A DNA stretch of 36,237 nucleotides from Pseudomonas phage vB_PaeM-D14A, in sequence record BK061475.1. One strand, written 5' to 3'. The notes below the pieces were generated by a model. That model was not told where the DNA came from, made no database searches, and saw nothing but the letters and a program-made list of their open reading frames with translations. The stretch's first letter is position 1, and each line of letters begins with the position of its first letter. Shown one piece after another: positions 1-36,237 of this stretch. Position numbers and translations under genes: made by a program.

Positions 1-39
1 ATGCCCGCCCCGCCTGGCAACCCCTCGTTTTATGTTGAC

Positions 40-330
40 CCATCGAAATTGGGTAATTTTGGTAATTCGTTTTCAGAATTGTCGTTTATTAATTTAAATT
101 CAATAGCTTACAGAAGTTTTTTAAAGGTAATAATAGGGTAATTTTGAGGTAATCGAATTACCTTTGTGCTGGGTAAGCTCGCCGATTTATGAGCCCCTTA
201 TAAATCAATGGCTTACAAAAAAATTACCTTTCCAATTACCCTAAATTACCTTTCAAGGTAATTGCTGAAAGCCAGTAACCACGCGGCATACAGCCCGCTT
301 ATAACCCCAAATTACCGAAATTACCTTTTT
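40..330. repeat. AT-rich block with at least 12 iterated GGTAATT/AATTACC heptamers (extended AATTACCTTT x4)
   Basis: Read directly: ggtaatt near 52, 61, 137 and 256; aattacc near 157, 223, 234, 245, 310 and 319. Local GC is far below the window average. Confidence 0.6.
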
Positions 331-411
331 CCGAGGGGTCAACAGAAAAACGCCCCCAGGAAGGCCCCTTGCCGCCCTCAGAAAAGGGCCTCTGGTGCAG
401 GGATTCGCAGG

Positions 412-431
412 GATTTCCGAGTTCGGAAATC
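412..431. promoter_or_regulatory. perfect 9-bp palindrome GATTTCCGA-gt-TCGGAAATC
   Basis: Inverted repeat read in sequence, about 80 bp upstream of the cos-like motif. Confidence 0.4.
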
Positions 432-506
432 GGAAGGTAGCGCCCAGCCTGGGCCATTGGCGGCGCTGTGCAGAAGTGCAGAAAAAGAGGTCTATTTAGA
501 GCGGAG

Positions 507-525
507 GCGTGGCGGGGGGACGACT
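507..525. other. candidate cohesive-end (cos) site GGCGTGGCGGGGGGACGAC
   Basis: First 12 nt match the conserved GGCG(A/T)GGCGGGG start of the P2/186 19-nt cos. It lies just upstream of the portal gene, as in P2. Confidence 0.4.
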
Positions 526-628
526 GCGCGCGCCGGGGGTTTTGGCCACTTTTTTTGCCGCCCCGACCCAAAATGCACCATTTTTGTGCAATAGCCGTTT
601 CGAACCCGGACACCCAGCACACGGGCAC

Positions 629-652
629 AAAAAAGCCGCCCGAAGGCGGCTT
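629..652 (-). terminator. rho-independent terminator after the portal gene
   Basis: On the minus strand, stem GCCGCC/GGCGGC with a TTCG tetraloop is followed by TTTTTTG, immediately 3' of the portal stop codon (678). Confidence 0.6.
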
Positions 653-677
653 CATGCGGAAATGCGAAGGGCGAGCG

Positions 678-1733
678 CTACTGGCCGCCTGGCGCCTCGA
701 ACTTCGAGAACCTCACGACCTCCTCCCCGATCAGCTCATTGACCTGCTGCAGGCGCGCCTGCATTGGCTCGAGTTCCAGGCTAGCCCAGACCGCTGCCGC
801 GTCGCTGATGGATCCGAACCCACCCGCGTTCTGCGGCACCACCCCCATCAGTTGCGGATAGATCCGCAGACCGGCAAGCTGGTCGTCGCGGCTGATATTC
901 TTGATCGAGCCGAATTCGTCCTTGGCCGCGACCTCGCTGACTGGAATGATCTGCAGGCCCTCTTTCTTCCCGTTCGGTGCGTAAACGAACAGGTTGCGGA
1001 AATTGCCAGGCCCCTTCGCGGTCTTCAGCGCCGTGCGCAGCGCGTCGATGTCTTCCTCGTTTTGTGCGGCGTCGGTCATGTAGAGGATGAAGCCGGCGTG
1101 GCTCCCGTTGTTGTAGTACTTACGCCGGAACAGCGTGGCCGACTCGTTCAGCAGGGCACTCTGCAGGGCGCAGAACCACTCCGGCACTCCGTAGATTTCC
1201 TGATTGATGTCGGCCTCGCGTAGCTGGATCACGCTGCCCTTCTCGAATTCGTGCTCATCCTTCCAACTGCGCACCTGGTAGAACGTCTCCAGATCGGTGC
1301 CGCGGCGCATGTACTTGGCCAGCGGCGCCTGCAGCGGCATCCGCGTACCCAGGCGCGAACGAGGCTGCTCGAGGTAGGCCGAGCCGAATGTCAGCCAGTC
1401 CAGGGAGAACTGCTCGAACGTCGCCCGGCTGAGCAGGCGGTGCGGGATGAAGGTCTTGGCCAGCATGTTGCGTTTGAACTTCAGGCCCGACTGCAGGTAA
1501 ACGCTCGACCCCACCGCTTTGGCCAGCCCCTCCATGGACAGCGGCGGCTCGTACCACCGCCCGTTCGACCAGCACTCGAGATAGTCGAGGATGCCCCGGC
1601 CGTCGAGCACAGGCATCGGATCACCGAAGGTGAACGCCTCGGCACGGCCGCCCTGGCGCGGGATGAACTCGCCTTCCTGGGCGGACTGGACTGTAACCGG
1701 CTGCTGGCGGCGGTGGCTGCGACGTTTGCTCAT
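678..1733 (-). CDS. Q: capsid portal protein (P2 gpQ-like)
   Basis: 351 aa, first gene leftward of the terminase ATPase. Size, position and order match P2 Q. Confidence 0.8.
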   Translation of the reverse strand: MSKRRSHRRQQPVTVQSAQEGEFIPRQGGRAEAFTFGDPMPVLDGRGILDYLECWSNGRWYEPPLSMEGLAKAVGSSVYLQSGLKFKRNMLAKTFIPHRLLSRATFEQFSLDWLTFGSAYLEQPRSRLGTRMPLQAPLAKYMRRGTDLETFYQVRSWKDEHEFEKGSVIQLREADINQEIYGVPEWFCALQSALLNESATLFRRKYYNNGSHAGFILYMTDAAQNEEDIDALRTALKTAKGPGNFRNLFVYAPNGKKEGLQIIPVSEVAAKDEFGSIKNISRDDQLAGLRIYPQLMGVVPQNAGGFGSISDAAAVWASLELEPMQARLQQVNELIGEEVVRFSKFEAPGGQ

Positions 1734-3514
1734 CAGAAAATCTCCATGCGCCCGGTATTCGCGGGGGTCTGCCCCTCGAGCGGCTCGTTCTGCAATGCGT
1801 GGAATAGCGCCCAGGCCAGATCGGCGTGGCCGGTGTTGTCGTTGCGGCCGGCGGTATAGGTGAACTGGCGCCCACCGGCCGTGATGGTCTTGCGGATAGC
1901 CATCAGCGCCTGGGCCAGGTCGGTCCAGCCGGCGTCGAATTCGAGGCGTCCGTTCTTGATCACCGACCAGGCCTTCATGACCAACTGCGTCTTCACCTCG
2001 GGCGAGTAGCTGAAGGTGCGCACCCCCGGGAAGAACTGGCGCACCAGCTGCGCGACGCCAGACCCCATACCGGTGGTGTCGACGCCGATATAGGTGACCC
2101 AGTAGCGCTGGGTCACCTTGCGGATGAACTCGGCCTGCTCGGCGAAGTCCTTGCCGCGGAACTGATGGCGCTCCAGCACGCGGAACTTGCCGCCCGGTAC
2201 CGCCGGCGGCGCCACCACCACCAGGCCCGCGGTATCACCCGTCTCGGCGGGGTCATAGCCGATCCACACCGGGCGATCGCCGAACGGGCGCAGCGCGAAC
2301 GGCTTGTAGTCCTCCGACCACAGGTCCCAGCTATCGACCATGCACGGTTGCAACATGGTCAGAGGGAAGATGCTCGCGCCGTCGTCGACGAACTCGCACA
2401 TCAACAGGTTCTGGAAAGCCTCGGCGTCGTACTCCAGGCGCAGTTCATCGATGTCGAATCGGTCGTAACCGCGCGCTTCGGCGTCGAGGATCGTGACGAT
2501 CTGCCGCCACATGCGGTCCTCGCACAGACGCCCCTGCTGCAGGGCATCGTGGCTCACGTCGATCTTGATGTGTTCGGCGCGCGGCTTGCCCTTGTTCAGG
2601 CGCTCACCGGTCCAGAAGGTGTACGCCTCATGGGCCATACTCGAAGGCGTCGAGAAGTAGGTCCGGCGGTACTCGCGCTGCATCGCCATCCCGGAGGCGA
2701 CTTTGTTCAGTTCCTGGAACCTGAAGGTCCAAAAAAACTCGTCGAAGTAGAAATTTCCGTGGTAGCCCTGAGCCGTCCGAGCATTGGTGCCGAGGAAGTG
2801 CAGTTCCGCGCCATTGGGCAACGTGATCGGGTCTCCCGTCAGTTCAACCCCGACAACATCACGCGCGAAGGCCTGAATGTAGCCCTTGAAGATGTGCGCT
2901 TGATTCTTCGATGCGGACAAGAAAATCTGGTTGCGCCCGGTGGTCAGTGCATCGATCAGCGCCTCGCGGGCGAAGTAGAAGGTGGCGCCGATCTGGCGGC
3001 TTTTCAGGATGACGCGGGTTCGCTGGTTGCCGGCGCGGTACCAGTCTTTCTGGTGCTCATAGCACTCATCGAGGAAGACCTCGACCAGTTTCTCGGTCAG
3101 TTCCTCGCTGATGTCGTTGCGCTTCGGTTTGCGCTTGGGACCTTCGTTACGCTTGGCAAGCTCGGGGTTCAGGTCGGTTTCCGTACCACCGCCCTGGTAG
3201 CGCTGGATCCGCGCCTGGCGCTCAAGCTGCCGATGCAGCAGGTCGATTTCCTTGTAGTCACCGCCGGTCTTCCCGTCCTTCAGGATCAACTGAACCAACC
3301 GGGCTTCCAGGGCGCCCCCGATCCGTTCTACGCTGTCGGCCCGGTCCCATCCGTCGCGGTCCTTCCATGAGTGAAGGGTCTTGTCCTTCTCGCCCAGGTG
3401 GTCGGCGATGTCGCAGACACGCCAGCCCATCCAGTACAGGAATTTGGCCTGGCGGCGATTGTCACGGATGGGAATTTCGACGGCAGCGTTCATGGCGCAG
3501 ATGCTGCCGCCCAC
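1733..3514 (-). CDS. P: terminase large (ATPase) subunit (P2 gpP-like)
   Basis: 593 aa versus 590 aa in P2. Divergent from the scaffold gene. The start overlaps the portal stop. Confidence 0.85.
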   Translation of the reverse strand: MGGSICAMNAAVEIPIRDNRRQAKFLYWMGWRVCDIADHLGEKDKTLHSWKDRDGWDRADSVERIGGALEARLVQLILKDGKTGGDYKEIDLLHRQLERQARIQRYQGGGTETDLNPELAKRNEGPKRKPKRNDISEELTEKLVEVFLDECYEHQKDWYRAGNQRTRVILKSRQIGATFYFAREALIDALTTGRNQIFLSASKNQAHIFKGYIQAFARDVVGVELTGDPITLPNGAELHFLGTNARTAQGYHGNFYFDEFFWTFRFQELNKVASGMAMQREYRRTYFSTPSSMAHEAYTFWTGERLNKGKPRAEHIKIDVSHDALQQGRLCEDRMWRQIVTILDAEARGYDRFDIDELRLEYDAEAFQNLLMCEFVDDGASIFPLTMLQPCMVDSWDLWSEDYKPFALRPFGDRPVWIGYDPAETGDTAGLVVVAPPAVPGGKFRVLERHQFRGKDFAEQAEFIRKVTQRYWVTYIGVDTTGMGSGVAQLVRQFFPGVRTFSYSPEVKTQLVMKAWSVIKNGRLEFDAGWTDLAQALMAIRKTITAGGRQFTYTAGRNDNTGHADLAWALFHALQNEPLEGQTPANTGRMEIF

Positions 3515-3540
3515 CCTCGCCCCTCAGTAGCGCCGCCCCT

Positions 3541-3559
3541 TGTAGCTCCGCGCCCTACA
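3541..3559. promoter_or_regulatory. TGT-N13-ACA dyad (TTGTAG-N9-CTACAA), candidate late-activator (Ogr-type) binding site for the O operon
   Basis: Inverted repeat read in the P-O divergent intergenic region. The same architecture recurs upstream of V and FI. Confidence 0.45.
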
Positions 3560-3648
3560 ATCCCGCTTGATTGCTGGGCCGCGCGCGCGTCCCGAACATG
3601 CCCCTCATTGCCATGCACCCCGCATCAGCCGCATTGAGGACTCCCGGC

Positions 3649-4470
3649 ATGAAGAAATTCCGCAGCAAATGGTTCCGCATCGCCGTCGAAGGGGCGACCA
3701 CGGACGGCCGCAACATCGAGCGCGACTGGATCGAGCAGATGGCCGCGCAGTACGACCCGAACACCTACGGCGCGCGGATCAACTGCGAGCACATCAAGTG
3801 GGCATGGCCGGCTGGTGAGTTCGGCGCCTATGGCGACGTGCTGGCGTGCAAGGCGGAAGAGATCGACATCAACGGGCAGAAGAAGCTCGCCCTCTTCGCC
3901 CAACTGGAGCCCAACCAGGCGCTGCTGGAACTGAACAAGCAGCGGCAGAAGGTCTACACCTCGGTCGAGATCGATCCCAAGTTCGCCGACACCGGCAAGG
4001 CCTACTTGGTCGGCCTGGCCATCACCGACTCACCCGCCAGCCTGGGCACCGAGGCGCTGTCTTTCAGCGCCAAGAACGGGACCCTCGCCAGCCGCAAGAC
4101 CAACCCCGACACCCTGTTCAGCGCTGCCGAAGAGGGCACCCTCGAGTTCGAGGAATACGAGGACAAGCCCTCGGTCGGCGCAGCGCTGTTCACCAAGGTC
4201 AAGGAACTGCTCAAGGGCAAGGAAGCCCGCACCCAAGCCGAGTTCGGCCAGGTCGGCGAGGCCGTCGAAGCGATCGCCGAGCACAGTCGCGACCTGGGTG
4301 AGCAACTCGGCGAACAGAAGAAGCAGACCCAGCAACTGGCCAGCCAGTTGGACAGGGTCACCAAGGAACTGGCGGACCTCAAGAGCACCCTCGATAGCAC
4401 CCGGGACCACAGCCAACAGCAGCGGCCCCCGGTCACCGGTGGCGGCAGTGTCGCCCTGACCGACTGCTAA
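3649..4470 (+). CDS. O: capsid scaffolding protein (P2 gpO-like)
   Basis: ATG at 3649 (MKKFRSKWF...) inside the longer ORF 3571-4470. 273 aa. Coiled-coil, acidic C-terminus. Position before the major capsid gene. Confidence 0.8.
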   Translation: MKKFRSKWFRIAVEGATTDGRNIERDWIEQMAAQYDPNTYGARINCEHIKWAWPAGEFGAYGDVLACKAEEIDINGQKKLALFAQLEPNQALLELNKQRQKVYTSVEIDPKFADTGKAYLVGLAITDSPASLGTEALSFSAKNGTLASRKTNPDTLFSAAEEGTLEFEEYEDKPSVGAALFTKVKELLKGKEARTQAEFGQVGEAVEAIAEHSRDLGEQLGEQKKQTQQLASQLDRVTKELADLKSTLDSTRDHSQQQRPPVTGGGSVALTDC

Positions 4471-4505
4471 CCGTCCCCCGCCCCGGTATCCAAAGGAAAA
4501 GCACC

Positions 4506-5522
4506 ATGCGCAACGAAACCCGCAAACAGTTCGACGCCTACCTGGCGCAGCTCGCCAAGCTCAACGGCGTGAACTCCGCCGTCCAGACCTTCGCCGTCGA
4601 GCCGAGTGTCCAGCAGAAGCTGGAGCAACGTATTCAGGAGTCCAGCGAGTTCCTGAAGCAGATCAACGTCTACGGCGTCGACGAGCTGCAGGGCGAGAAG
4701 ATCGGCATCGGCGTCAGCGGCACTATCGCCAGCCGTACCGATACCACTGGCGACGGTGTACGCAAGCCGCGCGACGTGTCCGCGCTCGACAACCAGCGTT
4801 ACGAGTGCAAGCACACCGACTTCGACACCGCCATCACCTACGCCATGCTCGACGCCTGGGCCAAGTTCCCGGAGTTCCAGGCCCTGCTGCGCGACGCGAT
4901 CCTCAAGCGCCAGGCCCTCGACCGCCTGATGATCGGCTTCAACGGTACCAGCGCCGCGGCTACCACCAACCGCGCCGCCAACCCACTGCTGCAGGACGTG
5001 AACATTGGCTGGTTCCAGCAGTACCGCAACAACGCTCCGGCACGGGTACTGAAGGAAGGGAAGGCCGCCGGCAAGGTGGTAGTCGGCAACGGCGCCGACG
5101 CCGACTACAAGAACCTCGACGCCCTGGTGTTCGACGTGGTCAGCAGCCTGATCGATCCCTGGCACCGCCGTGACCCGGGCCTGGTGGTGATCCTCGGCCG
5201 CGAGCTGGTCCACGACAAGTACTTCCCGATGGTGAACAAGGACCAGCCGGCAACCGAGAAGATCGCCACCGACCTCATCCTGTCGCAGAAGCGCATGGGC
5301 GGCCTGCCGCCGGTGGAAGTGCCCTACGTGCCCGAGAAGGGCCTCATGGTCACCACCCTGAAGAACCTGTCGCTCTACTGGCAGATCGGCGGTCGCCGCC
5401 GCTACCTGAAGGAGGTACCGGAGAAGAACCGCATCGAGAACTACGAGTCCAGCAACGACGCCTACGTCGTCGAGGACTACGGCCTCGGCTGCCTGGTCGA
5501 GAACATCGAAGTCGCGGAGTAG
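4506..5522 (+). CDS. N: major capsid protein (P2 gpN-like)
   Basis: 338 aa. Order O-N-M-L. Confidence 0.85.
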   Translation: MRNETRKQFDAYLAQLAKLNGVNSAVQTFAVEPSVQQKLEQRIQESSEFLKQINVYGVDELQGEKIGIGVSGTIASRTDTTGDGVRKPRDVSALDNQRYECKHTDFDTAITYAMLDAWAKFPEFQALLRDAILKRQALDRLMIGFNGTSAAATTNRAANPLLQDVNIGWFQQYRNNAPARVLKEGKAAGKVVVGNGADADYKNLDALVFDVVSSLIDPWHRRDPGLVVILGRELVHDKYFPMVNKDQPATEKIATDLILSQKRMGGLPPVEVPYVPEKGLMVTTLKNLSLYWQIGGRRRYLKEVPEKNRIENYESSNDAYVVEDYGLGCLVENIEVAE

Positions 5523-5527
5523 ATGAC

Positions 5528-6229
5528 ATGGCCTTCAGTCCCGCCAAGGCGCACTTCCTGCGCGTGACCGCCGCTCAAGAGGCGGCGGCCACTGCCCCGC
5601 ACCAGGGCATGGAAGGCGCGAACGCCTATGAGCTGCAGCTCGCCCAGCTGTATCAGGATCGTAGCCGCCTGAAGAACATCCAGTCCGGCGAAGGCAAGGC
5701 AGCGCTCAAGGTCGAGTTGCTGCCGGCCTACCAGCCGTACATTTCCGGCGTGCTGCAGGCCGGCAAGGGCGCCCAGGACGAGGTGATCACCACCGTCATG
5801 CTCTGGCGCATCGATGCCGGCGATTACGCCGGCGCCCTGGACATCGCCGACTACGTGCTCGCACACGACCTGGTCATGCCCGACCGCTTCGCGCGTACCG
5901 CCGGCTGCGTCATCGCCGAAGAGATCGCCGATGCCGCGCTCAAGGCACAGAAGACCGGCGGCAGCTTCGACCTTGCGACCTTGCATCGCACCCTCCTGCT
6001 CACCGACCAGGCTGACATGCCCGACGAAGCCCGCGCGAAGCTCTATCTCGCCGCCGGCCATGCCACTCTGGAAGGCCTTTCTGTAGAGAGCCCCGGCCAA
6101 CCCGGGCAGGTGCAAGCCGGCATCGATCTACTCAAGCGCGCGATCCAACTGCACGACAAGTGCGGCGGGAAGAAGGATTTGGAGGCCGCCGAACGGCTCC
6201 AGAAGAAACTGACCGCCTCTGGCGGTTGA
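5528..6229 (+). CDS. M: terminase small (endonuclease) subunit (P2 gpM-like)
   Basis: 233 aa, immediately after the capsid gene as in P2. Confidence 0.75.
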   Translation: MAFSPAKAHFLRVTAAQEAAATAPHQGMEGANAYELQLAQLYQDRSRLKNIQSGEGKAALKVELLPAYQPYISGVLQAGKGAQDEVITTVMLWRIDAGDYAGALDIADYVLAHDLVMPDRFARTAGCVIAEEIADAALKAQKTGGSFDLATLHRTLLLTDQADMPDEARAKLYLAAGHATLEGLSVESPGQPGQVQAGIDLLKRAIQLHDKCGGKKDLEAAERLQKKLTASGG

Positions 6230-6332
6230 CCGAGCGTACCCCGCGCCCCGCCGGCTCGGGGCCGATCTGCCAGGTCCTCTCCTTCCTGAGCAGTGACGCC
6301 CCGACCACCGGCGACCTCAAGCGAGCAGCAGC

Positions 6333-6794
6333 ATGAGCGGATTCATCGCCAACGGCCCGGTCCCGAGCGGGCACATCAACAGCGATCCCTTCTGGCCCAC
6401 CATCGAGCTCGAGCATGTGCGGGCGAACCTGCGCATCGACTCCAGCGTCGACCCGGCGCGCCTCGAAGTCGCGGTCATTGCCGCGGTGATCAGCGTCAAC
6501 CGCGAGCTGCGGGCCTGGCGCCTTGAGAAGATCGCGGCCGGCTATGCCGAACTCGTCCAGGTGCCGTCCGACAAGGTGCGGGACACCTCCGAACTGGTGC
6601 AGCTGTATCTGCGCGCAGTGCAGTCTGCCACCGCCGCCGAAGTGGCCGAGCGCTACCGCTGGTACGACACAACCACCAGCGGCAACGACAAGGCCCAGGA
6701 CATCGCAACCACCATCGACGACTACCGCCGCGACCAGCGCTGGGCGATCCGCGACTTTCTCAAGCGTCCCCGCACGACGGTGGAGCTGATCTGA
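6333..6794 (+). CDS. L: head completion/stabilization protein (P2 gpL-like)
   Basis: 153 aa. Position after M. Confidence 0.7.
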   Translation: MSGFIANGPVPSGHINSDPFWPTIELEHVRANLRIDSSVDPARLEVAVIAAVISVNRELRAWRLEKIAAGYAELVQVPSDKVRDTSELVQLYLRAVQSATAAEVAERYRWYDTTTSGNDKAQDIATTIDDYRRDQRWAIRDFLKRPRTTVELI

Positions 6795-7006
6795 TGGCCG
6801 CCGTCGCGATCGCCCACCAGAACGACACCGTCGAGGCGCTGTGCTGGCGGCACTACGGCCGCACCGCCGGCGTGACCGAGGCAGTCCTCGAGGCGAACCA
6901 CGGCCTGGCCGACCACGGCCCCACCCTCCCCCCTGGCCTCAAGGTCACCGTGCCGGACATTCCGACGACCGCCCCGGAACGGCAGATGGTGAACTTATGG
7001 GACTGA
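6794..7006 (+). CDS. X: tail protein X (P2 gpX-like)
   Basis: 70 aa. Start overlaps the L stop. Position as in P2. Confidence 0.65.
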   Translation: MAAVAIAHQNDTVEALCWRHYGRTAGVTEAVLEANHGLADHGPTLPPGLKVTVPDIPTTAPERQMVNLWD

Positions 7007-7030
7007 CCACTTTGCAAGGAACCACTCCGC

Positions 7031-7384
7031 ATGGCTGACCTCACCACCACCGCCACGGCCGGCGCCATCATGGGCCTCGGCCTGGGCGTAACCCTTCCGG
7101 TCGACGGCGGCATGCTGTTCGGCGCCCTGCTCGGCGCCTGGCTGGCCACCGGCACGAAGCAGGACCTGAAGGCCTGGTCGCGTCTGCTGTCGCTGATCCT
7201 GCCGACCTGCGTCGGCTACCTGTTCGCCGATGTCGCCCTCGCCCGCGTGCCCTGGCTGACCAACCTGGCCTTCTCTGCCTTCGTCTGCGCCCTGGTGGTC
7301 ATTCCTCTCAGCCTCAAGGCGGTCGCCTGGGTCGACAAGGTCGACTTCGACGACCTCTGGCGACGCATCCGAGGAGGTCGCTGA
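7031..7384 (+). CDS. holin-like membrane protein
   Basis: 117 aa with about four hydrophobic helices, directly upstream of the endolysin. Confidence 0.6.
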   Translation: MADLTTTATAGAIMGLGLGVTLPVDGGMLFGALLGAWLATGTKQDLKAWSRLLSLILPTCVGYLFADVALARVPWLTNLAFSAFVCALVVIPLSLKAVAWVDKVDFDDLWRRIRGGR

Positions 7385-7385
7385 C

Positions 7386-7658
7386 ATGCTCATGACTACC
7401 GTTCCATTGATCGCCGCCCTGGCCTACATCGCCGCCGCGCTGCGCCTGGTCTGCTACCAGCGCTGCGGCGCTCGCTTCCGCCGCAGCGTCTCGTTGCTCG
7501 CCAGCCTGCTCGGCGCATCCATGGCCATCTGCGGACTGGAAATCCTGCTCTACCGCCCACCGGTCAGCATCTGGCACGCCATCGTCGCCGCCCTGCTGTG
7601 CCTGCTGATCTTCCGTTCCCGCGGCAACGTCGCCGCCCTGCTGAGGCCATCCGCATGA
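7386..7658 (+). CDS. second small membrane protein of the lysis cassette (holin/antiholin-like)
   Basis: 90 aa, three predicted TM helices. Its stop overlaps the endolysin start (ATGA). Confidence 0.55.
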   Translation: MLMTTVPLIAALAYIAAALRLVCYQRCGARFRRSVSLLASLLGASMAICGLEILLYRPPVSIWHAIVAALLCLLIFRSRGNVAALLRPSA

Positions 7659-8461
7659 CCCTTCGATATGGTGACCGTTCTCAAGAGGTCCGCCAGCTGC
7701 AGCGTCGGCTGAACACCTGGGCCGGCGCCAACCTCTACGAGGACGGCCACTTCGGCGCCGCCACCGAGGACGCGGTGCGCGCCTTCCAGCGTTCGCATGG
7801 CCTGGTCGCCGATGGCATCGCCGGCCCGAAGACCCTGGCCGCCCTCGGCGGCGCTGACTGCTCGCACCTGCTGCAGAACGCCGACCTCGTCGCCGCCGGA
7901 GCTCGCCTCGGCCTGCCGCTGGCGACGATCTATGCAGTCAACCAGGTCGAGTCGAACGGCCAGGGGTTCCTGGGCAACGGCAAGCCGGCAATCCTGTTCG
8001 AACGCCACATCATGTACCGCCGTCTCGCCGCCCATGATCAGGTCACCGCCGACCAACTGGCCGCACAGTTCCCCGCGCTGGTGAACCCTCGCCCGGGCGG
8101 CTATGCCGGTGGAACCGCAGAGCACCAGCGCCTGGCGAACGCGCGCCAGATCGACGATACCGCCGCCCTGGAGTCGGCCAGTTGGGGCGCCTTCCAGATC
8201 ATGGGTTTCCACTGGCAACGCCTGGGCTACGTCAGCGTGCAGGCCTTCGCCGAGGCCATGGGGCGCAGCGAGTCTGCCCAGTTCGAAGCGTTCGTCCGCT
8301 TCATCGACACCGACCCGGCGCTACACAAGGCGCTGAAGGCTCGCAAATGGGCCGACTTCGCCCGCCTCTACAACGGCCCCGACTACAAGCGGAACCTCTA
8401 CGACGTGAAGCTTGAGCATGCCTATAAACAGCACACCGAAGCGCACAAGGAGACGACATGA
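7655..8461 (+). CDS. endolysin: N-terminal peptidoglycan-binding domain plus C-terminal N-acetylmuramidase-type domain
   Basis: ATG at 7655 (MTLRYGDRSQEVRQLQRRLN... PG-binding-like repeat). C-terminal GAFQIMGFHW motif region typical of phage muramidases. In the lysis cassette. Confidence 0.75.
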   Translation: MTLRYGDRSQEVRQLQRRLNTWAGANLYEDGHFGAATEDAVRAFQRSHGLVADGIAGPKTLAALGGADCSHLLQNADLVAAGARLGLPLATIYAVNQVESNGQGFLGNGKPAILFERHIMYRRLAAHDQVTADQLAAQFPALVNPRPGGYAGGTAEHQRLANARQIDDTAALESASWGAFQIMGFHWQRLGYVSVQAFAEAMGRSESAQFEAFVRFIDTDPALHKALKARKWADFARLYNGPDYKRNLYDVKLEHAYKQHTEAHKETT

Positions 8462-8700
8462 GAACCGGCGCGCAGTCTGGGGAGCACTTCCCCTACAAGG
8501 AGCTTTTGGAGCGCATGACCAAGCTGTCTCCGACTGGTTGTGTGGCCGTGGTACTACCGCGCGACACACCGATGGAGGACTGCCAAAAGATGGCCGACGC
8601 GCTCAAGCATGTGATGGCTGCTCCTCCGCTGGTCATCTGCGGTGACGTGCAGTCCCTGGATGAAGCGGCCATGAACGCCGCCGGCTGGTACCGAAAATGA
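8458..8700 (+). CDS. hypothetical soluble protein inside the lysis cassette
   Basis: 80 aa, no TM segment. Start overlaps the endolysin stop and its stop overlaps the Rz start. Confidence 0.45.
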   Translation: MRTGAQSGEHFPYKELLERMTKLSPTGCVAVVLPRDTPMEDCQKMADALKHVMAAPPLVICGDVQSLDEAAMNAAGWYRK

Positions 8701-9158
8701 CGATTCTCCGCCAGGCCCTATACGGCGCCGCCCTGCTCAGCGCCCTCGGCCTGCTCCTGTGGGTGCAGCAGCAGCGCATCGACCTGGCGCAGACCCGCCT
8801 GGCCCAGGCCGAGTTGGCGAGGAAAGCCAGCGACGCCCAGCTTTCCCGCCAGGCCGGCACCATCACGGCCCTCGAGGCCGCCCTTACCCGCGAGCGCCAG
8901 GCCCAGGCCGACCTGGACCACCAGCGGCAGCAGCTGCGCCAGGCGCTGGCCATCCGCGAACGCTTGATCGAGGACCTGAAACGTGACGATGAACCCTATC
9001 GCCAGTGGGCTGACCAGCCTCTGCCTGATGTTGCTCGCCGGCTGCAACAGCGCCCCGCTATCACCGGAGCGGCCGCTTACCATCAGTGGCTGTCCCGCCG
9101 TGACGCCCTGCAGCCTGGAGTCAGCGGCACCGAAGGACAACGGCGGCCTACAGACTGA
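8697..9158 (+). CDS. Rz-like i-spanin (P2 LysB-like)
   Basis: 153 aa. N-terminal TM (LYGAALLSALGLLLWV), then a Q/R/A-rich coiled coil. Confidence 0.75.
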   Translation: MTILRQALYGAALLSALGLLLWVQQQRIDLAQTRLAQAELARKASDAQLSRQAGTITALEAALTRERQAQADLDHQRQQLRQALAIRERLIEDLKRDDEPYRQWADQPLPDVARRLQQRPAITGAAAYHQWLSRRDALQPGVSGTEGQRRPTD

Positions 9159-9252
9159 AGTCGAGCGTATCGGCCTGGCCTGGGCCGAATGCGCCGCGAA
9201 GGTCGACATGATCATCCGCACCCAAGGGGCTACCCATGAACAAGCCCGATAG
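8983..9252 (+). CDS. Rz1-like o-spanin lipoprotein (P2 LysC-like), embedded in the +1 frame of Rz
   Basis: Lipobox LLAGC|N, Pro-rich. Starts inside Rz and extends past its stop. Confidence 0.7.
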   Translation: MTMNPIASGLTSLCLMLLAGCNSAPLSPERPLTISGCPAVTPCSLESAAPKDNGGLQTEVERIGLAWAECAAKVDMIIRTQGATHEQAR

Positions 9253-9772
9253 CCTGAAGGCACATCTGCTCGCCGCCGTGCCGGAACTCAGGAACAACGG
9301 CGACCGCCTGGTTATATTCATCGACAACGGCAGGGTCCGCAGCACCTCGGCCGAGAGCCTGTCCTTCGAATACGCGTATGACCTGCAGGTGATCCTCACC
9401 GACTTCGCCGGGCACCCCGACAGCGTGTTTCTGCCGCTGCTCGGCTGGCTGCTGGTGAACCAGTCGGATCTGCTGGCCAACCTCACCAAGGTGCAGGACG
9501 GCATCACCTTCGAGGCCGACATGCTCGACCGCAGCAAGGTCGACCTCGGTATCGTTCTGCCGCTGACCGAGCGTGTCGTCGTCAAGCGCCGCGAGGATGG
9601 CCGCTACGACGTGAGTCACCCGGAAGAGCCCCAGCTCACCGAGGCCATCGAGGTCGATGGGCCGATGCAGATGCTCGCCAACGGCGAGCTGCTGGCCGAG
9701 TGGACACCGCCGAAGCCCACCGAGGCCGTCATGCTCGAGACGCCGCAGATCAGGTGTCCGGCCAATGGCTGA
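9236..9772 (+). CDS. R: tail completion protein R
   Basis: 178 aa. Order R-S-V-W-J-I-H-G as in P2. Confidence 0.7.
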   Translation: MNKPDSLKAHLLAAVPELRNNGDRLVIFIDNGRVRSTSAESLSFEYAYDLQVILTDFAGHPDSVFLPLLGWLLVNQSDLLANLTKVQDGITFEADMLDRSKVDLGIVLPLTERVVVKRREDGRYDVSHPEEPQLTEAIEVDGPMQMLANGELLAEWTPPKPTEAVMLETPQIRCPANG

Positions 9773-10223
9773 CAGCCTCGAGGCTCTGGAAGACTGGGCA
9801 GGGCCGATTCTCCGCGCCCTCGAGCCAGGCCCTCGTGCTGCCCTCGCGCGTTCGCTGGCCCGCGATCTACGGCGCAGCCAGCAGAAGCGCGTAATGGCAC
9901 AGCGCAACCCCGACGGCAGCGCCTACGAGCCACGCAAGAAGCGCGAACTGCGCGGCAAACAAGGCCGTATTCGGCGCAAGATCAAGATGTTCCAGAAGCT
10001 GCGCACGGTGCGCTATCTGCGCGCCAAGGGCGACGCCCAGGCGATTACGGTTTCCTTCGCCGGCCGGGTCACGCGGATCGCGCGAGTCCACCAGTACGGG
10101 CTGAAGGATCGCGCCGAGCGTGGCGCCCCAGATGTCCGTTATGCACAGCGGCGTCTACTCGGTTTCACCGAAGCCGACCTTGAGATGATCCGTGAGGGGC
10201 TGCTCGCTCACATTCCAGCCTGA
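9765..10223 (+). CDS. S: tail completion / virion morphogenesis protein S
   Basis: ATG at 9765 (MADSLEALEDW...), 152 aa, overlapping the R stop. The upstream extension of ORF 9657 was rejected. Confidence 0.7.
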   Translation: MADSLEALEDWAGPILRALEPGPRAALARSLARDLRRSQQKRVMAQRNPDGSAYEPRKKRELRGKQGRIRRKIKMFQKLRTVRYLRAKGDAQAITVSFAGRVTRIARVHQYGLKDRAERGAPDVRYAQRRLLGFTEADLEMIREGLLAHIPA

Positions 10224-10227
10224 GCAT

Positions 10228-10246
10228 GTACGCGTGGCCGCTACAA
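10228..10246. promoter_or_regulatory. TGT-N13-ACA dyad (ATGTAC-N9-CTACAA) upstream of the V operon
   Basis: Same dyad architecture as at 3541 and 14998, in the S-V intergenic region. Confidence 0.45.
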
Positions 10247-10292
10247 ACGCCGCTGGCTGCCTCCCGCGCGCGCGTCGCCCACTATCGGCGGC

Positions 10293-10865
10293 ATGAACGA
10301 CTTCGCCGCCCTCTCCCGCATGATCGAGAACCTGATCCGCCTCGGCACCATCGCCGCGGTGGACCATGCCGCGCAGCGCGTCCGTGTGTTGACCGGTGAC
10401 CTGCTGACCGGCTGGCTGCCCTGGGCATCGCCGCGGGCCGGCGCCGACCGCGAATGGAACGCCCCCACCCTGAACGAGCAGGTACTGCTCTTCAGCCCAT
10501 CCGGGCAGACCGCAAATGGCGTGGTCCTGACCGGCTTGTTCAGTGACCTGATCCCACCCAACGGCGACCGCGACGCCCTGCATCGCACCACCTACCGCGA
10601 CGGCGCGGTGATCGAGTACGACAGCGCCGCCCACCACCTGCGCGCAGTTCTTCCCGCCGGCGGTACCACCGAGCTCATCAGCGACGGCGGCATCCGCATC
10701 GTCGGCGACATCACCCACCAGGGCGACTACATCCAGACCGGCAACCAGACCATCACCGGCAAGGTCACAGTGAGCGTCGACGTGATCGCCAAGGGCATCA
10801 GCCTGGCCGGTCATACCCACGGCGGCGTCATGCCGGGCGGCGCTACGACGGGGAAACCGCAATGA
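10293..10865 (+). CDS. V: baseplate spike/assembly protein V
   Basis: 190 aa. Position and size. Confidence 0.75.
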   Translation: MNDFAALSRMIENLIRLGTIAAVDHAAQRVRVLTGDLLTGWLPWASPRAGADREWNAPTLNEQVLLFSPSGQTANGVVLTGLFSDLIPPNGDRDALHRTTYRDGAVIEYDSAAHHLRAVLPAGGTTELISDGGIRIVGDITHQGDYIQTGNQTITGKVTVSVDVIAKGISLAGHTHGGVMPGGATTGKPQ

Positions 10866-11206
10866 ACGCCCATACCGGCGGCACCATCGACCGCTTGGCA
10901 CACATCCGCCAGTCGATCGCCGACATCCTCACCACTCGCATTGGTAGCCGCGTCATGCGGCGCGAATACGGCAGCCAGTTGCCGGAGCTGATCGATGCTC
11001 CGTTCAACGACACCACCCGCCTGCAGGTCTATGCCGCCACCGCCATGGCCCTCATGCGCTGGGAACCGCGCATCCGCCTGAGCCGTGTCCAGGTCACCGG
11101 CCAGAACCTGGCCGGCCAGGTGCTCATGGAGATTGACGCCACCCTGGTGGACAGCAACGAGCCGCACAACCTGAGCATCCCCCTGCAGATGGGCGCCAGC
11201 GCATGA
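10862..11206 (+). CDS. W: baseplate protein W (GPW/gp25 family)
   Basis: 114 aa. Overlapping starts and stops with V and J. Confidence 0.75.
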   Translation: MNAHTGGTIDRLAHIRQSIADILTTRIGSRVMRREYGSQLPELIDAPFNDTTRLQVYAATAMALMRWEPRIRLSRVQVTGQNLAGQVLMEIDATLVDSNEPHNLSIPLQMGASA

Positions 11207-12120
11207 CAACGAACTTCGTCGCCATCGACCTCAGCCAGTTGCCACCACCACACGCGGTGGAGCAGTTGGACTACGAGCAGATACTCGCCGAGCGCAAGGC
11301 CTACGCCATCAGCCTCTGGCCAGAAGACCAGCAGGCGGAAATCACCGCCCGCCTCGCCCTGGAGTCCGAGCCGCTGACCAAGCTGCTCGAGGAAAACGCG
11401 TACCGCGAAATGCTCTGGCGCCAGCGGGTCAACGAGGCGGCTCTCGCCAACATGCTGGCCAGCGCCCAGGGCGCCGACCTCGACCAGCTCGCCGCGAACT
11501 ACAACGTCAAGCGCCTGGTCATCCAGCCCGGAGATCCGTCGAAGGTTCCGCCTGTGCCGGAACAGCTGGAGTCCGACGACAGCCTGCGCGAGCGCGCGCA
11601 GATGGCCTGGGAAGGCCTCAGTACCGCGGGACCGCGTAACAGCTACATCTTCCACGCCCGCGCCGCCGACGGCCGCGTCGGCGATGCCTCAGCCGTCAGC
11701 CCCTCGCCCGCAGTTGCAGTGATCACCGTGCAGTCGGCCATCGGTAACGGCACCGCGCCAGCAGAGCTGCTGGCCGTCGTAGAGCGCTATCTCTCAGACG
11801 AAGATCGCCGCCCAGTCGCCGACCGACTGATCGTCCAGAGCGCCGAAGTCATCGAGTACAGCATCAGCGCATCGCTGTTTCTTACGACCATCGGCCCCGA
11901 AGCCGAGCCGATCCAGGCCGCCGCCCGCGCGCAGCTCGAGGCCTATGTCTTTCAACGACGGCGGTTGGGGATGGAAGTATCAGAGTCGGCGATCCATGCC
12001 GCGCTGCACGTCGAAGGGGTTCGTAAAGTCGAACTCGCCGGCTGGGCAGACATCGCCGCCACTGCAAGCCAGGCGCCGTACTGCACGAACATCACGCTCA
12101 CTATCGGTACCGAGCCATGA
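11203..12120 (+). CDS. J: baseplate protein J
   Basis: 305 aa versus 302 aa in P2. Confidence 0.8.
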   Translation: MTTNFVAIDLSQLPPPHAVEQLDYEQILAERKAYAISLWPEDQQAEITARLALESEPLTKLLEENAYREMLWRQRVNEAALANMLASAQGADLDQLAANYNVKRLVIQPGDPSKVPPVPEQLESDDSLRERAQMAWEGLSTAGPRNSYIFHARAADGRVGDASAVSPSPAVAVITVQSAIGNGTAPAELLAVVERYLSDEDRRPVADRLIVQSAEVIEYSISASLFLTTIGPEAEPIQAAARAQLEAYVFQRRRLGMEVSESAIHAALHVEGVRKVELAGWADIAATASQAPYCTNITLTIGTEP

Positions 12121-12734
12121 CCGCGCTTCCACTGCTGCCTCGCAACGCCTCCGAGCTCGAACGCCTGGCAGCCCAGGCGCTGGCGGAGATACAGCGGGTA
12201 CCGATCCCGCTGCGCACGCTCTGCAACCCTGATACCTGCCCTGCGAATCTGCTTCCGTACCTCGCGTGGGCGTTTTCCGTTGACCGCTGGAGCAGCGCGT
12301 GGCCTGAATCGGCACGCCGCGGCGCCATCCGCTCGGCATTCTTCATCCATTCGCGCAAGGGCACGATCGGCGCCTTGCGCCGCGTAGTTGAACCACTGGG
12401 GTATCTGATCGAGGTCCGTGAGTGGTGGCAGCAGGCGCCGGCCGGCATCCCCGGAACCTTCGAACTGCTGGTCGGCGTACTCGAAACCGGTATCACCGAA
12501 GAGATGTACGAGGAACTGACCTGGCTGATCGACGACGCCAAGCCGTTGACCCGGCACCTCGTCGGCCTCGCCATCAGCCTTGAGAGCACCGGCAGCGTGC
12601 GCCTGGGCGCCGCCGTCTACGACGGCGACGAAATCGACGTTTATCCCCCGAGCCCCCGCGACATCGAAGTCACCGGCACCATCGGCCGGGGCGGTCGCGA
12701 TCACACCATCGATACCCTGGATGTGTACCCATGA
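12117..12734 (+). CDS. I: baseplate/tail protein I
   Basis: 205 aa. Position. Confidence 0.7.
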   Translation: MTALPLLPRNASELERLAAQALAEIQRVPIPLRTLCNPDTCPANLLPYLAWAFSVDRWSSAWPESARRGAIRSAFFIHSRKGTIGALRRVVEPLGYLIEVREWWQQAPAGIPGTFELLVGVLETGITEEMYEELTWLIDDAKPLTRHLVGLAISLESTGSVRLGAAVYDGDEIDVYPPSPRDIEVTGTIGRGGRDHTIDTLDVYP

Positions 12735-14548
12735 TCGATCAGAATTCACAGTTCTTCGCCATCCTGACCAACATCGGCGCGGCCAAGCAGGCCAACGCCG
12801 ATGCGCTGGGCATCCCATGGAAGATTACCCAGATGGGCGTGGGTGACGCGGGCGGCACCGACCCGATTCCCTCCCCCACCCAGACCGCGCTGGTCAACGA
12901 GCGACGCCGGGCGCCGCTCAACCAGTTGAAGGTGGATCCGCAGAATGCGGCGGTGATCATCGCCGAACAGATCATCCCGGAGAACGTCGGCGGCTGGTGG
13001 ATCCGTGAAATCGGGCTCTACGATGCCGACAACGACCTTGTCGCGGTCGCAAACTGCGCGCCCAGCTTCAAACCGTTGCTGAATCAGGGATCGGGACGTA
13101 CGCAGGTTGTGCGCATGAACCTGATCGTCAGCAACTCCGCCAACGTCGAGTTGAAGATCGATCCTGCAGTGGTGCTTGCCACGCGCGCCTATGTACTCGA
13201 CCAGTTGAAGAGCTACGCCCCGCTCTTCTCACCGGCATTCAGCGGAGCACCAACAGCCCCCACCCCACCATTGTTCGCACACGACCAGAAGCTTGCGACG
13301 ACCGAGTACGTCAGAATGGCCCTGGGTAGCGCCGCGCGCGCAATCTCATACACCGGCAATACGGTGCTGGATGAACCGGTAATCGGTTCGATCCTCGTCG
13401 CGGGCTCGCATGACCGCGATTTCACATGGACCACGCCGAACCTATCTGTTCTTCCAACTGGCGCGTCGTTCCACATCGTCAACATCAGCGGTTCGACACT
13501 GACGCTGGTCCAGCGTACCGCTGCGGATCACTACATCAGCGCGGACGACCCGTCCGGCGTCGCAATCTCGTACACGATACCGAACAACGTCACCGCAACT
13601 ATCTCGAAGTACCAGCCAGGCCTGTGGCTAATCAGCCATGTGTCACGCCCGACCGCTGCGCTGAAGAGCCTCGTGGATGGGCTGATCGACGGAACGAAGC
13701 CCGCAGGGAAAGCCGTGCAACTCGCGAACTCTCGCAAGCTCACGCTGAGTGGCCAAGCCAGCGGCAGTGTTCAGTTCGATGGCTCGAGCGACGTAACGAT
13801 CGACGTCCGGCTCGCCGATAACCTCGTCCTGACGGGCTCCCCCAGCGCACCGACGCCGGCGGCGTTCGATAGGGATTCGTCGATCGCCACGACCGAATAT
13901 GTGCGTGCCGCTCTCGGTAGCATGGCCGGCGCAGCGGTGCTGACGGGCGATGCTATCCTCGACGCCCCCCTCGTCGGCCTGACTGTGGTGGCCGGCGCAC
14001 ATAACCGAGAGGCGACGTGGACGACTCCGCAACTTTCGGCGCTCCCACAAGGCGCCTCGCTGCGCTTGGTCAACCTGAGCGGCTTCACCGTAACGCTGGT
14101 GCAACGCTCGACAACCGACCGCTTCATCAGCGCAACCGACCCCTCCGGGACTGCTACCACCTACATCATCCCCAACGGCACGTCGATTTCCCTCACGAAA
14201 TACCAGGCGTCGATGTGGCTTATCGAAGCCACCCCGGCATTCCCCGCGCTGCGCTCGTCGCCGGGCTATCAGAAGCTGCCGAGCGGCCTGATTCTGCAGT
14301 TCGGCAGCGTCAGCATTCCGCCCGGCACCGGCGAAAGCACCGGATGGGCCACGCTACCCATCGCGTTCCCCAACGGTCCATTGACTGTCGTGCCGTCGCT
14401 GCAATACGGCGGGACCAGTTCGAGCTGGTACGGGTTCAGCGTCTGGTCAGGAAGCATTACGCCCACGGCGATCGCCTGCTCACTGAACAGCGGTTCGACG
14501 CCACGCGAGATGGCCGGCGTCGTGAACTACGTCGCAATCGGTTACTGA
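12731..14548 (+). CDS. H: tail fiber protein H with an internally duplicated distal domain
   Basis: 605 aa. Conserved P2-H-like N-terminus. Two diverged tandem copies of about 135 aa (aa ~175-310 and ~365-500). Confidence 0.8.
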   Translation: MIDQNSQFFAILTNIGAAKQANADALGIPWKITQMGVGDAGGTDPIPSPTQTALVNERRRAPLNQLKVDPQNAAVIIAEQIIPENVGGWWIREIGLYDADNDLVAVANCAPSFKPLLNQGSGRTQVVRMNLIVSNSANVELKIDPAVVLATRAYVLDQLKSYAPLFSPAFSGAPTAPTPPLFAHDQKLATTEYVRMALGSAARAISYTGNTVLDEPVIGSILVAGSHDRDFTWTTPNLSVLPTGASFHIVNISGSTLTLVQRTAADHYISADDPSGVAISYTIPNNVTATISKYQPGLWLISHVSRPTAALKSLVDGLIDGTKPAGKAVQLANSRKLTLSGQASGSVQFDGSSDVTIDVRLADNLVLTGSPSAPTPAAFDRDSSIATTEYVRAALGSMAGAAVLTGDAILDAPLVGLTVVAGAHNREATWTTPQLSALPQGASLRLVNLSGFTVTLVQRSTTDRFISATDPSGTATTYIIPNGTSISLTKYQASMWLIEATPAFPALRSSPGYQKLPSGLILQFGSVSIPPGTGESTGWATLPIAFPNGPLTVVPSLQYGGTSSSWYGFSVWSGSITPTAIACSLNSGSTPREMAGVVNYVAIGY

Positions 14549-14557
14549 GGACAGACC

Positions 14558-14992
14558 ATGTCGCACTTTTTCGGCACGAACCCCATCGCCTTCTACGACA
14601 CAGCGATCAACACCGATATCCCCGACGACGCAGTCGAGATCACCGCAGACGAGCACGCGGACCTGCTCGCGGCTCAGGCACGTGGCAAACGCATCGCGGT
14701 CGGCAAAGACGGGCGGCCGATCCTGCTGGACCCACCAGCTCCCACACGGGACGAACGGGAGAGCTTCGAGCGCATCTGGCGCGACGCACGGTTGCGCGAA
14801 ACAGACTCACTGGTTGCCCGGCACCGCGATGAGATCGAGGCCGGGGACGTGCCCACGCTCGACGCCGAGAAATACAGCGCACTACAGACCTACCGGCGCG
14901 CACTCCGGGACTGGCCGGAAGCTGGAGAGTTTCCGCTCGTAGAACACCGGCCGAGAGCGCCGGAATGGCTGGCAGGCGAACTGGCGTCCTGA
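14558..14992 (+). CDS. G: tail fiber assembly chaperone G
   Basis: 144 aa, immediately after the fiber gene. Confidence 0.7.
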   Translation: MSHFFGTNPIAFYDTAINTDIPDDAVEITADEHADLLAAQARGKRIAVGKDGRPILLDPPAPTRDERESFERIWRDARLRETDSLVARHRDEIEAGDVPTLDAEKYSALQTYRRALRDWPEAGEFPLVEHRPRAPEWLAGELAS

Positions 14993-14997
14993 CATTT

Positions 14998-15016
14998 TGT
15001 AGAGCGCCGTGCCACA
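14998..15016. promoter_or_regulatory. TGT-N13-ACA dyad (TTGTAG-N9-CCACAA) upstream of the sheath operon
   Basis: Third copy of the late-promoter-like dyad, in the G-FI intergenic region. Confidence 0.45.
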
Positions 15017-15054
15017 AGGCGCCTCGCTCGCTGTTCCACCGCGCGCGCGGCAGC

Positions 15055-15083
15055 CTGTGCAGTGTCATCCAACCACTGCACAG
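15055..15083 (+). promoter_or_regulatory. 10-bp perfect inverted repeat CTGTGCAGTG-N9-CACTGCACAG in the predicted leader of the sheath gene
   Basis: Read in sequence. Ends 10 nt before the FI ATG. Confidence 0.4.
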
Positions 15084-15092
15084 GCACACCCC

Positions 15093-16268
15093 ATGGCCGC
15101 TGACCAATATCATCACGGTGTCCGGGTCCAAGAGATCAATGACGGGACCCGCCCCATTCGCACCATCGCCACCGCGATCATCGGCCTGGTAGCCACCGCC
15201 GAAGACGCCGACGCCACCGCCTTTCCACTCGATACGCCGGTACTCATCACCAACGTGCAGGCTGCCATCGGCAAGGCGGGCACCAGCGGTACGCTGCCCG
15301 CAAGCCTGCAAGCAATCGCCGACCAGGCCAACGCCGCAACCGTTGTGGTGCGGGTGAAGCCGGGCGAGGATGAAGCCGCGACCAACAGCGCGGTCATCGG
15401 CGGCGTCAGCGCCGAAGGCAAGTACACCGGCATGAAGGCCTTGCTTGCCGCCAAGGCCCGCTTGGGCGTGGTACCGCGCATCCTCGGCGTGCCGGGCCTG
15501 GATACCCAGCCGGTCGCTACCGCACTCATCGCCATCGCCCAGCAACTGCGCGCCTTCGCTTATGTCTCCGCCAGCGGCTGCAAGACAAAGGAAGAGGCCA
15601 CCGCCTACCGCGAGAACTTCGCCGCGCGCGAAGCCATGGTGATCTGGCCGGACTTCCTGACGTGGAGCACCGTGGTCAACCAGACCGTGCCTGCGCCAGC
15701 TGTTGCCCAGGCACTGGGCTTGCGCGCCCGGATCGATCAGGATGTCGGTTGGCACAAGACCCTGTCGAACGTCGCCGTCAACGGCGTGACCGGCATCAGC
15801 GCCGACGTGTTCTGGGACTTACAGAGCCCCAGCACCGACGCCAACTACCTCAACGAGAACGAGGTCACCACCCTGGTGCAGGAAGGCGGATTCCGTTTCT
15901 GGGGCTCGCGCACCTGCAGCGATGATCCGCTGTTCGCCTTCGAGAACTACACCCGCACCGCCCAGGTGCTGGCCGACACCATCGCCGAGGCGCACATGTG
16001 GGCGGTCGACAAGCCCATGCACCCGTCGCTTGTGCGCGACATCCTCGAGGGCGTGAACGCCAAGTTCCGCGAGCTCAAGGGGCTCGGCCTGATCATCGAC
16101 GCCCAAGCCTGGTACGACCCCAACGTGAACGACAAGGACACGCTCAAGGCCGGCAAGCTGCGCATCACCTACGACTACACCCCGGTGCCGCCGCTCGAGG
16201 ATCTGACCTTCTTCCAGAAGATCACCGACAGCTACCTCGTCGACTTCGCCAGCCGCGTCAACGCCTGA
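15093..16268 (+). CDS. FI: tail sheath protein FI
   Basis: ATG at 15093 (MAADQYHHGVRVQEINDGT...), 391 aa versus 396 aa in P2. The 5' extension of ORF 15009 was rejected. Confidence 0.85.
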   Translation: MAADQYHHGVRVQEINDGTRPIRTIATAIIGLVATAEDADATAFPLDTPVLITNVQAAIGKAGTSGTLPASLQAIADQANAATVVVRVKPGEDEAATNSAVIGGVSAEGKYTGMKALLAAKARLGVVPRILGVPGLDTQPVATALIAIAQQLRAFAYVSASGCKTKEEATAYRENFAAREAMVIWPDFLTWSTVVNQTVPAPAVAQALGLRARIDQDVGWHKTLSNVAVNGVTGISADVFWDLQSPSTDANYLNENEVTTLVQEGGFRFWGSRTCSDDPLFAFENYTRTAQVLADTIAEAHMWAVDKPMHPSLVRDILEGVNAKFRELKGLGLIIDAQAWYDPNVNDKDTLKAGKLRITYDYTPVPPLEDLTFFQKITDSYLVDFASRVNA

Positions 16269-16324
16269 CACCCAGCGCTCCCCGGACGGGGAGCCGACCC
16301 ACCTGATTCCCGGAGAGCCCTACC

Positions 16325-16840
16325 ATGGCCATGCCGCGCAAGCTCAAGAACATGAACCTCTTCAACGACGGCGGTAGCTACCAGGGCGTCGTGAAGTCCT
16401 GCACCCTGCCCCCGCTGGCCCGCAAGATGGAGGCCTTCCGCGGGGGCGGCATGAACGGCCCGGTCAAGGCCGACCTCGGCTTCGACGATGACGGCATCCA
16501 GTTCGAGTGGACCCTCGGCGGCCTGGATCTGACAGCCCTCAAGCAGTACGGCGCAGTCAGTGCCAGCGGCGTCATGCTGCGCTTCGCCGGCTCATTCCAG
16601 CAAGACGATACCGGCGAAGTCACGCCCGTCGAAATCGTCGTTCGCGGCCGGCACGAGACCATCGAAATGGGTGACGCCCAGCCCGGCGAAGACACCGAGC
16701 ACAAGATCACCACCACCTGCAGCTACTACAAGCTCGTCGTCAACGGCGAGGAAGTCATCGAGATCGACTTGCTGAACTTCGTCGAGAAGGTCAACGGCAA
16801 GGACCTGCTCGAGGCACAGCGCAAGGCCATCGGCCTGTAA
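16325..16840 (+). CDS. FII: tail tube protein FII
   Basis: 171 aa versus 172 aa in P2. Confidence 0.85.
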   Translation: MAMPRKLKNMNLFNDGGSYQGVVKSCTLPPLARKMEAFRGGGMNGPVKADLGFDDDGIQFEWTLGGLDLTALKQYGAVSASGVMLRFAGSFQQDDTGEVTPVEIVVRGRHETIEMGDAQPGEDTEHKITTTCSYYKLVVNGEEVIEIDLLNFVEKVNGKDLLEAQRKAIGL

Positions 16841-16894
16841 TCCCTTCCCGCCGGCCCGGCCGGCGGTTTCTCTCCCCCTTGGATACCGACGCCC

Positions 16895-17224
16895 ATGAAA
16901 ACCGAACAGACTCCCGCTGACCTGCAGAACGCTCCCGACAACGTCGTCCCCCTCGACCAGCCGATCAAGCGCGGCGCCCAGTCCATCGAATCGCTCACCC
17001 TGCGCAAGCCCTCATCTGGCGAACTGCGCGGCCTGCACCTGCTCGACCTGCTGCAGTTCGATGTGGCCGCGACCATCAAAATCCTGCCGCGCATCAGCCA
17101 GCCGACCATCACCGAGCCCGAGGCCACCGGCATGGACCCGGCCGACCTCCTTGCCTGCGGCCAGGTGATCGCCGGTTTTTTGCTGCAGAAGCGGGCGAAG
17201 GCGGCAGCCTCCCTGATCGCGTAG
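16895..17224 (+). CDS. E: tail assembly chaperone E
   Basis: 109 aa. Contains the slippery run GGTTTTTTG (17176-17182). Confidence 0.7.
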   Translation: MKTEQTPADLQNAPDNVVPLDQPIKRGAQSIESLTLRKPSSGELRGLHLLDLLQFDVAATIKILPRISQPTITEPEATGMDPADLLACGQVIAGFLLQKRAKAAASLIA

Positions 17225-17352
17225 AAAACGCCATGGCCGACCTGGCCGTGACGTTTCACTGGGCGCCGGACCATATGGACCGGCTCTCGCTCACCGAACT
17301 GATGGAGTGGCGCGAACGCGCCCGGGTACGGAGTTCCGCCGATGGCGAATGA
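16895..17352 (+). CDS. E': tail assembly chaperone E+E' fusion via a programmed -1 frameshift at TTTTTTG (17176-17182)
   Basis: The -1 frame stays open from the slippery site to the TGA at 17350-17352, which overlaps the tape-measure ATG. This is the same arrangement as P2 E/E'. Confidence 0.6.
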
Positions 17353-20056
17353 CCTGCAGCTGCGCGTGCTGCTCAGCGCGATCGACAGAGCCACCGCGCC
17401 CTTGCGTCGCATCATGCAAGGCAGCGACGCGACGGCCCGGGCGCTCAAGGCAACTCGCGAGCGCCTGAAGCAGCTCAACGCTCAGCAGAGCGACGTGCGC
17501 GCCTTCCGCACCCAGCGCGGCGCCCTGGAGCAGGTCAGCACCGCGCTGGCCGCGCAACAGGCACGGGTGAAAGCACTGGCTCAGCAGATGGCCGCCGCCG
17601 GCAACCCCACCCGCGCGCTAACCCGCGACTACAACCGGGCCATCCGTGAAGCCGGTTTCCTCAAGCAGCAGCACCTGCAGCACAGCCACGCCCTGCAGCA
17701 ACTGCGCACGCGCCTCAGCAACGCCGGCATCAGCACCCGCAACCTCGGCCAGCATGAGCGCGACCTGCGCGCGCAGATCCAGGCGGCCAATGGCGCCATC
17801 AACAGCCAGGCGCAGCGCTTACGCAACCTCAGCCAGCAGCAGGAGCGCCTGACCCAAGCCCGCAACACCTACAGCCGCGGCATCCAGAGCGCCGCCGCGC
17901 TGGCCGGCACCGGCATGGCGGCACGCGCGACGGGCATGTACACCGGCGACAAGCTGCGGCAGATGCTCGGCGTGGGCTACGAGTTCGACGCAACGATGTC
18001 GGCCACCCAGGCGGTGACCCGCATCGAGCGCAAGGACGATCCGCAGATGCAGGCGCTGCGGCAACAGGCCCGCACCCTGCCGCTGTCCAGCAAATTCACC
18101 GACAAGGAAGTCGCCCAGGGCCAGTACTTCCTGGGCCGCACCGGCTACAACGCGAAGCAGATCCTCAGCGCCATGCCCGGCATGCTCAACCTGGCAGCCG
18201 CGGGCGACATGGACCTCGGCGACACTGCTGACATTGCCTCGAACATCCAGACGGCGATGGGGATTCCGGCAGAGAAAATGGACCAGGTGGCCGACGTACT
18301 GACTGCGGCGTTCACCCGGAACAACGTCGACATCCGCATGCTCGGCGACTCGCTGAAGTACTCCGCCGGCGTCGGCCGCGAGTACGGCCAGAGCCTGGAG
18401 ACGGTCACCACCGCCACGGCCCTGCTCGGCAACGCCGGCGTCCAGGGCAGCATGGCCGGCACCTCGATGCGCTCTGTTCTGACCCGCCTGGGCACGTCCA
18501 AGGCGGTAGCCAAGCTGGGCGTCCAGACCAAGGACGCCAACGGCAACATGCGCGATATGCTGGACATCCTGAAGGACATCAACAAGAAGACCGCCGGCAT
18601 GGGCAACGTGCAGCGCGGCGCGATCTTCAAGGACATCGCCGGGCAGTACGCGGTGACCAGCTTCGGCACCCTGATGCGCGCCGTCGAGGGCGGCCAGTTC
18701 CAGACCATGCGCGAAAGCCTGAACAACTCCGAGGGCGAGGCCGCGAGGGTCGCCGCTACCCAGCTGGACAACCTCAAGGGCGACATGACCATGCTGCATG
18801 CGGCCCTGGAAAACATTTCGGTCGAGCTGTTCGACAAGAACAGCCCCTGGCTGCGCGAGCTCGCCGCCGATCTCAGTCACCTGCTGCACAACGTCGGCGA
18901 GTTCCTGAAGGCCAACCCACAGGTCAGCAAGGGCATCGTCATCACCGTCGCCGCGTTCTCGGCGCTGATGGCCACCGTCGGCAGCCTGGCCATCACCCTC
19001 GCCGGCATCCTCGGCCCGATGATCGCGGTCCGCTTCATGCTCAGCACCATCGGCATTCGCCTGCCCGGGCTGATCGGCCTGCTGAAATTGCTGTTCGCAC
19101 CGATCCGCATGCTGGCCGGCCTGTTGATCGGCCCGCTGGTGACCGCCCTGCGCGTCGTGAGCATCGCGCTGTGGGGCTTGGCCGCCAACCCGGTGGTCCT
19201 GGCAATTGCCGCCGTCGTGGCGGTGCTGGCCGGCGCCGCGTACCTGATCTATCGCAACTGGGACGCCGTCAAGGCGTACCTGCTCGGGATGTGGGAAGAG
19301 ATCCAGGCGGGCCTGAACGGCGGGATCGGCGGGATCATCCGCATCCTCCTCGACTTCAACCCACTCGGCCTGATGTACCGCGCCTTCGCAGGCGTCCTGG
19401 GCTACCTGGGCATCGACCTGCCGGCGCGCTTCAGCGACTTCGGCAACATGATCGTCCAGGGCCTGGTGAACGGCCTGCTCGCCGGCTTAGGGCAGATCAA
19501 GCGCGCCGTCCAGCGCGTCGGCGGTGCCGCGATCGACTGGTTCAAGGATAAGCTCGGCATCCATTCACCGTCGCGGGTATTCGCCGACCTGGGCGGGTTC
19601 ACCATGGCCGGCCTGACCAAGGGCCTCGGCGCCGGCCAGGCCGGCCCGCTGGGCGTGATTGCACGTCTCGGCCAAGGCCTGGTCAGCGCGGGCCGTCAGG
19701 CTGTCGCCGGCCTCGACGGGGAGTTTGCCCGAGGCCCCCGCCCTGCGATCACGCCGCCGACGTTCGACCAGCCGCTGCTGGCCATGCTGGGCGCCCTGGG
19801 CAAGAGCGCCGGCGCCATCGGCGCCCTGGTGCTCGGCGCCAGCGCCCCAGCGCAGGCCATCACCATCGACAACCGTCCCCCGATCAGTTCGGCGCCAGCA
19901 GCGATCAGCGTCGGCGGCGACACCTACTACATCACCATCCAGGCCGGCGCGGGCAGCAACACCGCAGACCTGAAACGCACGCTCAGCCAACTGCTGGACG
20001 AGCGCGAACGCAACAAGGCGACGCGCCTACGCGCCCGCCTGCAGGACCGGGAGTAA
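17342..20056 (+). CDS. T: tail tape measure protein T
   Basis: 904 aa. Coiled-coil N-terminus. Hydrophobic Gly/Ala-rich segments. Confidence 0.85.
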   Translation: MANDLQLRVLLSAIDRATAPLRRIMQGSDATARALKATRERLKQLNAQQSDVRAFRTQRGALEQVSTALAAQQARVKALAQQMAAAGNPTRALTRDYNRAIREAGFLKQQHLQHSHALQQLRTRLSNAGISTRNLGQHERDLRAQIQAANGAINSQAQRLRNLSQQQERLTQARNTYSRGIQSAAALAGTGMAARATGMYTGDKLRQMLGVGYEFDATMSATQAVTRIERKDDPQMQALRQQARTLPLSSKFTDKEVAQGQYFLGRTGYNAKQILSAMPGMLNLAAAGDMDLGDTADIASNIQTAMGIPAEKMDQVADVLTAAFTRNNVDIRMLGDSLKYSAGVGREYGQSLETVTTATALLGNAGVQGSMAGTSMRSVLTRLGTSKAVAKLGVQTKDANGNMRDMLDILKDINKKTAGMGNVQRGAIFKDIAGQYAVTSFGTLMRAVEGGQFQTMRESLNNSEGEAARVAATQLDNLKGDMTMLHAALENISVELFDKNSPWLRELAADLSHLLHNVGEFLKANPQVSKGIVITVAAFSALMATVGSLAITLAGILGPMIAVRFMLSTIGIRLPGLIGLLKLLFAPIRMLAGLLIGPLVTALRVVSIALWGLAANPVVLAIAAVVAVLAGAAYLIYRNWDAVKAYLLGMWEEIQAGLNGGIGGIIRILLDFNPLGLMYRAFAGVLGYLGIDLPARFSDFGNMIVQGLVNGLLAGLGQIKRAVQRVGGAAIDWFKDKLGIHSPSRVFADLGGFTMAGLTKGLGAGQAGPLGVIARLGQGLVSAGRQAVAGLDGEFARGPRPAITPPTFDQPLLAMLGALGKSAGAIGALVLGASAPAQAITIDNRPPISSAPAAISVGGDTYYITIQAGAGSNTADLKRTLSQLLDERERNKATRLRARLQDRE

Positions 20057-20061
20057 CCACC

Positions 20062-20502
20062 ATGATGCTGTCCCTCGGGATGTTCGTCTTCAGCCTGCAC
20101 ACGCTGGCCTATCAGGAGTTTCAGCGACAGACCGAGTGGCGACACGCCAGCAGCAGCCGCATCGGTGCCCAGCCGGCGCGCCAGTTCGTCGGCCGCGGCG
20201 ACGACGCGATCACCCTGCCTGGCGTGCTGCTGCCGGAGCTGGCCGGCAGCGCGTTGAGCCTGGACGTGCTGCGGCAGATGGCTGACACCGGGTCGGCCTG
20301 GCCCATGGTCGAGGGCACCGGACGCATCTACGGCCTGTGGGTGATCGAGCGCGTCACCGAGACGCGGACACTCTTCTTCGCCGACGGCACCCCGCGGCGG
20401 ATCGAGTTCTCCCTCGAGCTCAAGCGCATCGACGACGGCCGCACCGATCTGCTCGGCTCGGTCCTCGGTACCGCCAGCAACCTGCTGAGACGCATCCTGT
20501 GA
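20062..20502 (+). CDS. U: tail protein U
   Basis: 146 aa. Position. Confidence 0.75.
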   Translation: MMLSLGMFVFSLHTLAYQEFQRQTEWRHASSSRIGAQPARQFVGRGDDAITLPGVLLPELAGSALSLDVLRQMADTGSAWPMVEGTGRIYGLWVIERVTETRTLFFADGTPRRIEFSLELKRIDDGRTDLLGSVLGTASNLLRRIL

Positions 20503-21773
20503 TCGATGCCGCCCTCGCCCGCGTAACGGGCTACCTGACCAGCGCAGTCGAGCAGCTGCAGCGCGACGCCGGCTACCCGGTGCCGGTGTTCCGGCTCACG
20601 GTCGACGGCAACGACATCGCCCAGCTCATCAGCCCTCGGCTGATCGCCCTGGATCTGACCGACAATCGCGGCCTCGAGGCCGATCAGTTGAGCGTGACAC
20701 TCAGCGATCATGACGGGCTGCTCGCGATCCCCCCGCGCGGCGCCGTGCTGCACCTCTGGCTGGGCTGGAGTGACAGCGGACTGGTCGACAAGGGCACCTA
20801 CACCGTCGACGAAACCGAGCACAGCGGCGCGCCGGACGTGCTCAGCATCCGCGCCCGCTCAGCGGACCTGCGCAAGGGCCTGAAGGTCAAGCGCGAACGC
20901 AGCTGGAGCAGCCCGAAGACGCTGGGCGACGTACTCACCGACATCGCCCTCGGCAACAACCTGAAGCCGGTGCTCGCGCCGGCGCTGGCGGGCCTGCCGA
21001 TCCTGCAGCTGGACCAGGCCAACGAGTCCGACGCCAACTTGCTGACCCGCCTGGGCGAGGACTTCGACGCGGTGGCTACCGTGAAAGCCGGCTGCCTGCT
21101 CTGCCTGCCGGCCGGTGGCGGCAAGACCGCCAGTGGCCTGGCGCTGCCGCACATCACCCTCACCCGCCAGGATGGCGACCAGCACCGCTACCTGCAGGCC
21201 GACCGCGACAGCTACGACGGCGTGCGCGCGTACTTCTACGACGTGAACAGCGCGAAGAAGCAGGAGGCCATCGCCGGTGCCAAAGGCGACAACCTCAAGG
21301 ACCTGCGCCACACCTACAGCGACCGCCAGAGCGCCCTGCGCGCCGCCCGCGCCGAGTGGAACCGCCTACAGCGTGGCAGCGCCACGCTCAGCTACGTGCT
21401 CGCCAAGGGCCGGCCGGACCTGATCCCGGAGCTGACCTACACCCTGCAGGGCGTGAAGACGGAGATCGATGCGATCATCTGGTACGGCGGCAATGTGCAG
21501 CACAGCCTCAGCGCCGACGGCGGCTACATCACCAGCCTGGAGATGGAAAGCAAGCTGCCCGAGGACCTGGTCAGCGACCTGGCCGACGACACCGGCGGCG
21601 ACTACACCGGCATCATCGCCTACTTCCGCGACGAGAAGAGCGGGAAGGAGAAGACCATCACCGCGGGAGACCAGAGCAAGCCGCGCCGCCTGCGCTACCT
21701 GTACAGCACCAAGGCTAGCGCGAAGCGGGCTGTCGATCGGGAATGGGGGAGACTGCAACCACTGTCAAGATGA
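20499..21773 (+). CDS. D: tail protein D (late gene D)
   Basis: Probable GTG start at 20499 overlapping the U stop (GTGA). About 424 aa. The long 5' extension of ORF 20337 runs antisense across U and was rejected. Confidence 0.7.
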   Translation: MIDAALARVTGYLTSAVEQLQRDAGYPVPVFRLTVDGNDIAQLISPRLIALDLTDNRGLEADQLSVTLSDHDGLLAIPPRGAVLHLWLGWSDSGLVDKGTYTVDETEHSGAPDVLSIRARSADLRKGLKVKRERSWSSPKTLGDVLTDIALGNNLKPVLAPALAGLPILQLDQANESDANLLTRLGEDFDAVATVKAGCLLCLPAGGGKTASGLALPHITLTRQDGDQHRYLQADRDSYDGVRAYFYDVNSAKKQEAIAGAKGDNLKDLRHTYSDRQSALRAARAEWNRLQRGSATLSYVLAKGRPDLIPELTYTLQGVKTEIDAIIWYGGNVQHSLSADGGYITSLEMESKLPEDLVSDLADDTGGDYTGIIAYFRDEKSGKEKTITAGDQSKPRRLRYLYSTKASAKRAVDREWGRLQPLSR

Positions 21774-21905
21774 TCAAAGACCACAGAACGGCCCCTCCTG
21801 TGTTTTTTACGCCAAAAGGTCTCCAACAGCGCCCCCATTAGTCAGGCAAAATGCCAGAGTGAGAATTTGTCTCCCTCCCCCCCTTTCCCCCCTTCGTTTG
21901 CCCCG

Positions 21906-21911
21906 TATAAT
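21906..21911 (+). promoter_or_regulatory. TATAAT -10 hexamer upstream of the methyltransferase gene
   Basis: Perfect TATAAT 26 bp upstream of the ATG. A C-rich tract precedes it and there is no clear -35. Confidence 0.35.
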
Positions 21912-21936
21912 CGCGACCGTCAATAGGGGGTAATGC

Positions 21937-22935
21937 ATGCCAACAGCAGTTTCACTTTTTTCTGGATGTGGAGGGTCCGACGCAGGAGTCATCGCGGCGG
22001 GCTTCGACGTCATCATGGCAAACGACATCCTCCCCTACGCCCGAGACGTGTATTTGGCGAATTTTCCGGAAACCGACTATCGCCTAGGTGACGTGTGCGA
22101 CATTTCCGACTTTCCGGCAGCCGATTTACTTGTGGGTTGCTACCCTTGCCAAGGCTTCAGCCAAGGAGGAGCTCGCGAGGCCAACCGAAAAATCAATACC
22201 CTGTACCTTGAGTTCGCTCGCGCCTTAAGCATCATTCAGCCCAGAGCTTTCATTGCCGAGAACGTCTCTGGTCTACGTCGTAGCACCTACAGGCATCTAC
22301 TGGAAGACCAACTAACAAAGTTCGCGGAGGCCGGCGCACACGGTTATAGCGTATATTGGAAGCAGATAAATGCTCATGAGTACGGGGTCGCACAAGAAAG
22401 AAAGCGTGTAGTAATCGTAGGCATTCGCAAAGATTTGAATGCCGAATACAAATTCCCGGCCCCTACTCATGGCCCAAACGCTGAGCAACCATATTTCAAC
22501 ATTGCTCAAGCTCTGGAAGGACTACCTGAGTGGCCAGAAGGGGAGTTCTGCGAGGACCCCTTTCACTGGTATTACCTGTCCCGCAATCGGCGCAGAGATT
22601 GGTGTGAAATCAGCAAGACGATTGTCAGTCACATGCGCCACATGCCGCTGCATCCCAGTAGCCCCAAGCTACATAGAATCCATACTGATAAGTGGGAGTT
22701 TGAAGTAGATGAACCTGCCAGAAGGTTCTCCTTCAGGGAAGCGGCGCGCTTGCAAGGGTTTATGCCTCGCTATACTACTCATGGTGGAGACCTGATCTTC
22801 CCTGAAACCGTTGAAAGCAGTCAAAAAAATATTGAATACAACATTTTGCGACAGCGCTACAAGGTTGTAGGAAACGCTGTACCACCGCCTATGTTCGAGG
22901 CGGTGGCATCAGCACTACCAAACATCTGGCCTTAG
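21937..22935 (+). CDS. DNA (cytosine-5)-methyltransferase (low-GC island)
   Basis: Motif I LFSGCGG, motif IV GCYPCQGFSQ (catalytic PCQ), motif VI ENV, C-terminal VVGNAVPPPM (motif X). GC is clearly lower than the flanks. Confidence 0.9.
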   Translation: MPTAVSLFSGCGGSDAGVIAAGFDVIMANDILPYARDVYLANFPETDYRLGDVCDISDFPAADLLVGCYPCQGFSQGGAREANRKINTLYLEFARALSIIQPRAFIAENVSGLRRSTYRHLLEDQLTKFAEAGAHGYSVYWKQINAHEYGVAQERKRVVIVGIRKDLNAEYKFPAPTHGPNAEQPYFNIAQALEGLPEWPEGEFCEDPFHWYYLSRNRRRDWCEISKTIVSHMRHMPLHPSSPKLHRIHTDKWEFEVDEPARRFSFREAARLQGFMPRYTTHGGDLIFPETVESSQKNIEYNILRQRYKVVGNAVPPPMFEAVASALPNIWP

Positions 22936-23834
22936 ACCAAATCGAGTCTTTCTTCTAGAAAATTTGCTAGGATTTCTGGAGGATCAATATTCCTCCAGTC
23001 ATCCTCAAAACTAATATTTTTAACAATCCTCAACCTATCAAAAATCAACGTATCCCCTACCTCTCCCTCAACAGCCCATGTTCCCCTGTTATCTCGAAAG
23101 CTATGCGGAATAAATATAAGCTGCATCCAAGGATGTGTGGCATGTATATACCTCAACCGACCATGAGATATCTCACTCTGCTTTCTTGACCACTCTAAGC
23201 GTGAGCATGCACACTGAGCTAATGCAGATGGAATATTTCGGCACTCATACTCATCAAGAGACAGCCAAGCAACTAAGTCGATACCCCCATCACCTGAGTC
23301 TCTAGCGCGAAATGTTTCTTCATTACAAAGACCAACCGCCCCGATGTCCTTAGCTAGCTGATTGATTCGCTCCCATTTAGCCCCCCTGTATTCTGTTTCG
23401 TTCTTACCAAAAGCCTTGACTTTAGCTGCAACTGGAAATACTGAACGCAACGTAACAAGGGAAACCCTTTCAAAGGCATCAGTAAGCGAACCATTTATAT
23501 ACTGCCGATCAAAAAATGGGAGATTAGCACACAACAATATTAACACGTACAACTTATGCTCTTCTGGTAGAGTCTCAGGTGCACTAATAGTCCTCCTCCC
23601 AATGTCCAAAGAGAATGGATAACTACCTCCAAATGCTTCTACTCGCCACGCGATATGGTTAAAACAATCATCCAACTCTTGGGCTGATATCTTGCTCCCA
23701 CCAACATCTCTGATTTGGTCAGAGATGGTTTCTCTCGAGCACACTCGATCCTGCGTTACCAAGCATAGTATCTCAGCAAAATCCGCAATAGTGTGAACAT
23801 CCCTATCTCGTGGAGCATCCAGGTTGAGCATCAC
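22932..23834 (-). CDS. hypothetical protein with an Mrr-like GDGGID nuclease motif (candidate restriction/effector subunit)
   Basis: 300 aa, low GC. Motif RDSGDGGIDLVAW resembles the Mrr_cat PD-(D/E)xK signature. ATG at 23831 overlaps the upstream gene's stop. The 3' end overlaps the methyltransferase stop convergently. Confidence 0.5.
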   Translation of the reverse strand: MMLNLDAPRDRDVHTIADFAEILCLVTQDRVCSRETISDQIRDVGGSKISAQELDDCFNHIAWRVEAFGGSYPFSLDIGRRTISAPETLPEEHKLYVLILLCANLPFFDRQYINGSLTDAFERVSLVTLRSVFPVAAKVKAFGKNETEYRGAKWERINQLAKDIGAVGLCNEETFRARDSGDGGIDLVAWLSLDEYECRNIPSALAQCACSRLEWSRKQSEISHGRLRYIHATHPWMQLIFIPHSFRDNRGTWAVEGEVGDTLIFDRLRIVKNISFEDDWRNIDPPEILANFLEERLDLV

Positions 23835-24928
23835 TCTTCTCCAGACATCACATCTTGGATAGAAGCAAAAAGAGCAGAAGCCGACTTTTTAATCCGCTCA
23901 GCCTGATTTAAGTCAGGCTGATCCAGCCCTTCCACCGCACTAAGCGTAAACTGAGCGTTCTTTATGCTACTCTCAGCCTCTCTTAGAAGGTGTCGTAACG
24001 CCTCTAGCGGCCCTTCCGTATATAGGTCAGCATGTGCTAAAGGCTCGCCATGTCTAAGTACTTCCAGAGCGCGATCATTCGCCACAACCCTCGACAATTT
24101 ATCAAAGTTGCGCGACTCACCTAACACTGTACTTGGCCCATGACTTTTGTCGAAAACCCACCCAAAAAACTCTACGAACTCCTTTTCCTTCAAACCAGCC
24201 GCATCAACATCAGACGCACCTTTAATACCAATAAAGTCACAAATATTAGGATAACCAATACCAGTAGTAAGCAAAGAGAAAGGTATATCATCCTCTTCCA
24301 GCTTTAGACTTACTAGCAAACCAGTATCTCTAGCATGTTCCAAAAGCTTGAGCCCTGTTAGGAGTTTTGCAACATGTGAAGATTTACTTCCAATCTCTTT
24401 AGCCAGAGCTTTATGTGCATCCGCATGACCTTTATCTGCATGACGCTCTCGCAGTTGCTTCAGATATCTAGCCTTAGCTAAGGAGTCCCACTCTTTGATG
24501 CCAGTTATGTGGCGATACCCTAGATAACTAAGTATGTTATCCCGATCATCAAACTCCAAGACCGGAATATCATTAACCTTCTGCCTTGCAGATTCTCTAG
24601 CCTGCTTAACTTGACCAGCCATTACTGGAGGAGGGCTACTGCTTGCCAGAAGTTTTAAGGCACCAAGCCGCCGGTTACCTTCCACAACTGTATAACCACC
24701 ACCTGCACGAGGAACGACCAGCAGGGGCTCACCTAAGAAGAATCCATGCTCCCCGATAGATAGCATTAGCTCTATCAAGTTACACTCTAGGAGCAAGTAC
24801 TTTATTACATCCTCATCAGGCTTATTTCGCAAAGCCACTGGAAGCCGAGGGTTATCAGGATCAAAATGAAGCTCATTCAAACTAACGCTTGCAAGCTTTG
24901 TCATAACCAGTCCTTTACACAGTAACAA
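23831..24928 (-). CDS. ParB/Srx-fold nuclease-domain protein (candidate defence/restriction component)
   Basis: N-terminal YTVVEGNRRLGALKLL is the ParB GxRR box. Low GC. The likely start is the ATG at 24904, preceded by AAAGGA. 357-365 aa. Confidence 0.55.
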   Translation of the reverse strand: MLLCKGLVMTKLASVSLNELHFDPDNPRLPVALRNKPDEDVIKYLLLECNLIELMLSIGEHGFFLGEPLLVVPRAGGGYTVVEGNRRLGALKLLASSSPPPVMAGQVKQARESARQKVNDIPVLEFDDRDNILSYLGYRHITGIKEWDSLAKARYLKQLRERHADKGHADAHKALAKEIGSKSSHVAKLLTGLKLLEHARDTGLLVSLKLEEDDIPFSLLTTGIGYPNICDFIGIKGASDVDAAGLKEKEFVEFFGWVFDKSHGPSTVLGESRNFDKLSRVVANDRALEVLRHGEPLAHADLYTEGPLEALRHLLREAESSIKNAQFTLSAVEGLDQPDLNQAERIKKSASALFASIQDVMSGEE

Positions 24929-24960
24929 GGCTGCGAAGCCTACCCATCTATTAGTCCTAG

Positions 24961-25311
24961 TCAGGCATCCGCGGCACAGGCTAGGCGCTTCTGATCGTAG
25001 TCCTTCTTATGTCCCTGTAGTTCAGGCAATGGTTCGTCCATATCCGCCTGTACAACCAGATCGGACAGTACCCACCCCAGCGCCTCGTAGGCTGCAAGGC
25101 AAACATCGCTGGCACTCCTACGGATACCTGGTCGGTACCGATCCAGATCGCCGAACACCTCGGTCACTTGGTCAACACTCGAGGCCTGCAACGCGTCCAA
25201 CATCCTCTGGTGAAGGTTGTTCATCAATTCGATCTGGGCGGCCGAGTCAGCCACCGCAGTACATGAAACCATCAGTCCGACCGCAGCGACCGTTCCCTTG
25301 AGCCAGTTCAT
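24961..25311 (-). CDS. hypothetical secreted protein (Sec signal peptide)
   Basis: 116 aa. N-terminal VAAVGLMVSCTAVA-DS signal. High GC. Confidence 0.5.
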   Translation of the reverse strand: MNWLKGTVAAVGLMVSCTAVADSAAQIELMNNLHQRMLDALQASSVDQVTEVFGDLDRYRPGIRRSASDVCLAAYEALGWVLSDLVVQADMDEPLPELQGHKKDYDQKRLACAADA

Positions 25312-25363
25312 ACGTCCCTCTCTTCACAGTGGGGCCCTCGGCTACAACCGAAGGCCCATCCAA

Positions 25364-25480
25364 TTAACGCCTCCTGAAAGCGTACGCCAACTGCAGCAGG
25401 TCCAACTGCTCCTGCTCGCTCATCTGGCTCAGGCAGATCAGCAGGGCAGTAAGCACGATGGGGTCGATGGGGTTATCCAT
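25364..25480 (-). CDS. small ORF (38 aa) with a strong RBS
   Basis: AAGGAG 7 nt upstream of the ATG on the minus strand. Short and unsupported otherwise. Confidence 0.25.
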   Translation of the reverse strand: MDNPIDPIVLTALLICLSQMSEQEQLDLLQLAYAFRRR

Positions 25481-25629
25481 TGGTCTACTCCTTTGACAGG
25501 CCACCCGGCGACACGATGTCACCGTGATAGCAGCCCGGGAGTACCCCATTCTTCACATAGGCCCGCGTGCCAGAAGCAGAAATCCACGGTAGGTCGCCCG
25601 GGATTTTTTTTCCCTGCTGGCGAGGTGTC

Positions 25630-25971
25630 CTATTTGCTTGTACGACGCGACTCAGTTGACTCTGAGATACCTCGCCCCACCCGTAGGTACGCTATTCGGT
25701 CTTCTTCCTCCATGGACTTCATGTACCTCAGCACATCAAGTTCCTCCTGACTGAGTGACTCAAGCTCTGCAGGCTGGCGACGCCCAGTTATAACGTAAAG
25801 CACATCAGCGCCAAGCAACGAGGCCCTCAGTAGATAGGCCGCGTCAGGGCTGCGTTCGCCTTTCTCATATGCCAGTTGGGTGTTTTTCGACACACCACAC
25901 TGCTCGGCAAGTTCGGTTTGGCTCATCCCCAACCGCTGCCGCTCTTCCTTCAGGCGTTCGCCTATGGTCAT
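25630..25971 (-). CDS. XRE-family HTH repressor (candidate immunity repressor C/CI)
   Basis: LGMSQTELAEQCGVSKNTQLAYEKGERSP is a canonical Cro/C1 HTH. Divergent from the Cro-like gene. Confidence 0.8.
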   Translation of the reverse strand: MTIGERLKEERQRLGMSQTELAEQCGVSKNTQLAYEKGERSPDAAYLLRASLLGADVLYVITGRRQPAELESLSQEELDVLRYMKSMEEEDRIAYLRVGRGISESTESRRTSK

Positions 25972-25990
25972 AAAAGTTGGACCTCAAGCG

Positions 25991-26050
25991 TTGACATTAC
26001 CCATTTTCAGGGACATCATCGCCTTGCATTCACACGAAATCACACGAAAC
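25991..26050 (+). promoter_or_regulatory. rightward early promoter (TTGACA-17-CATCAT) with tandem direct-repeat operator CACACGAAAT CACACGAAAC
   Basis: TTGACA at 25991. Two adjacent 10-bp direct repeats at 26031-26050 between the repressor and Cro-like genes. The P2 C repressor also uses direct-repeat operators. Confidence 0.45.
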
Positions 26051-26056
26051 GAGACT

Positions 26057-26269
26057 ATGCACAACGCCTACCCCACCGAGCAAGCGTGCGAGAAAGCGCG
26101 CCAGCATCTGGCGAGCCAAGGGCTGTCGGCCAGGCAATGGGCGGTGAAGAACAACCTCACCCCCTCGACCGTGTACGCCGTCCTCAACCGGCAGAAGAAG
26201 TGCCTGCGCGGCGAAGCCCATCGCGCGGCTGTCCTTCTCGGTATCAAAGACGGCGTGATCGCACAGTAA
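26057..26269 (+). CDS. Cro/Ner-like small DNA-binding regulator
   Basis: 70 aa. LSARQWAVKNNLTPSTVYAVLNRQ HTH-like with a Ner/Nlp-type C-terminus GEAHRAAVLLGIK. First gene of the rightward operon. Confidence 0.6.
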   Translation: MHNAYPTEQACEKARQHLASQGLSARQWAVKNNLTPSTVYAVLNRQKKCLRGEAHRAAVLLGIKDGVIAQ

Positions 26270-26769
26270 TGGCCACCGCACTGGGGGAACACCAGAAGAT
26301 GAAACGCCCGCTCCTAGAAACGCGGCGCCAGGTGGTCAGCGCGATTATCGGCGCCTACCCCGGCGGTCGCGAATGCGCCGCCGCCCGCCTGGGCCTCGAC
26401 CTGAAGAAGTTCGACAACCACGCCTACGAGAACGCCGGCAGCAAGCCGCTCAGCGACGACCAGTTGCGCTTGCTCGAGCAGGAAACCGGCACCAGCCACT
26501 TCCCCGAGTACGTCGCCCACCTGTATGGCGGCATGTTCGTGCAGATGCCCGAGCCAACCCAACTCGACAACCTCGACCTGTACGCCAGGGGCGTCGACAC
26601 CGCCATCAAGCGCGGCGATGTCGACCGCATCATCGCCGAGGCGCTGCGCGATGGAGAAATCGACGAGGCCGAGCTCGCCGAAATCATCGTCGCCCACCGC
26701 CAACACCTGGCCGCACGACATGCTGAAGTCGGCGCAGTGATCACCCTGCACCGGAGGGTCAAGGCGTGA
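26269..26769 (+). CDS. CII-like early regulatory protein (hypothetical)
   Basis: About 166 aa, ATG overlapping the upstream stop (TAATG). Position and size resemble 186 CII. No motif certainty. Confidence 0.4.
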   Translation: MATALGEHQKMKRPLLETRRQVVSAIIGAYPGGRECAAARLGLDLKKFDNHAYENAGSKPLSDDQLRLLEQETGTSHFPEYVAHLYGGMFVQMPEPTQLDNLDLYARGVDTAIKRGDVDRIIAEALRDGEIDEAELAEIIVAHRQHLAARHAEVGAVITLHRRVKA

Positions 26770-27059
26770 GCGTCTACAAGCTCGTCTGCCCCTGCTGCCA
26801 CAGCCGGATGCGGATTCGCTCCTCCGAGGGCCAAACCCCGTGCTTCCGCTCGATGTACGCGCAATGCACAAACGCGCTCTGCGGCGCCACCTTCACCGGC
26901 TCCCTGAGCTGGGACTACCAGCTCAGCCCCTCGGGCCTCGAGCGGCCACTGCTGGTGCTCCCCATGGCGCCTTCGAAAACCCGTCAACTGGCACGCCGCG
27001 ACCTCGCGGCCGCAACCAACCAGTTGGACCTGCTGGACCACATGGAGTGCATGCAATGA
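26766..27059 (+). CDS. Ogr/Delta-family zinc-finger late transcription activator-like protein
   Basis: CPCCHS...CTNALC (C-x2-C...C-x4-C), the spacing typical of Ogr/Delta. 97 aa. Confidence 0.6.
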   Translation: MSVYKLVCPCCHSRMRIRSSEGQTPCFRSMYAQCTNALCGATFTGSLSWDYQLSPSGLERPLLVLPMAPSKTRQLARRDLAAATNQLDLLDHMECMQ

Positions 27060-27406
27060 ACGGCACCAACGACTACCGCAGCACCATGCAGCAAGCCGCC
27101 GCAGCGTACCTGCAGGCCAACGCCAACCAGTATCTGTCCTCCGGCTCCGACCGGTTGTTCGATGCCTGTGTCAAGCATCTGGCCAAAGGCCTCGAGGTTC
27201 CCCAATTCATGGCCGAGCAACTCGCCCAGCGCGCGTGGAGTGAAGTCTTCGCGGGGCCAGAGCCGATCTGGCTGGGTATCGACTGGGGCCAGGGAGACGA
27301 CGAGCTGGTTTACCTGATCGACACCCGCAATCACTGCCGCTTCCCGATCCCGGCCCGCTATTTGCCCGCGCACCTGCTCAAACAGCGCCCCCAGCACACC
27401 CAGTAA
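27056..27406 (+). CDS. hypothetical protein
   Basis: 116 aa. ATG at 27056 overlaps the upstream stop (ATGA). Confidence 0.5.
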   Translation: MNGTNDYRSTMQQAAAAYLQANANQYLSSGSDRLFDACVKHLAKGLEVPQFMAEQLAQRAWSEVFAGPEPIWLGIDWGQGDDELVYLIDTRNHCRFPIPARYLPAHLLKQRPQHTQ

Positions 27407-27423
27407 TCCCTGAAACACGCCCT

Positions 27424-27439
27424 ACCCACTGCCGTGGGT
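27424..27439 (+). terminator. hairpin ACCCAC-tgcc-GTGGGT followed by TTTGGGG (weak terminator/attenuator)
   Basis: Read in sequence after the 27406 stop. Confidence 0.3.
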
Positions 27440-27477
27440 TTGGGGAAGTTACGCCCAGAATTCGAGGTATCACCGCC

Positions 27478-27711
27478 ATGAGCGGCCACATTTCAATCAC
27501 CGTCGAAGTCGACCAGAACCAGGCTGAGAAGTACCTGCTCTGGCTGGTCAGCCAGTACGAAGCCGCCATGGCCGAGTGCTGGTACGACGATCGCTACCGC
27601 TATACGCCGCAGGGTCTACTCGGCAAGCGCATCCTCGAGGACCGCCCACACATTGCCGGCATCTGCCGGACCATCCGCGAACTGCGCAAGCAGATTCGGG
27701 GGCGCGCATGA
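27478..27711 (+). CDS. hypothetical protein
   Basis: 77 aa. Stop overlaps the primase start. Confidence 0.45.
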   Translation: MSGHISITVEVDQNQAEKYLLWLVSQYEAAMAECWYDDRYRYTPQGLLGKRILEDRPHIAGICRTIRELRKQIRGRA

Positions 27712-30428
27712 AGGAAATGGACTGCGAGCTCAAGGCCGACGTGCTGCGCCGCCTACAGGATCAGTACGGACTGACACCGATCAAGGGCACGAAATACATG
27801 CGCAAGGGCGAGTGCCCGACGTGCGGCAAAAAGGAGCTCTACACCCTGGTCGACAGCCCCTGGTTCATCCGCTGCGGGCGCGGCAAGTGCGGCGACACCT
27901 GGCACATCAAGGAAATCTACCCGGAGCTCTTCGACGACTGGAGCAAGCGAGCGCCGGCCACCGACAAGGACCCCGTCGCCTCGGCCCGGGCGTACCTGGC
28001 CCATGCCCGCGGCTTCGACCTGACGCTGATCGATGGCTGGTACAGCCAGGAAAACTACTGGGACCGCGACCTTGAGATCGGTAGCGCGACAGTACGCTTC
28101 CCGCTGAAGAAAGGCGGCTACTGGGAACGCCTGATCGATCGTCCGAGCCGCTTCGGCAAGAAGAAGGCGCGCTTCAAGCCGGGCGACAGCCCGCGCGGCG
28201 TCTGGTGGTGCCCACCCAGCGTCGACCTGCAGGAGGTGAAGGAGCTGTGGATCGTCGAAGGTATCTTCGACGCCATCGCGCTGCTGCACCACGGCATTGA
28301 CGCCGTGTCGGCCATGAGTTCCAACGCCTTCCCCGAGCAGTCTTTGCGCGAACTCGCGACAGCCCGTGGCGGCAAGCTGCCGAAACTGATTTGGGCGCTG
28401 GACAACGAACCCGGCGCCCACAGGTACACCCGGCGGTGGGTGACCGAGGCACGTGCCCTGGGCTACGTCTGCGAAGCGGCCCAACTACCGCAGCGCAACA
28501 ACCGCAAATTCGACTGGAACGACCTGCACCAGCGCTGGATGTTCATCGATGACGCAGCCGAGCGCGTCGCGCAGATCGAGAAAGACCTCAAGACCGCACG
28601 TCATGAGGGCGCGCTGCTGATCGCCGAGAGTGCCGCCGAGAAGGCCCTGCTGATGTACGACTGGGGCAAGCGCGGTGAATTCCACTTCCGCTTCGCCAAC
28701 CGCCTCTACTGGTTCAAGTTGGATATCGAGAAGTTCAACAAGGCCATGCAGAGCCTGGAGGACAGCGACAACCACGACGACCAATTGCTGAACCAGAAAC
28801 AGATGCGCGACAAGGCCCTGCAGCAAGCCGGCGGCGTCGTGGAAATCGCCAACTGCTTCCCCCAGGCCCTGTACTTCCAGCGCAACGAGGTCACAGACGA
28901 AAGCTGGTACTACTTCCGCATCGATCGCCCCGACGACGAGAGCGTGAAGAACACCTTCACCAGCGCCCAGGTCGCGGCGGCCAGCGAGTTCAAGAAGCGC
29001 CTGCTCGGCGTGGCGGCCGGGGCGATCTTCACCGGCAGCGGCGCGCAGCTCGACCAGATCATGAAGCTGCAACTCACCGGCCTGAAGACGGTGGCCACCA
29101 TCGATTACCTGGGCTACAGCCGGGAGCATGCCTGCTACGTTCTGGGCGACGTGGCGGTGCGCGGCGGCGTGATCGAGAAGGCCAACGCCGAAGACTTCTT
29201 CGAGTTCCAGAAGCTGCGCCTGAAGACCCTGCAGCGCTCGATCAAGCTGCAGATCGCCACCGACGCCAAGGACTACCGCCCCGAGTGGCTGGACTGGCTG
29301 TGGACCTGCTTCGGCGCCAAGGGCCTGGTGGCGCTGGCATTCTGGTTCGGCTCGCTGTTCGCGGAGCAGATCCGCGCCGAGTTCCAGTCCTTTCCGTTCC
29401 TCGAGGCCACCGGCGAGGCCGGTGCCGGCAAGTCCACGCTGATCACCTTCCTGTGGAAGCTGCTCGGCCGGGCGGACGAGGAAGGCCAGGACCCGTCGAA
29501 AATGACCAAGGCGGGCCTGCGCCGCTGGCTGACCCAGCTGTCGAACATGCCCATGGTCATGCTCGAGGCCGACCGCAGCGACAACAGCCGCGCCGGTGGC
29601 GCCGCCAAGTCCTTCGACTGGGACGAGTTCAAGCCGCTGTTCAACGGCCGCGCGTTGGGCGTGACCGGCCAGAAGACCGCCGGCAACGAGACCTACGAGC
29701 CACCCTTCCGCGGCACCCTGGTGATGAGCCAGAACGCCACGGTGCAGGCCTCCGAAGCGATCATGACCCGTATCGTGAAGCTGCACTTCATTCGCCCGGA
29801 AATCACCCGCGAGAGCCAGGCCGCGGCCGACAACCTCAACCACCTGGGCGTGCTCGAGGTCAGCCACTTCCTGCTAATGGCCATCCGTGCCGAGGCCCGT
29901 GTGCTGGAGTGCTTCCGCGAGCGGCTGAAGGTTCACAGCGCGACGCTGCGCGGTCTGAAGCAGATTCGTATCGAGCGGCTGATACTCAACCACGCGCAGA
30001 TGATGGCCCTGGTCGACGCGCTGCGCCTGGTGGTGCCGCTGTCCGAGCACCAGCTCGCCTGCGCTCAGCAGACCCTGATGACGATGGCCCTGGAGCGCCA
30101 GGACGCTGTCAACGCCGACGCGCCCGAGGTGGCCGAGTTCTGGGAGGTCTACGACTACCTCGAAAACCTCAGCGAAGAGCCGGTGCTCAACCACAGCAAG
30201 AACCCCGGAACCATCGCCATCAACCTTAATGAGTTCGTGAAGCTGGCCGCCGACCACCGCCAGAAGGTGGCCGACGCGGCAACCCTGCGCGACCTGCTGA
30301 AAGAGTCCCGCCGGCACAAATTCATCGAATACAAGGCCGTCGACAGCGCAGTGCGCGCGGCACATGCCCGCCAGAACCCTTTCACCAACCGACCCAGTAC
30401 CGTCAAGTGCTGGATTTTCCAAGCCTGA
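27708..30428 (+). CDS. replication primase-helicase (zinc ribbon + Toprim primase + Walker-A NTPase; P4-alpha-like)
   Basis: ATG at 27708 (MKEMDCELK...). CPTCGKK...CGRGKCGD zinc ribbon. Toprim-like ELWIVEGIFDAIAL...ALDNEPGAH. Walker A GEAGAGKST. 906 aa. Confidence 0.75.
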   Translation: MKEMDCELKADVLRRLQDQYGLTPIKGTKYMRKGECPTCGKKELYTLVDSPWFIRCGRGKCGDTWHIKEIYPELFDDWSKRAPATDKDPVASARAYLAHARGFDLTLIDGWYSQENYWDRDLEIGSATVRFPLKKGGYWERLIDRPSRFGKKKARFKPGDSPRGVWWCPPSVDLQEVKELWIVEGIFDAIALLHHGIDAVSAMSSNAFPEQSLRELATARGGKLPKLIWALDNEPGAHRYTRRWVTEARALGYVCEAAQLPQRNNRKFDWNDLHQRWMFIDDAAERVAQIEKDLKTARHEGALLIAESAAEKALLMYDWGKRGEFHFRFANRLYWFKLDIEKFNKAMQSLEDSDNHDDQLLNQKQMRDKALQQAGGVVEIANCFPQALYFQRNEVTDESWYYFRIDRPDDESVKNTFTSAQVAAASEFKKRLLGVAAGAIFTGSGAQLDQIMKLQLTGLKTVATIDYLGYSREHACYVLGDVAVRGGVIEKANAEDFFEFQKLRLKTLQRSIKLQIATDAKDYRPEWLDWLWTCFGAKGLVALAFWFGSLFAEQIRAEFQSFPFLEATGEAGAGKSTLITFLWKLLGRADEEGQDPSKMTKAGLRRWLTQLSNMPMVMLEADRSDNSRAGGAAKSFDWDEFKPLFNGRALGVTGQKTAGNETYEPPFRGTLVMSQNATVQASEAIMTRIVKLHFIRPEITRESQAAADNLNHLGVLEVSHFLLMAIRAEARVLECFRERLKVHSATLRGLKQIRIERLILNHAQMMALVDALRLVVPLSEHQLACAQQTLMTMALERQDAVNADAPEVAEFWEVYDYLENLSEEPVLNHSKNPGTIAINLNEFVKLAADHRQKVADAATLRDLLKESRRHKFIEYKAVDSAVRAAHARQNPFTNRPSTVKCWIFQA

Positions 30429-30446
30429 CCGGCGCGGCAACGCCGG
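30429..30446 (+). repeat. hairpin CCGGCG-CGGCAA-CGCCGG (copy 1 of CGGCAA-loop element)
   Basis: Perfect inverted repeat read in sequence, followed by CCCCAAAGGAGAGACACCATGCAA. Confidence 0.6.
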
Positions 30447-30472
30447 AACTGCAACCCCAAAGGAGAGACACC

Positions 30473-30745
30473 ATGCAACTGAACGTAGAACGCGGCGCAC
30501 GGATGACCGGCAAGACCATTCGCCTGCGCCAGGCCGCACGTAAGGCCGGTCAGGAAGAGCACCAGATCATCAGCGGCAGTCTCTACACACCGTTCGACCT
30601 AGAGCTGTTGGTGCGCCACCGCATCAGCCACGGCGCCAAGGTGATCTGCATCGACGAATGCAGTGAGCAACAGATCAAGCACCTGCGGCACCTCAAAGGC
30701 GATATCCCCAGCGACCTCACCATCCACGCCGTTGTAGCGAACTGA
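30473..30745 (+). CDS. hypothetical protein
   Basis: 90 aa. Strong RBS AAGGAGAG. Confidence 0.5.
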   Translation: MQLNVERGARMTGKTIRLRQAARKAGQEEHQIISGSLYTPFDLELLVRHRISHGAKVICIDECSEQQIKHLRHLKGDIPSDLTIHAVVAN

Positions 30746-30759
30746 CCGACGACCCTCGA

Positions 30760-30779
30760 CCCGGCGCGGCAACGCCGGG
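30760..30779 (+). repeat. hairpin CCCGGCG-CGGCAA-CGCCGGG (copy 2)
   Basis: Same loop and downstream RBS/start cassette. Confidence 0.6.
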
Positions 30780-30804
30780 ACCACAAACCGATAGGAGAGA
30801 CACC

Positions 30805-31158
30805 ATGCAACCCCTCCCCCACGACTATCTGCAGTTGATCCACGACTTCCAGGCCAGGCAGCAGGAGAACGAGGTAGCCGGCATCACAGCGTTGAAACGC
30901 CTGCTCCCGATCGCACAGCGCGACAGCGGCCAGAGCGGCGTGATCGGTCGGTTCCTGCTCGGCCTGTACAACGGCCAGGCTCACCGCTTCGACCTCACCG
31001 AGCTGCGCGGCCTCGACCCAGCGCTGTTCGATGCCTGCCTGTCCGTGCTGCGCATGGACTACGCCCCGAAACAGGAAGTGCATGAGTACTTCGAGGACGG
31101 TGACGCGATCTGGCAGGACCTGCGCAAACGCTGGGCTGCAGCATCGCTGCCGGCATAG
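30805..31158 (+). CDS. hypothetical protein
   Basis: 117 aa. RBS AGGAGAG. Confidence 0.5.
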   Translation: MQPLPHDYLQLIHDFQARQQENEVAGITALKRLLPIAQRDSGQSGVIGRFLLGLYNGQAHRFDLTELRGLDPALFDACLSVLRMDYAPKQEVHEYFEDGDAIWQDLRKRWAAASLPA

Positions 31159-31169
31159 GGAGACTGACT

Positions 31170-31376
31170 GTGGATGTGATCGACCAGGCCAACGAACGGG
31201 CCGAGAACATGATCCAGGCCGCCCTGGCCCAGCGGACGAACACTCGCCCGGCGCCCAGCGCCCTCTGGTGCGAGGACTGCGGCGAGCAAATACCCGAGGC
31301 TCGCCGCCAGGCCGCCCCAGGCTGCAAGTGCTGCATCAGCTGTCAGGAACTGCGCGAACACCCCGCGCGGCGCTGA
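31170..31376 (+). CDS. TraR/DksA-family C4 zinc-finger protein
   Basis: CEDCGEQIP...CKCCISC, paired CxxC. GTG start with GGGAGA RBS. 68 aa. Confidence 0.65.
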   Translation: MDVIDQANERAENMIQAALAQRTNTRPAPSALWCEDCGEQIPEARRQAAPGCKCCISCQELREHPARR

Positions 31377-31382
31377 AGAAGA

Positions 31383-31412
31383 GGCGCCAGGGAGCGGCAA
31401 CTCCCTGGCGCC
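31383..31412 (+). repeat. hairpin GGCGCCAGGGAG-CGGCAA-CTCCCTGGCGCC (copy 3)
   Basis: 12-bp perfect stem with the same hexaloop, followed by CCCAAAGGAGAGACACCATGCAA. Confidence 0.6.
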
Positions 31413-31435
31413 GACCACCCCAAAGGAGAGACACC

Positions 31436-31687
31436 ATGCAAGCGAATCAACCCCAAGGCGGCGACGCCAAGGCTAGCACAGCCACGTCAGCCACCCGCAC
31501 TCGTCCAGCGATGGCCAGCAAGCGGCTGGCCCTTCCGAGCACCTGCGACATCTGCGGCAACGCGCGTTCCACCGGCAAACACCAGCGCTGCAGCCGGATT
31601 CGCCAACAGGCCAAGGCGGTCGAGTGGGCCAGCTACATGGCCAACCTGGCGGCCAAGAAAGCGCAGGGAGGGCGTCGGCATGCTTAA
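31436..31687 (+). CDS. hypothetical small protein
   Basis: 83 aa. RBS AAGGAGAG. CDICGN...HQRC. Confidence 0.45.
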   Translation: MQANQPQGGDAKASTATSATRTRPAMASKRLALPSTCDICGNARSTGKHQRCSRIRQQAKAVEWASYMANLAAKKAQGGRRHA

Positions 31688-33458
31688 GCGTACCCTCTAC
31701 CACTTCCACTTCTGCTGCGGCCTCGGCGGCGGCGCCGCAGGCTTCAACCGGGCGCGTCCGCGGGTCGGCAACGTCGAGGCCGAATGGGTCTGCCTCGGCG
31801 GGATCGACGTGGACCCAGCCGGCCTGCGCGACTTCGAGCGACTGGCTGGTGTCCCGGGCACCCTGCTGGACCTCTTCACCCGCGACCAGTACGTGCGGTT
31901 CCACGGCAAGGAGCCGCCGGCGGGCTGGCGGGAGGCAACCCCGGAGAACATCCGCCGCGCCGCGGGCGGGCGCCGACCGGACGCCGTGTTCATTAGCTCG
32001 CCCTGCAAGGGTGCCAGCGGCCTGCTGTCGGAGAAGATGAGCCTGACCCCGAAGTACCAGGCGCTGAACGAGTTGACGCTGCGCTGCATCTGGCTGATGG
32101 GCGAGGCATGGGCCGATGACCCGGTGCCGCTTATCGTCTTCGAGAACGTCCCGCGCCTGGCGAGCCGCGGCCGGCACCTGCTTGACCAGATCAACAGCCT
32201 ACTCGGCGGCTTCGGCTACGCCGTGGCGGAAACCACTCACGACTGCGGCGAGCTGGGCGGTCTGGCCCAGTCGCGCAAGCGCTTCCTGCTGGTCGCGCGG
32301 CACGTCGAGAAAGTGCCGCCCTTCCTGTACGAGCCGGAGAAGAAGTCGCTCCGCGCCGTCGGCGACATCCTCGGCCGCATGCCGCTTCCCGGCGACATCG
32401 AGGCCGCCGGCCCAATGCACCGCGTACCGTCCCTGCAGTGGAAGACCTGGGTGCGCCTCGCCCTGGTGCGCGCCGGCAGCGACTGGCGCAGCCTGAATGA
32501 CCTGGCCGTCGAGGACGGCTACCTGCGCGATCTGATCATCGTGCCGGAGTACCACCGGGGCGTCCTGGGCGTGAATCACTGGGGCGATTCGTGTGGCGTT
32601 GTCGCCGGCGCGAGCCGCCCGATGAACGGGCGGTTCTCAGTCGCGGATCCTCGCGCGCCGGCAAACGCCCTGCAGTACCAGCAGTACGGCGTGCGCCGCT
32701 GGACTGACGCCTCAGGCGCCATCATCGGCGTCAAGTCGCCCGGCCAGGGCACGTACTCCGTCGCCGATCCCCGCGGCCAGAGCTTCGGCAAGTACCCCGT
32801 CACCGACTGGGACGGCCCGTCCGGCACCGTGATCGCGGCCAGTACTACCGGCCAGGGTGCATTTGCTGTCGCGGACCCGCGCCACCGTGGCCCTGCCAAA
32901 CACTCTAACGAGTTCCGCATCGTGCCTTGGGACCGCCACGCACAAGCGGTCACCAGTGCCCATGGCACAGGCCAGTGCGTCGAAGACCCGCGCGTGCTCA
33001 GCCGAACGAAGGGAGACCCGTATCTCACTGGCGGCCACTACGGCGTAGTTGGGTTCGACCAATCCGCCGGCGCGGTGTCGGCCAGTGCGCGGCACGACAA
33101 CGGTCGATGGAGCGTGGCCGATCCGCGCATGCCGGCCGCGAATGACCGTCTGACCTGCATCATCCGCAGCCTGGACGGCACCTGGCACAGGCCCTTCACC
33201 ACCCTGGAGTTGGCCGCGCTGCAGAGCCTGGTGGACCCGGAGGAACAGTTGACCCTCGACGGCCTGAGCGACAGCGACTGGCGCGAGCGCATCGGCAACG
33301 CCGTACCGCCGGCCGCGGCCGAGGCCATCGCCGGCGTAATGGGTACCACCCTGCTGCTGGCCGAAGCCGGCGAAACCTTCATGCTCAGCAATACGCCGAT
33401 CTGGGTGCGCCCGGTTGCGGTGGCGCTGAGCGTCGCGCAACAGGAGGTGCAGCAATGA
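31680..33458 (+). CDS. DNA (cytosine-5)-methyltransferase with a repeat-containing variable (target-recognition) region
   Basis: Motif I FCCGLGGG, motif IV SSPCKGASG, motif VI FENVPRL, motif VIII QSRKRFLLVA, motif X IGNAVPPAAA. Five SVADPR-type repeat modules lie between motifs VIII and X. Confidence 0.8.
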   Translation: MLKRTLYHFHFCCGLGGGAAGFNRARPRVGNVEAEWVCLGGIDVDPAGLRDFERLAGVPGTLLDLFTRDQYVRFHGKEPPAGWREATPENIRRAAGGRRPDAVFISSPCKGASGLLSEKMSLTPKYQALNELTLRCIWLMGEAWADDPVPLIVFENVPRLASRGRHLLDQINSLLGGFGYAVAETTHDCGELGGLAQSRKRFLLVARHVEKVPPFLYEPEKKSLRAVGDILGRMPLPGDIEAAGPMHRVPSLQWKTWVRLALVRAGSDWRSLNDLAVEDGYLRDLIIVPEYHRGVLGVNHWGDSCGVVAGASRPMNGRFSVADPRAPANALQYQQYGVRRWTDASGAIIGVKSPGQGTYSVADPRGQSFGKYPVTDWDGPSGTVIAASTTGQGAFAVADPRHRGPAKHSNEFRIVPWDRHAQAVTSAHGTGQCVEDPRVLSRTKGDPYLTGGHYGVVGFDQSAGAVSASARHDNGRWSVADPRMPAANDRLTCIIRSLDGTWHRPFTTLELAALQSLVDPEEQLTLDGLSDSDWRERIGNAVPPAAAEAIAGVMGTTLLLAEAGETFMLSNTPIWVRPVAVALSVAQQEVQQ

Positions 33459-34687
33459 AAGCCCTTTCCCCACGCCAGAGTGACATCTTCGCCGCCGGCG
33501 CCCAGCGCCTGCAGATGACCGAGAGCATCGAACTGACCATTCAGAGCATGCAGGCCTACGGCGCCGACCATGAGCACTGGGCGGTGGCCTGGTCAGGCGG
33601 CAAGGACAGCACCACCACGCTAACGCTGCTGATTTGGCTGATCGACACCGGACGAATCAAAGCGCCGAAGACGCTGACCGTGTTCTACGCGGACACCCGG
33701 CAGGAGCTGCCGCCGCTGGCCATCGCGGCGCACCAGATCATGGACGAATTGCGGGACCGCGGCATCCGCGTCGAGGTGGTATGCGCACCGCTCGACAAGC
33801 GCTTCATGGTCTACATCCTGGGCCGCGGCGTGCCCCCGCCGAACAACAACACCCTGCGCTGGTGCACCCGCCAGATCAAGATCGACCCGATGCAGGCCGC
33901 CCTCGAGCAGCGCCTGGCCGCGCTCGACGGCAACGTGCTGATGATCACCGGCGTGCGCCAGGGCGAGAGCGCCATCCGTGACAAGCGGATCGAGATGTCC
34001 TGCGGCAAGGACAGCGCCGAGTGCGGCCAGGGCTGGTATCAGAAGATCCTCCCCGAGGCAAAAGGCCTGAAGGGCCGGCTCGCCACCCTCGCCCCACTCC
34101 TGCACTGGCGCGTCTGCCACGTCTGGGAGTGGCTGAAGCACTGGGCTCCACTCGCTGAGTTCGGCGACTGGTCCACCGCGATGATCGCCGACGCCTACGG
34201 CGGCGACGAGGCCGAGGAGATCAACGCTCGAACCGGTTGCACCGGCTGTCCGCTGGCCAGCGAGGAGAAGGCGCTCGAAACCGTGCTGGCCATGCCGCAC
34301 TGGGCATACCTGACGCCGCTGCGCGGCCTGAAAGAGCTATGGCGGGAGCTTCGCGAGCCCCAGCACCGCCTGCGCAAGGCCGGCATCGAGCGGCTGAAGG
34401 ACGGCAGCATCGCCGCGAACCCCCAGCGTATGGGCCCGATCCTGCTGGAGTCCCGCTTGATGGGACTGGAGCGCATCCTGGACATCCAGGCCGAGTGCAA
34501 CGCCGCAGCCGACCGCCTCGGCCGCCCTCGCATCGACCTGATCAACGCCGAGGAAGAAGCCCGCATCCGCGAACTGATCGCCGCCGGCACCTGGCCGGAT
34601 GGCTGGGACGGCGACGAACCAATCGCCACCATCCCTCTCGACAAAATTTTCGCCGACGGCGCGGTGCAGCCGCTGCTGTTCTGCTGA
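33455..34687 (+). CDS. PP-loop ATP-pyrophosphatase, PAPS-reductase/DndC-like
   Basis: WAVAWSGGKDSTTTL (SGGxDS). Cys-rich C-terminal half (CGKDSAECGQG, CTGCP). ATG overlaps the methyltransferase stop (ATGA). Confidence 0.7.
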   Translation: MKALSPRQSDIFAAGAQRLQMTESIELTIQSMQAYGADHEHWAVAWSGGKDSTTTLTLLIWLIDTGRIKAPKTLTVFYADTRQELPPLAIAAHQIMDELRDRGIRVEVVCAPLDKRFMVYILGRGVPPPNNNTLRWCTRQIKIDPMQAALEQRLAALDGNVLMITGVRQGESAIRDKRIEMSCGKDSAECGQGWYQKILPEAKGLKGRLATLAPLLHWRVCHVWEWLKHWAPLAEFGDWSTAMIADAYGGDEAEEINARTGCTGCPLASEEKALETVLAMPHWAYLTPLRGLKELWRELREPQHRLRKAGIERLKDGSIAANPQRMGPILLESRLMGLERILDIQAECNAAADRLGRPRIDLINAEEEARIRELIAAGTWPDGWDGDEPIATIPLDKIFADGAVQPLLFC

Positions 34688-34697
34688 GGACTGCACC

Positions 34698-34886
34698 ATG
34701 CACGACTTACTCAAGATGCTGGACAACCCGCGCAGCTTGCTGAACTTCTCGCTGGCAGTTCTGGTTGTCCTGGCGGCGTTCTTCATGTTGAAGAGCGGCG
34801 CGCAAGCTGATTCGAGGCCCATCATCGATGCCCAGAAAACAGGGGCCATCATTCTAGTCAGTCCCGAGGGAGACAGGGCGGTATGA
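34698..34886 (+). CDS. small membrane protein
   Basis: 62 aa. Single TM (FSLAVLVVLAAFFML). Confidence 0.35.
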   Translation: MHDLLKMLDNPRSLLNFSLAVLVVLAAFFMLKSGAQADSRPIIDAQKTGAIILVSPEGDRAV

Positions 34887-35098
34887 TCAAGCAGCCCCCG
34901 GGCACAATCCTGACCTTCGAGGATCTGCAGCAGCTAACCGGTTACACCAAGCGCTCTGGTGTAGAGCGGGCACTGCGTAAACAGGGAATCCGTTGGTTCT
35001 GGGGCCGTCACGGCCCTTGGACCACTGTAGAGCTGATTAACCAGGCCGGCGGGCTGCGGCCGGCGACTCAGGAGCAGTACGGCGTCGAGATTCTATGA
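34883..35098 (+). CDS. DUF4224-like small protein (excisionase-like) preceding the integrase
   Basis: LTFEDLQQLTGYTKRSGVERALRKQGIRWF matches the typical pattern of integrase-adjacent DUF4224 proteins. Confidence 0.55.
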   Translation: MIKQPPGTILTFEDLQQLTGYTKRSGVERALRKQGIRWFWGRHGPWTTVELINQAGGLRPATQEQYGVEIL

Positions 35099-36237
35099 GG
35101 CGATCCAGGAAGCACAATCCCAACATCCCCCCGCACATCGACCAGGCCGCTATCCCAGCGGCCGTTTTCTTTGACCACCGCGGCAAAGGTACCTGGTACA
35201 CCCTGCACCGTGATGAGGCCGGCCGGCAGCGCCGGCAGAACATCGCCAGCAGTTCGGCCACACTGGCCGAGCTGCACAAGATCATGGAGGTGCGCAACGG
35301 CATCGACCGCGAGAGCCTGAACCACCTGTGCGAGCAGTACCACGGCAGCGCCAAGTTCAAGCGGCTCGCGCCGAAGACCCAGGACAGCTACACCTGGTCT
35401 CGCGACGTCCTAGTCAACATCCCCACCAAGCTCGGCAAGCCTCTCGGCGAACTGGCCGTGCGCAAGTTCACCCCCGCGCTGATCCAGCGGATCATTGACC
35501 GGATCGCCGACGAGGGGACACCGTCGAAGGCTGCCCATGCGCTGCGGTACCTGCGCCTGGTGATGCAGTGGGGGCGCAACCGCGGCTACCTGGACAACAA
35601 CCCGGCCATGGGCATAGAGGCACCGGTAGAGCGCAAGCAGCGCCGCCTGCCGTCGCATGACGTGATGCAACGCCTGATCGACCGCGCTCGCGAGCTGGGC
35701 CAGCTGAAACGCGGGCAGAAGGATGCAGTGCCGCCGCACCTGAGCTACGTCATGGAGCTGGCCTACCTCTGCCGGCTGCGCGGCATCGAGGTCGTCACCC
35801 TGACCGACGCCAACGAGCTGGCCGAGGGCGTGCTCACCAACCGGCGCAAGGGCAGCCGCGACAATGTCGTCACCTGGACGCCGCGCCTGCGCGCTGCCTG
35901 GGACGCCGCCAAGGCTCGCCGCGCCCAGGTATGGAAAGCCCGGGGCACGGCCGTGCCGGTCAACCCCGAGAAGCGCTTCATCATCACCGCCGAGCACGGC
36001 GGGCCGCTGGGCAAGTCTGGCCTGGACACTGCCTGGAACCGTTTCATCCGCAACGCCATCACCGCGGGCGTCATCACCGCCGAGCAGCGCTTCGGCCTGC
36101 ACGACCTCAAGCGCCGTGGCATCACCGACACCCCCGGCACCAGGGCCGACAAGCAGGAAGCCAGCGGCCACCGCGACGAATCCATGCTCGACATCTACGA
36201 CCTGAGCGTCCCGAAGGTCGCCCCCTCCGCTCTCTGA
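35095..36237 (+). CDS. int: tyrosine-type site-specific integrase
   Basis: 380 aa. C-terminal catalytic region HDLKRRG...SGHRDESMLDIYDL (R...HxxR...Y). Last gene of the prophage. Confidence 0.8.
   Translation: MRRSRKHNPNIPPHIDQAAIPAAVFFDHRGKGTWYTLHRDEAGRQRRQNIASSSATLAELHKIMEVRNGIDRESLNHLCEQYHGSAKFKRLAPKTQDSYTWSRDVLVNIPTKLGKPLGELAVRKFTPALIQRIIDRIADEGTPSKAAHALRYLRLVMQWGRNRGYLDNNPAMGIEAPVERKQRRLPSHDVMQRLIDRARELGQLKRGQKDAVPPHLSYVMELAYLCRLRGIEVVTLTDANELAEGVLTNRRKGSRDNVVTWTPRLRAAWDAAKARRAQVWKARGTAVPVNPEKRFIITAEHGGPLGKSGLDTAWNRFIRNAITAGVITAEQRFGLHDLKRRGITDTPGTRADKQEASGHRDESMLDIYDLSVPKVAPSAL

Follow-up and report, generated by a model that had tools for sequence, protein, structure and literature searches.

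The low-GC island of this prophage probably constitutes a three-gene, restriction-modification-like (R-M-like) defence cassette carried as cargo, and its restriction half would be a novel type made of two subunits. The cassette contains a C5 cytosine DNA methyltransferase and two leftward genes, which encode a protein of the ParB/Srx fold (hereafter the ParB-like protein) and a winged-helix protein with a PD-(D/E)xK nuclease fold (hereafter NucB). The basis for this reading is observed gene content, folds, conserved residues, synteny and co-evolution. The cassette is most likely a new form of R-M defence, one for which no function has been described so far in Pfam, NCBIfam, PHROGs, PADLOC or the publications that we found.

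Position, composition and gene junctions of the island

The island at 21780–24960 has a GC content of 47.3%, compared with 63.6% over the whole window, i.e. the entire 36,237-nt stretch of DNA analysed. In the GC profile, values of 0.41–0.54 at 21800–24999 are flanked by values of 0.64–0.73 on the left and 0.63–0.67 on the right, bearing out the sharp drop over ~3.2 kb noted in a sequence-only reading of this DNA. The coordinates proposed in that reading, 21780–24960, match the true replacement, as the sequence similar to that of phage Dobby breaks off at 21742 and starts again at 24971. In Dobby, the same slot between gpD and the repressor region is occupied by a LuxR-type gene and a hypothetical gene. 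The gpD/repressor junction is a site of exchangeable cargo in this phiCTX-like Pseudomonas aeruginosa prophage, and the island is such cargo, in agreement with the earlier proposal of exchangeable cargo at this junction of a P2-like prophage. All three ORFs that had been assigned to the island are present. A 116-aa gene at 24961–25311 was considered as a further member and rejected, being conserved backbone that is also found in Dobby. The features of the island are as follows:

21743–24970, no strand: replaced low-GC cargo segment (~3.2 kb, 47% GC), from the end of gpD to the 3′ end of the backbone 116-aa gene
21782–21808, plus strand: G+C-rich hairpin followed by a T-run, just past the gpD stop, with the letters cacagaacggcccctcctgtg and then ttttttac
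21906–21911, plus strand: TATAAT, a hexamer of −10 type, with the methyltransferase ATG 26 nt downstream
21937–22935, plus strand: C5 cytosine DNA methyltransferase, 332 aa, with Pfam, TIGR00675 and M.HaeIII matches
22932–22935, no strand: TTAG, where the methyltransferase (stop TAG) and NucB (stop TAA) overlap convergently
22932–23831, minus strand: NucB, 299 aa, N-terminal winged helix and C-terminal PD-(D/E)xK nuclease fold, predicted catalytic subunit
23829–23834, minus strand: GTGATG junction, in which the stop TGA of the ParB-like gene and the NucB ATG share one base
23831–24904, minus strand: ParB/Srx-fold protein, 357 aa, predicted DNA-binding or switch subunit

The hairpin at the left edge of the island probably serves as the late-operon terminator, judging from its letters; the terminator scan lists the palindrome on the minus strand only. 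The overlap of the two leftward genes (GTGATG, one base in common) and their convergent overlap with the methyltransferase stop (TTAG) are both as originally read. The GTGATG junction is predicted to couple translation of the ParB-like gene and NucB, and the trio of coliphage Wphi has the same 4-nt convergent overlap as the trio described here. The ParB-NucB operon and the immunity repressor share a strand, so that the operon is probably expressed in the lysogen; the scan found no intrinsic terminator between the repressor gene and the operon. The methyltransferase had been credited with a TATAAT promoter of its own. The hexamer is present, but the −35 element is poor (CTTTCC) and the promoter scan made no call, so that a sigma-70 promoter at this position receives no support from the scan.

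Folds and conserved residues of the three proteins

The methyltransferase is complete, as had been claimed, and matches the whole Pfam DNA_methylase profile (positions 3–322 of 324, E 1e-57) as well as TIGR00675 dcm above the family cutoff (E 7.5e-48). The closest solved structure is M.HaeIII (E 5e-38), with an alignment that runs through the target-recognition region, and the protein is 63–64% identical to Mth of coliphage Wphi and relatives. It also matches the DruM models of PADLOC (E 2e-104). Druantia type II, which comprises DruM together with DruE, DruF and DruG, was rejected because the island holds three genes, the other two of which have no Druantia match.

For the ParB-like gene, ATG 24904, preceded by AAGGA at a distance of 8 nt, is the most likely start and TTG 24928 a less likely one; the resulting 357-aa protein is 100% identical to an NCBI protein of the same length. 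The protein is composed of an N-terminal ParB/Srx domain of nucleotide-binding type (motifs FDPxNPR, GNRR and GYRHITG), a helix-turn-helix (HTH) and a C-terminal helical domain. The ParB GxRR box recognized earlier in VVEGNRRLGAL is present, and its GNRR (box II, phosphate-binding) is invariant in 89/89 homologues (26/26 and 63/63 in two sets). In the ParB consensus, box III is E-N-x-x-R and supplies residues for CTP hydrolysis; the ParB-like protein is devoid of the E-N pair, while the equivalent stretch, YLGYRHITG, keeps the arginine. Thus, of the hallmarks of a ParABS-type clamp, the fold, the HTH and GxRR are there and the box III E-N pair and a ParA partner are missing: the gene tables of seven inspected loci (L001–L004, L039–L041) contain no parA-type gene, the downstream partner always being NucB. 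A DUF262/GmrSD-type ParB was likewise rejected, the pair having no Pfam match to DUF262 or DUF1524 at E<=1 and the motif being GNRR, not DGxQR. In PADLOC, residues 9–165 match the first ~165 positions of the 428–508-position PD-Lambda-5_A profiles (E 6.5e-20); the library gives only this match, confined to the N-terminal 160 residues, and one to PDC-M38A, a candidate system. In a 2025 survey, NTP binding was seen for no more than 11 of the 28 ParB-fold proteins that were purified, and base specificity is not predictable from sequence (PMC12704722).

NucB, which most likely starts at ATG 23831, has the PD-(D/E)xK fold, and its nearest relatives in structure are restriction enzymes, including the Mrr-like MspJI, AspBHI and LlaBIII; the best structural match is the orthodox enzyme NgoMIV. 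Specifically, residues E121, D185, Q206 and K217 are conserved, as is E220, which lies with K217 on the following helix, and the motif is found in 135/149 and 80/80 relatives in two sets. The NucB family has an invariant Q-C-A-C (QCAC) in place of the Q-x-K of Mrr and MspJI, such that the position of the canonical PD-(D/E)xK lysine is an invariant alanine. One helix further on, K217 may stand in for the missing catalytic lysine, and the predicted nuclease activity rests on this assumed substitution. The suggestion that SGDGGIDLVAW recalls the Mrr-type fold holds for the motif and for the restriction-type fold, but not for the canonical lysine.

NucB has no match in Pfam, NCBIfam or PADLOC, gives no Mrr_cat Pfam match even at E<=1, and falls in no Pfam restriction-enzyme family at the sequence level. 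Its own family comprises 1671 representatives of 50%-identity clusters (E<=1e-3). In PHROGs, the ParB-like protein and NucB belong to families of 'unknown function' (PHROGs 3984 and 3694), and none of Pfam, NCBIfam, PHROGs and PADLOC assigns a function to the pair, in line with the earlier failure to match it to any known defence family. No description of the trio was found in publications on ParB-like proteins, PD-lambda-5, PDC-M38 or the Wphi methylase. In addition, ParB is absent from a 2025 R-M review, and the trio is absent from the 2025 survey of the ParB-CTPase fold (PMC12704722) and unmentioned in the P2-hotspot paper.

Linkage, co-evolution and genomic settings

The trio recurs at more than 140 loci in bacteria and other P2-like phages, with hosts including Proteobacteria, Bacteroidota, Desulfobacteraceae and Hydrogenedentales. 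The ParB-like gene and NucB are adjacent at every locus for which upstream DNA is available (~130 loci). The former lies directly upstream of the latter on the same strand in 63/64 genome and viral loci and in 70/70 informative metagenome loci, which belong to a distant clade. A C5 methyltransferase is found beside the pair in 31/32 genome loci, 31/31 viral loci and 63/68 informative metagenome loci, that is, in >90% of loci overall. A nuclease-fold protein is thus genetically linked to a methyltransferase across unrelated genomes, and the trio shows the strong co-occurrence expected of a cassette.

The two members of the pair co-evolve, with a Spearman correlation of 0.73 (p 1e-10) between ParB and NucB identities, and the methyltransferase is swapped modularly, the corresponding values being 0.07 for ParB-methyltransferase and 0.20 for NucB-methyltransferase. 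The largest NucB cluster pairs with six methyltransferase clusters, and the largest methyltransferase cluster pairs with six NucB clusters. At two loci (L025 and L035), a truncated NucB match stands beside full-length ParB and methyltransferase matches; loss of the nuclease with retention of the methyltransferase fits R-M logic.

The cassette occupies the gpD-repressor slot also in P2-like prophages of Halopseudomonas and Chromobacterium, whereas coliphage Wphi carries the trio at tin/old, the other P2 hotspot, in a version that is present in 104/5426 complete E. coli genomes (~2%). In Agrobacterium, the cassette lies on a mobile element next to a Type I R-M system, and Vsr genes lie beside it in three loci. 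Phosphorothioation (dnd) genes replace the methyltransferase twice: at L031, the pair abuts dndB/C/D with no C5 methyltransferase within 8 kb on each side, and at L133, it abuts DndC/DndD-like genes with no C5 methyltransferase in the 3.8 kb downstream (the contig ends at ParB). This adjacency could reflect defence-island clustering, not functional coupling. At five or more loci, the neighbouring methyltransferase already has an orthodox nuclease (NotI-like at L014, L015 and L048, NaeI-like at L146, HNH at L141), and there the pair could be an accessory, not the cognate restriction enzyme. Three to five loci (L122, L139, L145, L143) have no modification gene within the flank.

Proposed mechanism, alternatives and comparison with known systems

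In the mechanism that we propose, the methyltransferase would be the self-marking half of the system, putting 5-methylcytosine on resident DNA of host and prophage. The ParB/Srx-HTH and winged-helix/PD-(D/E)xK proteins would be made in a fixed ratio from one translationally coupled operon, and would jointly work as a restriction enzyme of two subunits, damaging DNA that enters the cell without the mark. Specifically, the NucB subunit would cut, while the ParB-like subunit would bind DNA and, by analogy with NTPase-nuclease enzymes of the ParB superfamily such as DndI, SspE and GmrSD, its conserved nucleotide pocket (GNRR) could serve as a switch, permitting or blocking the cut. What we infer is that the two proteins form a complex, that a nucleotide is used, that NucB is an active nuclease, that methylation protects DNA, and that the system acts against phages. 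The module likely senses the presence or absence of modification and is not an orthodox enzyme locked to one recognition sequence, because the same module turns up alongside ten or more methyltransferase clusters, has dnd genes in their place at two loci, and in some cases neighbours an entire Type II system. More tentatively, and with rather more doubt than belief, ParB-NucB might represent a new restriction enzyme class, in which a ParB nucleotide switch of canonical type (possibly a CTP- or ATP-gated DNA clamp) scans DNA and gates the PD-(D/E)xK nuclease by the self mark. Such a module could be combined with different marking systems, from many C5 methyltransferases to phosphorothioation and even methyltransferases that have an orthodox nuclease.

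The alternative that survives best, an unlikely one, is an orthodox Type II system, in which NucB alone would be sequence-specific and cognate to the methyltransferase, and the HTH of the ParB-like protein would make it a C-protein-like controller that delays or tunes nuclease expression. In the classic C-protein R-M layout, a controller gene precedes the nuclease gene and the two converge with the methyltransferase gene; the order here (HTH protein, nuclease with overlapping codons, convergent methyltransferase) is the same, and NgoMIV as the best structural match of NucB points the same way. However, a 357-aa protein with GNRR in every homologue and with a sequence better conserved than that of the nuclease exceeds what a repressor requires, the many-to-many pairing of NucB and methyltransferase clusters is awkward for a sequence-locked enzyme, and the dnd-linked loci have no C5 methyltransferase within the flanks covered.

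It is also quite improbable that the pair is a backup or abortive-infection module on a modification system (compare PrrC on EcoprrI and the PD-lambda-5 proposal), triggered by attack on the modification/restriction machinery or by another infection cue and killing the cell or degrading DNA indiscriminately. The resemblance of the N-terminal domain of the ParB-like protein to PD-Lambda-5_A, from a system described as 'RM+Abi' (PMC9519451), and the occasional position of the pair beside complete Type II systems argue for it. Yet the great majority of loci have no other nuclease partner for the methyltransferase, and hence no primary R-M system to back up, and the PD-lambda-5 architecture differs in having a HEPN effector and a ParB domain fused to the methyltransferase.

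A role outside defence, in 5-methylcytosine housekeeping, is very improbable. The pair would then be a repair or mismatch-processing nuclease or a methyltransferase regulator, and its tight linkage to C5 methyltransferases recalls Vsr, a small restriction-endonuclease-like nuclease that is itself linked to C5 methyltransferases. However, three loci have bona fide Vsr genes besides the pair, the pair co-evolves internally and not with the methyltransferase, dnd genes can take the place of the methyltransferase, and the pair occupies phage defence hotspots, which offer little room. Hardly credible, finally, are a Type IV Mrr-like nuclease that lies beside the methyltransferase by chance (suggested by the winged helix plus Mrr-like nuclease layout and by the SGDGGID motif common to MspJI) and a ParB acting in partition or silencing for the prophage (suggested by ParB fold and HTH), since a cutter of methylated DNA would be incompatible with an obligately linked methyltransferase, Mrr_cat is not matched, the inspected loci have no parA, and the prophage integrates (integrase gene at 35095–36237).

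If confirmed, the R-M-like cassette would add a widespread restriction architecture, spanning the 1671 NucB clusters, complete E. coli genomes and P. aeruginosa prophages, and would give a function to two large phage protein families. A ParB-fold switch with a separate nuclease of non-canonical active site would newly link the field of ParB nucleotide switches to phage defence, and with ParB-gated restriction, if true, the ParB switch of chromosome segregation would for the first time be seen to serve as a motor or sensor of restriction. P2-like prophages would then put up a methylation-based barrier against superinfecting phages and incoming plasmids, a barrier that would be relevant to phage therapy against P. 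aeruginosa and to genetic work in E. coli W.

Among known systems, Mrr, MspJI and AspBHI cleave DNA that carries a modification and lack a cognate methyltransferase; the loss of the Q-x-K lysine, the failure to match Mrr_cat and the linked methyltransferase place NucB outside Mrr/Type IV. Relative to the NgoMIV/Cfr10I/Bse634I group of Type II enzymes, the cassette differs in its obligatory ParB partner, in QCAC without the canonical lysine, and in free methyltransferase swapping. LlaJI exemplifies NTP-dependent R-M built on McrBC-like subunits; here there is no AAA+ GTPase, and a ParB/Srx fold stands where such systems have their nucleotide-dependent subunit.

PD-lambda-5 (Vassallo et al. 2022), a compact prophage 'RM+Abi' system (PMC9519451), resembles the cassette in being prophage-borne, in including a methyltransferase, and in having a ParB-like domain at the start of its A protein; no other library entry comes closer than this domain to the first 160 residues of the ParB-like protein. 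In PD-lambda-5, however, one polypeptide carries both the ParB domain and the methyltransferase, and its partner is a HEPN protein, while NucB has no PADLOC counterpart; with the match confined to the ParB N-terminal domain, membership was rejected.

DndI, SspE and GmrSD/BrxU share with the pair a nucleotide-binding domain of the ParB/Srx superfamily and a DNA nuclease alongside a DNA-marking system, and the pair, too, is found beside dnd clusters. In DndI, the phosphorothioate that marks self DNA boosts NTPase activity and makes the enzyme let go of that DNA (PMC11662687). These systems use a DUF262 domain (DGxQR) fused to HNH/DUF1524, whereas the cassette uses a domain of canonical type (GNRR, ParB_N/TIGR00180-like), a PD-(D/E)xK nuclease on a separate polypeptide and, as its usual partner, a C5 methyltransferase.

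Setting and layout of the island

The window comes from Pseudomonas aeruginosa and is a P2-like prophage of the phiCTX (Citexvirus) type. Its bases 14000-36237 match the comparison phage Dobby at 94% identity over 83% of the length, and phiCTX at 96% identity. Similarity to Dobby is lost at 21742 and regained at 24971, in good agreement with the island boundaries (21780-24960) proposed by the sequence-only reading, and the same slot in Dobby is occupied not by the trio but by a LuxR-family gene and a hypothetical one, supporting the proposal that the island is horizontally acquired, exchangeable cargo. The drop in GC content is also real (47.3% for 21780-24960, versus 63.6% for the window and 68% immediately to the left). 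The island lies between the tail gene gpD, which ends at 21773, and a conserved 116-aa backbone gene. It carries a C5 methyltransferase, a ParB-like protein, and NucB, a protein of predicted nuclease fold.

21937-22935, plus strand: C5 methyltransferase, 332 aa, covering the entire Pfam DNA_methylase profile (E 1e-57)
23831-22932, minus strand: NucB, 299 aa
24904-23831, minus strand: ParB-like protein, 357 aa, ATG start with AAGGA upstream
24961-25311, minus strand: 116-aa backbone gene
25630-25971, minus strand: HTH immunity repressor, after which comes the 116-aa gene

The two gene junctions are as the sequence-only reading had them: the ParB stop and the NucB start have one base in common (GTGATG), and NucB and the methyltransferase converge, their stop codons overlapping in TTAG. 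A promoter of the methyltransferase's own had been claimed as well; the TATAAT hexamer is present (21906-21911), but there is no convincing −35 element and the promoter scan calls none. The nearest solved relative of the methyltransferase is M.HaeIII (E 5e-38), with the variable target-recognition region lying within the alignment. The ParB-like product has an identical counterpart of equal length (357 aa) at NCBI.

The ParB-NucB operon shares its strand with the repressor and the 116-aa gene, and a sequence scan found no terminator-like site between these two genes and the operon; expression of the operon in the lysogen is therefore plausible. In the lysogen, the repressor and the 116-aa gene probably share a transcript. 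The 116-aa product has a signal-peptide-like N-terminus (MNWLKGTVAAVGLMVSCTAVA) and belongs to PHROG 26546, labelled unknown function. Within the 5′ part of the NucB gene is a perfect 10-bp inverted repeat with a 3-nt loop (CATCTCTGATTTGGTCAGAGATG, 23705-23727), which the scanner calls plus-strand terminator-like; the repeat could halt methyltransferase read-through antisense into the operon, or may be due to chance.

The prophage backbone contains a second, larger C5-methyltransferase-like gene (592 aa, 31680-33458, plus strand), directly followed, just before the integrase, by a PAPS-reductase-family gene (410 aa, 33455-34687, plus strand). Dobby has a matching pair, and the DNA of the 592-aa gene matches several unrelated Pseudomonas phages (PP9W, LKA5, D14H). 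Together the two genes may form a DNA-modification module in their own right, belonging to the phage backbone.

NucB and the ParB-like protein

Even at E≤1, NucB matches no Pfam, NCBIfam or PADLOC entry; it is still "hypothetical" in PGAP annotation and falls into PHROGs family 3984, labelled "unknown function". With relatives clustered at 50% identity, the family numbers 1671 cluster representatives at E≤1e-3 and 515 at a cut-off of E≤1e-30. The structural matches of NucB include NgoMIV (8.5, 159 residues), MspJI (7.3), AspBHI (7.0), the LlaBIII nuclease domain (7.0) and AF1548 (7.0), and further SdaI, HamA, BsaWI, AgeI, Cfr10I, SgrAI and McrC, while the N-terminal ~100 residues match winged-helix proteins of the Pex, PadR and ArsR types. 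A NucB-family profile found only MspJI among PDB sequences, in a weak alignment (E 1.6) that places NucB SGDGGID...LAQCAC over SGDGGVD...LGQAKC, the catalytic D...Q-x-K region of MspJI. The family retains E121, D185 and Q206 and has an invariant alanine at the expected lysine position, and K217, Q218 and E220 are conserved on the following helix. The signature GDxGxD...QC(A/G)C...K is found in 135 of 149 diverse representatives and in all 80 metagenomic relatives. We infer that NucB is a PD-(D/E)xK nuclease with a relocated lysine. In addition, the whole family keeps C207 and C209, which flank the active-site strand (QCAC), and C101 is almost invariant among close homologues (coding span of the three, ~23205-23531, minus strand); their side chains should be directed away from the catalytic face.

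The conserved motifs of the ParB-like protein are FDPxNPR, VVEGNRRL, YLGYRHITG and the HTH sequence LAKEIGSKSxxVAKLLTG; the E-N pair of box III is absent from them. VVEGNRRL is box II, the phosphate-binding motif, and its GNRR is invariant in all 89 ParB homologues examined. The first ~160 residues match PADLOC PD-Lambda-5_A (E 6.5e-20), residues 51-350 match PDC-M38A, a putative PADLOC defence model, and the protein belongs to PHROGs family 3694, labelled "unknown function". Since ParB-fold proteins bind ATP, CTP or GTP unpredictably, and many bind none (2025 survey, PMC12704722), we do not name its nucleotide.

Spread and modularity of the cassette

The exact cassette occurs in at least 15 P. 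aeruginosa contigs, in the identical slot every time. P2-like prophages of Halopseudomonas oceani and Chromobacterium violaceum also carry the trio between gpD and the repressor, and in coliphage Wphi it lies after gene A, at the other P2 hotspot, with the same 4-nt convergent stop overlap; the Wphi proteins are 63% (Mth), 30% (gp96, NucB) and 39% (gp98, ParB) identical to those of the window. Wphi-type cassette DNA is found in 104 of 5426 complete E. coli genomes, in which PGAP annotates the three genes as "ParB N-terminal domain-containing protein", "hypothetical protein" and "DNA cytosine methyltransferase", and further sequenced carriers are Yersinia phage HQ103, E. coli phages vB_EcoM-12474 II-V and a P2 isolate. 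In the H. oceani slot, a UmuC-like polymerase (IMS domains) and a UmuD-like S24 peptidase lie beside the trio (locus L039:10022-11723).

Co-occurrence of the three genes, which the sequence-only reading had proposed as a check, extends well beyond P2-like phages.

Homologous loci by source
One genome per species, 32 loci (Proteobacteria, Bacteroidota, Desulfobacteraceae, Hydrogenedentales): ParB upstream of NucB wherever upstream DNA is present; C5 methyltransferase in 31/32
IMG/VR viral contigs, 31 loci: ParB upstream of NucB in all but one, a contig cut at the NucB start; C5 methyltransferase in 31/31, convergent
Metagenomes, distant NucB clade (28-43% identity), 80 loci: ParB upstream in 70/70 informative loci; C5 methyltransferase in 63/68 informative loci (adjacent 55, elsewhere in the flank 8, absent 5)

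In the metagenomic clade the trio is mostly arranged as one co-directional operon. Plasmids rarely carry the cassette (1 of 72,556 records). An Agrobacterium cassette lies on a mobile element, adjoining a Type I R-M system; chromosomal loci otherwise mostly adjoin housekeeping genes with no relation to the trio, which therefore acts as a self-contained mini-island. In space-limited phage hotspots the trio behaves as one selectable unit.

Across 57 loci, ParB and NucB identities to the window proteins correlate (Spearman 0.73, p 1e-10), and methyltransferase identities are uncorrelated with either (0.07 with ParB, 0.20 with NucB). Furthermore, clustering across 113 loci gives 10 groups of methyltransferases (at 50% identity) and 21 of NucB (at 40% identity); the biggest NucB group is partnered by six methyltransferase groups, and the biggest methyltransferase group by six NucB groups. 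The ParB-like protein and NucB behave as one machine, with the methyltransferase as an exchangeable partner.

Two unrelated loci have phosphorothioation genes (dndB/C/D/E-like overall) beside the pair. In L031 (Salinibius; 8973-13883), the pair abuts dndB, dndC and dndD, with no C5 methyltransferase within 8 kb on each side; in L133 (1764-4815), DndC- and DndD-like genes directly follow it, with no C5 methyltransferase in the 3.8 kb downstream. Both suggest that the module is able to partner a different DNA mark. In at least five other loci the methyltransferase is accompanied by an orthodox nuclease, of the NotI family in L014 (8913-11046), L015 (4491-6767) and L048 (7028-9253), of the NaeI family in L146 (3807-6647) and of the HNH type in L141 (2698-4869); there, a single methyltransferase may serve both enzymes, or the pair may supplement a complete Type II system. 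Vsr genes lie near the pair in three loci, as would be expected of DNA that truly carries 5-methylcytosine. The flanks of L122, L139 and L145 contain no modification gene, and that of L143 contains an IS element. Truncated NucB matches stand beside full-length ParB and methyltransferase matches in L025 and L035. Upstream of one metagenomic pair (L097:638-2791), a 717-aa protein of unusual architecture, in which a BsuBI/PstI restriction-enzyme HTH domain is joined to an AAA_21/SMC-like ATPase, adjoins a methyltransferase fragment.

A proposed restriction-modification logic and its precedents

Restriction-modification is the simplest logic for the trio: the methyltransferase would mark self DNA, and ParB-NucB would attack unmarked DNA. 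The synteny data match this reading better than a ParB-like controller protein of an R-M system, a backup or abortive-infection module, a repair function, or a Type IV restriction or partition function of the pair, all of which fit less well. Within the R-M-like reading, a module responding to the mark itself fits better than an orthodox enzyme locked to a single recognition sequence, because methyltransferases swap freely, two loci are dnd-linked, and pairs occur beside complete Type II systems.

We find the trio described nowhere in the literature searched, including an R-M review, a ParB-fold survey and P2-hotspot papers, and the pair has no assigned function in the four libraries compared, Pfam, NCBIfam, PHROGs and PADLOC (2023-2026 versions). 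On that comparison we classify the trio as a probable R-M-like system with a restriction half of a new kind; a truly new mechanism, in which a ParB switch gates restriction, is less likely than not.

The nearest mechanistic precedent is provided by GmrSD, SspE and DndI, of the DUF262 branch of the ParB superfamily, in which a nuclease is controlled by a ParB-like NTPase that recognises DNA modification. When DndI meets the self mark, its ATP hydrolysis is stimulated and it lets go of self DNA (PMC11662687; PMC12065111). The ParB-like protein of the window, however, is no DUF262 member; its ParB domain is of the canonical type and is accompanied by an HTH, and the nuclease, in contrast to that branch, is a separate predicted PD-(D/E)xK protein.

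Follow-up and report, generated by a model that had tools for sequence, protein, structure and literature searches.

A ParB-like gene of a P2-like Pseudomonas prophage lies in a conserved three-gene cassette that resembles a restriction-modification system

Introduction

For a long time, the segregation of chromosomes and plasmids was the only known setting of ParB-type CTP switches. Many orphan ParB-fold proteins on mobile elements, their roles unknown, are described in a survey of 2025 (PMC12704722). Some ParB-fold proteins serve modification or restriction enzymes, as seen with PD-lambda-5 (PMC9519451), with the phage 5mYOX activator ParB (PMC13229309) and in the survey of the ParB-CTPase fold (PMC12704722).

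A ParB-like gene of this kind is found in Pseudomonas phage vB_PaeM-D14A (BK061475.1; the whole stretch of 36,237 nucleotides that was analysed is called the window). The initial annotation gave its product a ParB/Srx fold with a GNRR box in the N-terminal ~120 residues, placed it outside a partition context and paired it with the downstream gene for defence. The question is what a ParB-like protein might do in such a setting. The reading given here a somewhat better than even chance is that the prophage carries as cargo a defence cassette akin to restriction-modification systems, made up of three genes of which the ParB-like gene is the first cistron; the ParB-like protein would act as a clamp and the unit would restrict incoming DNA. 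Membership of the gene in the three-gene cassette is itself well supported.

Results

A ParB-type N-domain and HTH without a ParA

The open reading frame first noted is present (23831..24928 on the minus strand in its longest version, from a TTG at 24928), with its likely start now moved to the ATG at 24904, which has AAGGA 6 nt upstream. An NCBI protein of P. aeruginosa (P0001) is 100% identical to the resulting product and equal to it in length. Features of the locus are listed in Table 1.

Table 1. Features of the cassette and its surroundings (positions in the window)
Feature	Position	Strand	Remarks
Tail gene D	20337-21773		Flank of insert
Low-GC insert	21790..24976	.	45-50% GC vs about 65%; holds the three cassette genes only
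C5-cytosine DNA methyltransferase gene	21937..22935	plus	332 aa; PF00145 E=1.2e-57, full length
Partner gene	22932..23831	minus	299 aa from ATG; 300 aa from GTG at 23834
Q206-C207-A208-C209	23205..23216	minus	Partner; strand matching Q-x-K of MspJI and Mrr
G180-D181-G-G183-I-D185	23277..23294	minus	Partner; putative metal-binding motif of nuclease core
ParB-like gene	23831..24904	minus	357 aa from likely ATG
All-helical C-terminal domain		minus	Residues about 201-357; long helical hairpin at end
ParB/KorB-type HTH DNA-binding domain	24305-24544	minus	Residues about 121-200
G129-Y-R131-H132-I-T134-G135-I	24497..24520	minus	Invariant loop; insertion vs Spo0J
E75-G76-N77-R78-R79	24668..24682	minus	ParB Box II / P-motif (GxRR) arginine patch
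ParB/Srx NTP-binding N-domain	24545-24904	minus	Residues 1-120
phiCTX orf30 homologue	24961-25311		Flank of insert

The fold of the N-domain, together with a GxxR/GxRR phosphate-binding box, places the protein in the ParB/Srx superfamily at the level of fold, as had been proposed. The EGNRR box is invariant (85/85 family members) and aligns with GERRLRA of H. pylori ParB (4umk) and with GERRFRA of Spo0J. R78 and R79 of this box are assigned to the NTP pocket, together with N18 and R20. Matches were also obtained to Pfam ParB_N (E=0.018, below the cut-off), to TIGR00180 (E=5e-9; 36.1 bits, short of the cut-off of 58.45), to PADLOC PD-Lambda-5_A (E=6.5e-20, over the N-terminal 160 positions) and, by hhalign, to a manually entered sequence of B. 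subtilis Spo0J (191 columns aligned with a probability of 91%). The PHROGs match, phrog_3694 (E=3e-88), is of unknown function. A comparison with the DndB/DGQHR clade, which had been suggested, turned out to be inapplicable, the motif being EGNRR and the Pfam DUF262 and DndB models matching none of 27 family members.

The remaining ~240 residues, in which no motif had been recognised, do contain one: a ParB/KorB-type HTH follows the N-domain, as in the partition ParBs. Since this HTH is of the canonical ParB type, the protein appears to be a subunit that binds DNA under the control of an NTP, and not a nickase acting on its own. It resembles the ParB, KorB and Noc clamps in its N-domain fold, which has both Box I (NPR) and Box II (GxRR), in the HTH and in a helical C-terminal region able in principle to dimerise. 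Unlike them, it does not conserve the ENLQR motif of ParB and has instead the invariant YRHITG insertion, residues 131-136 being the sole stretch of the model with a pLDDT below 50. In B. subtilis ParB, E111 and N112 are required for CTP hydrolysis and N-gate engagement. Their hhalign counterparts here are a variable residue and a Phe, so that clamp closure and hydrolysis are not assured.

The alignment to Spo0J, which covers both the N-domain and the HTH, is what speaks for a remnant of plasmid or phage partition, that is, a ParB without its ParA, but the probability of this is negligible. A ParA-type Walker A motif (KGGxGK[ST], sought as a regular expression, not with an HMM) is absent from the window and from all 88 related loci, and no ParA Pfam domain occurs among the called neighbours in the five genomic contexts that were looked up. 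The protein also lacks the ParA-activating motif ([LFI]G[KR]G[LFI], including the LG[KR]GL form), and its constant neighbours, in contrast to those of the ParB, KorB and Noc clamps, are a nuclease and a methylase; the host element is an integrated P2-like prophage. A housekeeping ParB or Noc is also disfavoured by the TIGR00180 score given above and by the NCBIfam nucleoid_noc model, with 16.5 bits against a cut-off of 315. The non-partition context first claimed for the gene is thus borne out.

A coupled partner with a nuclease fold

The coupling to the downstream gene was also correctly recognised. At the junction (...GAG TGA TG CTC...) the TGA of the ParB-like gene shares 4 nt with a GTG start of the partner, or 1 nt with an ATG start; the ATG at 23831 appears the likelier of the two, because homologues start ‘ML.LD’. 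The partner combines an N-terminal winged helix with a C-terminal Mrr/MspJI-like PD-(D/E)xK nuclease fold. Restriction endonuclease folds matched are those of NgoMIV, N.BspD6I, MspJI, AspBHI and LlaBIII, and its only PDB relatives, whether sought by sequence or with Foldseek, are MspJI and AspBHI, which are 5mC-dependent. The putative metal-binding motif aligns with SGDGGVD of MspJI and is conserved at D181 (81/83), G183 (82/83) and D185 (83/83). In the strand matching Q-x-K of MspJI and Mrr, Q206 is conserved, like D181 and D185, and every member has Ala, Gly or Thr where the canonical Lys would be; a Lys conserved on the next helix, K217, may stand in for the missing catalytic residue. An Fe-S or Zn site built from the conserved cysteines found no support, as C23 is Cys in only 57/85 members and C209 is Ala in phage 12474III.

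Pfam Mrr_cat and Mrr_N had no match in 31 members of the partner family, none of the PADLOC models, PD-lambda-5_B included, was matched at E<=0.1, and a profile search with the partner returned only proteins of ~300 aa without a Pfam domain. The partner, its activity predicted from its fold, is most likely the nuclease of the cassette.

A layout of winged helix and Mrr-like catalytic core within about 300 aa resembles that of Mrr itself, and a ParB/Srx-fold NTPase joined to a nuclease is the design of GmrSD, BrxU and SspE. These likenesses, with the 5mC dependence of MspJI and AspBHI, are consistent with a Type IV (Mrr/GmrSD-like) modification-dependent nuclease acting against foreign modified DNA, the methylase being a separate matter and serving, for example, to shield phage DNA from other restriction systems. 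The near-constant presence of that methylase, described below, makes this quite unlikely.

The C5-methylase and the insert

The methylase and partner genes converge, with stop codons that share positions 22932-22935. The idea of a defence pair is correct as to a coupled pair in defence-type contexts but incomplete, as the unit has three genes. The methylase matches M.HaeIII (1dct) with E=5e-38 over 4-283, a range that includes the target-recognition domain (TRD), and its TRD resembles that of M.HaeIII. The catalytic Cys lies in a PCQ motif. Its best match in PADLOC is DruM. A complete methyltransferase is thus tightly linked to a nuclease gene, as in restriction-modification (R-M) systems generally, and a convergent C5-cytosine methyltransferase within the unit suggests restriction-modification.

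The insert is 3.2 kb long and its host element is a phiCTX/P2-like Pseudomonas aeruginosa prophage; in phiCTX the same slot is filled by the unrelated orf28 and orf29. When phage records were searched with the island at the DNA level, only the flanking phiCTX-like sequence was matched. No promoter or operator above chance was found 5' of the ParB-like gene, where short palindromes occur only inside coding sequence.

Conservation of the cassette

The ParB-like family is large, with about 800 clusters at 50% identity (E<1e-30) in many bacterial phyla. The partner lies directly 3' of the ParB-like gene in 84/87 related loci, also from many phyla, and the three remaining loci lie at contig ends or hold a degraded copy. 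A C5-methyltransferase is within 300 bp of the pair at 69 of the 84 loci and within 4.5 kb at 77; the pair stands without one nearby at only four evaluable loci (L028, L049, L063, L086). All five contexts that were looked up hold the triad: two other P2-like prophages, where it is in the same D/repressor slot, an island of Agrobacterium next to a Type I R-M system, a Marinobacter prophage and, in Pseudoluteimonas, a bare three-gene insertion among housekeeping genes. Although the four loci without a methylase would suit a Type IV enzyme, strict synteny with a methylase would be pointless for one, and yet the close spacing is accompanied by conserved orientations. A 5mC-dependent nuclease next to a 5mC methylase would also be self-toxic unless their specificities were disjoint, and the Pseudoluteimonas insertion moved as one unit.

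Phages Wphi, 12474III, L-413C and HQ103 have an orthologous triad in the old/tin defence hotspot of P2 (identities of 63% for the methylase, 39% for the ParB-like protein and 30% for the partner), the methylase match in Wphi being the mth product and the Wphi triad (NC_005056, 29419-32589) having been located by a protein-level search. Like the prophage insert described above, these are mobile, defence-type contexts, in line with the defence role first suggested. The hotspot was described by Rousset et al., whose main text names no ParB or methylase there (PMC9122126). The triad is found in 104/5426 complete E. coli genomes, and its E. coli version is also present in strains used in laboratories and industry (E. 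coli W, KO11FL and LY180).

Identity to the window copy is strongly correlated between the ParB-like protein and the partner (r=0.93) and only weakly between these and the methylase (about 0.4). The first two are coupled, adjacent and co-evolve as a unit. Methylases of at least seven sequence groups accompany the pair. At two loci (L017, L018) the pair is 50%/45% identical to that of the window and the HTH recognition helix is nearly identical, yet the methylase is unrelated; no co-variation was seen between the recognition helix and the TRD type of the methylase. The exchange has a limit: the pair is found exclusively with C5-cytosine methylases, of several families, and no locus has it with an N6 or N4 methylase alone. 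Fusions to a domain that might reveal function are absent from the best 150 proteins of the ParB-like profile search, all of about 355-400 aa.

These patterns bear on the possibility of a Type II R-M system of the classical sort, with the partner as its sole restriction enzyme, the winged helix reading the site and the PD-(D/E)xK domain cutting, and with the ParB-like protein as a transcriptional controller only, a large analogue of C proteins working like KorB or DndB. The overlap of 1-4 nt between stop and start and the co-evolution of the pair suggest a stoichiometric complex, and an NTP pocket and RHITG loop invariant across phyla are more than a controller usually shows. A search near the operon gave no palindromic operator, and the methylase gene is on the opposite strand and freely exchanged. 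This arrangement is accordingly judged unlikely.

A further alternative is that the pair is not for defence and services damage from C5 methylation, either repairing T:G mismatches in place of Vsr or removing stalled covalent methylase-DNA complexes. Its restriction to C5-cytosine methylases from several families would fit, as would its coexistence with complete R-M systems: five loci have an additional classical restriction enzyme gene between pair and methylase, NotI-like at L017, L018 and L088 and HaeIII at L074 and L083, and since such an enzyme is already present there, the pair would be redundant if it were itself a restriction enzyme. However, a canonical Vsr gene lies beside the triad at about 18 loci. 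A substitute for Vsr should show mutual exclusion with it, so that role was rejected; the loci with Vsr are laid out in the classic R-M-V manner, the pair standing in place of R. The cassette moreover sits in prophage defence hotspots (PMC9122126), and two proteins of 650 aa in total with an NTP switch are heavy machinery for short-patch repair. A damage-service role is very unlikely.

Discussion

In the favoured reading, that of a restriction-modification-like cassette, the DNA of host and prophage would be marked by the methylase, the probable site being GGCC-like. The ParB-like protein would bind DNA through its HTH and use an NTP as a switch, either CTP or another nucleotide; the nucleotide specificity of ParB folds is not predictable from sequence (PMC12704722). 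If it works like ParB and KorB, its N-domains would close when NTP binds and form a clamp able to leave the loading site and slide. The partner nuclease, carried or licensed by this clamp, would cut unmethylated incoming DNA. This would amount to long-range, NTP-dependent communication as in the Type III and Type ISP enzymes, with a ParB switch in place of a helicase motor. The immunity-repressor operon lies on the same strand, and in the lysogen it is probably co-transcribed with the pair. Weighing against this reading are the five loci with an additional classical restriction enzyme, the four loci without a nearby C5-methyltransferase, the exchange of unrelated methylases beside a nearly identical recognition helix, and the counterparts of E111 and N112.

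A bolder version, possible rather than probable, makes the triad a new class of NTP-dependent restriction enzyme, in which a ParB-type switch loads as a clamp at unmethylated sites, slides and licenses an Mrr-like nuclease, the catalytic lysine of which has been relocated. Loading might occur by hand-over from the C5-methylase itself, which would account for a pair that accompanies C5-methyltransferases exclusively and is nonetheless indifferent to their TRDs.

Several known systems share parts of this design. The PD-lambda-5 system of Vassallo et al. (2022) is prophage-borne, includes a methyltransferase and was termed compacted RM+Abi by its authors (PMC9519451). Its A-subunit profiles match the N-terminal ~160 residues of the ParB-like protein and both systems occur in P2-type prophages, but only positions 1 to about 165 of the 428-592 in these profiles are matched, leaving the HTH and helical domain uncovered, and the methylase of the triad is a separate C5 enzyme. 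Membership of PD-lambda-5 was rejected, as only the ParB N-domain is shared and the B subunit is missing. Unlike the Type III and Type ISP enzymes (EcoP15I, LlaGI/LlaBIII), to which any likeness would be mechanistic, the triad has no helicase/SF2 motor, its NTP module being the ParB switch, and its methylase is a stand-alone C5 enzyme, not an N6 Mod subunit. GmrSD, BrxU, SspE and TgvAB likewise couple a ParB/Srx-fold NTP-binding domain to a DNA nuclease in anti-phage restriction. Theirs is a DGQHR-type DUF262 motif with an HNH (DUF1524) nuclease, modification-dependent and without a cognate methylase, whereas the triad has EGNRR, an HTH, a separate PD-(D/E)xK protein and a linked methylase (TgvAB is cited as ref 78 in PMC12704722). 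The partner differs from Mrr and MspJI in lacking Mrr_cat and the canonical Lys, and in being methylase-linked, not solitary. Parallels in arrangement are the 5mYOX activator ParB, DpdB and DndB, orphan ParB-fold proteins that lie beside a DNA-acting enzyme and are needed by it or regulate it (PMC13229309, PMC10164549, PMC11662687), though none has both a PD-(D/E)xK nuclease and a C5-methyltransferase as partners; the 5mYOX-associated ParB has no obvious DNA-binding domain and its NTP-site mutants are still active (PMC13229309).

A full-text literature search found no description of a triad of ParB-like protein, nuclease and C5-methylase, and Pfam, PHROGs and PGAP assign no function to the ParB-like protein or the partner. 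The triad appears to be a restriction-modification system of a kind not yet described, situated in prophage defence hotspots. Annotation by its matches to DruM (methylase) and PD-Lambda-5_A (ParB-like protein) would mislabel it. The cassette offers a large orphan ParB-fold family a concrete and testable role and, if the proposal is true, a new R-M architecture in which long-range communication along DNA is achieved by a nucleotide-gated clamp, not an ATP motor. In the E. coli strains that carry it, the triad may influence how well they are transformed and how sensitive they are to phages. A paper of 1967 reportedly describes the restriction of lambda in E. coli W (ref 22 of PMC1904263), which may be linked to the Wphi prophage; the Wphi triad, if active, could be its basis.

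The three-gene insert

The window, at about 65% GC, is a phiCTX/P2-like prophage. Between its tail gene D and the homologue of phiCTX orf30 is a 3.2-kb segment of 45-50% GC; in phiCTX the unrelated orf28 and orf29 occupy this slot. This insert holds exactly three genes, for the ParB-like protein, its partner and a C5-cytosine methyltransferase (the triad; see table). The open reading frame of the initial annotation for the ParB-like protein is present; its likeliest start, an ATG with AAGGA 6 nt upstream, gives a 357-aa product of the same length and sequence as an NCBI P. aeruginosa protein (P0001) labelled 'ParB N-terminal domain-containing protein'. The GTGATG junction and tight coupling to the downstream gene were also correctly described: the TGA stop overlaps the partner start, either as GTGA with a GTG start or as TGATG with an ATG, and homologues use the latter.

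The 299-aa partner has no match in Pfam, NCBIfam or PADLOC. The methylase gene (PF00145, E=1.2e-57) is convergent with it, and the stops of the two genes (TAG, + and TAA, - respectively) overlap within 4 bp (22932-22935). In many related loci the two genes likewise overlap or end within about 30 bp of each other, which suggests control by convergent transcription. The ParB-like and partner genes (the pair) lie downstream of the immunity repressor on its strand and a search found no separate promoter for them, so that expression in the lysogen is plausible from this arrangement.

The orf30 homologue, a 116-aa reading frame of phrog_26546 (unknown function), lies directly upstream of the ParB-like gene; its N-terminus (MNWLKGTVAAVGLMVSCTAV) resembles that of a lipoprotein or a signal peptide, and a Pfam match to CDC37_C looks spurious. 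The 950-aa replication protein matches phrog_1139, a family of phage DNA primases (E=0), rather than a P2 gpA-type nickase; a Halopseudomonas prophage has a similar gene of 940 aa without a Pfam match, and a Chromobacterium prophage a gpA-type gene instead.

Features of the window and of related loci
Feature	Location	Remark
ParB-like gene	window 23831..24928 (-)	likeliest start 24904
GYRHITG motif	window 24497-24520	residues 129-136
Partner gene	window 22932..23831 (-)	
C5-methylase gene	window 21937-22935 (+)	
116-aa ORF	window 24961-25311	
Replication gene	window 27576-30428	
Wphi triad	L007, NC_005056 29419-32589	in the position of P2 old and tin
E. coli W triad	NC_017664 4335180-4338360	prophage Wphi
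Triad and defence genes	L005:5618-9899	Marinobacter prophage
NotI-like REase	L017:4813-5850	alphaproteobacterium
NotI-like REase	L018:7999-9120	alphaproteobacterium
NotI-like REase	L088:6757-7680	alphaproteobacterium
HaeIII	L083:4802-5842	Acetatifactor
HaeIII	L074:3683-5806	Acetatifactor
N6_Mtase protein	L025:7964-11110	betaproteobacterium
N6_Mtase protein	L031:8006-11131	betaproteobacterium
N6_Mtase protein	L047:8082-11195	betaproteobacterium

A ParB fold outside partition

The ParB-like protein belongs to the ParB/Srx fold superfamily. Pfam ParB_N matches it weakly, under the cut-off (E=0.018), but PADLOC PD-Lambda-5_A profiles cover residues 9-165 (best E=6.5e-20) and a 27-homologue profile aligns with B. 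subtilis Spo0J at 91% probability over 191 columns, the residue-level correspondence being approximate. From these matches the architecture is a ParB N-domain, a ParB-type HTH (residues about 120-200) and a C-terminal region of about 160 residues that is entirely helical and has no match. Membership of PD-lambda-5, a system described by its authors as having a methyltransferase (PMC9519451), is rejected, since the N-domain alone is shared and the further 270-430 positions of the A profile are unmatched; the DndB/DUF262 clade is likewise rejected. The PADLOC candidate model PDC-M38A (715 positions) covers residues 51-350 (E=4e-14), and thus a related family has already been flagged as a candidate; we found no description of this model. 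The family comprises 4896 clusters (50% identity) at E<1e-3 and 800 at E<1e-30, the best 150 all of about 360 aa.

The initial annotation placed this fold outside a partition context, a view against which a parA nearby in related genomes would count. Neither the window nor any related locus examined has a ParA-type Walker A, and the protein lacks a ParA-binding motif, which favours the non-partition role. With TIGR00180 (E=5e-9, 36 bits, cut-off 58) and Noc (16.5 bits, cut-off 315) scoring below their cut-offs and no ParA, identity as a partition ParB or Noc is rejected; that the gene is a partition remnant is scarcely credible, despite its ParB-type domains.

D15, N18-P19-R20, E75-G76-N77-R78-R79 (containing the GNRR box), G129, R131-H132, T134-G135, W139 and K144 are kept in 84-85 of 85 family members. 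The sequence makes an NTP pocket likely; nucleotide specificity of ParB-fold proteins is unreadable from sequence (PMC12704722). Against Spo0J, the ParB ENLQR motif pairs with a non-conserved residue and Phe, and the YRHITG loop is an insertion. The stretch G-Y-R-H-I-T-G, the most invariant motif after GNRR, is the sole part of the AlphaFold model with pLDDT <50, and its loop is a candidate ligand or partner interface.

Conservation of the triad

The order ParB-like gene, partner, convergent C5-methylase recurs in all five contexts looked up: two further P2-like prophages (in the same slot, next to the immunity repressor), an island of Agrobacterium adjoining a Type I system, a prophage of Marinobacter, and Pseudoluteimonas, in which the three genes alone are inserted among housekeeping genes. 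Behind the Marinobacter triad come a gene for SRAP (abasic-site crosslinking peptidase) and another complete R-M-V system (MvaI/BcnI REase, C5-methylase, Vsr), the whole forming a small defence island within the prophage.

A scan of one genome per species gave 80 loci from Proteobacteria, Chloroflexota, Acidobacteriota, Bacteroidota, Firmicutes, Verrucomicrobiota and other phyla. The partner directly follows the ParB-like gene in 84 of 87 distinct loci; of the other three, two lie at contig ends and one is a degraded copy. A C5-methylase lies within 300 bp in 69 loci (35 convergent, 28 co-directional downstream, 6 upstream) and within 4.5 kb in 77; of the seven without, three are truncated at contig ends. 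Identity to the window copy is correlated between ParB-like protein and partner (r=0.93), whereas with the methylase r is only about 0.4: the pair evolves together, and the methylase behaves as a module that can be exchanged. Very probably the three genes form one functional cassette.

Orthologous triads occupy the old/tin anti-phage hotspot next to cos in Wphi (orf98, orf96, mth), vB_EcoM-12474III, Yersinia L-413C and HQ103, with identities to the window of 63% (methylase), 39% (ParB-like) and 28-30% (partner). This hotspot is documented as a reservoir of defence systems (PMC9122126). Of 5426 complete E. coli genomes, 104 carry the Wphi-type triad, E. coli W, KO11FL and LY180 among them; lambda restriction in E. 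coli W, which the triad, if active, could explain, is reported in the title of a 1967 paper (ref 22 of PMC1904263). Annotation in E. coli is limited to 'ParB N-terminal domain-containing protein', 'hypothetical protein' and 'DNA cytosine methyltransferase', PHROGs lists the pair as phrog_3694 and phrog_3984, both of unknown function, and the literature searched gave no description of the triad.

The methylase aligns with M.HaeIII over residues 4-283, through its target-recognition domain (E=5e-38), with SRNRxRxW...T...LHP..P in common, and 61 of 75 linked methylases fall in one group with this signature; a GGCC-like target is a reasonable guess, no more. Its best PADLOC matches are Druantia DruM models (E=2e-104) and DISARM DrmMII, and no other Druantia or DISARM genes are present alongside; such matches could make automatic defence annotation mislabel the locus.

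A proposed restriction-modification system

By its near-obligate methylase linkage, the Vsr genes beside the triad and the defence-hotspot location, the pair takes the R position in an R-M system. In about 18 loci a genuine Vsr gene adjoins the triad, which yields the classic R-M-V layout and rules out the pair as a Vsr replacement. A repair function tied to C5-methylation would share the methylase linkage, but is very improbable.

Several loci present difficulties for the R-M reading. In five, an extra classical REase, NotI-like or HaeIII (one HaeIII gene being an M-R fusion with the methylase), lies between pair and methylase. Enzymes of both types have GGCC-containing sites, and one methylase would there serve two nucleases. 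In three betaproteobacterial loci, each with Vsr beyond the C5-methylase, the intervening gene encodes an N6_Mtase-domain protein of about 1040 aa, possibly a Type IIG/IIL-like enzyme. Other orphan ParB-fold proteins are known to assist enzymes that modify DNA (PMC13229309, PMC10164549). That the ParB-like protein regulates, in the manner of KorB or DndB, a Type II system that is otherwise ordinary is unlikely.

Four pairs have no C5-methylase in the flank of about 5 kb (L028, beside Uma2 and a HipA-like kinase; L049, beside an AAA_21 ATPase; L063; and L086, beside a small SAM-methyltransferase and a ResIII helicase), and are unexplained if the pair is lethal without methylation. A modification-dependent Mrr/GmrSD-like nuclease to which the methylase is unrelated would accommodate them, though hardly the linkage elsewhere, and is improbable.

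The methylases alongside the pair fall into seven sequence groups. In L017 and L018 the pair is 50%/45% identical to that of the window and the HTH recognition helix almost identical, but the methylase is unrelated. Thus either a few residues retune the specificity of the pair, or the pair itself reads no sequence and depends on the methylase, which would also explain its exclusive association with C5 enzymes.

Domain composition, coupling, co-evolution and synteny are the established part of the mechanism; from these we infer that the methylase would mark self DNA, that the ParB-like protein would bind DNA via its HTH, with NTP binding switching its state by analogy with ParB and KorB, and that the partner nuclease, carried or licensed, would cut unmethylated DNA. 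Restriction of unmethylated DNA by the cassette is somewhat favoured; closure of the ParB-like protein into a sliding clamp, argued by analogy, is possible but doubtful. In Type III and Type ISP enzymes, a Mrr-like nuclease is licensed after one-dimensional movement. The triad, which we rate as an R-M system with a novel two-protein restriction module, is proposed as their functional analogue and would have a ParB switch in place of the helicase-type motor.
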